IMG/VR virus record: IMGVR_UViG_3300035228_000525
Location: 1 to 59,138 of that record
DNA from: a virus
Lineage: Duplodnaviria > Caudoviricetes
Reading direction: 5' to 3' (one strand)
DNA: 59,138 bases
Shown: positions 1 through 59,138 of the stretch, in pieces
Layout of the letters: every line of letters begins with the position of its first letter
Position numbering within the stretch: the first letter of the stretch is position 1
Made by a program: the position numbers and the translations under genes
Notes under the pieces: generated by a model
What the model was told of the DNA's origin: nothing
The model's input: the letters and a program-made list of their open reading frames with translations, nothing else
Databases searched by the model: none

Positions 1-452
1 ACATCATCTGGTAAGTGTCCCCATAATTTTTTTGTATCTTCGTACCATCCAGTGCTTAATTGAGGTCCGCAAGATCTACAACGCATATTACATATATTTG
101 AAAATCTAAAATCCCAATAAACAATAGACAAATCATCTAACGAACCGTCTGGATTTGTTTCTGCGGGCCTATGTGCATGTTTTCGAAACCTAGTTGAAAA
201 AAAATGTCTAAGACTATCTTGTCCGTGGCTTTCGAGTTCAATACACTTACTACATGTTTTTAAAGGTAAGTTGCCTTTTAACATGCTTAGTCTCATGTCT
301 TTCATTTCTTGAGAATTCCAAACTTGTTCTAATGTTTGATTTTTAAGATTTCCTACCGGATTTTCCATTGGTGCTAAACAACAAGGATAAACATCATTGT
401 TAGGCCATGTATGTAAGTGTGTCCAAGGTGCTAGACAAATTTTATCAGTCAT
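1..452 (-). CDS. Radical SAM protein with N-terminal twitch/SPASM-like domain (partial; runs off the window start)
   Basis: Not in the ORF track; translated by hand from ATG at 452: MTDKICLAPWTHLHTWPNNDVYPCC...TCSKC...WDFRFSNICNMRCRSCGPQLSTGW. Contains CxxxCxxC plus an N-terminal C..PCC..CxxC auxiliary-cluster pattern. Start overlaps the TGA of the upstream gene. Confidence 0.9.
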   Translation of the reverse strand, partial: MTDKICLAPWTHLHTWPNNDVYPCCLAPMENPVGNLKNQTLEQVWNSQEMKDMRLSMLKGNLPLKTCSKCIELESHGQDSLRHFFSTRFRKHAHRPAETNPDGSLDDLSIVYWDFRFSNICNMRCRSCGPQLSTGWYEDTKKLWGHLPDD

Positions 453-1890
453 ACGTTGCTAGTTCCTTATCAATATTCTTATTATTAGGGTTTAATATCC
501 AACCTTCTTTTTCTGCAAGTTCCATAATACTTGAATCTGTATTAGGAATACTATCAACCCAATCAGTAAGAATTTTAGGAAATACATCTAAACTTCTATG
601 TCGACGTAAATCGTACTGTGCATAAAATGTTTTAAAGTCACGCCATAGTGTTACAGGATTACTTGTACGCCTATGTGGAGCATCTACAGTTACTAAGTAA
701 TCAATTAGTCGTTCAATACTCGCCTTTTCGTGTTCATGCCATAACTTTTTATGCTTGTTTGCATTGTACCAATCATTTAGTTTATTATAACAATAGTCTT
801 TAAGATGTACTGGTAATGCTAGTGGACTTTGGAAACTTGGAAAACGTAGCAAATTTAAACTTACTGTTGGTGTTTTTGTTCCTGTGCGTTCTTTTAATTT
901 ATAAATCTCATCAAGAAATTCTGTAATACTAAACAAGCATAAACTATTAATAGTCATCATACAATGTAATTCTACTTCAGTTTCATCTAAAATACGTGTT
1001 ACATTGTTTAACCACATATCGTAATCTAATCCATCACGGATATATTCGGCCTGGTCGCCAACTGCTTCACAACTAGTATAGATATGAAACTTTTTTATTC
1101 CTTGTGCTTTTTCTATTAACTTGTCTATAATTTTATCTTTTGCAATTAAATTACTATTGATCGCAAATCGCATATCTGACTTTTGTTTAGCATACCAATC
1201 AAATAGTTTCCAAGTGTTTCCACTCATTAACGGCTCACCGCCAGTAATACGTAATTCGTCTAAGCTATCTGCAAGACCATTATCCCACCATTTCCAAAAT
1301 GCTTGTATGTAAGGATTATCTGCATCATCATCATATGGAGCGGCCCAGTCACCGTTATGTTTGAATGCACCAGCACCGTCACTAACTAAATTTTCATAAG
1401 GGCCGTGTTTATTAATATCCTTTGCCCAAGTAGTGCTAAAACTAGCATTACAATAACTACATGCTAAATTACAAACTCTATCAAATGCAATTTCAAATGT
1501 TTTAAGATTAGCATTTTCATTCCAGTCTGCATCATATGCGGCTTGTAGTTCTTCGTCTGTATAAATGATAGTTTTAAAAGTACGATCACTTACAGCATTT
1601 TTTTTCATATCTTCCATCTTCCAGCAATACTCACACTCTGCAGGGCGTTCGCCTGTTTGCATTTGTCTACGCATCTCTTTCTTATGATTAGTATTATGAA
1701 TTGCTGTGTAGTTTTCTTCTACTTCTTCTAATGGAATCTGATGTGCTGGTGGATGGTGACAACTAGCAGTTGTGCCACTACCTAGCCAAGTAGTAGCGTT
1801 AAACCATTTTGCTCCGCAAAAACTTACACTTTTAGGGTCTATTACACGTTGTCGATATTGTAATAAACTTTCGTCGTCTCTAGCCGGCAT
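445..1890 (-). CDS. Radical SAM protein, N-terminal twitch/SPASM-like domain
   Basis: CNLACSYC motif, ITGGEP, N-terminal FC..SCHHP..CEYC; clear paralog of 1880-3256. Confidence 0.9.
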   Translation of the reverse strand: MPARDDESLLQYRQRVIDPKSVSFCGAKWFNATTWLGSGTTASCHHPPAHQIPLEEVEENYTAIHNTNHKKEMRRQMQTGERPAECEYCWKMEDMKKNAVSDRTFKTIIYTDEELQAAYDADWNENANLKTFEIAFDRVCNLACSYCNASFSTTWAKDINKHGPYENLVSDGAGAFKHNGDWAAPYDDDADNPYIQAFWKWWDNGLADSLDELRITGGEPLMSGNTWKLFDWYAKQKSDMRFAINSNLIAKDKIIDKLIEKAQGIKKFHIYTSCEAVGDQAEYIRDGLDYDMWLNNVTRILDETEVELHCMMTINSLCLFSITEFLDEIYKLKERTGTKTPTVSLNLLRFPSFQSPLALPVHLKDYCYNKLNDWYNANKHKKLWHEHEKASIERLIDYLVTVDAPHRRTSNPVTLWRDFKTFYAQYDLRRHRSLDVFPKILTDWVDSIPNTDSSIMELAEKEGWILNPNNKNIDKELATYD

Positions 1891-3256
1891 ACCAATCCTT
1901 TAATAATGTTGCGTACTCGGGAAAAGTATTTTTAAAGTTTTTTCCTCGACGTTTATCGTACTCTACTATATATCTGCAAAAACGTTCACGATACTCTATA
2001 GCTGGCTCAGTATTTCTAAGATAGTTACATAATCTTTTTATTTGATCAAACTCTTCTAAATAAATTCTAGCATATTTTTCTTTGCTATAATATTTTAACC
2101 AATTCTTGCAGGTTGTTTCAATTTCGTCAGCATATTGTGTACGCTGTTCTTTATCTAACAGTATAGTTTGTAAATGATGAGGCCATCTTAAATAGTTTAT
2201 ACTTAAAGGTATTCTATTGTGTTCAAAATTTAAATTGTAATTTGTTCTAAGTTCCATTACTTCTTGTATAAAATTAGAAAACTTTGGCAAACTTAACATA
2301 TTAACTGTTGTCATTATTGCTACTGTACTATTTGTTTCATACAGCATACGGTTTACATTAGCATACCAACTTTTATAATTCATACCGTCTCGTACATAAT
2401 CATTTTGATCACCGGTTGATTCTGCACTTGTGTATATGTCTAATTTTTTTAATTTGTTGTTAAAAGTAAGCTCATTACAGTAGTATATTAGTTTGTCTAT
2501 TAGCTTTGCAGGAACATTTAAATTTGTGTTAACTGCAATTTCTAATTGTGGTTGCGGATTTTCATTTATATAATCAAGTAACTTCCAAGTATCTTTTGAC
2601 ATAGTTGGTTCGCCGCCTGTGATACGTAATACTTTTAAGTGAGGCAATGCATTAGGAAACCATTTCCAAAATGCTGTTACATAAGGATTATCTTCGTTGT
2701 GTGCATAAGGAAATTTACCATTTTGCTTTAAATAATCTAAGTTGTGGGCACCGTCTGGATACTCACCGTTTTGTTTTATATCTTCCATCCACTTACTACT
2801 AATCTCAGGTGAGCAATATGCACATGCAAAATTACATGCATTACTAAAGCTAACTTCTAAGTAACTCGGATATACATTGTCTTGTGGATTACTTTTTGCA
2901 ATATCTTCAAATTTATCCCAAGCCCAGTAGTCAGCTGTTTTATAATGCCTATCTGAGAAATATTCTTTATCTAAATCTTCAATCTTCCAACAATAATCAC
3001 ATTCGGCTGGACGTTCACCTTTTAACATCATAGCACGTTGTTCTTTTTTAAATTTACTGTTGTGCAATGCCGCAGGATCTGCTTCTATTTCTTCTAACGG
3101 AATTTTATGTGGAGAAGGATGATGACAACTATGATTGTAGCCATTTTGTAAATATAATGTAGTCTGTAACCATTTAGCCGTACAGAAGCTACAACTAACA
3201 GAGTTTATTAACTCTCGTTTTAGTTTTAATTCTTCTATACGTGCTTCGTTGCTCAT
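1880..3256 (-). CDS. Radical SAM protein, N-terminal twitch/SPASM-like domain
   Basis: CNFACAYC motif, ITGGEP, N-terminal FC..SCHHP..CDYC; ends in TAG overlapping the next gene. Confidence 0.9.
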   Translation of the reverse strand: MSNEARIEELKLKRELINSVSCSFCTAKWLQTTLYLQNGYNHSCHHPSPHKIPLEEIEADPAALHNSKFKKEQRAMMLKGERPAECDYCWKIEDLDKEYFSDRHYKTADYWAWDKFEDIAKSNPQDNVYPSYLEVSFSNACNFACAYCSPEISSKWMEDIKQNGEYPDGAHNLDYLKQNGKFPYAHNEDNPYVTAFWKWFPNALPHLKVLRITGGEPTMSKDTWKLLDYINENPQPQLEIAVNTNLNVPAKLIDKLIYYCNELTFNNKLKKLDIYTSAESTGDQNDYVRDGMNYKSWYANVNRMLYETNSTVAIMTTVNMLSLPKFSNFIQEVMELRTNYNLNFEHNRIPLSINYLRWPHHLQTILLDKEQRTQYADEIETTCKNWLKYYSKEKYARIYLEEFDQIKRLCNYLRNTEPAIEYRERFCRYIVEYDKRRGKNFKNTFPEYATLLKDWYAG

Positions 3257-4170
3257 TCAGGATCAATCACAAACTGTTGTTTTGCATTTCTACTTGGATT
3301 TTGATAAACTGTTTTAAAAAACTTACTTTGTTCTGCGTCTAAAGGAACCCTTGCAATAGGAACTTCTAGTTCATTAATAAGTTTACTACCGTATTCCTCA
3401 ATAGATTCCTGTAGTCCATCCATTGATACCTTTGGTTCAACTTCTTCCCACATACTATTAAGGTATTCAAAGTCTCTTACATTTACAAAGTCCCAATCAG
3501 TACACATTGTTTTGTACAAGCCTTCGCGAGCACCATAGATTGCCCATTTGCCGTTTTCTATGTCTGATCCTATCATTAACCACACCCATAACCTATGTAA
3601 ATTTTTCCAATGACCTTCTAAGAATGCTTCTTTAGTTGGCTTTACTCCTTGATCAAGCGCCATCTTTACACCTTCTCTAAATCCAGCTCTCCATGCTTGA
3701 TGCGGAGTTTCGTTATTATATACATCACTATACCAACTGTTTTGCTGTATGTATTTTAAGTCCCAACAAAAATCTACTTGAGCATTAGGATTATTAGGGT
3801 CGGCATTTTCATGTGTTTTCATATCTAACACGTATTGTTTAGGCCAACATTTTAATCCACCGTTGCCGTACATAAGTCCATTAATAACATTACGGCCACA
3901 CCAACTAATTACACTGTGTTCTAAATCTGCATGTTCATCAAAGTTTAAAACTTGGTTTAAAAATTCTGGTTTAATAATATTATCACCGTCTACAGTAATA
4001 AATCGACTTGTTTCACTTAGATTTGCACAGGCTTTGTGTGCCGCGTCTGATCCTTCAACTCCATGTACACGTTTTGCCCAGGGCACTTTACTTAATAAGT
4101 CTGCATAATTTTTTTCTGCATTTGGCTCGTCATAACTTAAATAAATTATATCGTAATCTATAATCTTCAT
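3253..4170 (-). CDS. Glycosyltransferase-like protein (GT-A fold, GT2-like)
   Basis: DIIYLSYDE N-terminal strand, AHKACA..FITVDGDN DxD motif, GNGGLKCW; sits among other GT-like genes. Confidence 0.65.
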   Translation of the reverse strand: MKIIDYDIIYLSYDEPNAEKNYADLLSKVPWAKRVHGVEGSDAAHKACANLSETSRFITVDGDNIIKPEFLNQVLNFDEHADLEHSVISWCGRNVINGLMYGNGGLKCWPKQYVLDMKTHENADPNNPNAQVDFCWDLKYIQQNSWYSDVYNNETPHQAWRAGFREGVKMALDQGVKPTKEAFLEGHWKNLHRLWVWLMIGSDIENGKWAIYGAREGLYKTMCTDWDFVNVRDFEYLNSMWEEVEPKVSMDGLQESIEEYGSKLINELEVPIARVPLDAEQSKFFKTVYQNPSRNAKQQFVIDPE

Positions 4171-4793
4171 ACAAGTTCTCCTACTTTGTGATGATAAGTT
4201 AAAAAATCTCTTCTAACTAATAACCTAACATCTTGTGTTACTATCTTTTTATCAATATCAGGAATAGTATATGCCGGCGATGTTGCTACTTCGACTAACT
4301 CTCCTGTTTCAATTCTTTCTGCTTCAGTAAGCCATCCTTCATTTTTTGTAAGAACAAATTTTGCTGGAATTTTAATTGTATCTAATAATACAAATCTGTT
4401 ATCTTTAGATATTACATAAAATGTAAATATCTTTTTTTCAATTTGTTCTTTTGGCATTAGTAAGAAATTTTCTATAACATCATTACTAAGATAACATTGT
4501 GCATACCAATGTTTATTCTTTTTATCCTGTGTTATCATTAGACAATTTTCTATTAGCTTATCAGTTAATTCAATTGGTATTCTCGAGTCTGTATATTTTT
4601 CTAATTCAATTTCTGCTTTAAGTGTTAGTTTACCACTTATTACTTTGTAATTTATGTAATTAATTTTTTCTTCAACAAATGCAATAAACATTTCTTCATC
4701 AATTAAGATACACATATCACTAGTAGTATCATCAAGCTCATTAGTAACCTGTGTTACTTCACAAGTTTCATTGTAATATGCATAATAGTTCAT
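4167..4793 (-). CDS. Hypothetical protein
   Basis: 208-aa ORF with ATGA overlaps at both ends in the operon; no recognised motif. Confidence 0.75.
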   Translation of the reverse strand: MNYYAYYNETCEVTQVTNELDDTTSDMCILIDEEMFIAFVEEKINYINYKVISGKLTLKAEIELEKYTDSRIPIELTDKLIENCLMITQDKKNKHWYAQCYLSNDVIENFLLMPKEQIEKKIFTFYVISKDNRFVLLDTIKIPAKFVLTKNEGWLTEAERIETGELVEVATSPAYTIPDIDKKIVTQDVRLLVRRDFLTYHHKVGELV

Positions 4794-5647
4794 ACTGCTT
4801 CCTCTAGTGTGTGTAATATCTTATCTGTTAAAAATTCATCTTCAACGTAATGAAATATTCCTGATTGTTTAATTCCGCCAACTATTAAATTAAGATCTGT
4901 ATTAAAATCTACAAATAAACTGTCTGTCCATTTGCTACCAATATCAACATTTTGTAATCTTGGTTTCATATGTGTAAATTCAAGTATGCTATTATTGTCG
5001 CCAATAGTATATGATCTATCTAATAGCTTTGCAGTTATAGCAGTACACACATCAAAGCTACACCACTCTTGTGGTATTTTACTTAAACTAATTTTGTAAA
5101 AATCTCCCCAATTCCACATAACAGTTTTTAATAATCCAAAGAATTGCTTAGTTGATTCACACTTTTTAAAATAATACATACCTGAATATAAATTAGGCAA
5201 CTCGTTTGCATCAAAAGTTTTTCTATAGTATCTATTTGTAATAACTTCATTTCTATAATTAACTACCTGTGTAGTAAACAATATATCATGATCAACATTA
5301 TTCTTTTGGATTTGATTCCAGTAAATATCTAAATCTTCAAGTACTATCATATCAACATCAAATACTATTGTATTTCTATAAGGCGTAGCATGATATACTT
5401 TCCAACGATTTTCAATTTTCCAATTACTTTTACTAGCACTATCGTCCCAAGGAATAGGAATAATTTGATCAAAAACTTTTTTATAACTTTCGTCTACAGT
5501 ATCATTAGTAATAAGACTTACTTTTTGTTTAGGAGACTTTGCAACAATACTTAATGCAAGTGCATATGCTTGTCTAACATAATTAGTTTGATCATTATTT
5601 TGTGCTAGTAAACAAACACCGTTACTCATTTGCAAATACCTTATCAA
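4790..5647 (-). CDS. Glycosyltransferase-like protein (GT-A, GT8/mannosyltransferase-like)
   Basis: AYALALSI..VSLIT..FDQII..TPYRNTIVFDVDM (DxD)..YSGMYYFKK; paralog of 5622-6470. True start is probably the second Met (MSNGV, 5629). Confidence 0.7.
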   Translation of the reverse strand: MIRYLQMSNGVCLLAQNNDQTNYVRQAYALALSIVAKSPKQKVSLITNDTVDESYKKVFDQIIPIPWDDSASKSNWKIENRWKVYHATPYRNTIVFDVDMIVLEDLDIYWNQIQKNNVDHDILFTTQVVNYRNEVITNRYYRKTFDANELPNLYSGMYYFKKCESTKQFFGLLKTVMWNWGDFYKISLSKIPQEWCSFDVCTAITAKLLDRSYTIGDNNSILEFTHMKPRLQNVDIGSKWTDSLFVDFNTDLNLIVGGIKQSGIFHYVEDEFLTDKILHTLEEAV

Positions 5648-6470
5648 TACATCTTTCTAATGAAAATTTATTCATTACATGCACATTAGCGTCACTAATT
5701 GTTCCGGCTTGATAATCATATTCTTTATGTAGGAGCAATGTTAATTTTGTTTTATCTATTGAATGTAAAATATCTGTATCTACAGTAATCCAAATGCTTG
5801 CTGGAACACGTAATGGCCATGTAGAGTCTTTCATTCCACGTAACATATGTATTGCAATACTAAATGCATAATCATTTCTAAATTTAACTTCTGGAATTTC
5901 ATAAACTAATCTATAAAAGTGCCAATTTTCTTTTATATGCTCAATAAGGTCAAAGAACACATTTGTAAATGCTGTTTTTTTAAAATAAAATGCTGTAGCC
6001 CAAAACATATCACATGTTGTATCTGAAACTTTGTTAAATTCTGAGTAGTCACGTTTCATATCAACAAAGTTATAATCTTTTGATATTAAAAAATCTTCGT
6101 TTGAATTAAAACATCTGTTCAATTCGTCATTAAACAATAATACATCAGTATCTATTACAATAGTTTCGTCAAATGGTGTTAAGTCGTAGCAAGAGCTTCT
6201 GTTTGTGTTATACCAACGCTGTCTATCACTGTGATATAGCCCATCATTGTATATTCTTTCTTGTACGTTGTCTTCGTGACCAGTAGTAATGACATGATCA
6301 ATATACTTTTCATAAAAAGGATACTGACGCTGAATATATTCTTCGTTATCAGTTACTAGTGCAACATCTTTATTAAGATATTTTTTAATAAGTTTTGCAC
6401 AATATATAGCTTGCTTTGTATAATCCATATTTTTAGAATTATATGCAAATAACAGTATACCTTGCGTCAT
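5622..6470 (-). CDS. Glycosyltransferase-like protein (GT-A, GT8/mannosyltransferase-like)
   Basis: GILLFA..VALVTD..TPFDETIVIDTDVLL (DxD)..FWATAFYFKK..RNDYAFSIA. Confidence 0.7.
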   Translation of the reverse strand: MTQGILLFAYNSKNMDYTKQAIYCAKLIKKYLNKDVALVTDNEEYIQRQYPFYEKYIDHVITTGHEDNVQERIYNDGLYHSDRQRWYNTNRSSCYDLTPFDETIVIDTDVLLFNDELNRCFNSNEDFLISKDYNFVDMKRDYSEFNKVSDTTCDMFWATAFYFKKTAFTNVFFDLIEHIKENWHFYRLVYEIPEVKFRNDYAFSIAIHMLRGMKDSTWPLRVPASIWITVDTDILHSIDKTKLTLLLHKEYDYQAGTISDANVHVMNKFSLERCIDKVFANE

Positions 6471-6802
6471 AGATCAATTAGTTCCTCTACCGATCTTTTT
6501 GATTTAATTTTTTTAAATTCCATAAGATACTTACGTGAAGCAGTATCATACATTGCTGTTATTTTTTTAGTAAAATCCTCTACATCATTAATAAGCATTG
6601 GTGTTTTATTATCATCAATAACTACGACTGGCGATGTTTTATTAGAACAATAGTTAATCAATGATAGATCTACACTAATTTTATGACCATCAAAGTAATA
6701 AATTAGGTTATCTTTGTACTGCTTATGCAATATATTCTTTTGATTTTGATGTGTTTCTAACGCTTTGCTAACATCTAACGCTTTGGCTAGTCGTTCGTCC
6801 AT
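6467..6802 (-). CDS. Hypothetical protein, first gene of the GT/radical SAM operon
   Basis: 111-aa ORF with AGGAG RBS, directly downstream of a sigma70-type promoter; ATGA overlap with the next gene. Confidence 0.8.
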   Translation of the reverse strand: MDERLAKALDVSKALETHQNQKNILHKQYKDNLIYYFDGHKISVDLSLINYCSNKTSPVVVIDDNKTPMLINDVEDFTKKITAMYDTASRKYLMEFKKIKSKRSVEELIDL

Positions 6803-6831
6803 GTGTACTCCTAAAGATATCTATACTATAT

Positions 6832-6860
6832 AGTATATACTAAATCTTAAGGATTGTCAA
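6832..6860 (-). promoter_or_regulatory. Sigma70-type promoter TTGACA-17-TATACT
   Basis: Minus-strand TTGACA at 6860-6855, 17-nt spacer, TATACT at 6837-6832, in the gap upstream of 6802. Confidence 0.8.
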
Positions 6861-6863
6861 TGG

Positions 6864-7754
6864 TTAAAGTGAAGATACTGTTACAAAACTAGGTGCGGCT
6901 ACTGATACATATACTCCACTTGCACGAGTAAACTTAACTGTACTAGTTAATGTACCATTAACTTGCTCGTCAAAGTTTGGATTACCTGCGGCTTCTTCTT
7001 GAAATAATAATGTAAACTCGATTTGTGTGCCTGAATTTGCTTTTGCATATACATAATAGTCATTTGCACTATATACACCGCTTCCAGGTTTCCTAAACAA
7101 TGTTTGATTTGATCCTGTTAGATCAAAATTACCTATACTTGACGTTGTTCCTGTACCAGTTGTGCTAGTTGCAGTATAATTCATTGAAATAGTACCCATA
7201 TTAGATAACATGTTTGCCCAATCATTTGACTTTGCACCACTTTGACCTGATAAAGATGCTTCAAATTTAATTGATCCGCCACTATTAAAAAAATGTCTAC
7301 GTGCATCAGCACTTGCAAAATCAACTCTTACAATATGAGAAATATCTGTGTTCCATTGTGCAGTTCTACTACTAGTAATTCCTGTACCGCTAGTTGACTG
7401 TCCGGCGGCTAAGCTAAATCTTGTTGGGTCTGCTTCAAAAGTAGTTATTAATGCTTCAAAATCAGCAAATCCTTTTGTTACATCGCCGTCACTTGCTCCG
7501 TCTCCAATAGTATCACCTATTACAATTTGTGATACACTGTTAGGAGTTCCGCCTGTTTGATGTATTCTGCCAGCTACGAGATCCGTATACAAATCATTTA
7601 CATGTTGTGCTGTAACTGTTAATGCTGTACTGACCTGCGAACTATTTAATGTTTGTCCATAACCTTCAGTTGTTGACCCAGTGCCCATAATTGCCGCAAC
7701 TCTTGCTTGAGCATTATTGTACCTTGCCGCTGTAATTATGTCGCCTACTGCCAT
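6864..7754 (-). CDS. Putative virion structural protein (tail/fibre associated)
   Basis: Gly/Ser/Thr-rich beta-type composition, AAGGA RBS, preceded by a perfect TATAAATA, follows the fibre genes. Confidence 0.6.
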   Translation of the reverse strand: MAVGDIITAARYNNAQARVAAIMGTGSTTEGYGQTLNSSQVSTALTVTAQHVNDLYTDLVAGRIHQTGGTPNSVSQIVIGDTIGDGASDGDVTKGFADFEALITTFEADPTRFSLAAGQSTSGTGITSSRTAQWNTDISHIVRVDFASADARRHFFNSGGSIKFEASLSGQSGAKSNDWANMLSNMGTISMNYTATSTTGTGTTSSIGNFDLTGSNQTLFRKPGSGVYSANDYYVYAKANSGTQIEFTLLFQEEAAGNPNFDEQVNGTLTSTVKFTRASGVYVSVAAPSFVTVSSL

Positions 7755-7783
7755 TTACTTTTCCTTAATATACGTATATAATG

Positions 7784-7791
7784 TATTTATA
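7784..7791 (-). promoter_or_regulatory. T4-type late promoter TATAAATA
   Basis: Exact T4 late consensus overlapping the stop of 7787-9256; gp55 is encoded in the window. Confidence 0.75.
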
Positions 7792-9256
7792 CTTTTAAAA
7801 CACACTCAATTAATTTTTCATCTATATCTTCGCTTGATTCAAGTGCTATTCCAACAAATGCAGTAGATGCAATAGTTGAACCTACCCCATGTGACCAAGC
7901 ATATACTGGCTGTCCTTTAGATACTGGTCCTTGTATTCTTACTGGAACTCGTCCTTTAAGTGCTATTGCTTGTCCATCAAGTGCTGAATTCATTAAGTAT
8001 GCTGGTTCAGCTGATATAACTCCAATAGCATAGTTACTTGCGCCGGCCGCTTTAGTTTCTGCTTCTCCGCCTACACACATAATTGTACCTGTTGGATGTT
8101 CTTGATCTGTGGTATAGTTTTCAGCTAAGTCAGCATAACGTGCTTGGGTTGCAATACCTTGAAATAAGTTTGCTGTTAAATTTCCTGAGGCATCTCTAAG
8201 TGCCGCAGTATTTGCTGTAGCACTTTGATCTGGTGCATAAACTGTTCCGCTTAATTTTAATGAGCTTGCACTAGAAGCATTTCCCTGAAATGATGTTGCA
8301 TAAACATTAGCCCATACATTTCCTGAAGCACCAATATCAAATGCATTTGAACTTGCTGGTGTTATTCCTAATGCTGTAAAAGTTGTAGAATGTGTTTCTG
8401 CACCTGCTGAGTTATTAGCTTTAACTTTAATAATACTGTTAGTACCAACCTGATTTGAAATTACGCCGTCATTACCGTTTTCAATCTTAATAAGTAAATC
8501 ATTACTATCACCTACTGTAAGTCCTGCATCTGCAAAACGGACAATGTCTGTAAATGATCCTGAAGAACTTAGTAAGAAATCACTTGCTAAGTTTCCACCT
8601 AATCTTAATGCATTTGAAGCAGTTCCCCAATAAACATGATCTGTAGTTGTTACACCGTTAGTAGCCGCTAAAGTGTTAATCATAGTAAGACCTTTTTTGA
8701 CTACATCAAATCCTGTAATTGCATTTGATGCATCAGTACTATCAATAGTAAATTCAATACTACTAATTAAGTAAACTACTTCATCGTTAATTGTTGCGGC
8801 AATAACACTTCTATTTGTTGATGTTGTGTCTTTAACTGTTTTACTTCGCATTTGTGTAACACCACTACCTGTACTTTGTGGTCCTACAAGTATAAATGAC
8901 GTTCCGTCAAATGCATATAATTGATTATTTCCGCTATCCCACCAAAAGTCACCTGATGTTAAACTAGTTGGCTGTGTTGCTGAAACTTCTGCTCCGCCTG
9001 TATTTTTAAATCTAGTGCCGTTATAAAACTTTAATTTTTGTACTGAACTATCATACCATACTTGCCCTGAAACAGCTTTAGGCGGTTGTGATGTTCCACT
9101 AAAATTTTCTAGTAAGAATAAAAAGTTTTCATTTTGTATTTCACCATATCCAGCATAGTTTTTACCAACAAACCGCAAATCGGAAGTTGCATCAACTGTA
9201 CCATCTTGCACTGTAGCTAACGTTGCGCCGCTGTATCTATTAATTGTGTATGCCAT
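7787..9256 (-). CDS. Tail fibre/spike-like protein with C-terminal ADLAENY (peptidase G2/intramolecular chaperone-like) domain
   Basis: Shared N-terminal fibre-anchor domain (GKNYAGYGEIQNENFLFLLENF..GQVWYD); C-terminus YADLAENY..IGVIS..PAYLMN..ALKGRVPV. Confidence 0.7.
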   Translation of the reverse strand: MAYTINRYSGATLATVQDGTVDATSDLRFVGKNYAGYGEIQNENFLFLLENFSGTSQPPKAVSGQVWYDSSVQKLKFYNGTRFKNTGGAEVSATQPTSLTSGDFWWDSGNNQLYAFDGTSFILVGPQSTGSGVTQMRSKTVKDTTSTNRSVIAATINDEVVYLISSIEFTIDSTDASNAITGFDVVKKGLTMINTLAATNGVTTTDHVYWGTASNALRLGGNLASDFLLSSSGSFTDIVRFADAGLTVGDSNDLLIKIENGNDGVISNQVGTNSIIKVKANNSAGAETHSTTFTALGITPASSNAFDIGASGNVWANVYATSFQGNASSASSLKLSGTVYAPDQSATANTAALRDASGNLTANLFQGIATQARYADLAENYTTDQEHPTGTIMCVGGEAETKAAGASNYAIGVISAEPAYLMNSALDGQAIALKGRVPVRIQGPVSKGQPVYAWSHGVGSTIASTAFVGIALESSEDIDEKLIECVLKV

Positions 9257-9282
9257 ATGTATTGTACCTCGTTATGTTTATA

Positions 9283-9290
9283 TATTTATC
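9283..9290 (-). promoter_or_regulatory. Late promoter-like GATAAATA
   Basis: TAAATA core in the gap upstream of 9256. Confidence 0.55.
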
Positions 9291-9291
9291 G

Positions 9292-11106
9292 TTACACGCT
9301 ACTACTTAGGTTTTGATCAAATGTCCAATTTCCGCTTGATGTAACAAACTGCTTCAAGCTTCTTGTAGTACTAACAGCTACTGAACCAGTTGCGTTGGTA
9401 AATCCAATATCTTGTACTACTGATTGGTTTTGTGTTCCGTTAGCATCTACTGCTATGAACGATTTAGTTGCTACTGCTGTAATATCAATACCAGTAACTG
9501 TTGCACCAGCAAGAGTTGTGCCATGTATTCTAGCTGTTGTTCCGTTTGCAACGCTAGATGCAGGAACTAGATCATTAATAACTAGTGCAATCTGTGAATC
9601 GTTAAGTCCAGTGATGTCCATACTAAACGCAATAGCCGAACCGGCAATTTGTTGATCTACGTATAATTTATTTGTAACGTCTGCGTCAGCTGTAGGTGCT
9701 CCTACGCCAGTAATTTTTTTACTGTTACTAATAGTAATAGTATCAGCACTAGTAATCGTTAATCCAAGAGCTGTTGTTGTAATTGTTGCCGCATTAATAT
9801 TTGTATTATCAACTTGTAAATTACCTAATGTACCAACCGTAGTTAATCCAGTAGCAGATGTTACACTACTAGCTAGTGTAGTTGTTGATAATACTGTAGA
9901 TCCAGCAATTTTATATGTTTTACCTGTGCTAAGGTCCATATGTTCTGATGATGTCCATGCTTTAGTTGCATTTTTCCAAGTAAAGTTTTTATCATCTCCG
10001 GTAACTCTAATTACCATTCCGGCATCGTCAACTCCAGCATCATTTAATAATGTACTGTCATTTGTAATAGCAAGTTCAATTTGTTTATCTTCAACCCTTA
10101 ATGTAGAAACATCAATGCTTGCACTTGATCCTTCAACTATTAAATTGCCAGTAACACGCATGTCTCCTGTAACATCTAATGTATGCAAAGGAGTATCTTG
10201 GAAAATACCTACACGCTTTGTTGAAGCATCAATATGTACTGCATCAATAGCTAGTGATCCTGCCGCAGAACTTGTTACTTTAATAACATAGTCATCATCA
10301 ATTCTAGCATTTTCTGTAACAAAACTATTGCCAACTATTTTCATAATTTGGTTGGCATTAGGTCCAATTGTCAAACCATTTGAATTTAATACTTGTAACG
10401 CTCCGGTAGTTGTTCCGTCTGCAACTGCTGATAAAAAGCTATCTGCACTAACTGATGTTCCGTCTGCTTTAATTAAGTTTAACGCTTTGTCTGCAACACC
10501 TTGTAGTGTAAATCCTGTTGCGGAATTTGTATCAAGTACATTGATGCCTTTTTTAACATCTCCAGTAAATCCAGGAATAGCAGTTCCAGGTGTAAAAGTA
10601 ATATTACTCATAATAGCCATTAATGTTCCGCCAATATACAAGTCAGCACATGTTCTTGTCCTACTTTGTACATCAAGCCTAGATACTATTTCAAATCCTG
10701 ACTTACCTTGTGTAGTTGAATACAACGGACCGGCTAATACTGGATTATCAGATCCGTCAAAGAAGTATAATTGGTCATTATTATTATTAATCCATAAATC
10801 ACCTGCAACCATCGCCGGCTGTGAAGATTGTACAAAAGGTCCACCAACTGCTTTAAATTGTGCACCGTTATAAACTTTTAATCTACCATCAGAGGTATCC
10901 CACCAAACTTGTCCAGTTACTGGATTTAATGGGCTTGTTGAATTTGAAAAACTTTCTAATAATTTAATATAGTTTTCATTTAGGTATTCTCCAAATCCTG
11001 AATAATTTCTTCCTACTAGTGTAAGTGATGTACTAGCTGTATCAATTGATCCATCTATTAAATCTACAAGTAATGTTCCGTCTGTTTTATTTAATTTATA
11101 GCTCAT
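9292..11106 (-). CDS. Tail fibre-like virion protein
   Basis: Same N-terminal domain as its neighbours (GRNYSGFGEYLNENYIKLLESF..GQVWWD); RVGI..P.HTLDVTG and D.TNKLYVD fibre-type motifs. Confidence 0.7.
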   Translation of the reverse strand: MSYKLNKTDGTLLVDLIDGSIDTASTSLTLVGRNYSGFGEYLNENYIKLLESFSNSTSPLNPVTGQVWWDTSDGRLKVYNGAQFKAVGGPFVQSSQPAMVAGDLWINNNNDQLYFFDGSDNPVLAGPLYSTTQGKSGFEIVSRLDVQSRTRTCADLYIGGTLMAIMSNITFTPGTAIPGFTGDVKKGINVLDTNSATGFTLQGVADKALNLIKADGTSVSADSFLSAVADGTTTGALQVLNSNGLTIGPNANQIMKIVGNSFVTENARIDDDYVIKVTSSAAGSLAIDAVHIDASTKRVGIFQDTPLHTLDVTGDMRVTGNLIVEGSSASIDVSTLRVEDKQIELAITNDSTLLNDAGVDDAGMVIRVTGDDKNFTWKNATKAWTSSEHMDLSTGKTYKIAGSTVLSTTTLASSVTSATGLTTVGTLGNLQVDNTNINAATITTTALGLTITSADTITISNSKKITGVGAPTADADVTNKLYVDQQIAGSAIAFSMDITGLNDSQIALVINDLVPASSVANGTTARIHGTTLAGATVTGIDITAVATKSFIAVDANGTQNQSVVQDIGFTNATGSVAVSTTRSLKQFVTSSGNWTFDQNLSSSV

Positions 11107-13148
11107 ATGTTTACTGCCCCTGCATAGATAATATAATTAATGGACATGAACGGATTCATTGTGTCTAATGCTGTGCCCGTTGTTCCTGATACACCACCAC
11201 TTGTTGAAACAGCTTGCCCTTGGCCGCTTCCTGTTGGAGCATCATAAGTAATAGAAGAAGCAGGACTTTCAGCCCCTTTTGCCGCATCTAGTATTGCATA
11301 AAACTGTGTTCCTTCAACAACTAGATCATGCTCGTGTTCAGGTAAATTGTTAAGTCCAATAGTAACATCTTCGGTACCACCTGTGTTACCAATTTCAGAA
11401 CCTTTTAATCCAGTTACTCGACCTGCGGCAGTGCCGCCCATATTATCTAAACCAATTGGGCTTCTACCTCTTAAATCAGGTAATGCAAATTTTGCAACGC
11501 CGCCATCACTTATTAAATTAGCTTGTTTGTAATCAAAACCAATTAATGTAAACAGCTCTTGATATGTTGTTTGATCAATCTCGCTACCGTCACACAATAA
11601 CCATCCAGGATACTTTACTGGGTCTGGAACTGTTCTTCCAGTGTATGGCATAATAACGCCCGGTGGGTTAGTTGGTACACTTTCTAGTAGCGTATCTCTA
11701 CCAACTCTATATAGTCCTGTTGTTCCTGAAGTTCTGTTTAATAAGAATTCATCATCTGATACTGTAGTTGCTGTATTTGTTTTATTACTAATAAATGCAT
11801 TAGATACCGAAGTTGTAAATACTTTGGTACTACCACCTGTTTGGCCGTCAAATACTAATTGGTTAGCTATTACCTCGCCTGTCATTTGAAAGTTAGTACT
11901 ACTTGCTAATTTATCTGCACTTCCTGCTCGACCACTAACTGTACCAGTTACGTTTCCTAATAGGTTACCATTAAATGTAGTTGCATAAATTCCTAGATAT
12001 TTGTTAGCTGAATTACCAATATTTCTTACGTTTGGCGAGTCTGGTGCTATATTTTGTGTAGTTAAAATACCATCAATATCAAAACTTCCGCCAACATTTA
12101 AATTTCCTGCAATTCCTGCGCCGCCAGCAACTACTAATGCACCGTTACCAAAGTTTGTACTAGAAGTTGTTCCGTCTACGTATATATTTCCACTTAATTT
12201 AATATTACCTGTAACATCTAACTTTTCGCTTGGTGCTGTATTGCTTATGCCAATATTTGTTGTTGAGTCAATACGCATTGCTGTTTGCGTTGTGCCGCTA
12301 TTATTAACTCTAATATCAATATTACTTCCACTAGTATTATGTGTAATAATACCTGCTTCTCCCTCAACCTCAATAGCAAGTTGGTTTCCTGTTCCTAATA
12401 ATAATCCTGAATCATTTTTAATTTTAATTTGATAGTTTGTTGTACTTACTGCATCACCTCTTAAGAAGTTTGTTGCCGCAACGTTTGTAGTACCAATTAA
12501 TAAGTTTTCTGCAACAGTAGATGGACCTACAAATTTAGGAGCACCATCTCCCGTAAGATTTGTTGTAGTTAAGTTAATACCCGGACTTATAGTTGTAAAT
12601 CCGCTAATGGTAGCTTTTGGTGTAAAACTGTCTGCTGAAATAATTGCAACTGGTTTTGCCGCTACTTCAACTTGTACTGCACTATAAACAACATTATCTT
12701 GACCTATTATCTCAACTGGTTGTGCACCAGTTGTAAGTCCGCCTGTAAACTCAGGTCCTACTAATACCCAGCCTGAGCCTGTAAACAAATATAATTGTTG
12801 ATTGTCAGTGTCTACCCATAGGTCACCAACAACACTACTTGATGCTTCAGGCTGTGTTAATGCTTTTTTTAGTCCGCCTGATGCTACCCAATTTGTTGCA
12901 TCATATACTTTTAATTGTTCGCTTCCAGGAGTGTTGTCGTACCAAATTTGTCCTTCAACAGGATTACTTGGCGCAGAATTTTTTGCAAAATTCTCTAATA
13001 AGTGTAAAAAGTTTTCGTTAATTGCAGTACCGTATGCTGTAGTATTTCTTCCAGGAAAACTTAAACTAGTCTGTACATTTAAGGTATTATCCTCAACAGT
13101 AATGCTTCCTTTATTTGATACATCTGTAAAATTAATAGTATATGCCAT
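11103..13148 (-). CDS. Short tail fibre-like protein with phage tail collar domain
   Basis: PPGVIMPYTG..GWLLCDGS..FALPDLRGR collar domain, NLPEHEH, C-terminal NPFMSINYII; shared N-terminal anchor domain. Confidence 0.8.
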   Translation of the reverse strand: MAYTINFTDVSNKGSITVEDNTLNVQTSLSFPGRNTTAYGTAINENFLHLLENFAKNSAPSNPVEGQIWYDNTPGSEQLKVYDATNWVASGGLKKALTQPEASSSVVGDLWVDTDNQQLYLFTGSGWVLVGPEFTGGLTTGAQPVEIIGQDNVVYSAVQVEVAAKPVAIISADSFTPKATISGFTTISPGINLTTTNLTGDGAPKFVGPSTVAENLLIGTTNVAATNFLRGDAVSTTNYQIKIKNDSGLLLGTGNQLAIEVEGEAGIITHNTSGSNIDIRVNNSGTTQTAMRIDSTTNIGISNTAPSEKLDVTGNIKLSGNIYVDGTTSSTNFGNGALVVAGGAGIAGNLNVGGSFDIDGILTTQNIAPDSPNVRNIGNSANKYLGIYATTFNGNLLGNVTGTVSGRAGSADKLASSTNFQMTGEVIANQLVFDGQTGGSTKVFTTSVSNAFISNKTNTATTVSDDEFLLNRTSGTTGLYRVGRDTLLESVPTNPPGVIMPYTGRTVPDPVKYPGWLLCDGSEIDQTTYQELFTLIGFDYKQANLISDGGVAKFALPDLRGRSPIGLDNMGGTAAGRVTGLKGSEIGNTGGTEDVTIGLNNLPEHEHDLVVEGTQFYAILDAAKGAESPASSITYDAPTGSGQGQAVSTSGGVSGTTGTALDTMNPFMSINYIIYAGAVNI

Positions 13149-13151
13149 TTA

Positions 13152-13757
13152 TTACGCTCCCGACAAACTCTGTACACGCACAGTATAATCTATTTGTATA
13201 AGTCTGTTCAAAGATTTTTGTACTGGATGAAAAATTACATGAGTAATTAGTTTACCGGTGGTAGCCGGATCATAACTTTTTAATCCTAGCTCGTCGAATA
13301 CATAAGTGCTAGTTGCATCTGTAGCAGTATCAAATGCGTCTTGGCCTGCTGGTTCGCCGTAATCTAGTAAACATGTTACAATAATATCAGTATAATTAGT
13401 TCCGCTTACATGTCTAGTTTCTAATTTGTTTCTAACAGGATCAGTATTGTTTGTACTTAAATCATCTACAACTTTAGTAAATGTTTGATTATACAAACTA
13501 GCATTTGTTCCTGTACTATTAGGTGTTAAGTATGTAATAATACCTGTTGGATCTACGCTAGTACCGCCATTACCAAAACTCATTTCATAAATGGGTCCTT
13601 TGCCAGCATTAGCTAAACTTTCAGCAAGTGCAATACTCATATTCTCATAATGAATAGCATTACGCTTATCAACATATACTTCACCACTACTTGGATCGGA
13701 TATCTTGATATGCCCTGTTATTGCTACTCCTGATTTGTCATTTAATTTATCTGTCAT
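13152..13757 (-). CDS. Baseplate/fibre-attachment structural protein
   Basis: FDELGL..LITHVIFHPVQKS..YTVRV C-terminus typical of tail-collar/fibre N-terminal-like proteins. ATG at 13757 (GAGA upstream) preferred over the track's GTG at 13769. Confidence 0.6.
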   Translation of the reverse strand: MTDKLNDKSGVAITGHIKISDPSSGEVYVDKRNAIHYENMSIALAESLANAGKGPIYEMSFGNGGTSVDPTGIITYLTPNSTGTNASLYNQTFTKVVDDLSTNNTDPVRNKLETRHVSGTNYTDIIVTCLLDYGEPAGQDAFDTATDATSTYVFDELGLKSYDPATTGKLITHVIFHPVQKSLNRLIQIDYTVRVQSLSGA

Positions 13758-13778
13758 TTTGTTTCTCACTGCTATGTG

Positions 13779-13786
13779 TATTTATT
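13779..13786 (-). promoter_or_regulatory. Late promoter-like AATAAATA
   Basis: TAAATA core overlapping the stop of the giant gene, upstream of 13757. Confidence 0.55.
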
Positions 13787-16700
13787 TGACTAGCTCGGTT
13801 ACTTTGGTCCTAAGGAACCTTGCAATGTCATTTTCTTGTCTAGTTAGGCTAGTTCCAGGATCTGTCCAGAGTTTACCTTTTTTACGTACTATAATAATCT
13901 TTTGATTCTCTAATGGAGCAGTAGTAAGTGTTAATGTACTAGTTGTACCGTCTATACTAAACTCTGCCGCACTTGATGCATCACCTTCTGGACTATCTAA
14001 ATTAGTAGCCGGATTAAAGATATCTATAGCATTCTTTCTCATACGCTTACCTGCAACAAATACTTCAAACTCGTTTATACTTGTTGGTATAAAGTCTAGT
14101 TCATAAGCAGTTGAAGTACCGTCTGCTGTAAGTACCTGTGTTAGTGTTTCGTCTACATAAGGAATAGTTTGTCCAATGCTTTGTTCAATTACTGTAGTTC
14201 CTGCAGAATAGGTTGGTTTAACTCCTGTTCCGAGTGTTCCTCTACGTAATTGTCTCAAAGTATTGTTTTGTTTCACAAAATATTCAATTCTTTCTCCATC
14301 AATAAACACCACTCCGGGTATTTTTGACGTTTTATTAGGCGTTGGCAACTGACTTGCATCTAATAATTGTATTTTTAAATCAGACCAATTAAGTGCTTCT
14401 GCTAACATATACTTATTCGAATCATCCATACGCTTATAGTGAGTCCGGTTTAGCATATCTTTAAACTGTCTAAACCCAAACTTCTGTAGCGTTGGAGGAG
14501 CAGTAAAGTGTATTAACTCAATAGTGTCGTTTGAATTAATTGGTTTTGTTATTTTAATATGATTTTTGTCTTCTGTAACATAATAATCTACTACTGGTGT
14601 TAATTGTACACCATTTAAGACTACCCACACATATTTTGAATTATTAACAGCTTTGCGTAATTTTACAAATCCATTAGTTAATAATGTATATTCTTGGAAA
14701 TCTACTGTTCCTTCTGATACTGATGTCCTAGTAATAACATTATATTTAATACGTTCAATATCTTGTATGTCATGATTACTAAATGTAGTAATTTCTACAG
14801 TAGCGTCAATTGCCGGAGCATTATCAAAATATATTACCCCTGGTGTTGAAATAAACTTAGTTGAACTATCAGGTCCTGCTTCGATACCTACATATCCAAA
14901 TGCATATTCTCCGTCTGCTACTAGGAATACATCAAGTATTTGTCCAGCTGTTGCTATGTTAGGCGTTAAGTTAACTATATTACTAGCTGAATCCCATTTG
15001 TATTCAATGTTCCTTACTAACTTAATACCATCTATATAAACTTCAATATCCTCGCCACGTATAGTATTAAGACCTAACTGCCAATTCTGTAATTGGTATT
15101 GTAGTAAATTTGTCACAACATGCCTATCACTATATCCTGAATTTAATATAACTCCGTTAACTTTAACTATTGTTTGGTTAGCAACTGGATTGCTTCCTAT
15201 TGGTGTGTTAGCTAATGTATAAGTTTTTGTACTTCCATCTGCTGTAAATTCTTGTGATGCTACTTGACTGAAGTTTGTTCCTGTTGCATAAAATAATCCA
15301 TAATCTATTACTGCGTCTAGTGCAGGTGCTGTATCAAATCTAATTCCTGCGTATCCTTTATCAACTCCGTAACTATCTCCTGCAGAGAAAATTGTAACTG
15401 ATTGTGCAACTCCGTTAATATTAACAAAGTTTGTCATATTTGATTGCCATTCTACATTAGTAATAAACTCTACTGAACTTCCGTCTCCTGTAAATTTATT
15501 AATATCTAAGATCTTTTGTCCTGCTTCTCCCATAACTATTATGTTTAATAATTTACGTGTTGTAGGTGCTGTTGAAAATGTAATAGTATTAGTTGCGTAA
15601 TTTACTGTATATAAACTTGGTGCAACTTTAACATTATCAAGTCTTACAAATATTGCATCTGCTGAATTAGGATGTCCTGCTAGATTAAATGTATCTTTAA
15701 TACCGTCTGTCCAATATACATTACTATAAATTGTACTACCGCCATCAACTGAACGATGAAATACTTTTAAATCCATTGTATCTAATATCTGTCCAGCAAC
15801 TAATTCTTCAGGACCTTTACTAGTAGTTGGAGTTACAAATAAGTCACCGTCTACTACTATTTCAGAAGCCGATATACCTCTAGCAGTATCATATAATGTA
15901 GTTCCGCCATCAAGTAATGTATCGTAAGATGTTACATCAGGTTTAAAGCTACCATCACTAGTAGTTTTTCTAATAATAAATGTGTCATCACTATTTGCTG
16001 TTATGCCTAAGTTTTGTAAATTTATTTCAGTTTGCCCTGCACCTGTAATACTAAGCATCTTAGCATTTGGATTAGTAGCTTCACTAGAATCATTGTAATA
16101 CAAATCGTCTATTCTTATATTATTTTTATAGACATTATATACAACACCAGTTTCTAATGGCGTAGTCCATGTTAATGATGTCGTTGATCCGTCTAGTTGA
16201 AATACTAGATCTTCGTATGTGTTATCATAGGTATCAAATGTTTCTGTAAAGAACGGATCAGTATCCCAACCTGCACTACCTTCAAAACTAAAACTTTTAA
16301 TTTCAACGCCGCCGTAGTCAATACCTTCCATTAACTGCGAAACATCTTTACCTATCATTCCTGTAGTAGGATTATAAAGTAAATTAATTCTATCCTGTGC
16401 ATCTAGTAAATTTGCATCTTTGCTATATGTAACAGTTATTGCCGCACCTAATTTAGGTGGAGTAGTAAAAGTAATCTGACCAATTTCTCTGTCATATCCT
16501 TTGGTGGCGTCTTTAATATTAGTAAACGTATACTCGCTTCTTAATAATTCAATACCTGTAACCACTACTGTTGTATTTGTATTTTTCCTATCCATTGGCC
16601 ATTTTAATTTATAATTAAATTGGGTGCCTGTTCCTGTAAATGATTCGCTTGTAGCAAGAGTAGTAATATAATAACTTCCACTAACTCTATCAAACTTAAA

Positions 16701-19586
16701 CTTAACTTTAGTACCTCTAACTACTCCGTTACCAAGAATAGCACTTGCTCTAGCAATAGTACCATTATCACTTAATCCGCCATCAACAATAATTGTTGGA
16801 GCACTTAAATAACCACTACCTGAAGTTAATACTTCAATTTTACTTATTTTTCCATTATTTAAATATGCTTTTGCTGTTGCACCTGATCCGCTACCGCCTT
16901 CAAATTTAATTACTGGAGGTAGATTATATAAATTACCCGGGTCTCCAATTTCAATACTTGAAACTTCATAACCTGAATTATCGTACCAATGTTTATCTGG
17001 ATACGATGATACATCACGTTGACCATAAATTGCGTCACTGTCTACTTTTGCAGTCGAAGCTTCTATTTTCTGTGTTGCTATACTATACTTAGGAGGTAAA
17101 TCAAAATCTGATACTGTTGTGTTAGTTGGATCAATTTTTTCATATGAACTTACAAACTCTCTAACTTTTGTTTTGTACGGCTTAACTTCATTAATATATG
17201 TTTGGTAGCTTTCTAAATTATCATTTTTAAATGTAACTTTTTGTGCTAACTCGCCTAAGTTATGTTGTGCTTTGACAAAGCTAGTTTTAAATGCCCAATC
17301 AATATTTGGCTGTTCACTAAACGCATATCTAATGCTTGATAAAAATAATTTATTATATTCAGCTTCTAAATTATCAACAAATATCTTATCTCGTAATGTT
17401 TCTAATATTATTCTTGATTCTGTTACAGGTTGTGCATCAAAAAATACACTATCGTAATTATTACTATCAAATCCTACTTTACTTTTTCCTACATTATATA
17501 ATGTATCAGTAAACATAATAGTTGCATTTTGTTTGCCGATTGTTTTATAATTTACTGTGTAATCTTCAGTATCTACGTTTGCTATTTTTTGTAGTAATAG
17601 CCATCCGCCTGAACCAACATTTTCAATTTTTACAGTATCATTAATATCATTATCTAAGCCAGTTAATAAATAACTTGCTGAAATTATATCTGTAGGTGTA
17701 ACAAAATTATTATATCCCGGAGCATACCAGTCTACATAATTCCAATAAAGATTTGTATCATAACGCTGGCTTACACTTCTTTCCCATTTAGTTCCTACTA
17801 ATTCGTATATACTCCATTTGCCGGATACATTAGAATCTGAACTAACTAATGCAGAGAATTTTCTAACTGTAAGTGTAGTAGTTTCATCATATCCCTTACC
17901 TGCATTTATAATTGTTACTGTAGCAATTTGTCCAAGTTCATTTAATGTACATTCTACTTCAGCACCTGTTCCAATTCCATTAACTGTAATCTTAGGGCCT
18001 TTCCTAACACCACTAGTATATGTAGAATCAATATATCCTCTACCAGTACCTGTAATTAATACTTGTGTTAATGTACCGTCAATAATTGTTGGGGTTAATG
18101 TAGGTACTGTTTTATTACCTATTCCTAAAAATGCTAAGTCCTCAAATGTATCAATTACCGAATCATAAAGTTGTGTACTAGCACTTGGTGCTGGATCACT
18201 TTTAACTAAATCACTAATATCAAATTCGTCAACAATTATATGTTGTTTCAAAACATCGTTTGTTCTTTCAATTACTTGTTTAAATGCTTCTGATTTATTT
18301 ACAAATAGACCTTGTCTTGGCCTATCTTGTATTCCATATTTTAATTTAACACTTAATGCAGGATCTGGTACTAGTCTATCCTTATTATCGTATCCAATTA
18401 AACTGTCAAACCATTTGCGTTCAATATCTTTGTTAGGCTTGCTAGTAGCAACGCCCTGTGCAATCATTTGATATTCGTTGTGTATATTTTGATTTTTATT
18501 ACTAGTAGTGTAGTAACGAATGTTTAATGCAATATCTTTATCTTCCATTAACTGTGCTACATTAAATAACGAGAATCTATCTTTACTCATAAGTGCGGCA
18601 AACTTATACCCTGCGCCTGCAGGGTCTTTAATAAGTTGCTGAACAGCACTTGCACTTAAATTTCTAAAGTCTACTTCTGGAATAGTTTTTTTATTTAATA
18701 CCCAAAAATAGTACTTTGTTGATGTTGAATTAGATATAGTATCCCATACTAGTTGTTGACTATAAGCATTATCGCCATATTTTGATAAACCACTTATTCC
18801 TTGTGCTATACCTTCCTCAGTATCTGCAAGTGAATCCCATTCACTTGGTAATATATTAGATTCAACCCATTCCCATATTGCAATGTCTGTTCCTGGAAAT
18901 ACTTCTGACCAAAAATTTGTTTGATAAGTTATATCGTTTTGATAATAATTATAATACTTAACTGCACTTAGATCCCACCATAGTTTGCCAACTGTATCAT
19001 TAGTCCAGCCACCATAAGTATCAACAACAACACTAGTATCACCAATATTATAAGACGCAGGATCGTAATAAGTTTTAAAACTTAATTCTTGCTCTGCTAT
19101 TCCTGCAATTTTTCCTTGAACTGGATCAATTAGATCAATATCAGCAATGAATGTATTTGTTTTTGTGTTATATAGGAATGCACTTTTAATATTAGACAAA
19201 TCTACTTGGTCTAATGGATTTCTATGTGTAACCCATGCAGTAGTTCCAAGTATTTTTCTATAATCAACTACCATGCCTTGATACGTATTAAAGTCTGTCA
19301 TATGAGGCATACTTGCATAAACGTGATTGTTATTTACTAGTATGTTTTTACCAAACATTATTGAGTCACTATTATCAAACAAAAACTCTTCAGCATATAC
19401 TAATGTTTCATTAATTCTTTCGTAAGTGTAAATAACTCCACTATCCATCATTACTGTTTTAAAGTTAGTAAATTTGTTATCAAAGTAAGTATTTTCTGCA
19501 TCAAATATAGTTGGAGAATCAATGTCTCCTTGTAATGCTGTTACAGCTAATACATTTCCATCAAATCCTAGAGCAGTACCAAACTG
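13782..19586 (-). CDS. Giant virion/baseplate protein, C-terminal part (in-frame continuation after the TAG at 19587-19589)
   Basis: The frame is open from 19586; the track starts at ATG 19451, which has no RBS. Contains FG-GAP-like blades, GSGY..P.I..GG.G.GA.A repeats, FTGDGS/FTADG repeats and a C-terminal IDGERIEY..LRRGTLGT motif. Confidence 0.8.
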   Translation of the reverse strand, partial: QFGTALGFDGNVLAVTALQGDIDSPTIFDAENTYFDNKFTNFKTVMMDSGVIYTYERINETLVYAEEFLFDNSDSIMFGKNILVNNNHVYASMPHMTDFNTYQGMVVDYRKILGTTAWVTHRNPLDQVDLSNIKSAFLYNTKTNTFIADIDLIDPVQGKIAGIAEQELSFKTYYDPASYNIGDTSVVVDTYGGWTNDTVGKLWWDLSAVKYYNYYQNDITYQTNFWSEVFPGTDIAIWEWVESNILPSEWDSLADTEEGIAQGISGLSKYGDNAYSQQLVWDTISNSTSTKYYFWVLNKKTIPEVDFRNLSASAVQQLIKDPAGAGYKFAALMSKDRFSLFNVAQLMEDKDIALNIRYYTTSNKNQNIHNEYQMIAQGVATSKPNKDIERKWFDSLIGYDNKDRLVPDPALSVKLKYGIQDRPRQGLFVNKSEAFKQVIERTNDVLKQHIIVDEFDISDLVKSDPAPSASTQLYDSVIDTFEDLAFLGIGNKTVPTLTPTIIDGTLTQVLITGTGRGYIDSTYTSGVRKGPKITVNGIGTGAEVECTLNELGQIATVTIINAGKGYDETTTLTVRKFSALVSSDSNVSGKWSIYELVGTKWERSVSQRYDTNLYWNYVDWYAPGYNNFVTPTDIISASYLLTGLDNDINDTVKIENVGSGGWLLLQKIANVDTEDYTVNYKTIGKQNATIMFTDTLYNVGKSKVGFDSNNYDSVFFDAQPVTESRIILETLRDKIFVDNLEAEYNKLFLSSIRYAFSEQPNIDWAFKTSFVKAQHNLGELAQKVTFKNDNLESYQTYINEVKPYKTKVREFVSSYEKIDPTNTTVSDFDLPPKYSIATQKIEASTAKVDSDAIYGQRDVSSYPDKHWYDNSGYEVSSIEIGDPGNLYNLPPVIKFEGGSGSGATAKAYLNNGKISKIEVLTSGSGYLSAPTIIVDGGLSDNGTIARASAILGNGVVRGTKVKFKFDRVSGSYYITTLATSESFTGTGTQFNYKLKWPMDRKNTNTTVVVTGIELLRSEYTFTNIKDATKGYDREIGQITFTTPPKLGAAITVTYSKDANLLDAQDRINLLYNPTTGMIGKDVSQLMEGIDYGGVEIKSFSFEGSAGWDTDPFFTETFDTYDNTYEDLVFQLDGSTTSLTWTTPLETGVVYNVYKNNIRIDDLYYNDSSEATNPNAKMLSITGAGQTEINLQNLGITANSDDTFIIRKTTSDGSFKPDVTSYDTLLDGGTTLYDTARGISASEIVVDGDLFVTPTTSKGPEELVAGQILDTMDLKVFHRSVDGGSTIYSNVYWTDGIKDTFNLAGHPNSADAIFVRLDNVKVAPSLYTVNYATNTITFSTAPTTRKLLNIIVMGEAGQKILDINKFTGDGSSVEFITNVEWQSNMTNFVNINGVAQSVTIFSAGDSYGVDKGYAGIRFDTAPALDAVIDYGLFYATGTNFSQVASQEFTADGSTKTYTLANTPIGSNPVANQTIVKVNGVILNSGYSDRHVVTNLLQYQLQNWQLGLNTIRGEDIEVYIDGIKLVRNIEYKWDSASNIVNLTPNIATAGQILDVFLVADGEYAFGYVGIEAGPDSSTKFISTPGVIYFDNAPAIDATVEITTFSNHDIQDIERIKYNVITRTSVSEGTVDFQEYTLLTNGFVKLRKAVNNSKYVWVVLNGVQLTPVVDYYVTEDKNHIKITKPINSNDTIELIHFTAPPTLQKFGFRQFKDMLNRTHYKRMDDSNKYMLAEALNWSDLKIQLLDASQLPTPNKTSKIPGVVFIDGERIEYFVKQNNTLRQLRRGTLGTGVKPTYSAGTTVIEQSIGQTIPYVDETLTQVLTADGTSTAYELDFIPTSINEFEVFVAGKRMRKNAIDIFNPATNLDSPEGDASSAAEFSIDGTTSTLTLTTAPLENQKIIIVRKKGKLWTDPGTSLTRQENDIARFLRTKVTELVK

Positions 19587-22500
19587 CTATGCAACTTCAT
19601 TATTATGACTAGTTAATGTCTGTGATAAAGTAAATGTTCCTGCTGTTAGTTTATAAATGTAAACTTTGCCTTGTGAGCTTGCAACTGAGTTATTATAAGG
19701 TTCACCTACAGCAATTAACGTACCGTCTGCACTAATTGATATTGCATCGCCAAACCCAGTAAGAGTATCTGTACTCACATCAGTGTATGGTCCCTCAATT
19801 GTTTGTGATATAGTAAACTGCCCGTTAACTTGACGATAAACATTAACTGCTCTAGCTCCTGTACTATCATTACCTTGTATCTTAGTGCTTGTAATTAATA
19901 CTTGTCCTGTTTTATCTTGATCAAACTTCTTAGCAAAGTCTCTAATTCCGCCTTCTGGAGTATAAATTCCTTCTCCTATAACTAATTGTTCTGGCGTACT
20001 TGGTATATACCCAACATGCGTAGTAGTACTAGATAATTTAGTCCAGTTTGTTGTAGAAAATGCTGACCCACTAGCAATGTTTTGATTTGCACTATATAAT
20101 TCTTTATTATATGATACAATTTCGTCTACTTTATAGAATGTAGTTACACTAAACTGGCCTCTAAATAATGGATTAATATCTAATTGCCAGTCATAATTTA
20201 CAAAAGTATTTCCAACAGTATTTTCACGTCCGTTTTTAATAAAATGTATACTACCTGGATTAGATTCAGTATCATTTCCGTTTGAAGCAACTGCAACTCT
20301 ATAAAGTGCATTAACTCCTGTACCGGTTTGTGTTACTTGTATTTCATCACCAAATTTCTTATAGTGCTCTCTTTCAGGTATTACATAAGAATTATTATGT
20401 TCAAACTGATTTACTTCACTAATTGAGTATATTGAAATCATACCTTCTTGTGTTAATCCACTTCCGGTAGCATTTGTACTATTGCTTGCAATTAAATTAT
20501 TTACTTGTGACCAGTCATTATTATTACTTGACGGAATGTTAGCACCTCTAGCAATACCTTGTAGTGTAATTTCATTATAGATCCAATATTCTTTATCTAG
20601 TAGCTGTGTAATAGCAACATTAGCAAAGTTAGTTGTTTCTGTTATAACAAATATTTTTCCAACTTCTGAAGTTCCTAGCGAAACATTTTTAATTTCGCCC
20701 ATTGTTCTGTCTGGAGTTCCTTGTCTAATAATATCAGATGTTTGTCCCCAATTATCACCTAAACTCCAATTTCCAGTAGTATTTTTAACATACAATCTTA
20801 CATCATTAAACTGTCTTTTATAGAATACAACTTCTGCTGTTGCGCCACTTGATGCATCTCTGACTATATCACCAACTGCTGGTTCAAAAGGTAACTGATT
20901 TAGTGTACTAAAATTATCAAATACGAAATCAATATATCCGTCCCATACATCAGCAATAGTATGTTGCTTATTAAGTATATCAAATGTAAATGCTGTACCT
21001 GTTAAGTCTACTAAACCGCTTTGATTGTCGACCTTAAGAAAGAATTGGTCTCCTATAGTCTTTACATCTGAAAATACTTTAGGAACTCTTATTGCCCATT
21101 GATTAGAAGTTTGAACTCCGAATACTTCTCCCGGGTCGCCCTCATAAGTAAAACTTTCAATAAACGATATTTGATCGTTTGCTGATGTTTTTGCTCCAAT
21201 AGCTTGTATATTATCTTGTATATTATAAAAATAATTTGGCGTTCTGCCTGAATTTTCTTTAATAACATCTACATATATTAATCCTTGCCCCGGATCTACA
21301 AATATATTAGAACTATCTGCTGATGTTTCATAAGCAGGTGTTGTTATCATCCAATATCCGCCGACATTACTTGAAGGATTTACGTAATCTTCAGTATAAT
21401 CTCCAACTGCAATCTCATTAATAAACAACTGTCCTGTTGATGCAAATGTTCCATTTACATCTTTTACGTATACTATTGCGGCTCCGTCTGCATCGCCAAC
21501 ATAAGCTACTGTGCCACTAGCAACTGCACTATTTACTGTTTGTCCTACACCTGGTAAGTTTTGGAAGTTTGCAATATGTAATACATTCTCAACTTTATTA
21601 ACAATAGGATGCGTATCTGTTAAAAACGCACCAGTTATTGGTGCAAATTGTCCGTCAAATGGTTCTACAGCAACATTATATCCTTGAATATTTAAGTTAC
21701 TATAAGTATTCCATTTTAATACAATACTGTCGCCTTCTTTAGATCCTTCGTATGCTTGCTTAGGTGCTCTTACTAATAAATGAGTTGTGTTTGGCTTACT
21801 GTTAAGTTTATAGTTGCCAGTTTGGAGCAAATTAAGTAGTGTACTATCAGTATCAGAAACTATATCAGCATAAGAATCAAAAGTAGTATACGGAATAGAT
21901 CCAACTGCGCCGTCGATAACTGCTACTGCTTTAAACAAGTTAGGACCATATTTTATTATATCATTTTTATTATAGTTACTACCTTCGATATAGGTACCTT
22001 TATATGCAGTTTTTACATTACTTGCATGAGGTGATCCAATAATTAAATACTTTCCGTCTGGACTGAACGAAACACTTTCGCCAAATTTCTGTGATGTAAT
22101 TTCTGTACTTCCGTCATATGTGTCAACATATGTTGAAGGAGCACTAATTGTTTGATCAAATACTAAATTATTTGCATCACTTGAACGTTTATAAACATGC
22201 ACTTCGCCGTTTCCTTTATCAGGAATACCAATAGCTAATAATGTATTAGCTTCATTTGCAGTAATACTATGTCCAAAATTATGTTGAGTGCTATCTAATG
22301 GAAGACTACTTTTAAGTGTTTGTGCTTGAGTATATACTGGAGAGTTTTTAATAACTTTCCATTTTCCAGTATCATCATCATCGACCCAAATTACTTCTTT
22401 TGATTGTAAGTCTTTAGTACTTAAATTATTTGCATCTGATAATGTACTAACTCGTTGGGTTGAAAATTTTGTTATTATACCATTTAAATTAGTTAACGAA

Positions 22501-25500
22501 GCTAGTTTTTCCCAATCAGGAAGTTCTGATTCTATTTCAATTTTATTATTGAATACATCTGTAATAGTATAAAACGCCTCTACTGTTGTTGGAGCAGTAT
22601 CAGTTCCAACTATTTGATCTATATTATAAATTCCAATAATATCACCTATTGCAACATTAACTGTGTTATTACAATTAAGTGTTATAGTAGTAGATTCTTG
22701 CGTTATTGTTTGAATTATTAAATTACTATCAACATGCTTTAATACATTCCATGATTGATCGTCTGTTGCTACCCATACATATGCACCCTTGTCTATATCA
22801 CTAGTTGCAAAATTTAGTAATCCGGCAGTATTAGATACTGCTCTATTAACATCTTCGCCTGTAACATACCCAACTGTTTTTACATATTCGTCATTTAAAA
22901 ATTTTGTTGGCAGTCTGTTTGTTTCGTAATCTTTAGGTTTTAAAAATACATCATAATGCGGAATTCTATAAGTTAGATCTGTTGTTGCAGTTGGTACAAC
23001 GTCTACTAGCTCAATTGGTTGTGGCTCAAGTCTAAATTTAGCCTCGTCTAATTGATATTCAATTTCTTCAAATCCATCACTTGCACCGTATTGTGCAGAT
23101 TTAATAGCCCATTCTTCATAAAAGTCAACACTATCTTTATCAGCACTTGCTAAACTATCAAATAATTTATCAATAGCATTTCTTGTACCTTTATCAGCTA
23201 TCATTCCTTGATAAAATTTATATTGACTTACTTCGTCATTAATAATGTTTTCTAAATATTGTCTTTTTTGGTAGCCAATTAAATGCTGTGCCATTTTTTG
23301 TTGATCTGAATCAAAATTATCTGAATCAAGATCGTAAAAGTCAGAAAATTGATTAATTCTATAATCAAAGTTTGTTAGCAGTTTTGTATCTGGCTTTTTA
23401 TCTAATCGAGCCCAGTTTAAGGGATCAAATATTTCTGTTCCTGTAATATTAGTCGTTGCACTATAATAAAATTCTTTGTATTTTACTACATCACCAATAG
23501 CAAAATCAGTCCATTGTGCCCAATTAACTACTTTAGCAGAATCAAATATAAATCCAGGAATATTAAGACTACCAGTCCATCCAGCGGCTACATATCCTAA
23601 TACTTTAATTCTTTCTTGTCGATATCCTGTAGCAGGACTGTATATTACATCTTCAAATACTGATTTATTATCTAAAACTGCAACATGTTCATATTGCACT
23701 TGAGGGAGAATTGAATGATAAAGTCCATCAGCAGTATTTTTAAGTTGTATTACAAAGTTTCCACTGTCTCTGTTTAATCTTGTAAGATCTTCAGTTATTT
23801 TTTGACCGCTGGCATTTAAAATACTATAATCATAAAAGCTATCATATAAGTTATCAATTACAGAAAATGTTGAATTAAATTCTAATTTTGAAGCCGATGG
23901 ACTAATTGCTAAAACTGTCCCGGCCGCCCAATTTTGTGTGGTAAAATATAGAAATTCTTTTGTACTTAATTTCCAATCTTCAACAACTTGTGATTCTTTA
24001 TTATAGTAATCAAATTTAAATCCTACAGATTCTAAATAATTTCCGTAGCCTAAGATAAAATCAACTACATCTTGTATTGATTCAAGTAACGTGCCATATG
24101 GTAAAACTTTAACATCTGTTTCAAAACTTTTTCTATATACTGCGGTACGTCCACCAAGTGTAGGAAGTTCAGCCATTGGCTGAAATTTATCTGCTTCAAA
24201 ACTTGTAGTACTTGTATGCTCTGCTTTTACTCTGTAAAATTGACTATTATTTCTTACATTACTACCTACTAAGTATTTTTGCCCTGTTGACCATTCTAAG
24301 AAAGACTCTGATATCCCGCCAACATTAATATTTGGATCACTTATAGTTACTTGTGGTTCATTGTAATTAAACGTAGGGTTTGTATTATCGTATCCTCTAA
24401 CAATAAACCCACCTGGTGCTTTTTCAATCATTATACCACTATAAGATGCTACCTTTAACGGAGAACTTTTATTTAAGAAAATGTTGTAATTCTCTGTTGG
24501 TAAGAATACGTTTCCTTTATTAAATGGAGTTCTGCTATCTAGTATAAATTTTAATTTTTCTTTATCAGTAAATGACCCTAGCTTAATACCTAATTGATTT
24601 TTAATTAATTTAAAATTTTCTTTATAAGTTGAAACATCTGTTGTTCCTTCACTAGCTAAGTAATCAACAATATAATTAATTAATCCTGATGTATGAGTTA
24701 TAGTAGTATCAGTTGCAACTGTTGGTAATACTAAATCTTTAGATGATAATGATTTTTCAGTTGTAGAATATATCCATTGACCTGATAACGACTTATTCAT
24801 CCTAGATAGATCAAATCCTAATCCCATTATTTTATGAGGTTGATTTAATATCCAAGACTTAATTAAACTAAATGGATATTCTCCACTACGTCTCCAAGCA
24901 GTTTCTGTAGGGCCTTCGTCGCCAAACTTTAGAGAAGATGCAATTGATGACGGAACAAATCCTGATGTAAATCCTGCTTCTTGTGGACTTAATAGCTGTC
25001 CAGATTCATTAACTGGAATATGTTTAAGTAATTCTTTTCTTTTATATTTTTTAATAAATTCTGCAGGAACATTAGGTGCTTTAATCTTACCTTCTTGTAT
25101 ATCTTCCCACATTACTAAGTTATTACTTGTATAAGGTGCAGGACCATATTGTGTTTCCCACCAAGTAGGCATAATTGTAAAGCCTAACATCTCCCAAGGA
25201 TGGCTATGGGGTCTATCTGTATCGTATGCTTGTTTATATACAGATCTCCAAAATCCGTTAACATTTGTCTCGTCTCGTGTAGACATCTCTGAATAGTTCC
25301 ATGTAAAACTATTAGCTCTAGTATAAAAATCTGTAGTTGAAGTATAGTTTAATCCGCCTAGGCTTTCTGACCACTGTACAAAATCACGCATCATTGCATT
25401 GTCTATTTGTGTTTTAGTAAATTTTGTATTTCTATCGTTACTTGGCACAAAATTGTGTATATCTAATCTAGTAGTATCATATGTTATTTTAATATTATTA

Positions 25501-28500
25501 AAAATTCTTTTTTCTAATTCTAATAATAACTGATCTCTATAGTCCATGAACGCTATTGTTTTACTGCCGTCGTGACCTTGTATTACTCGTGTAGTTGTTT
25601 GGTAGGTATCATCTTCTATTATTTCTGGATGATATGAAGGATATAATCCTAACTTAGTTGGAGTTGGTGGAATAAAACTTCCGGCTGTATTTTCATACTC
25701 AAATATTTCAATTAAATCATTTTTAGTTTTAGTTGCTGTTATAACAGCAAATCCATCTGTATTAAATGTATAATCTTTATTATGTATTAATTGAACACCG
25801 TTTTGATAAATTGTAACTGCTTTTGATGAAAGTGTATTTAAATCATATACTTGGCTTAATGAAAAGAAATTATTTTCTGAATCATAAACTACAAATTCTA
25901 AACGCTTGTAACCTTCACCAGGAACCATATCACTAAAACGATAAGGATCAGTATCTATTTTATCTTTATGATATTCATGTAATATTTTATCAACATGTTG
26001 CTTTACTGGTCCATCATAACCCAACGTTTCGGCTATTTGTAAAAAAGATCTTTTAAATTTTCTATATTCTTTTCTAGCAAAATCAATTGCTTTAATTATG
26101 TTTGCATCTTTATCAGTAGCATGATATACATTTATATTTGGTGACCCTGCATACTGTAAAAACTTTTTACCATAAGATGATATATTACCAAGACTTGCAA
26201 TATTACTTACTCCAGGAAATATTCCTGTAAACCCTGGTAAGTCTTCTATCATAGTATTAACATGGTCATTTACTTCTCCTAGTGTAAATGTACTAAGATT
26301 TTCATTTTCTGGATTTTTTTCCATTGCATGTGGAAATTCGTAGTGCCCGTTAGCATTTTTAATTGTATCACTATTAGTTTTAATTACTACACTGCTATTT
26401 ACAGGTATTGCTGTTGCAAATCTAACAGTCTTAACTCCGTTAACATCTACAAGAGTATAATCAAATCTCCAAGTATTATCAACTTGAACTGCACATTTTA
26501 GATCTGTAAGTGTACTACTGTTATCATAAACATCAATACTAAAATCTGTTTGTGCAGTAGTAACGTCATACTGTCTAATAACTTTTGAGACTGTATTTGT
26601 ATTAGCTTTCTTCCAACCATTACAATAAGTAAAACTATCAATATCTGTGTAAACTCTATAAAAGCCAGTATCAGACTTTTTAGATAAAGGTGTGTTATTA
26701 ATTTGATAATTAAACGTATCTGTTACTAAATTAAAATCAAAAGTTATATCACCTACATTTTCTAATGCTCTGTAAGTAATAGGAAATCCTAATTCAATGT
26801 CATTAGTGCCTGATCCAACTTTATAACTAAAGATTTTGTTACCACGGAAATCATTTACTGGATAAGTAGTTTCGTTGGTAAAACTAATACCATTATTATC
26901 AAATAATTCAAATAATGGTTGTTGATTTATTTTTGTTTTTAGTTGTGCTACTTTCCAATCAGTGCCATTATAATAATACTGTTTACCTGCATTAGTACCT
27001 TTAGTTATTAATGCAACCTGGTTAGTAATTGGCAATGTGTCGTCTTCTTCAATCAGTGCAATTTGCGTTACTGTTGAATTGTGTTTAATCATTTTAACTT
27101 TATAGATTCTATCTTTTACAAGTAGATCAGGATCAGCTACGAACAAAATACGCATGCCGTCAGTAATATCAACACCGTCAATATTATAACCTTCTCTACC
27201 ATTAATAGTTGAAAATACATCAGTAGTAAATGTATCTATAAGATCTACATTTTCTGCTTTTGCTGATGTACCAAATTGATAAAGTTTCATTCCGGCATTA
27301 AATTCAAGAATTGGTCGTTTAGCTCTTGCACTTTGATCAATATTAAAAACTTGTCCATTTAGAGTTGCTGTTTTTTCAAGTACTGATTTATGAAACCATC
27401 GATTGTTTCTAGACCAAGCATTTTTATCAGGAGATGCTCTATTAATTACAACATAGTCCTTAGTTGCCGCATACGAACTAGCTGTTCCATATGGAAGGTT
27501 ATCAAAGTTATTTGCATCAAATAGCACTTCTATATCTTCTGAATATGTTTGAGGGATTATTAAATCTGTGTCTTGGATTAGTAAAATTTTATTACCTACT
27601 CCTTCAACATACCAAGAACCTGTTGCATATTTTTCAGGAGTAACTGTTCCTGTAAAATTAAGCTTCATTCCGTTCATTAATTCAGTACCGTTTGCACTAG
27701 TATAAGTTTTTTTACCTAGTATATCATCAGATATGTTAATAGATGTATTTGATTCAATTTCTGCAATTCTAAACATTCCGCCTGTATTAACATCTGTTTC
27801 TGAAACATAATACAATCTCTCAGGAGCATTTAGCGGAACAGTAAATGTTACAACACCATTGTCAACACCAGCGTTAGTAACTCCTGTTGCGTATTCATTG
27901 TCACTTTCAATCAATCTCGAAGTTCTTATTGTAAACGGAAGTCCAGGAGTACCTACATCAAATATATAAGTTTGTCCTCTATATAATTCTAATGTAGGAT
28001 TCTGTGTTAATTCACCATTAAATACGTAACCCTTATTTCCAGCATTATCAACGCTATTTACAGTATATGTACTTGTAACATCATCTGATTGTCCAAAAAT
28101 TGATATTGGAGCAGGACCACTTGGTAGCCAATAATACTCACGGAAGTTTGTAAGTTTATCCCAGTCTACGCTAGAATCCCAAGAGTAATATTCTTGACTA
28201 TTGAATAAACTTTCATTAGTAGTAGTACCACCTAATATATCAAGCTGATTTCTAAAATCATTATAATCTTTATAAAATAAAACATTATTCAATATATCTT
28301 TAGAAACTAATGCAGGCTCTAATTGATAATTAGTTCTATTAGCGTTAACATCGCCTAGATAGATATCTGTCGGTGAGTATGCCGGAGCTGTTTTTCTACC
28401 AAGATAACCATTTAATTTTTTAGCTGTACCAGGCTTTGTAACCTGATCGAGTGTAGAATTTAAAAATTTTTCATTACTTTCTGTACGAAAGTATTTTGGT

Positions 28501-28574
28501 AATAGTTCAGCGGACTTTCTATCAGATTTACCATTAACTGGTAGTGGATAGTCCTTTTGATCATCGTACGCCAT
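19587..28574 (-). CDS. Giant virion/baseplate wedge-associated protein, N-terminal part (2995 aa)
   Basis: N-terminal LLPKYFRT..FL, NPTLELYRGQTYIF, four CBM5/12-like W/Y...Y..GD.V.Y motifs and FG-GAP-like repeats. Follows gp6 by TAATG overlap, the position of T4 gp7. Confidence 0.8.
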   Translation of the reverse strand: MAYDDQKDYPLPVNGKSDRKSAELLPKYFRTESNEKFLNSTLDQVTKPGTAKKLNGYLGRKTAPAYSPTDIYLGDVNANRTNYQLEPALVSKDILNNVLFYKDYNDFRNQLDILGGTTTNESLFNSQEYYSWDSSVDWDKLTNFREYYWLPSGPAPISIFGQSDDVTSTYTVNSVDNAGNKGYVFNGELTQNPTLELYRGQTYIFDVGTPGLPFTIRTSRLIESDNEYATGVTNAGVDNGVVTFTVPLNAPERLYYVSETDVNTGGMFRIAEIESNTSINISDDILGKKTYTSANGTELMNGMKLNFTGTVTPEKYATGSWYVEGVGNKILLIQDTDLIIPQTYSEDIEVLFDANNFDNLPYGTASSYAATKDYVVINRASPDKNAWSRNNRWFHKSVLEKTATLNGQVFNIDQSARAKRPILEFNAGMKLYQFGTSAKAENVDLIDTFTTDVFSTINGREGYNIDGVDITDGMRILFVADPDLLVKDRIYKVKMIKHNSTVTQIALIEEDDTLPITNQVALITKGTNAGKQYYYNGTDWKVAQLKTKINQQPLFELFDNNGISFTNETTYPVNDFRGNKIFSYKVGSGTNDIELGFPITYRALENVGDITFDFNLVTDTFNYQINNTPLSKKSDTGFYRVYTDIDSFTYCNGWKKANTNTVSKVIRQYDVTTAQTDFSIDVYDNSSTLTDLKCAVQVDNTWRFDYTLVDVNGVKTVRFATAIPVNSSVVIKTNSDTIKNANGHYEFPHAMEKNPENENLSTFTLGEVNDHVNTMIEDLPGFTGIFPGVSNIASLGNISSYGKKFLQYAGSPNINVYHATDKDANIIKAIDFARKEYRKFKRSFLQIAETLGYDGPVKQHVDKILHEYHKDKIDTDPYRFSDMVPGEGYKRLEFVVYDSENNFFSLSQVYDLNTLSSKAVTIYQNGVQLIHNKDYTFNTDGFAVITATKTKNDLIEIFEYENTAGSFIPPTPTKLGLYPSYHPEIIEDDTYQTTTRVIQGHDGSKTIAFMDYRDQLLLELEKRIFNNIKITYDTTRLDIHNFVPSNDRNTKFTKTQIDNAMMRDFVQWSESLGGLNYTSTTDFYTRANSFTWNYSEMSTRDETNVNGFWRSVYKQAYDTDRPHSHPWEMLGFTIMPTWWETQYGPAPYTSNNLVMWEDIQEGKIKAPNVPAEFIKKYKRKELLKHIPVNESGQLLSPQEAGFTSGFVPSSIASSLKFGDEGPTETAWRRSGEYPFSLIKSWILNQPHKIMGLGFDLSRMNKSLSGQWIYSTTEKSLSSKDLVLPTVATDTTITHTSGLINYIVDYLASEGTTDVSTYKENFKLIKNQLGIKLGSFTDKEKLKFILDSRTPFNKGNVFLPTENYNIFLNKSSPLKVASYSGIMIEKAPGGFIVRGYDNTNPTFNYNEPQVTISDPNINVGGISESFLEWSTGQKYLVGSNVRNNSQFYRVKAEHTSTTSFEADKFQPMAELPTLGGRTAVYRKSFETDVKVLPYGTLLESIQDVVDFILGYGNYLESVGFKFDYYNKESQVVEDWKLSTKEFLYFTTQNWAAGTVLAISPSASKLEFNSTFSVIDNLYDSFYDYSILNASGQKITEDLTRLNRDSGNFVIQLKNTADGLYHSILPQVQYEHVAVLDNKSVFEDVIYSPATGYRQERIKVLGYVAAGWTGSLNIPGFIFDSAKVVNWAQWTDFAIGDVVKYKEFYYSATTNITGTEIFDPLNWARLDKKPDTKLLTNFDYRINQFSDFYDLDSDNFDSDQQKMAQHLIGYQKRQYLENIINDEVSQYKFYQGMIADKGTRNAIDKLFDSLASADKDSVDFYEEWAIKSAQYGASDGFEEIEYQLDEAKFRLEPQPIELVDVVPTATTDLTYRIPHYDVFLKPKDYETNRLPTKFLNDEYVKTVGYVTGEDVNRAVSNTAGLLNFATSDIDKGAYVWVATDDQSWNVLKHVDSNLIIQTITQESTTITLNCNNTVNVAIGDIIGIYNIDQIVGTDTAPTTVEAFYTITDVFNNKIEIESELPDWEKLASLTNLNGIITKFSTQRVSTLSDANNLSTKDLQSKEVIWVDDDDTGKWKVIKNSPVYTQAQTLKSSLPLDSTQHNFGHSITANEANTLLAIGIPDKGNGEVHVYKRSSDANNLVFDQTISAPSTYVDTYDGSTEITSQKFGESVSFSPDGKYLIIGSPHASNVKTAYKGTYIEGSNYNKNDIIKYGPNLFKAVAVIDGAVGSIPYTTFDSYADIVSDTDSTLLNLLQTGNYKLNSKPNTTHLLVRAPKQAYEGSKEGDSIVLKWNTYSNLNIQGYNVAVEPFDGQFAPITGAFLTDTHPIVNKVENVLHIANFQNLPGVGQTVNSAVASGTVAYVGDADGAAIVYVKDVNGTFASTGQLFINEIAVGDYTEDYVNPSSNVGGYWMITTPAYETSADSSNIFVDPGQGLIYVDVIKENSGRTPNYFYNIQDNIQAIGAKTSANDQISFIESFTYEGDPGEVFGVQTSNQWAIRVPKVFSDVKTIGDQFFLKVDNQSGLVDLTGTAFTFDILNKQHTIADVWDGYIDFVFDNFSTLNQLPFEPAVGDIVRDASSGATAEVVFYKRQFNDVRLYVKNTTGNWSLGDNWGQTSDIIRQGTPDRTMGEIKNVSLGTSEVGKIFVITETTNFANVAITQLLDKEYWIYNEITLQGIARGANIPSSNNNDWSQVNNLIASNSTNATGSGLTQEGMISIYSISEVNQFEHNNSYVIPEREHYKKFGDEIQVTQTGTGVNALYRVAVASNGNDTESNPGSIHFIKNGRENTVGNTFVNYDWQLDINPLFRGQFSVTTFYKVDEIVSYNKELYSANQNIASGSAFSTTNWTKLSSTTTHVGYIPSTPEQLVIGEGIYTPEGGIRDFAKKFDQDKTGQVLITSTKIQGNDSTGARAVNVYRQVNGQFTISQTIEGPYTDVSTDTLTGFGDAISISADGTLIAVGEPYNNSVASSQGKVYIYKLTAGTFTLSQTLTSHNNEVA

Positions 28575-31500
28575 TAGTAACTATATCCTCCGCTACTGCT
28601 ACTGCTACTGCTACTGCTACTGCTACTGCTACTGCTCGAGCCGCTATTTGAATTAATAGTAGTGTTATAAGAACTACTAGAACTTTGTATTCCAGTATTT
28701 GCTGTTTCTGTACTTGCTGTTACAACGTTGCCTGTTGCTTTTAATCTAGTTGCTGTTATGCTATCTATAATGTCTACATCTGCAACTGTTGCTCCACTTA
28801 TAAAAATTTCATCTGACTCTGACTTAATTTCGTATAATGATCCAAATGCTTGTGTGTCTTCATTTGGAACAATTACTATAGAACTAATATTAGGTGCAAG
28901 CTGATTCATTATATACGTTGATAATTCTGAAAAGTAAAATGATTCGCCAAATTCCCAATTCTCTAAACTAAAATATTCATTTATTGCGTTTATTACATTT
29001 GATTTAATTTCATTATCATTTGTAACTGTTTCTACATTTTTTACAATTTTAAAGGTTGCTTGCAAACTAGCCTCCGCTGATGGACCAAAAAGTATTTTAT
29101 ACTTTACTGGATGATAAATTACTTCATCACTAATAGATTTAATTTTATCTAACGCAACACCATAACTTCTATAAAGTTGATCGCTACTTGGCGGCATTGG
29201 TTTTACTGCAATATCTCCGTTAAGCCATTGTCTATAACTGTTATCATATAAACGAGTCAACATGTAAATATCTATTAAATTTGTACTACTAGGATCAATT
29301 CTTTTATTATTGTCTGCGGCATGTACGTACCTAAATTTTAAATCTGATCTTCCTAAAAATGCTTTATAAGTTGATATTTGTGTTAATGTAAGTTTATCAG
29401 TTGATAGTTGCTTAAATAATCCAGTATCAATGTAGTAAAAAACTTCTAATGCATCATAAGAACTATATGCATTCATTGCCGATTCAGTTGTTAGTACACT
29501 AATATTTTCGACGTTTGCTTTTACATATTTGAAATCTTCAACTCCATCAGTAGTAGTATATTTTTTCTCGAAAATATATTTTGTAGTCGGTGATATTGTT
29601 TCTTGTACAATATCAATAAACGAATTTGGGTTATCAACAACACCATCATCGTCGTCATCAAAGAAAGATATTTCTACTTTTTTGGTATCGACATATCCAT
29701 CATTGTCTCTATATTCTTTTGTAATTTCAAAATTATAATCTTTTGTAAAAGGAGTAGTACTACCGGGTAGAGTATTAATACTTAATACTTCAATTTTATC
29801 TTTAATAATTTTTCCTGTTTTATTATCATAAATTTTATCACTACTGTCATAATAAAATTTAATCTCATTATCACTTTCATATACATAACGCATTGCTCTA
29901 TATGTAATATCGTATTTTTCGCCATCAGTTTTAAACCACAGTAACCAACTTGCATCTAAATTTTGACTACTAACATCACCTGTTTTACCTGTACTAAATG
30001 GACTAGTAGTATTTAGGTTTACTTCTGTAATAATTCTCCATTGTCTAGTAGATACATCGTATCGCAAGCCAAAAGTATTATTAGCAAACGCTTGATCAAT
30101 AATTTGTGTTTTAACAGAATTAAGTATTTTTGTACTTAATTTAGGTCTAATCTCTGTTAATAATGCAGTTGATGGAATACTGTCATTTAATACTATTGGT
30201 CCTAAACCTGCTGTAGTATTTGTTGTGCCGTCACCATTAACACTGATTACTTTTACCCATTTGTAAGTTAAAGACCCAGGGTGATTGGCATCTCCTATCA
30301 TAAGTGTAGTTTTGTCACCTACCATAAAATGATACCCTGCAGGTGCTTCAAATTTTAGTAGTGACCCTGCTTCTAACAAACTAAGATTATTAGCTGTAAA
30401 AGATCCTACTTTATATTTTGCATCACTTTCATCTATTAAATATCCTGTTCCTCTATTAGTATCTGTAGTAACCTGCACCCATTCTGCTTTTAAATCAGAC
30501 GTAATAATTTTTGTAAAATTTGTAAGGTAGTAATTTAAAACTCTTCTGTCTTTTAATATTGGTTCTATTTTATTTGTAATAGCACTTTCAATATCTGTTT
30601 GTGTTGTGTAAGGAAAACTGTCTTTTTGAGTTAAATTTTCTTTATATATAATACCATCATTTGCAAATAAATTAGTACTACTATATTTTCCTGTAGAATC
30701 TAATAAGTCGTAGTATCTACTAATTCCGCTTGCAAACCTATTAACTGATTTAACTTTAATAATATCTTGACTTATACCTAATGGAGCAACATTGTAATCT
30801 TCTGCTGTAACCATTCTATTTTGTGTATAATATGTTGACGGAGCATTTTGTTTAATGCTATCGTTTGATTCACTAGTAGTACTATTAGACACTGTATATT
30901 TTAATTCTAAATTAAGTGTAATTGTTTCAATTACGTTACTTTTACTTAGATACGGAACTCTTACTTGTATTCCGGTCATGTCTTGCGGTTTAATTACATA
31001 TCTTTGATTATTACTAGTTCTATAAAAGACTTTAAATACACCTTTTGGTAATTCACCAAAAGTACCGTCGGAAAATACTAAACTAACTCTGTCACTTACT
31101 CTAGTAAGTACACTATATATTGTTCTAACTTTTTTACTAATGCTATTATAGATAACATTGTTGCCTTCAACAGCTTCAACTTTTGTCCAGTATTCTGCTT
31201 CTTGTCCTGACGAGTCTAATTTATATAACCATACATCGTCGTTGTTAATATTAGTTGCATCAATATCAATTATTTGATTTGTTGTAGGATTATTAACAAC
31301 AAATTGACCACTGTCAAGTGATCCTTGTTTGAACATACAAAAGAATCCTGTATTACTACTTGACGGTCCTTTGCCATCATCTTTAAATAAGTATGCAAAA
31401 CTATTTGCAGTTAGTGGAATTTCTTCTTGTATACTTTTTAAATCCGAATCAATATCTGTAGAAACAACTTCAAAATCTAAACTAGATCCTTGAACTGTTT

Positions 31501-32107
31501 TATTAAAGCCATATTTTGGAATATCTGTGTTTACTGCATTAAATCTATATTGTTGGTGGGGAACGCCGTCAACATTTTCCTTTTTGAGAGGTCGACCAAA
31601 TGTTCCATTAACTGGTAATGCAGTATTCATTATTTTAATAAATTGCTCATACCAATCAGTATTAGTAGGATCGTTCCATTGTATTTCTTGATTTGCTAAA
31701 TTAAAGTTGTTACTATCTACAACTTCTTCTGTTGTTGAAATGCTAGTAACTTTAAGTAACCCTTGTGCGGCTTGATTACGCTTTGGATTGTAAGAAAGTA
31801 ACCGTGCTAGACGGAGAACTGATTCTCTACGTTCAGCTAATTCTAAAAAGTTTTCTCTTGCATTTAGATCAATACGGAAGGAAATATTTTGACCTAAAAA
31901 AGCAATCAAATCAATTAAAGAAAGGTATTCGCTTGATTCAATATAATCATTAAAATCTTCAGGATAATTAGTCCTCAAGTATGATATCATTGTTCGTCTT
32001 AGATTATCAAAATCGTAGCTTTGAAAATCAGCGTTACGAAAACTTTGGTAAACCCTCTTCCAATCTTCTGCTACTAATAACCTATTTTGTCTATCTGTTG
32101 TTGACAT
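28574..32107 (-). CDS. gp6: Baseplate wedge protein (gp6-like)
   Basis: DFDNLRRTMISYLR..FNDYIESSE..ENFLELAERRESVLRLARLLSYNPKR, FSDGTFG, ESNDSIKQNAP..YTQNRMVTAEDY; adjacent to gp25. Confidence 0.85.
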   Translation of the reverse strand: MSTTDRQNRLLVAEDWKRVYQSFRNADFQSYDFDNLRRTMISYLRTNYPEDFNDYIESSEYLSLIDLIAFLGQNISFRIDLNARENFLELAERRESVLRLARLLSYNPKRNQAAQGLLKVTSISTTEEVVDSNNFNLANQEIQWNDPTNTDWYEQFIKIMNTALPVNGTFGRPLKKENVDGVPHQQYRFNAVNTDIPKYGFNKTVQGSSLDFEVVSTDIDSDLKSIQEEIPLTANSFAYLFKDDGKGPSSSNTGFFCMFKQGSLDSGQFVVNNPTTNQIIDIDATNINNDDVWLYKLDSSGQEAEYWTKVEAVEGNNVIYNSISKKVRTIYSVLTRVSDRVSLVFSDGTFGELPKGVFKVFYRTSNNQRYVIKPQDMTGIQVRVPYLSKSNVIETITLNLELKYTVSNSTTSESNDSIKQNAPSTYYTQNRMVTAEDYNVAPLGISQDIIKVKSVNRFASGISRYYDLLDSTGKYSSTNLFANDGIIYKENLTQKDSFPYTTQTDIESAITNKIEPILKDRRVLNYYLTNFTKIITSDLKAEWVQVTTDTNRGTGYLIDESDAKYKVGSFTANNLSLLEAGSLLKFEAPAGYHFMVGDKTTLMIGDANHPGSLTYKWVKVISVNGDGTTNTTAGLGPIVLNDSIPSTALLTEIRPKLSTKILNSVKTQIIDQAFANNTFGLRYDVSTRQWRIITEVNLNTTSPFSTGKTGDVSSQNLDASWLLWFKTDGEKYDITYRAMRYVYESDNEIKFYYDSSDKIYDNKTGKIIKDKIEVLSINTLPGSTTPFTKDYNFEITKEYRDNDGYVDTKKVEISFFDDDDDGVVDNPNSFIDIVQETISPTTKYIFEKKYTTTDGVEDFKYVKANVENISVLTTESAMNAYSSYDALEVFYYIDTGLFKQLSTDKLTLTQISTYKAFLGRSDLKFRYVHAADNNKRIDPSSTNLIDIYMLTRLYDNSYRQWLNGDIAVKPMPPSSDQLYRSYGVALDKIKSISDEVIYHPVKYKILFGPSAEASLQATFKIVKNVETVTNDNEIKSNVINAINEYFSLENWEFGESFYFSELSTYIMNQLAPNISSIVIVPNEDTQAFGSLYEIKSESDEIFISGATVADVDIIDSITATRLKATGNVVTASTETANTGIQSSSSSYNTTINSNSGSSSSSSSSSSSSSSSSGGYSY
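28592..28636. repeat. Perfect hexamer tandem repeat (GCTACT)7.5 encoding poly-Ser at the gp6 C-terminus
   Basis: Read directly; minus strand is alternating AGC/AGT codons. Confidence 0.95.
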
Positions 32108-32131
32108 ATATTACCTTCCTTCACTCACATG

Positions 32132-32139
32132 TATTTATT
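32132..32139 (-). promoter_or_regulatory. Late promoter-like AATAAATA
   Basis: In the gap upstream of gp6, followed by a GGAAGG RBS. Confidence 0.6.
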
Positions 32140-32163
32140 GGTTTAGGATAACTGCGTAGTTTA

Positions 32164-32616
32164 TTACGACATCAAACCATTGTTTTCATCAAATGTTAAA
32201 CGCATAGATTCTGATATGTTGTAAGGAAGATATGTAAGGTCTATTTCAATCTGTATTCCAGTCTCAAACGAATCAACTGTAACTTGATTTACTTGTGTGC
32301 GTGGATCATAGTTTACAATTTCAGTAACATTCTTTGCTACTGCACTTCTTAATTGATCTGTCATCGGTTCGAATAACACTTCCCAAATAATTGTTCCAAA
32401 TTCAGGATTTTCTAATTTTTCGCCTTGCCTAATATGAAAGTAGTTAATTAAGTCTTGCTTAATTAACGCAAGATCGTATAATGTAGTTGAAGTATTTTCA
32501 GGATTAACTGAACTTAATCCCCTGTATGCCTTCGACGCCGATTGTCTCGAAACAGTAGTTGACTTTCGGCCTGTAACTTTTATTCTTTCAAAAATATCTT
32601 TTTCTAATGTGCTCAT
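32164..32616 (-). CDS. gp25: Baseplate wedge/sheath initiator (gp25-like)
   Basis: LIKQDLINYFHIRQGEKLENPEFGTIIWEVLFEP..YDPR, the GPW/gp25 signature. Confidence 0.9.
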   Translation of the reverse strand: MSTLEKDIFERIKVTGRKSTTVSRQSASKAYRGLSSVNPENTSTTLYDLALIKQDLINYFHIRQGEKLENPEFGTIIWEVLFEPMTDQLRSAVAKNVTEIVNYDPRTQVNQVTVDSFETGIQIEIDLTYLPYNISESMRLTFDENNGLMS

Positions 32617-32620
32617 AACG

Positions 32621-32628
32621 TATTTACC
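32621..32628 (-). promoter_or_regulatory. Late promoter-like GGTAAATA
   Basis: TAAATA core 4 nt upstream of the gp25 ATG. Confidence 0.5.
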
Positions 32629-32631
32629 TAC

Positions 32632-33399
32632 TTAGGTTGTGGTGCTTTCTGTACCTGTTGAAGTTGCATCAACAACAAGTTTATCTGCACCAAATAGCGG
32701 TTTATCAAACTCTGCTGGTAGATCCCAATTTCTTTTAATATTTACAACATACTGGCTTGTATTTGAAACACTATATGTTGATATTTTAACATCATTTCCT
32801 TGATTCCCGCCAAGCACCTTAAGTTTGTTTGTTTTTGGATCTGCACCTACTATAAATCCAATATGCCCGCCTGAACGCTTCCTTGATTTAAAAACTACAA
32901 TGTCTAAATAACGAATTTTATCTAATGTCCTCCAGTCAACTTCAGAACCATATGTTCTATATGTTTGACTTCCCATTGAACGTAAACTTTCTATCCCAGC
33001 ATTTTTTAATGCCCAACTTACAAATGCCGCACACCAAGCATTAGCCATTGAGCTACCGTCGCTCTTATAAGATAACCCGCATACTTCGTAGGTAGCTAAT
33101 ATATTTGGATTTCCAGGATTACCTCTTTCTTTCCAATCTCCGGCATTTGCGTTTTCTAGTATTGCTTTAAGTTTTTCATAACCAGGACCTGATGGAACTG
33201 GGCCAACGTCAGCATATGCTATTGGTGATCCTTTATTTGCATTCATGCCGCCAATAGATTGAGGATAATCACCTTCTAAATTTGATGCTTCGCCAGTATA
33301 ATTAAATCTGCCAGATTCTAAATCTGCGGCTTGATAGCTAAGATCTGATATTGATCTTGGTCTTACTACTTTTGCTTCAGGTATAAAAACATTACACAT
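32632..33399 (-). CDS. TIGR02594-like NlpC/P60 (CHAP-type) cell-wall hydrolase
   Basis: NPNIL..AWCAAFVSWAL..DIVVF..GGHIGF..VLGGNQGN with the Cys/His catalytic pair. Confidence 0.8.
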   Translation of the reverse strand: MCNVFIPEAKVVRPRSISDLSYQAADLESGRFNYTGEASNLEGDYPQSIGGMNANKGSPIAYADVGPVPSGPGYEKLKAILENANAGDWKERGNPGNPNILATYEVCGLSYKSDGSSMANAWCAAFVSWALKNAGIESLRSMGSQTYRTYGSEVDWRTLDKIRYLDIVVFKSRKRSGGHIGFIVGADPKTNKLKVLGGNQGNDVKISTYSVSNTSQYVVNIKRNWDLPAEFDKPLFGADKLVVDATSTGTESTTT

Positions 33400-36143
33400 T
33401 AGAACGGTCCTTTACGTCTTTCTTGAACGCCACCGGCATCTTGAACATTTTTGCTAATATTAGCAGTTTGTTCAGCTTTAGGTTCTTCTAACCAAGAGCT
33501 ATCAATTTTTTTACGGAATGCTAAATCTTTAGGATATGCATGATCAAATCCTCCAGGATTAATACATAATCTTAAATCACCTAATATTCCTTTTCCTCTA
33601 TTAGGCTTATATCTTTCTAAAAGATATTGTGCGGCAATATCACAACTAGTTACATAATCTGTTTTGAGCAAATCTGGATTATCTAAAATTGTAACACCAA
33701 ATGGATTTTTGTTTGTTTCTAGACCTATACCAGATCCTGGAGGGCCGTCTTTTAATGTTTCGTCTATAAGTCCTGCTTTTTTGCCAAATCTTTCATAATT
33801 ATCTCTACCAGTTAGCTGTATAATTCCTCTACCAATATAGTTTCCGCCATCGCCATCAAATTGATTTCCTAGCTCTAAACCTTTTTTATTATTATTACCA
33901 TATACTAGTTCAAAGAAAGAAGTTTTTGTAGATTTTGCTGAAGTTAAAGCGCCTTCGCTAACTCCTCTAGTTGCTGTTTTAAATATACTTCTAATATAGC
34001 TATTAGTATTATTACCATAACTTGCTTCTTCTGCAGGGAGTAAATTACTTTCAGTATTACATACTGCAATAATTGATAGTAATGTTTCGTCGTCTGTAAA
34101 TCCTGCGGCTCGCATACGTGACGCTAATATTCTACCTCTTTCACGCTTATCACCTGTAATAGGTGCTCCTGTTGCGTTTCTAGTTCCTGTTTTTCTTCTA
34201 TCAACTGTATCATACTCACCAAATTGTCCGCCATACTCATTTTGTGTAGTGCCCGGATCAACGTAAGTTCCGCTTGAGCTAACTCCTACATCACCTGCAT
34301 CGTTTGTTTTAGGTTCAAGTTTTGGAGTTGGTTGTCCAAACACCGGTACACCAATTTGTTTTGCAAAGGTATCAGAAATACGTGGTACATATGTTTGTTC
34401 TTGATGCGTGTTTGCTACAGTTTTTTCTGGTGTGTAAAGTGCCGGATTTAAGTGTTCGTGTTCGTACCAAGGTTCATGCTGTGGTATTCTAGATGCTTGA
34501 TCAGCTAATGTAGGAGGTTCCGGAGCAGTCGGTGTTGGAGCAACAGGCACAGTTGCACCTTCTGCTTGTCCTGCGGCCGCAAGCGAAGCAATAGCACCAT
34601 CTGAGTTTAAATCTATTTGTCCTGCTGTTGCTTTAATTGTAGATCCGCCATTAATATCTAAACTAGTAGTTGACGAAATTTTTGTTGCTTCAGCACCTAA
34701 TATATCTAATGTATTTTCACTATGTATTCTCATACTAGCAGTACTCTGTACAGCCATTTCGCCTGTTGATTTAATATCTGTTTCACCTTTACTTTGAATA
34801 TGTAAATCTGTACCTAAATGTATATGTCCTTCTTTGTCTGCGTTTAAATGAAAATTATTAAATGCATCAATGTTTACGTTTGCACCTGCAGATCCAATGA
34901 ATACATTATCAGCTGATAAAAAATTTGCATTTTCAGTTGAAGAATATGTTGAATTTCCTTCTGCATGTTGTGTAATATTTTCACCAGCCGCTATTTCATA
35001 TGCATCGCCTACATTCCATAATGCATTTGCTCCTGCAACAAAATTCATATTAGATCCTGTTGTGGCTTTAATGTCTTTACCTACAACCATATTTAAATTT
35101 TTTCCAGCTGTAAAATTTATATCTCTATCTGCTGTAAAATTTAAATCAACTTGTGTATGCACACTAATACTATCTGCGGCATAAATGTCAATTTTACCAT
35201 TTGAAGTAAGTTCAATCCAAGCAGTACCTTTTGCATTTCCTATATAGATTAAGTCCTCAGTATTATGCATCAATAATTGATGTCCTGTACGAGTTCTTAA
35301 TCGTAGTAGTTCGTTAGCAGGTAATGTAGGATCGCCGCCTTCTTCGGCCGCTTCAAGATTTACATACTCCATAGGAGAATCTTCAGCTTTGCCCTTTCTT
35401 ATAAATTTATCGTCGCCGTCATCCATAACAAACGACGATCCACCTAATCGATGAGTATGGATACTAGCTTTTGTACCAAAAGGCCCTAGGCCATCCTTAG
35501 GTGCATTTGGTCTTTTATCAAGTGGGCCACCTGTACTAATACCAAATACTGCACTAGGAACTTCTCTTCTAGCACTCGACGTAGTAATACCTCTAATATC
35601 GTCTTGGAGTAATCCTTGTTGTATTAAACTTCTTGCTAAATCACCGTGTACCGGCTTTCTATATTTTGTAGCATCTTTAAGTTTTACAGAATTTAGTCGC
35701 TTATTATATTCTGTAGCAGGTGCTCTACTACCAAAATCTGCTAAATTATCTGTACCAGCATATCCTGGAAGCATAAAGTTCATATTTTCTTCTTGTACAC
35801 ATCCTATCCAAAATGCTTTAGATAAATTTTCTTCTACAAGTATTACTAATACAGTAGTTCCGACATCTGGAGGGATGCCCCAAAAACCATATGACTTTTG
35901 TGAATGTTTATATCCTTCATTATTTGATGTTGCAGTTAGCGGTGTTACTCCATAAAACGGACTTAGATATCTAGCTTCGACCATTTGTCCAGTACGTTCA
36001 GGTTGGTTACCCGATGCTGTTTGTTTTAATAATTCAACTTGGAGTGTTCCCATGTAATGAGGATCTAGATGATTAACTACAATAGCCTCAAATGGGCCAG
36101 TAGAACTTTTGTTAATATAATTTTTAGCTCTCTTAGCAACCAT
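33399..36143 (-). CDS. Baseplate central spike (gp5/VgrG-like) with C-terminal GH19 lysozyme/chitinase-like domain
   Basis: N-terminal OB-fold (DPHYMGTLQV..PPDVGTTVLV..FWIGC), LRTRTGHQLLM, beta-helix repeats, then TESNL..E and GDGGNYIGRGIIQLTGRDNY (GH19). Confidence 0.8.
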   Translation of the reverse strand: MVAKRAKNYINKSSTGPFEAIVVNHLDPHYMGTLQVELLKQTASGNQPERTGQMVEARYLSPFYGVTPLTATSNNEGYKHSQKSYGFWGIPPDVGTTVLVILVEENLSKAFWIGCVQEENMNFMLPGYAGTDNLADFGSRAPATEYNKRLNSVKLKDATKYRKPVHGDLARSLIQQGLLQDDIRGITTSSARREVPSAVFGISTGGPLDKRPNAPKDGLGPFGTKASIHTHRLGGSSFVMDDGDDKFIRKGKAEDSPMEYVNLEAAEEGGDPTLPANELLRLRTRTGHQLLMHNTEDLIYIGNAKGTAWIELTSNGKIDIYAADSISVHTQVDLNFTADRDINFTAGKNLNMVVGKDIKATTGSNMNFVAGANALWNVGDAYEIAAGENITQHAEGNSTYSSTENANFLSADNVFIGSAGANVNIDAFNNFHLNADKEGHIHLGTDLHIQSKGETDIKSTGEMAVQSTASMRIHSENTLDILGAEATKISSTTSLDINGGSTIKATAGQIDLNSDGAIASLAAAGQAEGATVPVAPTPTAPEPPTLADQASRIPQHEPWYEHEHLNPALYTPEKTVANTHQEQTYVPRISDTFAKQIGVPVFGQPTPKLEPKTNDAGDVGVSSSGTYVDPGTTQNEYGGQFGEYDTVDRRKTGTRNATGAPITGDKRERGRILASRMRAAGFTDDETLLSIIAVCNTESNLLPAEEASYGNNTNSYIRSIFKTATRGVSEGALTSAKSTKTSFFELVYGNNNKKGLELGNQFDGDGGNYIGRGIIQLTGRDNYERFGKKAGLIDETLKDGPPGSGIGLETNKNPFGVTILDNPDLLKTDYVTSCDIAAQYLLERYKPNRGKGILGDLRLCINPGGFDHAYPKDLAFRKKIDSSWLEEPKAEQTANISKNVQDAGGVQERRKGPF

Positions 36144-39100
36144 TAGTTAAATTGCTCCCATCTACCAGTAAGATCGTTTTTAATTCTTCTACTACCACCA
36201 AGGTCTACTTTTGGTAAATTTACTTCTGGTAGTGTTAATTTATTTTTTATTCTATTTGCCTCAGCCTCGGTCATTCCGCCGATTGTATTAACACTATTAT
36301 AGCCGTCAATATTTCCAATATAAGAAGTTGCTCCGCCTATTTTATTTTTTAAATTATTGTTTAATGAATTAATTTCTGCTGATCCTATTGCGGCTGACTG
36401 CCTAGCCGCGGCACTTATTGATCCCACACTTGGACCAATTCCGCCAAAGGCTGATAAGTCTGGTGCGGCCGGTAGTGTACTTGTCAAAATTTGATCCAAT
36501 TTAACTCCAGTATATCCTTCAAGATTAGTTACAATTCCTTGGAAGTTACTTCCAACTTTTGCTAGGTCAAAATCTCCCATAGAAGCTTCTAACTGTTTGG
36601 CTAAATCACCAACTCTTCCAAACGTAGCTAGTGCATCACTATTTAACGATGCCTTTGCTTGTTCAGCAATAGTTCCGAGTTCTTGTATTGTTGGTAGCAG
36701 TTCTGCTAATTCATCTTGATATGCTATTATATTACTAGGAAAATCTATTTCTTGTATTGCTTTATTTGCTAGTGTTTGTGCTTTTAGTGCTATTTCGTTT
36801 AACGCTTCAATTTGTTCAGCTTTTACTAGTGCTGATGTAGCGGCAGTACTATTAGTATTTTGTTGATTTGGCATTCTTAATAATACTAGATCTTGTGTAA
36901 ATTTATTTTGTTCAAATTTATGGTTAACTTCGTTTACTTTATAAATGCCACTAAACGACTCTACTAATAATAAATCTTCAGGAAATGTGTATTCTCCGTA
37001 ATCTGTATTAATATCAATCGGAGTTCTAAAAAGTACATTTATATATATTTGACCGTTGTTATAATTAGCAGTACCATCACTAGTCATTCCACTAAATGAA
37101 GTATCTCCTGCATGGTAATTTCCAGCACCATTATCGCTTAGATAAAATGGGTCACCTATAATGTTTAAGTTTACATTAACCATATCCGGAGTTGCGGCAT
37201 TTAAATTATCATTAAACATTCTAGTAATTGCAATATCTGAATTAGATATTTCACTACCGCCTCTAGCTTTTGCTATAGCATTAATACTTTCAATTTGATT
37301 AGGCATACCTTCTGGAGGAACGTAAGCACTGTCGTCGGAAAACGCCATGCCGTCTCCAGTTTTTAATGCCATATCTGGGTTACCTGCAACTGCTTGGCTA
37401 CCCGCTCCTTTTCTTTGGTTAGCACTACTTGAACCTACGTCTGCACTAAATGCACGGTTGTATTGAAATTCATATAATATCTCAAGATCTATAATATCTT
37501 TATTCTTACCAGTATAGATATAATTGTATTCTTTTGCTACTTCTTGTTTTAGTTTATCTATGCCAACCGAAGGTGTTGCTGGATTAGCAAAGATACTAGA
37601 ATGTACTTGATACGGTACAACTCTATAAACATATATATTTGCTGAAGTACCAGTTCTAGCAACTTCAGAGTTATCGCCTACAGGATACACATCGGCTTCA
37701 ACTTTGTACCAAGTAACCATCCCTGTAGGATCTTTAATATCTTGTAATTGTTGTGCAAGTGATTGTCCGTATGTGCTTACAATTAAAACTTCTTCAATAA
37801 TCTGTGTTATTTTTGTTCCAGAACTAAATTTAAACATTCTGTTACTACCACTAGTTTGGAGCTCAGCTGATCCTCTTGCAAAAATAGGATAAGTGTCTTT
37901 CATTTCTTGAGAAAATTTTGGCTGACCCATTGGCGATTGTCCTGTTTCAACCGTATTATTAATAACTGGGCTCATTCCAATTACATTAGTTGCAAAATCA
38001 CTATTTGCATATTCTTTAAATGCTTTACCTAAATCTGATGAAGCCTTAACTCTACCTGTAATACTATTAACATACTCGTCGTAATTTAAAGGAACTTCGC
38101 CGTCTGCATCGCCGGTAATAGATCTATATATTTCAGTAAGCTCTCGTTTAGATATACGTCCTGATGTATCAAATTCTCCGTAATCACCGCCGTATTGAGA
38201 TGTGGCCATAGGAGTCTTTTTCTGGGTAGCAGGCGGTGGCTTTCCAGAAGCACTTGTTTTATCTTCTGGAAAGATAATAACATATTGGTCGCCTACGTTT
38301 ACTTGATTTTTTTCTTCTTTATCTTGTTGTCTAGTATTTAATAACGTTGTTAGGCTCTGACCTCCGGACTGTAATATTTCTCTAACAGTTCTACCAGTAA
38401 TATTAACATCTGTTTTCATAGACTGTACATCGTCTTGAAATCCTCTTTCATTGCTTATTAATGCCTTACAACTATATTCTGATCCTGCGCCTGTAACATT
38501 AAAAACCGACTCATTAATAATAATTGGAATAAATCTTCTAGAATAAGGTGCAACTCCCATATTGCCGTCTTCGTCTGTTCCTACAAATTCAATAGTAAGC
38601 ATAAAATTACATTGTAAATAATTTGCCCATCCGCCGTCAATTGCGGCAGTTTTTAAAGACTGGTAAAACAATCCCATACTGTATGGCTCGGTAACTGTAA
38701 ACGAAATATTATTTACGTTTGCATTTCCTGCTACAGGTGATACAATAGAATTCATTTCTAAATTATCTATAAAAAATTCTACAGTTTTACCTAATACTTT
38801 TTCGTATGCTGTCCTAACTTTTTTAGTGCCAGCACCCCCGCTTCGACAAATTATTGATTCAGGACGTACTCCTGCACTTCTATACGTTCCGTCAGGATCT
38901 GCTACTTCTTCTTTGCTTAGGGCTGAAAGAGTTATAATTGAATTCATACTAGCAAATCCTTCAAGCTCATTTGGCCAAGGACCAGGACTTTGTCCAGGAA
39001 CCATTTGTCCAGGTTTAATCTTAGTTCCTATACTTCCTGGTTTTGAATCAAAATTGTTACTATATGATCTACTATTTGCTGTTGCATTAAAAATTCTATC

Positions 39101-39304
39101 TGTTACTTTACCGATAGCACTGCCGTCATTTAATCCAAGATCCGATAATACGTTTCCAATTGACCCTGATGTAAAATTATCAATTTCATTTGTAAACTTT
39201 TTAAAATCTGTTTCTATCTGTCCTGCAATATCAGGAACAAGGTCTTTCATAGAACTTACTTTTTTAGTTATATTATTTCTTAATGCATTAAAATTAGGTG
39301 GCAT
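36143..39304 (-). CDS. Baseplate hub protein (gp27/VgrG N-terminal-like)
   Basis: Lies directly upstream of the spike; FTVTEPYSMGL, LNIIGDPFYL, FSGIYKVNEVNHKF..FTQDLVLLR resemble hub C-terminal motifs. Confidence 0.6.
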   Translation of the reverse strand: MPPNFNALRNNITKKVSSMKDLVPDIAGQIETDFKKFTNEIDNFTSGSIGNVLSDLGLNDGSAIGKVTDRIFNATANSRSYSNNFDSKPGSIGTKIKPGQMVPGQSPGPWPNELEGFASMNSIITLSALSKEEVADPDGTYRSAGVRPESIICRSGGAGTKKVRTAYEKVLGKTVEFFIDNLEMNSIVSPVAGNANVNNISFTVTEPYSMGLFYQSLKTAAIDGGWANYLQCNFMLTIEFVGTDEDGNMGVAPYSRRFIPIIINESVFNVTGAGSEYSCKALISNERGFQDDVQSMKTDVNITGRTVREILQSGGQSLTTLLNTRQQDKEEKNQVNVGDQYVIIFPEDKTSASGKPPPATQKKTPMATSQYGGDYGEFDTSGRISKRELTEIYRSITGDADGEVPLNYDEYVNSITGRVKASSDLGKAFKEYANSDFATNVIGMSPVINNTVETGQSPMGQPKFSQEMKDTYPIFARGSAELQTSGSNRMFKFSSGTKITQIIEEVLIVSTYGQSLAQQLQDIKDPTGMVTWYKVEADVYPVGDNSEVARTGTSANIYVYRVVPYQVHSSIFANPATPSVGIDKLKQEVAKEYNYIYTGKNKDIIDLEILYEFQYNRAFSADVGSSSANQRKGAGSQAVAGNPDMALKTGDGMAFSDDSAYVPPEGMPNQIESINAIAKARGGSEISNSDIAITRMFNDNLNAATPDMVNVNLNIIGDPFYLSDNGAGNYHAGDTSFSGMTSDGTANYNNGQIYINVLFRTPIDINTDYGEYTFPEDLLLVESFSGIYKVNEVNHKFEQNKFTQDLVLLRMPNQQNTNSTAATSALVKAEQIEALNEIALKAQTLANKAIQEIDFPSNIIAYQDELAELLPTIQELGTIAEQAKASLNSDALATFGRVGDLAKQLEASMGDFDLAKVGSNFQGIVTNLEGYTGVKLDQILTSTLPAAPDLSAFGGIGPSVGSISAAARQSAAIGSAEINSLNNNLKNKIGGATSYIGNIDGYNSVNTIGGMTEAEANRIKNKLTLPEVNLPKVDLGGSRRIKNDLTGRWEQFN

Positions 39305-39307
39305 AGT

Positions 39308-39610
39308 TTAAATTCCTAACATTTGTTTTAATGCAGGACCCTTAGGTAAGTAAATTTCTAAGCCTGCTTCAATATCATATACTGGATCTTTAATTGAATC
39401 CATATTACGTTGAGCAAATACCCACCATAATTTAGGAGTTCCGTATAAATCGTATGCTAATAAATCTGGCCTATGTGTATATTGAGCTTCAATTACATAA
39501 AGCACATCGTCTGATTCTGCAGGAACTGGCCTGATTTCAAAATGATTTAGATATCTTCTGTTTACTATTTTAGTATTTTTCCAGGGACTAGTATTAGAAT
39601 AAGATGCCAT
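39308..39610 (-). CDS. Baseplate wedge protein, LysM-like (gp53/tail X-like)
   Basis: RPDLLAYDLYGTPKLWWVFAQRN..GLEIYLP. Confidence 0.8.
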   Translation of the reverse strand: MASYSNTSPWKNTKIVNRRYLNHFEIRPVPAESDDVLYVIEAQYTHRPDLLAYDLYGTPKLWWVFAQRNMDSIKDPVYDIEAGLEIYLPKGPALKQMLGI

Positions 39611-40461
39611 TAAATAATTCCTCTACTTATTAAGTCACCGCTAACAAAGTCATTTAAATTAAATTCTGACTGTGTTGCTCTACTATAAATTGGTTGCACT
39701 GTTACTGATATTAAACTTTGTGACGGAACCCATGTATCTGGTCCGCTTTGTGATGTTGGGTCCGGATAATAATCAGCAGTTCCTTCGTCAGTTCCTCCAG
39801 ACATTGTTGCTTTAATATAATCTACATCTTGTGGTAAATCAATATTAAATGAAGTTACCACACAAGGGACATCGTTAAACACAAATTCTCCGTACCCATT
39901 TAATTTTATAATAGGAGGCGGATTACCAACATTATCTCCGTTACCATAAAACATTTTAGTTACAGTACGTAGATATGTTACTGCGGCTATCCAATATTGT
40001 GCATCGATATTATTTTCAACAAAAAAGTCTCCTGCTATAGTTATAGCGTCCACAGCTGAGCTTTGATAATTAAAAAAAGGATAATTAGTATGTATAGGTT
40101 GCAATGCATTATAACTTGCAGAGTGGGAGAAGATTATACTTGGCGTAAAAGGAAACACCATACGGTTGTTTGTGCGAGTTAGTGGACTTAATAGAGCCTT
40201 AGGCATTCCTTGCATTATAGGAGGAATACTTAAACTAACACGCCAATCATTTTCGCCTCTAGGAGTTTTTACTGTTGCTCCTGTGCGTGTTTTAAATGTT
40301 GGCATTGCATCTGTAGGTAAATTTATACCACGTATACCTTTCATAAAACCTAGTGGATTATCAGCAAATGCTTGTACTGAGTCTACGGTTCTTTTAACAG
40401 TATTAACTATATTAATTGCACTGCCGAAAGTCTTTTGTAAACTTTGGAATGGGTTTGGCAT
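39610..40461 (-). CDS. Tail tube initiator/baseplate-tube junction protein (gp48/gp54-like)
   Basis: VFPFTPSI..PPPIIKLNGYG..FNDVPCVVTSF..WVP...ISVTVQPI; first gene of the baseplate operon. Confidence 0.6.
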   Translation of the reverse strand: MPNPFQSLQKTFGSAINIVNTVKRTVDSVQAFADNPLGFMKGIRGINLPTDAMPTFKTRTGATVKTPRGENDWRVSLSIPPIMQGMPKALLSPLTRTNNRMVFPFTPSIIFSHSASYNALQPIHTNYPFFNYQSSAVDAITIAGDFFVENNIDAQYWIAAVTYLRTVTKMFYGNGDNVGNPPPIIKLNGYGEFVFNDVPCVVTSFNIDLPQDVDYIKATMSGGTDEGTADYYPDPTSQSGPDTWVPSQSLISVTVQPIYSRATQSEFNLNDFVSGDLISRGII

Positions 40462-40482
40462 AACGTCTCCTTCTTATAGTAT

Positions 40483-40490
40483 TATTTAGT
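40483..40490 (-). promoter_or_regulatory. Late promoter-like ACTAAATA for the baseplate operon
   Basis: TAAATA core followed by AGGAG RBS and ATG 40461; back-to-back with the gp55 promoter. Confidence 0.6.
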
Positions 40491-40518
40491 TGACTTTTTA
40501 ATGTATGTATATTATAAT
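40490..40518 (+). promoter_or_regulatory. Sigma70-type promoter TTGACT-17-TATAAT
   Basis: TTGACT 40490-40495, TATAAT 40513-40518, upstream of gp55. Confidence 0.85.
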
Positions 40519-40548
40519 ATATGTAACATCTTATAACTTGGAGAAACT

Positions 40549-41385
40549 ATGGCTAGAAGAGTAAATTACTTAAACAACAAAGATATTTTAAAAGAAATAC
40601 ACAAATCAAAGAGCACATTTTGTAGCTATACAGAAGAAGGCCATGCGAATTATGACATTATCTTATTAGACGTTGATAAAATTAACATTAGAACTATTGC
40701 AGAAGCAAAACGTAACAAAGCAAAGAAGCTTAGTTCGGCAGAATTTGAACGAAGAAAAGCAAACGGGGAGAAAGTTAAACAAGCAGAGTGTGAAGTCAAG
40801 TACACTAGTATTACTAAAGAAGAATTAATCTTCCGTATAATGACGTTTGATCACATTCCAGAAGAGCCTGGACGTAAAAAGAACCCTAAAACAATAGCAG
40901 ATACAAAAACAAAACTTAATTTTCCTCCATTTAAACATTATAAATTTGACGATAGCGGTAATTTACAACTAGTTGGTAAATCACACTGGCAAGGTGGCAT
41001 GGAAAACGGACATTTTGACAAGACATCAGGTAAAGCTACTAATAAACTTGCTATGATGTGGATGAAATTGTGTGATCGTTATGCAACAAGAGGAAATGTT
41101 CGCGGATACACATATAATGACGAAATGCGAGGACAAGCTATTTTACAATTAGCACAAATTGGCTTACAATTTGACGAATCTAAGTCACAAAATCCATTTG
41201 CTTACTATACTGCGGCTGTAACTAATAGTTTTGTTAGAGTTATTAATATAGAAAAGCGTAATCAAAACATTAGAGACGATATCCTCGAAATGAACGATAT
41301 GAACCCTAGTTTTACAAGACAAAATCAAGGACAATGGGAAGCTGAACAGAAAAGAGAAACTGATAAAATTAATGCGGCAAAATAG
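40549..41385 (+). CDS. gp55: Late-transcription sigma factor (gp55-like)
   Basis: NYLNNKDILKEI..RGNVRGYTYNDEM..FDESKSQNPFAYYT..SFVRVINIEK; synteny with gp47-gp46. Confidence 0.9.
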   Translation: MARRVNYLNNKDILKEIHKSKSTFCSYTEEGHANYDIILLDVDKINIRTIAEAKRNKAKKLSSAEFERRKANGEKVKQAECEVKYTSITKEELIFRIMTFDHIPEEPGRKKNPKTIADTKTKLNFPPFKHYKFDDSGNLQLVGKSHWQGGMENGHFDKTSGKATNKLAMMWMKLCDRYATRGNVRGYTYNDEMRGQAILQLAQIGLQFDESKSQNPFAYYTAAVTNSFVRVINIEKRNQNIRDDILEMNDMNPSFTRQNQGQWEAEQKRETDKINAAK

Positions 41386-41389
41386 GTCG

Positions 41390-41418
41390 TTGACTTTGTT
41401 AAGTTTCTACTGTATAAT
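41390..41418 (+). promoter_or_regulatory. Sigma70-type promoter TTGACT-17-TATAAT
   Basis: TTGACT 41390-41395, TATAAT 41413-41418, then a GAGG RBS before gp47. Confidence 0.85.
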
Positions 41419-41445
41419 GTTAGTTAAATCATAGAGGAATTATAA

Positions 41446-42456
41446 GTGTTTAAAAAAGCGGCGGTTTTTACTGATATCCATTTAGGATTGAAAGGTAATA
41501 GCAAAGTACACAATCAAGATTGCGAAGATTTTGTTGATTGGTTTATTAAAAATGCAAAAGAAAACGGTTGTGAGACTGGGATCTTTTGCGGTGACTGGAA
41601 CCACAATAGAAATAGTTTGAATCTTACTACAATGGATGCAGGAATTCGTTGTTTAGAAAAATTAGGCAAAGCATTTGATAATTTTTACATGTTTGCTGGT
41701 AATCACGACTTGTACTACAAAGATAAACGTGACGTAAAGTCAACAGAATGGGCAAAGCACATTCCTGGTATTGTTGTAGTAGACGAAATACTAGTAAATG
41801 ATGATGTTGCTCTTGTTCCTTGGCTAGTAGGAGACGAATGGCGAAAGATTAAAGATATAAAAGCAAAGTACTTGTTTGGACATTTTGAATTACCTAGTTT
41901 CTATATGAACGCAATGGTACAAATGCCCGATCACGGCGAGTTACGTGCTGAACACTTTGAACATCAAGAGTATGTATTCAGTGGACACTTCCATAAACGA
42001 CAAAAACAAGGTAAAGTACATTATATTGGTAATGCATTTCCGCACAACTATGCTGACGCATGGGACGATGCTCGAGGAATGATGATACTAGATAAAGAAA
42101 ATAGTAAAGAACCCGAGTATATCGACTGGGCCGACTGTCCAAAGTACCGTACAATTAAACTAAGTCAGTTAATTGATGAGCAGGATAAACTTATTAAGCC
42201 TAACATGTACTTAAGAGTTAACTTAGACTTGCCTATTAGTTTTGAAGAAGCTAGTTTTGTTAAAGAAACATTTATTAACCAATATAAATGTAGAGAAATT
42301 AGTTTAATACCGCAAAAACAACTAGAAGAAATTAATACAGAACTAGATATACAGCAATTTGAAAGTGTTGATCAAATTGTTGCTGGCGAAATTGCCGCAA
42401 TCGACTCAGACAACTTCAATAAGAAGATGCTAATGGACATTTATAACGAACTATGA
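41446..42456 (+). CDS. gp47: Recombination nuclease subunit, Mre11/SbcD-like
   Basis: Metallophosphoesterase motifs TDIHLG, CGDW, AGNHD, GHFE, SGHFH; GTG start. Confidence 0.92.
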   Translation: MFKKAAVFTDIHLGLKGNSKVHNQDCEDFVDWFIKNAKENGCETGIFCGDWNHNRNSLNLTTMDAGIRCLEKLGKAFDNFYMFAGNHDLYYKDKRDVKSTEWAKHIPGIVVVDEILVNDDVALVPWLVGDEWRKIKDIKAKYLFGHFELPSFYMNAMVQMPDHGELRAEHFEHQEYVFSGHFHKRQKQGKVHYIGNAFPHNYADAWDDARGMMILDKENSKEPEYIDWADCPKYRTIKLSQLIDEQDKLIKPNMYLRVNLDLPISFEEASFVKETFINQYKCREISLIPQKQLEEINTELDIQQFESVDQIVAGEIAAIDSDNFNKKMLMDIYNEL

Positions 42457-44225
42457 TTAAGATTAAAGATTTAACCGTAAAAAACTTTATGAGTGTGGGT
42501 AATCAGACTCAGGCTGTTGACTTCGATAAAGAAAATTTAACACTTGTTCTAGGTGAAAACTTAGACCAAGGCGGAGACGACACTGGATCACGTAATGGTA
42601 CAGGCAAGACTACTATTATTAATGCATTGAGCTATGCATTGTATGGTACAGCTCTTACAAACATCAAACGCAACAACTTAATCAACAAAACTAACTCAAA
42701 AGGTATGTTAGTTACATTACACTTTGAAAAAAATAATATTGATTACCGTATTGAGCGTGGTAGATCGCCCAATGTACTAAAATTTTATGTTGATAACCAA
42801 GAACAAGAGATGACAGACGAGTCTCAAGGTGATTCACGCAAAACACAAGAGTATATTAACGATTTACTTGACATGAGTCATGATATGTTTAAGCATATAC
42901 TTGCATTAAACACTTATACTGAACCGTTTTTAAGTATGCGTCAAAATGATCAACGTGCTATTATTGAACAGTTGCTCGGTATTACTATTTTAAGTGAAAA
43001 AGCAGACGCACTTAAAGAACAAACACGACAAACCAAAGATGCTATCCAAGAAGAAACATTAAAGATTAATGCTATTCAAAGTGCAAACGAAAAAATTGGT
43101 GCAACTGTCGAAAGTTTACAAAAAACGCAACGTGCATGGCTATCAAAGAAAGATCAAGACGTACAAAAGTTAAGAGTAAGTATCGACGAACTAGAACATT
43201 TAGATATTGACATAGAACTAGAATTACATGAAAAACTAGCAAATTGGACTGAGCATAACAATGCTATTTTGGCTCTTAAAAAAGAATTAAGTACATTAGA
43301 GCCAGCATTAGTACGTGCTGATAAGAGTGTTGAAAAAGCATCTAAAGATATCGCAGATTTAGATGATGCTAAGTGTTATACTTGTGGTCAAGAACTACAT
43401 GCAGACAAAAAAGCAGAGATTTCAGACCGCAAATCTAAAGAACTAGAAGATGCATTAGCCTATCAAAAAGAAATTACTGGTAAAGTAACTGAGGTTATGT
43501 CAGCATTAGATAAAATAGGTGATATAAACGGAAAACCTACTACATTTTATGAAAATGCTAAAGAAGCATACGAACATAGGCAAAATGTTGACAGTTTAAA
43601 AAGTGCATTAACTAATAAAGAACAAGATATTGACCCGTATCAAACACAAATTGACGAATTAAACAATAGTGCTATGCAAGAAGTTAATTGGAGTGTAGTT
43701 AATAGCTTAACTGAGTTTAAAGATCATCAAGACTTCTTATTAAAATTACTCACTAACAAAGATAGCTTCATACGTAAGAAGATTATTGATCAAAACTTAA
43801 TGTATCTTAACAATAGGCTGACATACTACTTAGATAAGTTAGGACTTCCGCATCAAGTAGTGTTTCAAAATGACCTAGCTGTTGAAATTACGCAACTAGG
43901 ACAAGATCTAGACTTTGATAATTTATCAAGAGGAGAACGTAATAGACTTATACTCGGTATGAGCTTTGCATTCCGTGATGTTTGGGAAAGTTTATATCAA
44001 AAAATTAACTTAATGTTTATTGATGAACTTATTGATAGCGGTATGGATACTGCTGGTGTTGAAAATTCACTTAGTGTCCTTAAAAAGATGGGTAGAGAAG
44101 GCGATAAGAACGTTTATCTTATATCCCACAAAGACGAACTTATTGGTAGGGTTAATAATGTAATGAAAGTTATTAAAGAAAACGGGTTTACTAGTTACGA
44201 AAACGATATTGAGATTTTAGAATGA
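42453..44225 (+). CDS. gp46: Recombination ATPase subunit, Rad50/SbcC-like
   Basis: Walker A NGTGKTT, coiled coil with CYTC zinc hook, LSRGE signature, FIDE Walker B, LISH. Confidence 0.93.
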   Translation: MIKIKDLTVKNFMSVGNQTQAVDFDKENLTLVLGENLDQGGDDTGSRNGTGKTTIINALSYALYGTALTNIKRNNLINKTNSKGMLVTLHFEKNNIDYRIERGRSPNVLKFYVDNQEQEMTDESQGDSRKTQEYINDLLDMSHDMFKHILALNTYTEPFLSMRQNDQRAIIEQLLGITILSEKADALKEQTRQTKDAIQEETLKINAIQSANEKIGATVESLQKTQRAWLSKKDQDVQKLRVSIDELEHLDIDIELELHEKLANWTEHNNAILALKKELSTLEPALVRADKSVEKASKDIADLDDAKCYTCGQELHADKKAEISDRKSKELEDALAYQKEITGKVTEVMSALDKIGDINGKPTTFYENAKEAYEHRQNVDSLKSALTNKEQDIDPYQTQIDELNNSAMQEVNWSVVNSLTEFKDHQDFLLKLLTNKDSFIRKKIIDQNLMYLNNRLTYYLDKLGLPHQVVFQNDLAVEITQLGQDLDFDNLSRGERNRLILGMSFAFRDVWESLYQKINLMFIDELIDSGMDTAGVENSLSVLKKMGREGDKNVYLISHKDELIGRVNNVMKVIKENGFTSYENDIEILE

Positions 44226-44425
44226 CAGAAGATCCACATGACTCCTTAGTACAAGCATATTTGTCTTATTTTAAAGCAAACGAAAATTTTGAAGCTAGAA
44301 ATTCTCATAGAACACATGCAGAGAGCAGAAAATGGTTGCGAGAAATAAGAAAATATGCTAAACTTAGAAGTGATGAAATACATCAAAAACACAGAGCCAA
44401 AAAAGAGGCAATTAAAGGCAAGTAA
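44222..44425 (+). CDS. Small basic helical protein (weak resemblance to the Hc1-like phage family)
   Basis: 67 aa, K/R-rich, ATGA overlap with gp46. Family assignment is from memory and tentative. Confidence 0.6.
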   Translation: MTEDPHDSLVQAYLSYFKANENFEARNSHRTHAESRKWLREIRKYAKLRSDEIHQKHRAKKEAIKGK

Positions 44426-44439
44426 TAATAAGTATCCGT

Positions 44440-44871
44440 ATGCAATGGACTTATCAAGGTAAAAAAATAGATGATCTACCCTTAGGGTGTGAAGCATTTG
44501 TTTACTTGATAACAAATAAAGTCAATGGCATGAAGTACGTAGGCAAGAAACTAGCAAAATTTAAGACAACTAAGCCACCACTTAAAGGCAAAAAAAACAA
44601 AAGACGAGGCACTAAAGAAAGTGACTGGAGAAACTATTGGGGATCCAGTGATCGACTTAATGCAGATGTATTAGAGCTCGGTGAGGACAAGTTCACAAGA
44701 GAAATAATTCATATTTGTCCAAGTAGAGGCATTGCAAGTTACTTAGAGGCACGTGAACAATTTGAACGCAGAGTACTTGAAACAGATGATTACTATAATG
44801 GTATTATCAATGTTAGAGTTGGCGGTTCTCAAATACTAAAAGAACACTTAGGCAAATCAAGCAACACATAA
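44440..44871 (+). CDS. GIY-YIG-like endonuclease (short, catalytic domain only)
   Basis: FVYLITNKVNGMKYVGKK (GIY-YIG variant), YWGSS, FTREII, LE, YYN. Confidence 0.75.
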   Translation: MQWTYQGKKIDDLPLGCEAFVYLITNKVNGMKYVGKKLAKFKTTKPPLKGKKNKRRGTKESDWRNYWGSSDRLNADVLELGEDKFTREIIHICPSRGIASYLEAREQFERRVLETDDYYNGIINVRVGGSQILKEHLGKSSNT

Positions 44872-45246
44872 AGTTAGCGGGCTAGTTTATAATACCGCTG
44901 TGTAAAAAGTATCCGTAAAGGAACACACGTAACACATTGAGCCACGTCTGGTAATAAGGCGCAGGATTGATGTAGATTGAATGTTGCCAGTCAAAAAACA
45001 CAACACAGTTCATAAAAACTCTTTAGCAATAGGAACGAAGCGAGAGGTAGCGTAAGCGATGTCGACGTAGGTTGGGTAAGGTCAGAGCCCATTGAACTAA
45101 GTGTATAAACAATTACCTATTTCCAAGTCTCGGCTGTGACGAACTCACATGAAGTCAAGATTAGATGGAACCAGTAAATAGGTTCCGTCTGACTGAAACA
45201 ATCTACATGAAGTATAAACATTAATACATTCGTATTAATGCTTTTT
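44872..45246 (+). ncRNA. Candidate large structured non-coding RNA (~370 nt)
   Basis: No ORF in the track. Perfect 10-bp long-range helix 44970-44979/45199-45208, at least seven local stems with G-U pairs, a GNRA loop, a possible pseudoknot and a terminator-like 3' end. Family not identified. Confidence 0.65.
45219..45246 (+). terminator. Terminator-like hairpin closing the candidate ncRNA
   Basis: CATTAATAC-ATTC-GTATTAATG followed by CTTTTT. The stem is AT-rich, so termination may be weak. Confidence 0.5.
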
Positions 45247-45332
45247 ATATAATTCATATTTAAATCATTTAAATCAAAACGAAGTGTTGTAGTTTGAGTG
45301 TTAACGAAAACTTGTATTAACGAAGTTAATAC

Positions 45333-45340
45333 ACTAAATA
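45333..45340 (+). promoter_or_regulatory. Late promoter-like ACTAAATA
   Basis: TAAATA core followed by AAGGA RBS and ATG 45367. Confidence 0.6.
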
Positions 45341-45366
45341 CAAGTAATAAAGTTTAAGGATTACTC

Positions 45367-45945
45367 ATGAATGTCTATGATATTGTAAATGAAGATAAAA
45401 GAATTGATGAAAAGCCTACTAGTAGTACTATGAATACTCTTAAAGGTCTTGCTGGTAAATTACCTGGTGGTGAGCGTATGCAAGGTAGTGCTGATATGGG
45501 TAAAGAAGCTAATAACTTGTATAAAACTCTAAAAAGATGGCAAGGCATTAATGGCAAAAATGATAAAAACATGACAGCCCAAGACTTTGCACAATTTATG
45601 AAGCAAAATAAATTATCTGCAGGTGGTATGAAGCTACCTGATGGTGTACTTGATAAAAAAACTATTATGGATGTATTGAAGCAGGCCGCACGTAATAAAC
45701 TTACAGGCGGAAATGCGGCTTCTGCACCTAGCGGTGGTGCTGGCGCACCTGGCGCAGAGAAAAATTCTGCAGGCGGTATCTTAGATAAAATGCAAGCTAA
45801 GACTGGTAAAGCAGGAGTTGGTGGCGGAACAGCTGGAGCAAAAGCAGGTCCTACAGGAAAACCTGGCAAGATAAGTCCAGATCTAAAAGCTAAAATTGAT
45901 AAGTTAAATGATGCTCAAAAGAAATCATTAGCAGGGATGTTATAA
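45367..45945 (+). CDS. Hypothetical protein, probable internal head protein
   Basis: Late promoter; N-terminal MNVYDIVNE..IDE resembles prohead-protease-cleaved leaders; basic, Gly/Ala-rich. Confidence 0.6.
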   Translation: MNVYDIVNEDKRIDEKPTSSTMNTLKGLAGKLPGGERMQGSADMGKEANNLYKTLKRWQGINGKNDKNMTAQDFAQFMKQNKLSAGGMKLPDGVLDKKTIMDVLKQAARNKLTGGNAASAPSGGAGAPGAEKNSAGGILDKMQAKTGKAGVGGGTAGAKAGPTGKPGKISPDLKAKIDKLNDAQKKSLAGML

Positions 45946-48515
45946 TGCAAGTTACTGAAATTACAAATTATAATTTAAAATCACAAACTATTTTAAATGA
46001 AAGTTGGAATGTGCTTACTGAGGCACAGCGTATACACATAGGCAATTGGGAGAAAACCCTTTGGCCATTAATGGAAAGCTATAATAAACTTTTAGAAGCT
46101 GAATTAACTCCTCAACAAATTGATGCTATCTTTACATCTGCAGAAGCAAGTGCAACAGCTGGCGGTAATAATAAAACAGCATTAGGCAAAGCTGGCGGTA
46201 GTATTGCTAAACAAACAGCAAAGATAACCGATACACTTAATAAACTAGCAACACAAGCACAAAACAGCGGACCAATTAAAAACTTTGATGCACAGTTTGA
46301 AAAACTTAAATTACAATTAAAGAAACAACTACAAGGCAATCCAGTAGGTCAAAAAGTTCTTAAAGGAATAGAATCTTGGGGAGACTTTGCAAAAGAAAGT
46401 CCTGCTAAGAGTGCATTTATTATTGGTGCAATGACATCATTACTTGCATTTGCAAGTGGTGGAATACTTAGTGGTGCCGCAATTGGTTTCTTTATCAAGA
46501 TGGCAAACAACACTATGAAAGGTGATAAACTTTCTACAGCAGTTGGTAAGGGTGTTAAAGGCGCGGCAATTGGTGCTATTGCAGGTGCATTAGGCGATGC
46601 TATATCAGGAACAGCAGAAGATATGTTCCCAGCAGAGATTACACAAACATTTATGACTACTAATGGCGAGATAGATATAACACAACTAACAGCCATGGGT
46701 GCAAACAGTATTGAAGACTTAGATTCTGAAGCAATTAAAGAACTTATTCAAACACGTACAGCAATGGTACAGATGATACCTGAGTTAGACGCTGAAGCAA
46801 AAGAAGTATTAGATCAACAATTAAAAGCATTAAACGATAAAATATTCGAACTTGAACCAGATGGTGAAAATGTAAAACAAGCAATTGACAATCTTCAAAC
46901 TAAATTTAATATTGAAGGTGAAGGTATTGACGTTGTTGTAAAACAAAACATTACAGGTGACGCAAACGTTACTTTAGCAGATCCAGATAAGTTAGGTGAT
47001 GAAGGCGACTACGGTTCAGGTCCCGAGCAAGATGTAGGTGGCACTGGCAAAGACACAGTTGACACAACAAGTACTGCTGATCCAGACGGAGATGTAGGTG
47101 TTAAAGGAACTGTAAAAGCAGAGTACAGCAAAGAAGAAATGAACCAACTTGGTATGGACACAAGTGAACAACCAACAAGTACAGGAATTACTAAACTCGG
47201 TGATGAATTTGATTTAAGTCCAGAACAAGTTGAAAAACTTCAATCAGTTTATCAAATGGAAAAAGCAGTTTCAACCCGACAATTTATGGGTACAAGTATT
47301 TCCGCTGACACTTCAATAAAAGACTTTGCAGGTAGTACACCACAAGTAATTGACGGTCTTGAAGGCGAGTATGAAGCAGGATCAGTATTTAAAAAGACTA
47401 TTGAAACTAAAATTCCAGGTTCAGACAAACCATGGAGTGCATTAGTTACAGGTTCAGTTGAAGGTGTAGATGCAGAAGGAAATATTGTTTACTCAATGTC
47501 TAAAGTATTTGTAGGTCCGGAAACAATGGACAGTGAATTCTGGGCAATCATTGATTCACTACCAGAAGACCAAAAAGACAGAATGATGGACATGTTTGAT
47601 ACATGGAAAGAAACAGCAGACTTAGAAACAGGCATCGATACATTTAAGCAAGACATGGCTGAAAAAATTATGCAAGGTGCGGCGGCAGTTGCACTTGGAG
47701 GAGCATTAGCAACTGCTGAATTTAAACCAGCACAAGGTGAACTGAATCTTAAAGGTGGACAAGGTGTAAAGAATACAGAATCTATAGATTACGAAGAAGC
47801 ATATACACATTTGTTTGAACAGTTTATTGCCGAAGCACCGCCTAAGCAAGGTGAATTGCCGTTAAACAATCCTAACTCAATTGGTAGTAAGATTGGTAAA
47901 GCCGCAATGGGTGCAGGAAGCAGTTTACTTAAAACTGTAAACAAAGGTGTTGATGCTGTAGGAGCCGCGGCTCAAAAAGGTATAGGTAAAACTGTAGCAG
48001 GTGTTAAAGACGCAGGTAAGCAACTTGCTAATAAAGTTACAAAAGAAAAATTAATGAAGGCATGGAAAAAAGCTGGCGAACCAACTGATACTGGTGCAGT
48101 AATGACCATACTTAGTGATAACGGATTAGCTGACGAACAAATTGTAGCTATTGGACAATCTAATAAAGTTGAACTAGATCCAAAATCAAAAGCACCCGAG
48201 CCTACAGCAGACGAACCAGTTGATGCAGATGGCGACGGATTTGATGATGCAGATGCCAATAAAGATGGAACAGTATCACCTGATGAAAAATCAAAAGCAA
48301 ATTATAGTAGCGGTATGGATAACATAAAGGCTAGTGAAAAAATGTTAGCAAGCCTTGCAGATGAAATTAAGAAAGCTGGCGTTGCGGCAGAAGTAAAAGC
48401 AATGCTACTAGGAACTAAGAAGCCACCAGTAGGTTCACCAGATAAATTAAATGCATCTTATATACCAGGACCAAAAAGTGCACCAGCACCACCAATACCA
48501 GTAGCTGATATTTAA
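45945..48515 (+). CDS. Large hypothetical protein, probable internal/ejection protein
   Basis: 856 aa; (I/L)xE motifs (ILNE, VLTE, LLEAE, FIAE), hydrophobic Gly/Ala segments near aa 155-225, EF-hand-like DANKDGTVSPDE. Confidence 0.6.
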   Translation: MQVTEITNYNLKSQTILNESWNVLTEAQRIHIGNWEKTLWPLMESYNKLLEAELTPQQIDAIFTSAEASATAGGNNKTALGKAGGSIAKQTAKITDTLNKLATQAQNSGPIKNFDAQFEKLKLQLKKQLQGNPVGQKVLKGIESWGDFAKESPAKSAFIIGAMTSLLAFASGGILSGAAIGFFIKMANNTMKGDKLSTAVGKGVKGAAIGAIAGALGDAISGTAEDMFPAEITQTFMTTNGEIDITQLTAMGANSIEDLDSEAIKELIQTRTAMVQMIPELDAEAKEVLDQQLKALNDKIFELEPDGENVKQAIDNLQTKFNIEGEGIDVVVKQNITGDANVTLADPDKLGDEGDYGSGPEQDVGGTGKDTVDTTSTADPDGDVGVKGTVKAEYSKEEMNQLGMDTSEQPTSTGITKLGDEFDLSPEQVEKLQSVYQMEKAVSTRQFMGTSISADTSIKDFAGSTPQVIDGLEGEYEAGSVFKKTIETKIPGSDKPWSALVTGSVEGVDAEGNIVYSMSKVFVGPETMDSEFWAIIDSLPEDQKDRMMDMFDTWKETADLETGIDTFKQDMAEKIMQGAAAVALGGALATAEFKPAQGELNLKGGQGVKNTESIDYEEAYTHLFEQFIAEAPPKQGELPLNNPNSIGSKIGKAAMGAGSSLLKTVNKGVDAVGAAAQKGIGKTVAGVKDAGKQLANKVTKEKLMKAWKKAGEPTDTGAVMTILSDNGLADEQIVAIGQSNKVELDPKSKAPEPTADEPVDADGDGFDDADANKDGTVSPDEKSKANYSSGMDNIKASEKMLASLADEIKKAGVAAEVKAMLLGTKKPPVGSPDKLNASYIPGPKSAPAPPIPVADI

Positions 48516-48748
48516 ATTAACGGCAATCCAGATTTTTTAGTATCTTCGTAATTTTCTTTAACAATATCGTTAATAAGACTTCGATCCTCGTGACTAAGCA
48601 TAAATGCTTCGTCCATGCTGATACTTCCTCGCATATACCACATTAATTTTAGTACTGAATGGCGGAATTCTTTAGCTTGTCCTTTAAGGTCTTCTACTTC
48701 TCTTAGGATCTCGTCAATTGACCAATTAAGGATCCTTAGGCGAAAAAA
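48512..48748 (-). CDS. gp51-like baseplate hub assembly/tail chaperone segment (-1 frame of the gp26-like gene)
   Basis: Not in the track; hand translation FFRLRILNWSIDEILREVEDLKGQAKEFRHSVLKLMWYMRGSISMDEAFMLSHEDRSLINDIVKENYEDTKKSGLPLI*. Fills the gap exactly to the convergent stop; first ATG only at 48643. Confidence 0.7.
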   Translation of the reverse strand, partial: FFRLRILNWSIDEILREVEDLKGQAKEFRHSVLKLMWYMRGSISMDEAFMLSHEDRSLINDIVKENYEDTKKSGLPLI

Positions 48749-49629
48749 TTTGCTTGATCAAAAACAATTGGTACTTCGTAAGTTTCCGGAGCACCTTTAG
48801 CAATATCTTCTGGATCAGAAGCCGCAGTCATTGGTTTAACAGCAAAGTTTTCTTTTTGTATTTCGATATGTTTAGTAATATCGTCAAACACACCCTTTTC
48901 AGCATTACTAATAAAGTCATTAATATGTTGCCTATTAGTTACTATATCATCGCCGGCAGTAATCGATACAATACTGTCAGTAATAATTCCAACTGTAAGA
49001 TCTCTAAGTTTACTAAAAGTTTTTCCAAACTTTTCTAACTTTTCTTCTTCATTCATCTCAGCATCATTAACAATAGTAAACATTCTTTGTTCTTCAAATG
49101 TTGTTAACTGTGCTTGTGTAAACTCTTTATAAGATACTGGTCTAACTTTAACTTGAAAATCAGGTGATGACATAGCAACATCTTCAATAAAATTAAATTG
49201 TCCCATAGTTTCTAATAATTGTTTTAAATCTAATGCAAATATCTTTTCTTCTTTAGCCATTGGAGGCTGAATAGTAAGATCCATTTGATCACCATAAGAT
49301 GCAATACGTATTGCAATTAAACATGCATCGACATCAATACTAGGCATAGCCCATGCATCTTTAATATTTGGTATACAACTTTGTATAATCTCAACAGTTG
49401 CCGCACCATTAAGTAGTGCATCTGGAGTCTTTAAAGTTAATTCATCTTTAGCTGTCATTGCAAAGACTGGTAGTTCGTTATTTTCGGTCATTTGAATTGA
49501 CCCTTGACGGTACCAACTACCTTTACTAGGCAACGTAATATACAATTTAGGTTGTCTAAAGTATTTCTTTAAAGGGTTAGCACCTGTAGCAGTTATTTCA
49601 GTTACTCCTGGCGCATTATTTTCATTCAT
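48736..49629 (-). CDS. gp26: Baseplate hub assembly chaperone (gp26-like)
   Basis: NPLKKYFRQPKLYITLPSKG..MTAKDEL.LK..SIDVDACLIAIRIASYG; C-terminal NFFA; GGAG RBS. Confidence 0.75.
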   Translation of the reverse strand: MNENNAPGVTEITATGANPLKKYFRQPKLYITLPSKGSWYRQGSIQMTENNELPVFAMTAKDELTLKTPDALLNGAATVEIIQSCIPNIKDAWAMPSIDVDACLIAIRIASYGDQMDLTIQPPMAKEEKIFALDLKQLLETMGQFNFIEDVAMSSPDFQVKVRPVSYKEFTQAQLTTFEEQRMFTIVNDAEMNEEEKLEKFGKTFSKLRDLTVGIITDSIVSITAGDDIVTNRQHINDFISNAEKGVFDDITKHIEIQKENFAVKPMTAASDPEDIAKGAPETYEVPIVFDQANFFA

Positions 49630-49640
49630 GTTTTTCTCCG

Positions 49641-49648
49641 TATAAATA
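49641..49648 (+). promoter_or_regulatory. T4-type late promoter TATAAATA (tape-measure gene)
   Basis: Exact consensus in the divergent intergenic gap. Confidence 0.75.
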
Positions 49649-49672
49649 CATTATACAAGTATGTATCTCTTA

Positions 49673-49680
49673 TATTTATA
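49673..49680 (-). promoter_or_regulatory. T4-type late promoter TATAAATA (gp26-like gene)
   Basis: Exact consensus on the minus strand, face-to-face with 49641-49648. Confidence 0.75.
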
Positions 49681-49706
49681 TGCGTACTTAATAGGATTTA
49701 TAATTT

Positions 49707-52211
49707 ATGGCAGACGTCACAGGTACCATTGGTCAAGAGGAAGTAAACCTCGAAAATGCGGCCACTGAAGCAACTTTAAAACAGCTACTCAAAGCTATGC
49801 AAGGTGGCGGCGGTGGAGCTGGCGGAGCTGGTAAAGCTAAAGATTCTTTATTAGATTTAGCTAAACAATCAGGCCATACATCTAAAGAATTAGACGAATT
49901 AGAAGATTCTGCTGACAAAGCTGGAAATGCAATGTCTCGCGGTGCCGGACATATATTTAATGCTGTTAAAGGATTAGCAGGAGAATTACTTACTGGCGGG
50001 ACTCAAATCAGTGACTTTACTAGTCATATTGCAGGCGCGGCTAGTGCAATACCTATTTTTGGTGGACCATTAGCTTCTATTGGTCAACTATTAGTATCCA
50101 CAATAGATAATCAAATTCAAGACTTTAGAGAACTATCAGCAGTAGGTGTTGATGTTGGCGGTGGTTTACAAGAGTTTAGAAAAATTGCGGCTTCGACTGC
50201 AATGGATATGGATAGTTTTAAAGACATTGTAATTAATAGCTCAGAAGTTTTTGCAAGTTTAAATTTAAACGGCGGAGATGGTGTTAGACAGTTTGCTAAA
50301 TTACAAGCTACACTAGCTAAAAGTTCTAATCAATTTACTAGCTTAGGTTTAACTATGTCAGAAGTAGGAGAATTTACTGTTGACTATATGAAAATTCAAG
50401 CTAGAGGTGCTAGATTCCAGCAGATGACCGCAAATCAACAAACTAATGGTGCAAAGGCTTATATTTTAGAACTTGATAGACTATCTAAATTAACAGGTAA
50501 GTCAAGAAGAGAACTTGCTGATCAAATGGATGCTAGATCACAAGATGCGGCATTTGAAACGTATGTAAAAACATTAGGCGATCAAGAAAAAGCTGTACGA
50601 GATACTGTTGCTTTTTATACTGCTAAAAACAAACAAATAGGTGACGCAGTTGCTGAAATGGTAGTAACTAACGGTGCGCCTACTACTGCAATGGGTAAAG
50701 CCTTATTAAATCTAAATCCACAACTTGGTACAATGGTTGAAGGACTAAAGAAAGGAACTGTAACACGAGCAGAATTTGATGCGGCTATGGTTAAGGCTCA
50801 AGAAGAATATAATAAAATGCCGGCTGAACAAAAGAAAGCATATGCAATTTCTGCAAAAGCGGGTAATGAATTTTCTGGTGCAATGACAGAGATAGGTAAC
50901 TCAGTAACATTAAAAGCTAAAACTATGACTGAGCAAGAAAAGAAAGATGCGGCTCAGAAAGTGTTAGATGAAGCGGCGGCTAAAGAAAGAAGAGATAAAC
51001 TAACAGCGTTTAGTACAGAAGTACAAAAAATTAAAAATAAAATAACAGATGCATTAATAGAATCAGGTGTGTTTACTACAGTTGAAACAGCCCTTACAAC
51101 GCTAGGAGATGCTATAGCTAATGTTGATATGGAAGTAATGAAAGGTTATGTTGATACGTTTGCTGAAAAGCTAAAAGGTCTTATTACAGCATTTGAAAAT
51201 GGCAATCTTATGGAAACAGTGGGCACATATCTAAAAGATGGCCTATCAAAATTGGGCGAATTAATGAAACCTCATATTAGTTCGGCACTTAGCGGACTAA
51301 AACAAATGGCACTGGATGCTATATTTGGTAAAAAGAAAACACAAGAAGGTCCACCGGGCGGTGGAGGAAATGGTGCAGATTTAGAAGCTGACAACGGGTT
51401 TACTGCACTTGGCGATATACTTAAAATTATCGGAGGAGCAACAATAAGTGCCGGATTGGCCGGGTTAGGCGCAATGCTTGCGACAGGCGGTGTTGTGTAT
51501 TTAGGATTTAAAGCATTTACATCAATATTAAAAATGTTTGCAAACGGACCAGTAGCAATTGGTGCCGCAGTATTTACGGCTATGCTTATTGGTACTGGCG
51601 CCGCAATAACACTTGCAGGAAAAGGCATTGACTTAGCAGGAGACGGCGTTGAAAAGATTGCCGCAGGTGTTGAAAAAATGGCTAACATGAAAGGCGCGAC
51701 AAACTTTGCAGAAATTTCTACATCATTAGGATTACTAGGACCTGCATTAATTTCACTTACTGCCGGCGGAGTGCTAGATAGTATTACTAGTTTCTTTGGT
51801 GCTGATTCTCCCTTTGATAAAATTGTTGATGGATTAAACAAGTTTAAAGGCATTGATGCAAATGCTATTACTAATGTAAAACTAAGTGGCACTGCACTAG
51901 AAAGTTTATCAAAATTTGGTGATGATTTAGATGCTAGTGGATTAAAAGAATACGCAAAGCAAATGGAACGTTTGGGCACTGCTCTTGGAACAATTAATGA
52001 TGAATTAACTAAAGATAATAGTTGGTTACCTTTTTATAAAGGCGAAAATGCCGGTAATACTAAATTACCTAACATGGGCGGATCCGGATCAGGTAGCTCA
52101 GATCAGCTTACGATGTTAAATACTACTAATCAAAGTATCTTAGAAGTGTTACGCTTAGGTAACTTAATTAACAAACAAGGTTACAGAGATCTCAAAGGTG
52201 ACTACAATTAG
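49707..52211 (+). CDS. Tape-measure-like protein
   Basis: 834 aa, helical Ala/Gly/Leu-rich, ELDRLSKLTGKSRREL motif, hydrophobic segments in the C-terminal third; next to the chaperone gene. Confidence 0.7.
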   Translation: MADVTGTIGQEEVNLENAATEATLKQLLKAMQGGGGGAGGAGKAKDSLLDLAKQSGHTSKELDELEDSADKAGNAMSRGAGHIFNAVKGLAGELLTGGTQISDFTSHIAGAASAIPIFGGPLASIGQLLVSTIDNQIQDFRELSAVGVDVGGGLQEFRKIAASTAMDMDSFKDIVINSSEVFASLNLNGGDGVRQFAKLQATLAKSSNQFTSLGLTMSEVGEFTVDYMKIQARGARFQQMTANQQTNGAKAYILELDRLSKLTGKSRRELADQMDARSQDAAFETYVKTLGDQEKAVRDTVAFYTAKNKQIGDAVAEMVVTNGAPTTAMGKALLNLNPQLGTMVEGLKKGTVTRAEFDAAMVKAQEEYNKMPAEQKKAYAISAKAGNEFSGAMTEIGNSVTLKAKTMTEQEKKDAAQKVLDEAAAKERRDKLTAFSTEVQKIKNKITDALIESGVFTTVETALTTLGDAIANVDMEVMKGYVDTFAEKLKGLITAFENGNLMETVGTYLKDGLSKLGELMKPHISSALSGLKQMALDAIFGKKKTQEGPPGGGGNGADLEADNGFTALGDILKIIGGATISAGLAGLGAMLATGGVVYLGFKAFTSILKMFANGPVAIGAAVFTAMLIGTGAAITLAGKGIDLAGDGVEKIAAGVEKMANMKGATNFAEISTSLGLLGPALISLTAGGVLDSITSFFGADSPFDKIVDGLNKFKGIDANAITNVKLSGTALESLSKFGDDLDASGLKEYAKQMERLGTALGTINDELTKDNSWLPFYKGENAGNTKLPNMGGSGSGSSDQLTMLNTTNQSILEVLRLGNLINKQGYRDLKGDYN

Positions 52212-52220
52212 GAAAAAGGT

Positions 52221-53966
52221 ATGAGTTGGAAAAAATATTTTACACCTGTTAAAACAGGGGATAACATGGGCGGAAGCTATTCGCCTTTGGGAGGCGGCAA
52301 AGGTGGAGGTAATCCTGGACCGGCACATTCGAAATATAGCTCATACTTACCAGATGTATATGTAGGTAGTCCTAATAGAGTTGAGCGTTACGGACAATAC
52401 AATACTATGGATATGGATTCAGAAGTTAATGCGGCTTTAGATATCTTAGCAGAGTTTTGTTCACAGCAAAACTCTCACAATAGAACTCCGTTTACTGTAG
52501 ACTTTAAAAAGAAATCTACAAATACAGAAACAACAATTATACAACAATACTTACAGCAATGGTGCAAACTACAAAAATTTGAAACACGTATGTTTAGAAT
52601 ACTACGAAATTGTTTTAAATATGGAGATCAATTTTTTATTAGAGATCCTGAAACTAAAAAACTATATCATGTAGACGGTGCAAACGTTAATAGAATTATT
52701 GTAAACGAAAGCGAAGGAAAAACTCCTGAGCAGTATGTTATTAAAAACTTTAATTTAAATTTTAAAGATATGGTAGCTACTACTCCTCATGTAACAAGTG
52801 GGAACATTAACGGCGGTGGCGGAACTTATCAGCCAGCAGGCGGTGTTAGAGGTATGGTAGGAAATGCTCCACAGCAATCAGGATCAAGATTTAGTACTGA
52901 AGATGGAGAAATTTCTGTCGATGCAGACAATATTGTACATTTAAGTTTATCAGAAGGATTAGATCAAAACTATCCTTTTGGTAATAGTCTATTAGAAACT
53001 GTATTTAAAGTATACAAGCAAAAAGAATTATTAGAGGATGCTATTATCATCTACAGAGTACAACGTGCTCCAGAACGCAGGGTGTTCTATGTAGATGTCG
53101 GCAATATGCCGTCGCACTTAGCGATGCAATTTGTTGAGCGTGTAAAAACTGAGATTCACCAACGCAGAATCCCAAGTAGTACAGGCGGAGGAACTAATGT
53201 TATAGACAGTAGTTATAATCCTTTATCAATTAACGAAGATTATTTCTTTCCACAAACTGCTGAAGGACGCGGATCTAAAGTTGAAACACTACCGGGTGGT
53301 ACTAATCTAGGAGAGATTGATGATCTTAGATATTTTACTAACAAGTTAGTTCGTGGATTGCGTATTCCTTCAAGTTATCTACCTACTGGTGCAGATGATT
53401 CAGCCGCACAATATAATGATGGCCGAGTTGGAACAGCATATATTCAAGAATTAAGATTTAATACATACTGTGAAAGACTACAAAACTTAATTGTTGAAGA
53501 GTTAAATCAAGAATTTAAACGGTATGTATTGGAAAAGGGCATTAACATTGACACAGCAATGTTTGATCTAAGATTCCAGCCACCACAAAACTTTGCAAGC
53601 TATAGACAATCAGAAATTGACAATGCACGTATTCCAACATTTACACAAATGAGTGCTATACCTTATATTTCAAATCGTTTTGCAATGCAACGCTTCTTAG
53701 GAATGTCAGCAGAAGAAGTTGCAGAAAATGAACGCTTATGGCGAGAAGAAAATGACGAAAATTTAGATCCATTGCCGGCAGATGCTGAAGGCGAAATGAG
53801 AACTGCTGGAATAAGCGGTGCTGGTATTGCTGGAGACATAGGCGGTATGGAAGATGAAGCACCAACTGATGAAGCACCTATTGAAGGCGGTATGGATGAT
53901 GCCGGTGCAGAAGTACCAACTGGAGGAGATGCAGGCGCTGAAGGTAATACTGACGTAACTGTATAA
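52221..53966 (+). CDS. gp20: Portal protein
   Basis: LLEDAIIIYRVQRAPERRVFYVDVGNMP..EDYFFP..GSKVETLPGGTNLGEIDDLRYF. Confidence 0.95.
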   Translation: MSWKKYFTPVKTGDNMGGSYSPLGGGKGGGNPGPAHSKYSSYLPDVYVGSPNRVERYGQYNTMDMDSEVNAALDILAEFCSQQNSHNRTPFTVDFKKKSTNTETTIIQQYLQQWCKLQKFETRMFRILRNCFKYGDQFFIRDPETKKLYHVDGANVNRIIVNESEGKTPEQYVIKNFNLNFKDMVATTPHVTSGNINGGGGTYQPAGGVRGMVGNAPQQSGSRFSTEDGEISVDADNIVHLSLSEGLDQNYPFGNSLLETVFKVYKQKELLEDAIIIYRVQRAPERRVFYVDVGNMPSHLAMQFVERVKTEIHQRRIPSSTGGGTNVIDSSYNPLSINEDYFFPQTAEGRGSKVETLPGGTNLGEIDDLRYFTNKLVRGLRIPSSYLPTGADDSAAQYNDGRVGTAYIQELRFNTYCERLQNLIVEELNQEFKRYVLEKGINIDTAMFDLRFQPPQNFASYRQSEIDNARIPTFTQMSAIPYISNRFAMQRFLGMSAEEVAENERLWREENDENLDPLPADAEGEMRTAGISGAGIAGDIGGMEDEAPTDEAPIEGGMDDAGAEVPTGGDAGAEGNTDVTV

Positions 53967-53969
53967 ATA
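53962..53969 (+). promoter_or_regulatory. T4-type late promoter TATAAATA
   Basis: Exact consensus over the portal stop codon, 5 nt before ATG 53975. Confidence 0.7.
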
Positions 53970-53974
53970 GTAAT

Positions 53975-54223
53975 ATGATACTACGTGAATTATTTTATTT
54001 TGATAAAGAAACTTTAGACCCAGTTGATGACAAACGTTATGATGCTGACTTAGATCAGTCTCCTGTAGACTTAGATGATACACGAAAAACTAAACTAACA
54101 CTTCGCCAGATCAATCGAGCAAGGAAAGCCGCAGAGCTACATACAGAAGAAACAGAGAAAGAACTTCACTTTGTTAGACAAATGTATGGTAATGCGGCCA
54201 ATGCAGAGGCCGGCGGAGTATGA
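53975..54223 (+). CDS. Small head-module hypothetical protein
   Basis: 82 aa, MILRELF..TRKTKLTLRQIN..QMYG; located directly after portal. Confidence 0.75.
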   Translation: MILRELFYFDKETLDPVDDKRYDADLDQSPVDLDDTRKTKLTLRQINRARKAAELHTEETEKELHFVRQMYGNAANAEAGGV

Positions 54224-54226
54224 TAA

Positions 54227-54835
54227 TTGAGTATAGCTTTTGTACTAGGTAACGGTACTAGTCGTCAATCAATACCAATAGAACCATTAAAAAAATACGG
54301 AACTTTATATGCATGCAATGCAGTATATAGAGAAACATCTGTTGATTATCTAGTAGCTGTAGATATTAAGATGATTCATGAAATTAACATGAGTCGATAT
54401 CATATGTCTAATCAAGTTTGGACAAACTATAATAAAGCATTTGAACCTTATACTAGTTTTAATTATTTTAATCCTAGTTTAGGATGGAGTAGCGGACCAA
54501 CAGCGTTACATCTTGCGGCAACGCATGATCATTCAGTAGTATATATATTAGGTTTTGACTACAAAGGAATAGGTCCGGAGCATAAAAGAGTAAACAATAT
54601 ATACTCAAGTACTGCAAATTATAAAAGATCTGAAGACGGAGCAACATATTATGGTAATTGGTTGCGTCAAACATGCAATGTAATACAGAAATCTCCGCAA
54701 AAGAGATATATAAGAGTGTTAGAGAATAAGGACTCGTATATTCCAGAACCTTTTGATAACTTTGCAAATTTAAGCCATGTAACCATTGAAGATTTTGCTA
54801 AATCCTTCAATATACAGCATCATATCTCAAAATGA
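54227..54835 (+). CDS. Maf/DUF115-like (nucleotide-sugar transferase-type) protein
   Basis: AFVLGNGTSR..YACNAVYRE..DYLVAVD..SSGPTALHLA..VYILGFDY; TTG start with GGAG RBS. Confidence 0.55.
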   Translation: MSIAFVLGNGTSRQSIPIEPLKKYGTLYACNAVYRETSVDYLVAVDIKMIHEINMSRYHMSNQVWTNYNKAFEPYTSFNYFNPSLGWSSGPTALHLAATHDHSVVYILGFDYKGIGPEHKRVNNIYSSTANYKRSEDGATYYGNWLRQTCNVIQKSPQKRYIRVLENKDSYIPEPFDNFANLSHVTIEDFAKSFNIQHHISK

Positions 54836-54875
54836 CTCATTTTGAGCCTATTATACACCCATATTTCATACATTG

Positions 54876-54883
54876 AGTAAATA
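54876..54883 (+). promoter_or_regulatory. Late promoter-like AGTAAATA for the core/protease/scaffold/capsid genes
   Basis: TAAATA core in the 99-bp gap, AGGAG RBS before 54935. Confidence 0.55.
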
Positions 54884-54934
54884 CAACTGACAGCCTAACC
54901 TTAGGTACATAAACATTTCATTAGGAGAAAGAAA

Positions 54935-55957
54935 ATGGCAGATCGTAACAAGTTCGAGGAAATGCTCGAAAAATTAGTTAACGAAGACCGTGCTGGTGCG
55001 GAAGAACTATTTCACGAAATAGTTGTTGAAAAATCCAGAGACATTTATGAGAATCTTTTAGAAGATGATCTAGAAGTTGACGAAGCTAACGACGAAGAAG
55101 TAGATGAAGCTACTGACGAAGAAGTAGACGAAGCAACTGACGAAGAAGTTGACGAATCAAGTGAAGAAGTCGACGAAACTAAAGACGAAGAAGTAGATGA
55201 GTCAGATGAAGACTTAGATGAAAACTTTGATTTAGACGAATTTGAAGTTGAAGCAGATCCAATGGATATGGATTCATCAGCTGACATGGCAATGGATATT
55301 GGTGCTGACGCAGGCGAAGAAGATCCAATGGGCATGGACGACGAAGGTGAAGCAGGTTCACCAGAAGACATGGCTGACGACATCAGTGATTTGCAAGACG
55401 AAGTAGAAAAATTAAAAGCGGCATTTGATGCAGAAATGGGCGGAGACTCCATGGACACAGATGACGATAAAGATTCCGAAGACGGCGATGACGGCGACGA
55501 GGAAGAAGAAGATGCTCCAGAAGAAGAGAGTGTCAATCTTGGCATGGAAGAAGCTACTGACGAAGAAGTAGACGAAGCAACTGATGAAGTTGACGAGTCC
55601 GGTGATAAATCAGAAGCAGAACAAATGCGTGAGTATGTTGAAAAAGTAAGTGGTGGTGGATTAGATGCACAAAAAATTGGCGGCGATAACGGCGCAAATG
55701 CAAAAAGTCCAGTAGCAAGTGCTAACAAAATGGGCGACGGCACAACAGCAAATATAGTTGCAGGTGGCGAAGCTGGTCCAGGTGGGACAGCTGGCGGTTT
55801 AGCTGGTAATAGTCCTAAAGTAGACAACATGGGCAACATAAACGTTCCAGGCGGTAAAGCAGGGAAAGCAATGAAACCAATGTCAAAAGGCCACGGTGCT
55901 GAGAAAAAAGGCGCAGGCGAAACAGCTGACAATAAGAAATCTATTGTAGGCAAATAA
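54935..55957 (+). CDS. Acidic prohead core protein (gp67/gp68-position)
   Basis: Very D/E-rich, repeated VDE|A motifs, located between portal and protease. Confidence 0.7.
   Translation: MADRNKFEEMLEKLVNEDRAGAEELFHEIVVEKSRDIYENLLEDDLEVDEANDEEVDEATDEEVDEATDEEVDESSEEVDETKDEEVDESDEDLDENFDLDEFEVEADPMDMDSSADMAMDIGADAGEEDPMGMDDEGEAGSPEDMADDISDLQDEVEKLKAAFDAEMGGDSMDTDDDKDSEDGDDGDEEEEDAPEEESVNLGMEEATDEEVDEATDEVDESGDKSEAEQMREYVEKVSGGGLDAQKIGGDNGANAKSPVASANKMGDGTTANIVAGGEAGPGGTAGGLAGNSPKVDNMGNINVPGGKAGKAMKPMSKGHGAEKKGAGETADNKKSIVGK
55073..55222 (+). repeat. Degenerate 21-24-nt coding tandem repeat (DEEVDEAT)
   Basis: About six GACGAAGAAGTnGAyGAA-like units, with two more near 55548-55597. Confidence 0.85.
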
Positions 55958-55967
55958 GGAAGACTAG

Positions 55968-56585
55968 ATGCTAAACTTACGTGAGAACTTGACATTCGAC
56001 CAGGCGAAGATCGTCGTAGAAACTGCTAATGATGGCAAAGACCTTTTTATGAAAGGTATTTGTATACAAGGCGGAGTACGCAATGCTAATCAGCGTGTGT
56101 ACCCTGTTAATGAAATTGGTAGGGCTGTCAAAACTCTTAACGATCAAGTTACAGGAGGATACAGTGTACTCGGGGAAGTAGATCATCCAGAAGGCCTTAA
56201 CATTAACTTAGACCGCGTGTCTCACATGATTACAGAAATGTGGATGGAAGACGCTAACGGTTATGGGAAGTTAAAGATATTACCAACTCCTATGGGAAAA
56301 CTAGTTGAAACAATGCTTAATAGCGGCGTTAAACTTGGTGTTTCCAGTAGGGGCTCTGGTGAAGTAACAGACTCCGGTGATGTATCGGATTTTGAAATCA
56401 TAACAGTGGACGTTGTGGCACAGCCAAGTGCGCCAGGAGCATATCCGACAGCAATTTACGAACACTTAATGAATGCTCGAGGCGGGCACAAGGCATATGA
56501 ATTAGCACAGGCAACAAGACACGATCCAAAGGCACAAAAGTATCTTAAGGAATCGCTGATTAATATAATCAGCAAACTCCAGTAA
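55968..56585 (+). CDS. gp21: Prohead protease
   Basis: GICIQ..NANQRVYP..LGEVDHP..DRVSH..ILPTPMG..LGVSSRGSG..DVVAQPSAPGA. Confidence 0.95.
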   Translation: MLNLRENLTFDQAKIVVETANDGKDLFMKGICIQGGVRNANQRVYPVNEIGRAVKTLNDQVTGGYSVLGEVDHPEGLNINLDRVSHMITEMWMEDANGYGKLKILPTPMGKLVETMLNSGVKLGVSSRGSGEVTDSGDVSDFEIITVDVVAQPSAPGAYPTAIYEHLMNARGGHKAYELAQATRHDPKAQKYLKESLINIISKLQ

Positions 56586-56599
56586 ACTAGGAGAATAGT

Positions 56600-57694
56600 A
56601 TGATAGATGCACTGAAAACACTCTTTGAAAACGATGTAGTTTCTGAAGATATCAGGGCTCAAATTGAAGAAGCTTGGGAAAGCAAAATTAAAGCGAATAA
56701 GATGCAGGTAACTGCTGAACTTCGTGAAGAATTTGCATCTAAGTACGAGCATGACAAGAGTCAGATGGTAGAAGCTGTCGACACTCTAGTTTCAGATCGA
56801 CTTCAAGCAGAAATTTCTGAGTTTGCAGATGACCGCAAACAACTAGCTGAAGCTAAAGCAAAATATGCAGTAGCAATGCGTGAAAACGCAAACCTATTAA
56901 AAAGTTTTGTAATGCAACAGTTAGGTAAAGAAGTTTCTGAATTACACGAAGATCAAAAAGTAATGTCAACTAAGTTTGGCCAGCTTGAAGAATTCGTTGT
57001 AGAAGCCCTATCTAAGGAAATTGCAGAATTTTACGAGGATAAACAAGACTTGGCTGAAACAAAAGTACGTTTAGTACGTGAAGCTAAGACACACTTCAAT
57101 AAAGTTAAAAAGAACTTCATTGAAAAGAGTGCAGTTAAAGTATCAGAAATGGTAAGTAAGAACTTGAATAAAGAAATTACTTCACTTAAAGAAGATATTG
57201 AAACTGCAAGACAAAATGACTTCGGTCGTAAGTTGTTTGAATCTTTTGCATCCGAGTATGCTAATAGCTACTTAAATGAAAAAAGTGAAACAGCAAAACT
57301 TCTAAAAGTTGTCGATACTAAAAATCGTCAATTAGCAGAAGCAAAGAACATTGTTGATAAGACTACAACTTTAACAGAAGCTAAAGATGCTGAAATTAAA
57401 AAGATTAACGAGTCAGTTCAACGTTCGAAAATTATGAACGATTTGATTGCACCATTAGGTAACGATCAACGTGAGATAATGTCAGACTTACTGGAATCTG
57501 TTCAAACTTCAAAATTAGAAAAGTCGTTTAACAAGTACCTACCAACAGTAATTGAGGGTAATAGTCCAGCGAAGAAGAAGGCAGTTATTGTAGAAGGCAA
57601 AGAAATTACAGGCAATAAAGAAGAAACTAACGTTAGTAGACAAAAGCAAAACGAGAATGTCGTCGACATCCGTCGTTTAGCTGGATTAAATTAA
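56600..57694 (+). CDS. gp22: Prohead scaffold protein
   Basis: Coiled-coil, E/K-rich, located between gp21 and gp23. Confidence 0.85.
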   Translation: MIDALKTLFENDVVSEDIRAQIEEAWESKIKANKMQVTAELREEFASKYEHDKSQMVEAVDTLVSDRLQAEISEFADDRKQLAEAKAKYAVAMRENANLLKSFVMQQLGKEVSELHEDQKVMSTKFGQLEEFVVEALSKEIAEFYEDKQDLAETKVRLVREAKTHFNKVKKNFIEKSAVKVSEMVSKNLNKEITSLKEDIETARQNDFGRKLFESFASEYANSYLNEKSETAKLLKVVDTKNRQLAEAKNIVDKTTTLTEAKDAEIKKINESVQRSKIMNDLIAPLGNDQREIMSDLLESVQTSKLEKSFNKYLPTVIEGNSPAKKKAVIVEGKEITGNKEETNVSRQKQNENVVDIRRLAGLN

Positions 57695-57704
57695 GGAGAT
57701 AATT

Positions 57705-58877
57705 ATGTCAGAACTACTAGAAAGTCGCTGGCAAGAGACGAAAACAGCATTGATGGAAGGCCTTTCAGGAACTAAGAAATCTGTAATGGGTACTACCTTA
57801 GAAAATACTCGCAAGTATTTGTCTGAGACATCAGCCGCTGGTTCGACTACTGCCGGTAATGTCGCAACTCTAAATAGAGTTATCCTACCAGTTATCAGAC
57901 GTGTAATGCCAACAGTGATTGCAAATGAACTTGTTGGAGTACAACCGATGACAGGACCCGTGGGCCAAATCCACACATTAAGAGTACGTTACTCAGATAC
58001 CGCAGATGATGCCACAGCAGGCGAAGAGGCATTAAGCCCATTCAAAATTGCACTTGGTTATTCAGGTGATGAGGCTGGTTCAGATGCAGGTAGAGCAAAA
58101 GGAACAGCACTAGCTGAAGGTACAGCTGGTAACAAACTCAGTATTCAGATCTTGAAACAAACTGTTGAAGCGAAAACTCGTAAGTTGAGTGCTCGTTGGA
58201 CATTTGAATCAGCTCAGGATGCACAAGCACAGCACGGCATTGATGTCGAAGCTGAAATCATGGCAGCTCTTGCACAAGAGATTACTGCTGAAATCGACCA
58301 AGAAGTACTTGCTTCTTTACGTTCACTAAGTGGTACGGCCGTACAAACATACGACCAAGCTGGTGTATCAGGTACAGCAACATTTGTTGGTGACGAACAT
58401 GCCGCATTGGCAGTTCAAATCAACAGAGCCGCTAACTTGATCGCACAGAGAACAAGAAGAGGCGCTGGTAACTATTGTGTTGTTAGCCCATTTGCGTTAA
58501 CAATCCTACAGTCTGCTACAACAAGTGCATTTGCACGTACAACTGAAGGCACATTTGAAGCACCAACAAACACTAAGTTTGTAGGTACTTTAAACAACGC
58601 AATGAGAGTATATGTTGATACATATGCGGCTGATAACGCTATGGCGCTTGTTGGTTACAAAGGTTCAAGTGAATCAGATGCTCCAGCATTCTACTGCCCA
58701 TACATCCCGTTGATGTCAAGTGGTGTTGTAATGGATCCAGGTACATTTGAGCCAGTAGTGAGCTTTATGACTAGATACGGATATGTTGAGTTATCAAACA
58801 CAGCATCGTCTCTAGGTAATGCCGCTGACTACTTAGCAAATGTTGCTATTACTTCAGCGAACGTTAGCTTTAGCTAA
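57705..58877 (+). CDS. gp23: Major capsid protein
   Basis: VGVQPMTGPVGQI..VEAKTRKLSARW..HGIDVEAEI..EITAEIDQE..FYCPYIPL..FMTRYG. Confidence 0.96.
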   Translation: MSELLESRWQETKTALMEGLSGTKKSVMGTTLENTRKYLSETSAAGSTTAGNVATLNRVILPVIRRVMPTVIANELVGVQPMTGPVGQIHTLRVRYSDTADDATAGEEALSPFKIALGYSGDEAGSDAGRAKGTALAEGTAGNKLSIQILKQTVEAKTRKLSARWTFESAQDAQAQHGIDVEAEIMAALAQEITAEIDQEVLASLRSLSGTAVQTYDQAGVSGTATFVGDEHAALAVQINRAANLIAQRTRRGAGNYCVVSPFALTILQSATTSAFARTTEGTFEAPTNTKFVGTLNNAMRVYVDTYAADNAMALVGYKGSSESDAPAFYCPYIPLMSSGVVMDPGTFEPVVSFMTRYGYVELSNTASSLGNAADYLANVAITSANVSFS

Positions 58878-58893
58878 TATTGCTTTAACAATT

Positions 58894-58925
58894 AAAATAG
58901 GCTCCATTTAGGGGCCTATTTTTTT
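58894..58925 (+). terminator. Rho-independent terminator after the capsid gene
   Basis: AAAATAGGCTCC-ATTTA-GGGGCCTATTTT stem-loop followed by a T run. Confidence 0.88.
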
Positions 58926-58944
58926 GACTTTTTAAAACTGTCCT

Positions 58945-58952
58945 TATAAATA
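58945..58952 (+). promoter_or_regulatory. T4-type late promoter TATAAATA upstream of iscU
   Basis: Exact consensus between the terminator and ATG 58979. Confidence 0.6.
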
Positions 58953-58978
58953 AGTGTAGTATAACTACAGAGACTAAT

Positions 58979-59138
58979 ATGGCATACTCAGAAAAAGTAA
59001 TGGACCATTACGAAAACCCACGCAACGTTGGAACATTTGATCCCAAAAAAGATAACATAGGAACAGGAATGGTAGGAGCACCTGCCTGTGGTGATGTTAT
59101 GCGTCTACAGATAGAAGTAGAAGATGGAATCATTAAAG
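58979..59138 (+). CDS. iscU: Fe-S cluster scaffold IscU (partial; runs off the window end)
   Basis: Hand translation MAYSEKVMDHYENPRNVGTFDPKKDNIGTGMVGAPACGDVMRLQIEVEDGIIK matches the IscU N-terminus (DHYENPRNVG, GAPACGD). Confidence 0.93.
   Translation, partial: MAYSEKVMDHYENPRNVGTFDPKKDNIGTGMVGAPACGDVMRLQIEVEDGIIK

Follow-up and report, generated by a model that had tools for sequence, protein, structure and literature searches.

A pseudoknotted twin-box RNA linked to the gene of a minimal GIY-YIG nuclease in uncultured marine T4-like phages

Results

The caudoviral DNA analysed here, the 59,138 nt of IMG/VR record IMGVR_UViG_3300035228_000525 (the window), almost certainly carries a discrete plus-strand RNA gene of ~370-400 nt, which extends from ~44848 to a hairpin with a U-tract at 45219-45246. 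With the same high confidence, we assign this RNA, as class A, to a broader family of phage RNAs not yet catalogued, whose genes follow that of a minimal GIY-YIG nuclease in uncultured T4-like myophages of marine origin. An earlier, sequence-only reading of the locus had proposed a large structured phage non-coding RNA that could not be assigned to any family, and this proposal is supported by covariation, by an asymmetry in G.U pairs and by the lack of a match in Rfam 15.

A plus-strand RNA gene in the largest gap of the window

Between 44871 and 45367, neither strand contains an open reading frame (ORF) of 60 or more amino acids (aa), and the gap (44872-45366) includes only minus-strand ORFs of 33-46 aa; it is indeed, as had been noted, the longest ORF-free gap by this measure in the 59 kb. 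We tested the helices on a 91-pair model in an alignment of 90 relatives (<95% identical; alignment A1). In this alignment, 91.8% of the cells are paired, compared with 36-40% in slid controls, and changes on both sides of the pair were found at 56 pairs (759 cells), compared with 29-44 pairs (125-200 cells) in the controls; none of 500 shuffles attained the observed value of any of the five measures. Strong covariation is seen in more than 10 helices, among them the pseudoknot suggested previously. The mismatches had been described as mostly G-U on the plus strand, and the model helices contain 725 G.U cells against 139 A.C cells, an excess that favours the plus strand as the RNA strand. Folding energy, also put forward as a check, departs weakly from that of shuffled sequences on the plus strand (z -2.05; 3 of 100 shuffles as good) and is not strand-specific, the minus strand reaching z -2.49.

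At the gathering score, Rfam 15 yielded no match in the whole window, and its models, including those of ROOL, GOLLD, HEARO, group I/II introns, RNase P and tmRNA, yielded none in 20 related loci. At E <= 10, there were 6 weak matches in 44000-45500, none of them inside 44872-45246, and 10 class B/C loci gave none at E <= 1. The Polynucleobacter-1 RNA motif (RF01718; Weinberg et al. 2010, PMC2864571), too, has no match in the window, in the 20 loci (gathering score) or in the 10 class B/C loci (E <= 1), and no tRNA or tmRNA remnants were detected in the window or in 40 related loci. A search of the literature found no matching RNA in searchable papers. The comparison with ROOL and GOLLD made in the sequence-only reading holds for style only, these being large, ornate, highly structured, often phage-borne orphan RNAs with long invariant loops; it does not extend to homology, and no covariance model matches. 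Unlike ROOL and GOLLD, the present RNA is smaller (~370-400 nt), is not located near tRNAs and is tightly linked to a nuclease gene.

A four-helix 5′ domain and a pseudoknotted core

The 5′ part and the core of the RNA comprise the following elements.

44848-44875, plus strand: conserved 5′ leader (AGGCAAA...CACAUAAGG), overlapping the last codons and stop codon of the nuclease gene
44876-44992, plus strand: 5′ domain of four helices (H1, H2b, H3, H4), from covariation in A1
44876-80/44895-99, plus strand: helix H1, 98.7% paired, both sides changed at 4/5 pairs
44900-03/44925-28, plus strand: helix H2b, enclosing the hairpin 44909-24
44934-40/44967-73, plus strand: helix H3, 95% paired, 4 pairs changed on both sides, enclosing a variable hairpin
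44975-79/44988-92, plus strand: helix H4, 98.5% paired, 5 pairs changed on both sides
45007-45124, plus strand: pseudoknotted core (helices X, C and A, hairpins B and D, invariant GUCGAC and UUCC)
45007-12/45093-98, plus strand: helix X, crossing helix C, 95.2% paired, 6/6 pairs covarying
45019-23/45042-46, plus strand: helix A with invariant loop GGAACGAAGC, 92.3% paired
45048-59, plus strand: hairpin B of the core, variable in length
45061-66, plus strand: palindrome GUCGAC, invariant columns in A1
45067-72/45115-20, plus strand: helix C, 99.4% paired
45073-91, plus strand: hairpin D with an invariant 11-nt loop, invariant columns in A1
45121-24, plus strand: UUCC, invariant columns in A1

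Much of the local structure drawn earlier is recovered, namely, the pairings AGCGG/CCGCT (H1), CTCTT/GAGAG (A) and GTAGGT/ACCTAT (C), and the case for the pseudoknot AGTTCA/TGAACT (X) is particularly strong, with both-side change at each of its pairs. The TCC..GGA hairpin at 44912-22 is likewise upheld, with covariation at 5/5 pairs and 74.7% pairing in a stretch of variable length, as is GC-GTAA-GC at 45050-57 (90.4% paired, both pairs covarying), which is the basal part of a hairpin extended by up to ~80 nt in relatives. The pairing CGTCT/AGGCG (44945-61) falls in a badly alignable indel region and is 53.8% paired, with 4 covarying pairs. TGGG/CCCA (45073-76/45088-91) is invariant in A1, so that covariation is uninformative there. 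Conservation of the leader in A1 extends to sequences whose nuclease gene stops ~100 nt further upstream.

The global architecture, by contrast, was partly misdrawn. The supposedly perfect long-range helix enclosing the fold (44970-79/45199-208) is not conserved: it is 78.3% paired with only 2 compensatory cells in ~900, and at single positions 23-58 of the 90 sequences are unpaired, whereas its 5′ strand takes part in two strongly covarying local helices, H3 and H4. Its proposed extension, CAGTCA/TGACTG, includes no pair with both-side change. The extent had also been set too small, given that the conserved unit runs from the leader at ~44848 through hairpins down to 45332. Two further pairings may also form, GGAA 45032-35 with UUCC 45121-24 and GGUCA 45080-84 with UGACU 45190-94, the partners being complementary and (almost) never varying, with no both-side change.

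The juxtaposition of a GIY-YIG ORF and a pseudoknotted RNA of ~330 nt in a T4-like phage recalls phage group I introns with such endonucleases, of the T4 td/I-TevI type. Nevertheless, a group I intron, whether degenerate or atypical, is a very improbable identity for the RNA, as is any other known ribozyme accompanied by its endonuclease ORF. Even at E <= 10, Rfam contributes no matching intron or ribozyme model; the locus has neither a split host gene nor a pair of exons to join, the upstream sequence being a complete nuclease ORF and the flanks differing between loci; the ORF lies outside the fold and precedes all of it, rather than being looped out of a peripheral helix; and in three relatives (L011, L025, L059) a sigma-70-type promoter separates the two. 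Group I introns have a P3/P7-type core pseudoknot with a guanosine site; here, a covarying pseudoknot exists (X crossing C), but hairpin D, located between the crossing strands, would not fit the P7-P3′ order, and homology is not supported by any model match.

Twin boxes that evolve in parallel

The core is followed by a 3′ twin-box module that consists of hairpin E with box 1, hairpin H10 and box 2.

45127-33/45155-61 (span 45127-45161), plus strand: hairpin E with box 1 in its loop, 77.6% paired, 3 pairs changed on both sides
45143-45154, plus strand: box 1, ACUCACAUGAAG, 12 nt, in the loop of hairpin E
45164-45189, plus strand: hairpin H10, 9 bp, between the boxes, 98.8% paired
45201-45212, plus strand: box 2, AUCUACAUGAAG, repeating box 1 in direct orientation 58 nt further on

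Here, the 12-bp stem previously placed at 45161-72/45181-92 stands for its 9 inner pairs (45164-72/45181-89), which constitute H10, whereas the stem TGTGA/TCACA (45135-49) finds no support: its 3′ strand is the invariant box 1 and shows no compensation.

For each variable column of box 1, mutual information peaks at the corresponding position of box 2, which is the case at five positions (45147-45205, 45149-45207, 45151-45209, 45153-45211 and 45154-45212). The best partner of each column being its twin, no complementary partner column, that is, no anti-box in cis, was found. The boxes thus covary in parallel rather than in complement, which suggests that their partner lies outside the fold and could be locus DNA, a protein or a step of templating or realignment; among RNA families, to our knowledge, such behaviour is rare. 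None of the 38 window ORFs scanned encodes a reverse transcriptase or another templating enzyme. In the window, the identical boxes lie around a hairpin within the 45-75 nt spacing and the 240-460 nt distance behind a SegE-type gene that define the motif, and GAGCG-NNA-GCGAAA and C-GNA-G hairpins then follow on the 3′ side; model R1 scores the window at 126.8 bits (E 7.6e-27). In a motif-bound test, twin boxes of other sequences occur in other RNA classes, at 42/62 usable nuclease loci compared with 0/62 upstream controls. This test was used instead of a generic search for 10-nt direct repeats, which is non-specific (47/62 downstream, 46/62 in the control).

Complements of the boxes are not enriched elsewhere in the window (4 against 1.8 expected; 10 of 100 shuffles contain as many). 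The top mutual information between box letters and nuclease residues, 0.17-0.34, does not exceed that of control RNA columns in what is a weak, phylogeny-confounded test. A look-alike of the box within the nuclease ORF, CATGAAGTA at 44529-37, does not track the boxes across loci and was dismissed as coincidence.

In rolling-circle replicon origins of the geminivirus or plasmid type, iterons serve as DNA sites for the HUH Rep protein. The arrangement described here resembles such iteron-plus-hairpin origins in that a hairpin is bordered by short direct repeats, which vary in step from lineage to lineage, and in that a nuclease gene adjoins. It differs in that the hairpin between the boxes evolves as RNA, H10 showing many A-U/G.U exchanges (105 G.U against 2 A.C cells), and in that the enzyme belongs to the GIY-YIG class and co-variation of protein and boxes was not seen (the weak test above).

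Two regimes of helix evolution

Beyond box 2, the conserved elements are of a different kind.

45219-45246 (stem 45219-27/45232-40), plus strand: hairpin T, a conserved 9-bp stem followed by a U5 tract
45241-45292, no strand assigned: AT-rich spacer, 81% A+T against 65.4% in the whole window
45298-45305 (S1 and S2 together span 45296-45332), plus strand: hairpin S1, GC/GU-GNNA-GC/AC, 98.3% paired, 2/2 pairs covarying
45314-21/45325-32, plus strand: hairpin S2 with a C-GAA-G loop, 90.3% paired, 8/8 pairs covarying

Hairpin T and its U5 tract likely mark the 3′ end of the RNA. The helices fall into two regimes: G.U pairs are readily accommodated in H1, H3, H4, A, E and H10 (43-152 cells each) but not in T, S1 and S2 (4, 0 and 28 cells), where A.C is equally common. 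Indeed, the T stem is Watson-Crick only, with 4 G.U and 16 A.C among 590 cells, and beyond T the strand asymmetry almost vanishes (28 G.U against 18 A.C in S2; 0 against 1 in S1). The loop of T reads C-TNC-G in 39/73 relatives and that of S2 reads C-GNA-G in 47/75, so that mirrored loops flank the AT-rich spacer; from box 2 to S1, the sequence averages 76% A+T over 75 relatives.

Tight linkage to a nuclease gene

Upstream of the RNA, three further features are found.

44222-44425, plus strand: basic 67-aa ORF with no Pfam or PHROG match
44406-44854, plus strand: cluster of 8 AGGCA motifs, extending from the end of the 67-aa ORF into the nuclease ORF
44440-44871, plus strand: SegE-type GIY-YIG nuclease gene, 143 aa (Pfam PF19835; PHROG 447/7363)

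The nuclease matches PF19835 over profile positions 1-123 of 123 (E 3.6e-32) and consists of the catalytic domain only, the DNA-binding extension being absent; no solved structure matches it by sequence. At least 596 relatives are present in viral contigs, and over the best 80 of these the identity is 74-90%, compared with 63-72% for a neighbouring 192-aa protein. Coding sequence homologous to the 3′ part of the 67-aa ORF lies upstream of the nuclease gene in many related loci.

A single 18-nt motif retrieved copies of the RNA from at least 119 viral-contig stretches. Among the copies listed, 108 are preceded on the same strand, at a distance of less than 700 nt, by the nuclease gene; a further 10 are situated at contig ends, and one (L133) lacks the gene, so that it is missing in 1 of 109 decidable cases. 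Behind the same nuclease gene, at least two further RNA classes (B and C) share the 3′ module of class A, the RNA cores being swapped as modules while the 3′ module stays, and the linkage of RNA and nuclease holds across all three classes and at least three different upstream contexts. The upstream neighbours of the cassette vary (the gp46 C-terminus, the 67-aa ORF, other proteins), as do the downstream genes, which lie on either strand and in many relatives are convergent. Relatives of the nuclease gene occur in uncultured marine T4-like phages, some of them on contigs of 186-268 kb. In cultured phages, class A, B and C queries against 50,697 phage records returned nothing save one 39-nt match, and of 18 motif matches in genome contigs, 15 are due to chance and 3 are real, on contigs of metagenome-assembled genomes (MAGs) that look like phage DNA. 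Conversely, nuclease relatives ~45% identical, in ~350 cultured cyanophage records and in Sinorhizobium phages, are directly followed by coding genes, and in four loci with a nuclease 80-83% identical (L032, L035, L042, L046) an ORF lies 13-14 nt downstream and there is no twin box. Neither this tight linkage nor the twin boxes with their parallel covariation had been remarked on in the sequence-only reading.

The linkage invites the view that the RNA regulates, inhibits, scaffolds or directs the adjacent catalytic-domain-only enzyme, as an antitoxin-like inhibitor released by cuts at the boxes or as a partner that confers specificity. The persistence of the linkage across classes and contexts and the missing DNA-binding domain speak for such coupling. 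However, the cyanophage and Sinorhizobium phage nucleases, as well as the four closer relatives, do without the RNA or the twin box; the L133 RNA does without the gene; no protein column tracks the box variants above background in the weak test described; there is neither a hypervariable guide-like segment nor an excess of box complements in the window; and in some loci a promoter separates gene and RNA. On balance, we regard nuclease coupling as unlikely.

Less likely still, and in our view improbable, is a mobile homing cassette, in which a free-standing GIY-YIG homing endonuclease would have its target within or beside a conserved neighbouring RNA gene, co-conversion accounting for the linkage and the function of the RNA being unrelated. 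The SegE-type family, the differing genes on both sides of the cassette and the modular swapping of RNA cores with retention of the 3′ module fit this scenario. Yet the conservation of the nuclease (74-90% over the best 80 relatives) is unusually high for a selfish gene, the RNA is almost never found without it among the copies listed, and homing is silent on what the RNA does.

Two other systems were considered and rejected. An RNA-guided nuclease of the CRISPR/OMEGA type is at odds with the occurrence of the nuclease family without the RNA and, once, of the RNA without the nuclease, and there is no guide-like hypervariable end and no enrichment of box complements. A type III toxin-antitoxin system of the ToxIN type would have tandem RNA repeats ahead of a ToxN-like RNase that cleaves them, whereas here the RNA follows the protein gene, repetition is confined to two 12-nt boxes and the protein is a GIY-YIG enzyme.

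An oriented motif array and the genomic setting

The AGGCA cluster accounts for 8 of the 39 plus-strand AGGCA motifs of the window, and within its region 7/13 glycine codons are GGC, compared with a 20% background. Nuclease ORFs that are followed by the RNA contain on average 4.82 AGGCA and 0.02 TGCCT, whereas RNA-less relatives (L026, L028, L029, L035, L227, L228, L001) contain 0-1 AGGCA; in class B leaders, the motifs are spaced, as judged by eye, ~10-11 nt apart. Plus-strand sigma-70 matches of 11/12 occur at the end of the nuclease ORF in L011 and L025, 9-12 nt past the stop codon, and in L059, overlapping it by 3-4 nt; in the window, no plus-strand match of at least 9/12 was found in 44100-45500. 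The setting is a replication/recombination module that adjoins gp47/gp46 (SbcCD-like). GC skew was discarded as a marker of an origin: its turning point, at ~40.5 kb, coincides with the change in gene orientation rather than with the RNA, so that the skew is uninformative on this point.

Discussion

The parallel twin boxes, the two regimes of helix evolution, the mirrored loops of T and S2 and the oriented AGGCA motifs are not explicable by intramolecular RNA folding. Tentatively, by analogy with known systems, we favour the possibility that the RNA acts in cis as the RNA part of an R-loop- or primer-type replication or recombination start site, and would rank this possibility, itself short of even, above a free-standing ornate RNA or ribonucleoprotein (RNP), and the latter above a nuclease-coupled RNA.

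R-loop origins are established in phage T4 (oriF, oriG), and hyperstable GNA/GNNA mini-hairpins are established for DNA. In ColE1, RNA II is the primer of an origin with downstream single-strand initiation hairpins, and its folding matters. The locus described here would resemble such origins in having a transcript that leads into AT-rich DNA and is possibly promoter-driven in some relatives, in the conserved hairpins located on the DNA past the end of the transcript, and in the nearby replication and recombination genes; the AT-rich stretch at the transcript end, a potential unwinding element, is present in the window at 45241-45292. The fold is far more knotted and invariant than that of RNA II, with which it shares no sequence similarity, and we know of no counterpart of the twin boxes or the AGGCA arrays in R-loop or primer-RNA origins.

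Under such a mechanism, an early sigma-70-type promoter, directly upstream in some relatives, would drive the transcript, and the folded RNA would end beside the AT-rich spacer. Through the two identical boxes, the transcript or a single shared factor could contact a pair of equivalent sites at the locus. Opening of the spacer might then allow the hairpins that are Watson-Crick only to fold on single DNA strands as loading or priming signals, T presenting a C-GNA-G loop on the minus strand, and S1 and S2 presenting GNNA and C-GNA-G loops, respectively, on the plus strand. The neighbouring structure-cutting nuclease and gp46/gp47 would then process the intermediate.

The sigma-70 matches in the three relatives and the replication/recombination setting next to gp47/gp46 are consistent with an R-loop origin. 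Other observations fit it less well: the window itself has no sigma-70 match at the threshold given above; an elaborate, invariant pseudoknotted core is not needed by known R-loop origins and is more reminiscent of an RNP or ribozyme; convergent intrinsic terminators are a mundane reading of T and S2, given that a U-tract follows each in its own transcript and that the downstream gene is convergent in many relatives; genes for an initiator or helicase loader are lacking in the immediate neighbourhood; and the enrichment of AGGCA within an ORF could partly reflect codon or amino-acid constraints.

Alternatively, the RNA could be a free-standing, trans-acting ornate RNA or RNP of an orphan kind, the invariant loops of which bind a protein, a ligand or other copies of the RNA, for instance, through the palindrome GUCGAC at 45061-66, with the twin boxes as two sites for one phage-specific factor and T as a plain terminator. 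Although we consider this somewhat doubtful, it would account for the long invariant single-stranded stretches within a covarying scaffold, which are typical of tertiary or catalytic RNAs, for the promoters in relatives and the hairpin with a U-tract at the end, and for the existence of the L133 copy without a nuclease gene and of the nuclease family without the RNA in cultured phages. Moreover, large phage-associated RNAs that form RNA-only multimers are reported in a preprint (10.1101/2024.12.08.627333). However, a free-standing RNA leaves unexplained the conserved strand-symmetric hairpins beyond the terminator, the oriented AGGCA array that reaches ~450 nt upstream into coding sequence, and the persistence of the RNA beside one gene while both flanks change.

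Finally, and with low probability, the RNA and the catalytic-domain-only GIY-YIG enzyme might form one machine, in which either the RNA addresses the nuclease or the nuclease cuts an RNA-DNA structure that the RNA builds on its own locus, and the boxes engage two equivalent DNA sites, or both strands, to make a primer or break for the start of replication.

An RNA that is abundant in uncultured marine T4-like phages is nonetheless absent from Rfam 15 and from 50,697 sequenced phage records, and its deep covariation makes it a ready target for structure work. If the RNA works with the nuclease, the two would constitute a new kind of RNA-protein DNA-cutting system, and the single-machine arrangement would be the first RNA-dependent GIY-YIG system. 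If, instead, the RNA primes an origin, as we tentatively prefer, it would give a large group of ocean phages their first origin type defined by sequence.

Genomic setting of the RNA

The window is a 59-kb viral contig of a T4-like myophage, estimated to hold 17% of a genome, in which the twin-box RNA (class A; ~44848-45246, plus strand) directly follows a nuclease gene.

Genes around the RNA locus
40549-41385: late sigma factor, gp55-like, near the RNA
41446-44225: gp47/gp46 (SbcD/SbcC-like), near the RNA
44222-44425: 67-aa basic ORF without a family match, upstream of the RNA
44440-44871: 143-aa SegE-type GIY-YIG nuclease gene (Pfam PF19835), directly upstream of the RNA
Downstream of the RNA: baseplate, portal, prohead protease and gp23 capsid genes

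The nuclease matches PF19835 (E 3.6e-32) over the full 123-position profile and thus consists of the catalytic domain only. The first ORF of at least 60 aa after it begins at 45367, and the intervening 495 nt are indeed, as the sequence-only reading held, the biggest ORF-free stretch of the window. No tRNA was found in this gap. Rfam 15 gave 0 matches at gathering score across the whole window and, with the threshold relaxed to E <= 10, still none within 44872-45246, in agreement with the earlier statement that no known family could be assigned; that the RNA is an intron or ribozyme remnant appears most improbable. A full-text literature search found no account of the twin-box RNA or of any GIY-YIG-linked phage RNA. 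The term 'GIY' is absent from the main text of PMC10690425, a report of ~10,000 candidate viral structured RNAs, the supplementary tables of which may hold the motif unnamed; Polynucleobacter-1 is a table entry in PMC2864571. Minimum free energy is only modestly better than that of shuffles (z -2.05 on the plus and -2.49 on the minus strand) and no better on the plus strand, so that energy alone would not settle the case for a structured RNA.

Elsewhere on the contig, three adjoining radical-SAM/SPASM-type ORFs occupy the left end (3-3256, minus strand; PF04055 just below cut-off twice, PF13186 at E 2.9e-12). By the baseplate genes lie three giant minus-strand ORFs (13782-32107; 1889, 2995 and 1177 aa), which are almost without family matches and presumably encode tail-fibre or virion proteins.

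Fold and covariation

Ninety copies, mutually less than 95% identical, were aligned, and a 91-pair model derived from this alignment was then scored on it. Standard pairs fill 91.8% of the cells in the model versus 36-40% when the 3' partners are slid by 1-3 columns; 56 versus 29-44 pairs, and 759 versus 125-200 cells, are changed on both sides, and 0 of 500 shuffles matched the observed values. Most of the helices proposed in the sequence-only reading proved correct.

Elements supported by the alignment (all plus strand)
44876-80/44895-99: helix
44900-03/44925-28: helix enclosing hairpin 44909-24
44934-40/44967-73: helix
44975-79/44988-92: helix
45019-23/45042-46: helix
45048-59: hairpin of variable length
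45067-72/45115-20: helix
45127-33/45155-61: helix of hairpin E
45164-72/45181-89: helix between the boxes
45219-27/45232-40: hairpin T

The proposed pseudoknot 45007-12/45093-98, which crosses 45067-72/45115-20, is borne out, with all 6 of its pairs changing on both sides, as is the plus-strand G-U character of the mismatches: the excess of G.U over A.C cells (725 versus 139) identifies the plus strand as the folded one. Three long-range or local pairings fell away. The enclosing 10-bp helix 44970-79/45199-208 is 78.3% paired through conserved letters, with only 2 compensatory cells and 23-58 of the 90 sequences unpaired at single positions; its supposed extension CAGTCA/TGACTG has 0 pairs with change on both sides; and in TGTGA/TCACA the 3' strand never varies, while the 5 pairs together show just 2 compensatory cells.

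Segments invariant in 90 of 90 copies
45032-38: GGAACGA
45061-65: GUCGA
45074-91: GGG.AAGGUCAGAGCCCA
45121-24: UUCC
45182-92: GUUCC.UCUGA (position 45187 at least 90% conserved)
45201-04: AUCU

GGAA and UUCC, invariant throughout with 0 changes on both sides, are compatible as a pairing, as are GGUCA 45080-84 and UGACU 45190-94, which vary at two pairs only; since neither changes on both sides, both remain putative. The invariant palindrome GUCGAC (45061-66) falls within a single-stranded core junction and might pair two RNA copies with each other. A free-standing ornate RNA or RNP would give the better account of this invariant, knotted core; it ranks second among the readings weighed and is rated less likely than not. 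That the RNA is real, structured and uncatalogued is a conclusion about as firm as comparative analysis allows.

Twin boxes

The 3' part of the RNA contains a direct repeat, the two boxes lying 58 nt apart and enclosing hairpin 45164-89.

The boxes and their linked columns
45143-54: box 1, ACUCACAUGAAG, loop of hairpin E
45201-12: box 2, AUCUACAUGAAG
45147/45205, 45149/45207, 45151/45209, 45153/45211, 45154/45212: columns linked by mutual information

For each variable box-1 column, the highest mutual information in the alignment is with the matching box-2 position, and at 45147 and 45151 it equals the column entropy. No complementary partner column for the boxes was found elsewhere in the alignment. 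Such parallel covariation cannot arise from pairing inside the fold and would call for recognition of both boxes by a single partner. In the start region of the 192-aa ORF that follows (45354-45366), ACUCAUGAAU resembles box 1 at 45143-45152, a likeness that may be due to chance because other loci have different downstream genes.

Distribution and linkage to the nuclease gene

Among 50,697 phage records, no counterpart of the gap was found bar one 39-nt match. In viral contigs, the nuclease protein has at least 596 relatives, the best 80 of which (74-90% identical) were retained, and a search with the downstream 192-aa protein yielded 8 loci at 63-72% identity; in ~40 of the loci fetched, blastn found the gap sequence kept at 70-94% identity directly 3' of the nuclease gene. 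The 18-nt invariant core motif GGGWAAGGUCAGAGCCCA matched at least 119 further viral-contig stretches and 18 stretches in prokaryote genome contigs. Fifteen of the latter lack every other motif and fit chance; the other 3 are genuine and sit on MAG contigs, probably phage DNA that ended up in the bins. The MAG loci L209, L222 and L225 carry the RNA and the nuclease gene on contigs of 73, 335 and 153 kb, in bins of a Crocinitomicaceae and a Neomarinimicrobiota MAG, at best a faint hint of the host.

The motif-fetched loci contain 136 motif instances, 17 by chance and 119 real. Of the 119, 108 have the nuclease gene under 700 nt 5' of the RNA and codirectional with it, 10 are too close to a contig end to decide, and one (L133) has in its place other small ORFs without a known family. 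The upstream context differs among loci (the 67-aa ORF, the gp46 C-terminus or other proteins), as does the downstream gene in identity and strand. The nuclease family itself does not need the RNA: 391 cultured phage records, of which 349 are Synechococcus, Prochlorococcus or 'Cyanophage' entries, contain relatives of ~45% identity, with coding genes directly 3' of the nuclease in both records inspected, and the close relatives L032, L035, L042 and L046 are without the RNA. No nuclease residue tracked the box variants above background, in what is a weak test. An RNA coupled to the nuclease is rated improbable, and a homing cassette merely travelling with the RNA more improbable still. 'NAD synthetase', a frequent label of this SegE-type family in cyanophage and Sinorhizobium phage records (NC_047714.1 and NC_028945.1 among them) and in PHROG 447, looks like a propagated misannotation.

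Further RNA classes

The class A core was detected by nhmmer in only 31 of the 80 nuclease loci. Most of the others harbor different RNAs of similar length with a common 3' layout: box 1, hairpin, UGRCU..AAC, box 2, hairpin, GAGCG-NNA-GCGAAA, last hairpin. These form at least two further classes with distinct cores but a shared twin-box 3' module, after which the GAGCG-NNA-GCGAAA hairpin recurs.

Loci of the further classes (RNA within the 250-500 nt that follow the nuclease stop)
Class B: L048, L055, L069, L071, L087, L045, L079, L049, L037, L043, L076, L027
Class C: L056, L066, L078, L081, L038, L062

In a motif-bound test, pairs of identical boxes, spaced by 45-75 nt and lying 240-460 nt 3' of the nuclease stop codon, were present in 42 of 62 usable loci versus 0 of 62 upstream controls. 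A covariance model (R1) built on the 3' module of class A, scoring 126.8 bits on the window, recovered class C copies in the expected place (E 0.004-0.05), L068 (E 9e-5) and one class B copy (0.087), and found nothing in Melnitz, a cyanophage or phiN3. No Rfam matches were found in the class B and C loci examined.

Transcription and DNA-level signals

In L011 (class A), L025 and L059, a plus-strand 11/12 sigma-70 consensus sits where the nuclease ORF ends, just 5' of the RNA; it lies over the stop codon in L059 and 9-12 nt past it in the other two, so that the RNA can form a separate early unit. The window's RNA leader overlaps the final nuclease codons, and its plus strand gave no site of at least 9/12 in 44100-45500. 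Hairpin T with U5 (45219-46) is likely the RNA 3' end. In one sub-lineage (L040 3446-3520, L080, L190), 2-3 tandem CAGACACCAAGUC-like repeats separate the nuclease gene from the RNA.

Past T, conservation and covariation persist in hairpins S1 (45298-305; 2/2 pairs) and S2 (45314-32; 8/8 pairs). The helices split into two regimes: those of the RNA tolerate G.U (H1 43, H3 152, H4 63, A 69, E 149 and H10 105 cells, versus 0-36 A.C), whereas T, S1 and S2 are Watson-Crick only and without strand bias (G.U/A.C 4/16, 0/1 and 28/18). S1 has a C-G-closed GNNA loop. In 47 of 75 copies S2 carries a C-GNA-G loop, and in 39 of 73 T carries the mirror image of it, C-TNC-G; each DNA strand would therefore show one GNA-loop hairpin, one per side of the 81% A+T spacer between T and S1/S2. 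GNA and GNNA loops with C-G closure are hyperstable DNA mini-hairpin types. Alternatively, and more mundanely, T and S2 could be a pair of convergent terminators, which would explain the hairpins, the two regimes and the mirrored loops and suits the many relatives whose downstream gene is convergent, but fits the window less well, the downstream genes there being codirectional.

Upstream, 8 of the window's 39 plus-strand AGGCA copies cluster within 44406-44854. This AGGCA/AAGGCAC array is confined to the plus strand and lies partly over the nuclease ORF, where GGC usage for glycine runs in step (7/13 versus 20% elsewhere). Nuclease ORFs that precede the RNA average 4.82 AGGCA and 0.02 TGCCT, and RNA-less relatives have 0-2 AGGCA; AAGGCAC repeats in class B leaders (L055, L076, L079) are spaced by ~10-11 nt, as judged by eye.

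Possible function

R-loop or primer-type starts are established for T4 oriF/oriG and ColE1. Among the readings weighed, we tentatively rank first, at less than even confidence and on tests that bear on it only indirectly, a cis-acting start element of this type for replication or recombination. The gene neighbourhood of the twin-box RNA, the oriented repeats and the parallel boxes would all have a part to play in such an element, as would the AT-rich spacer and the strand-symmetric hairpins.
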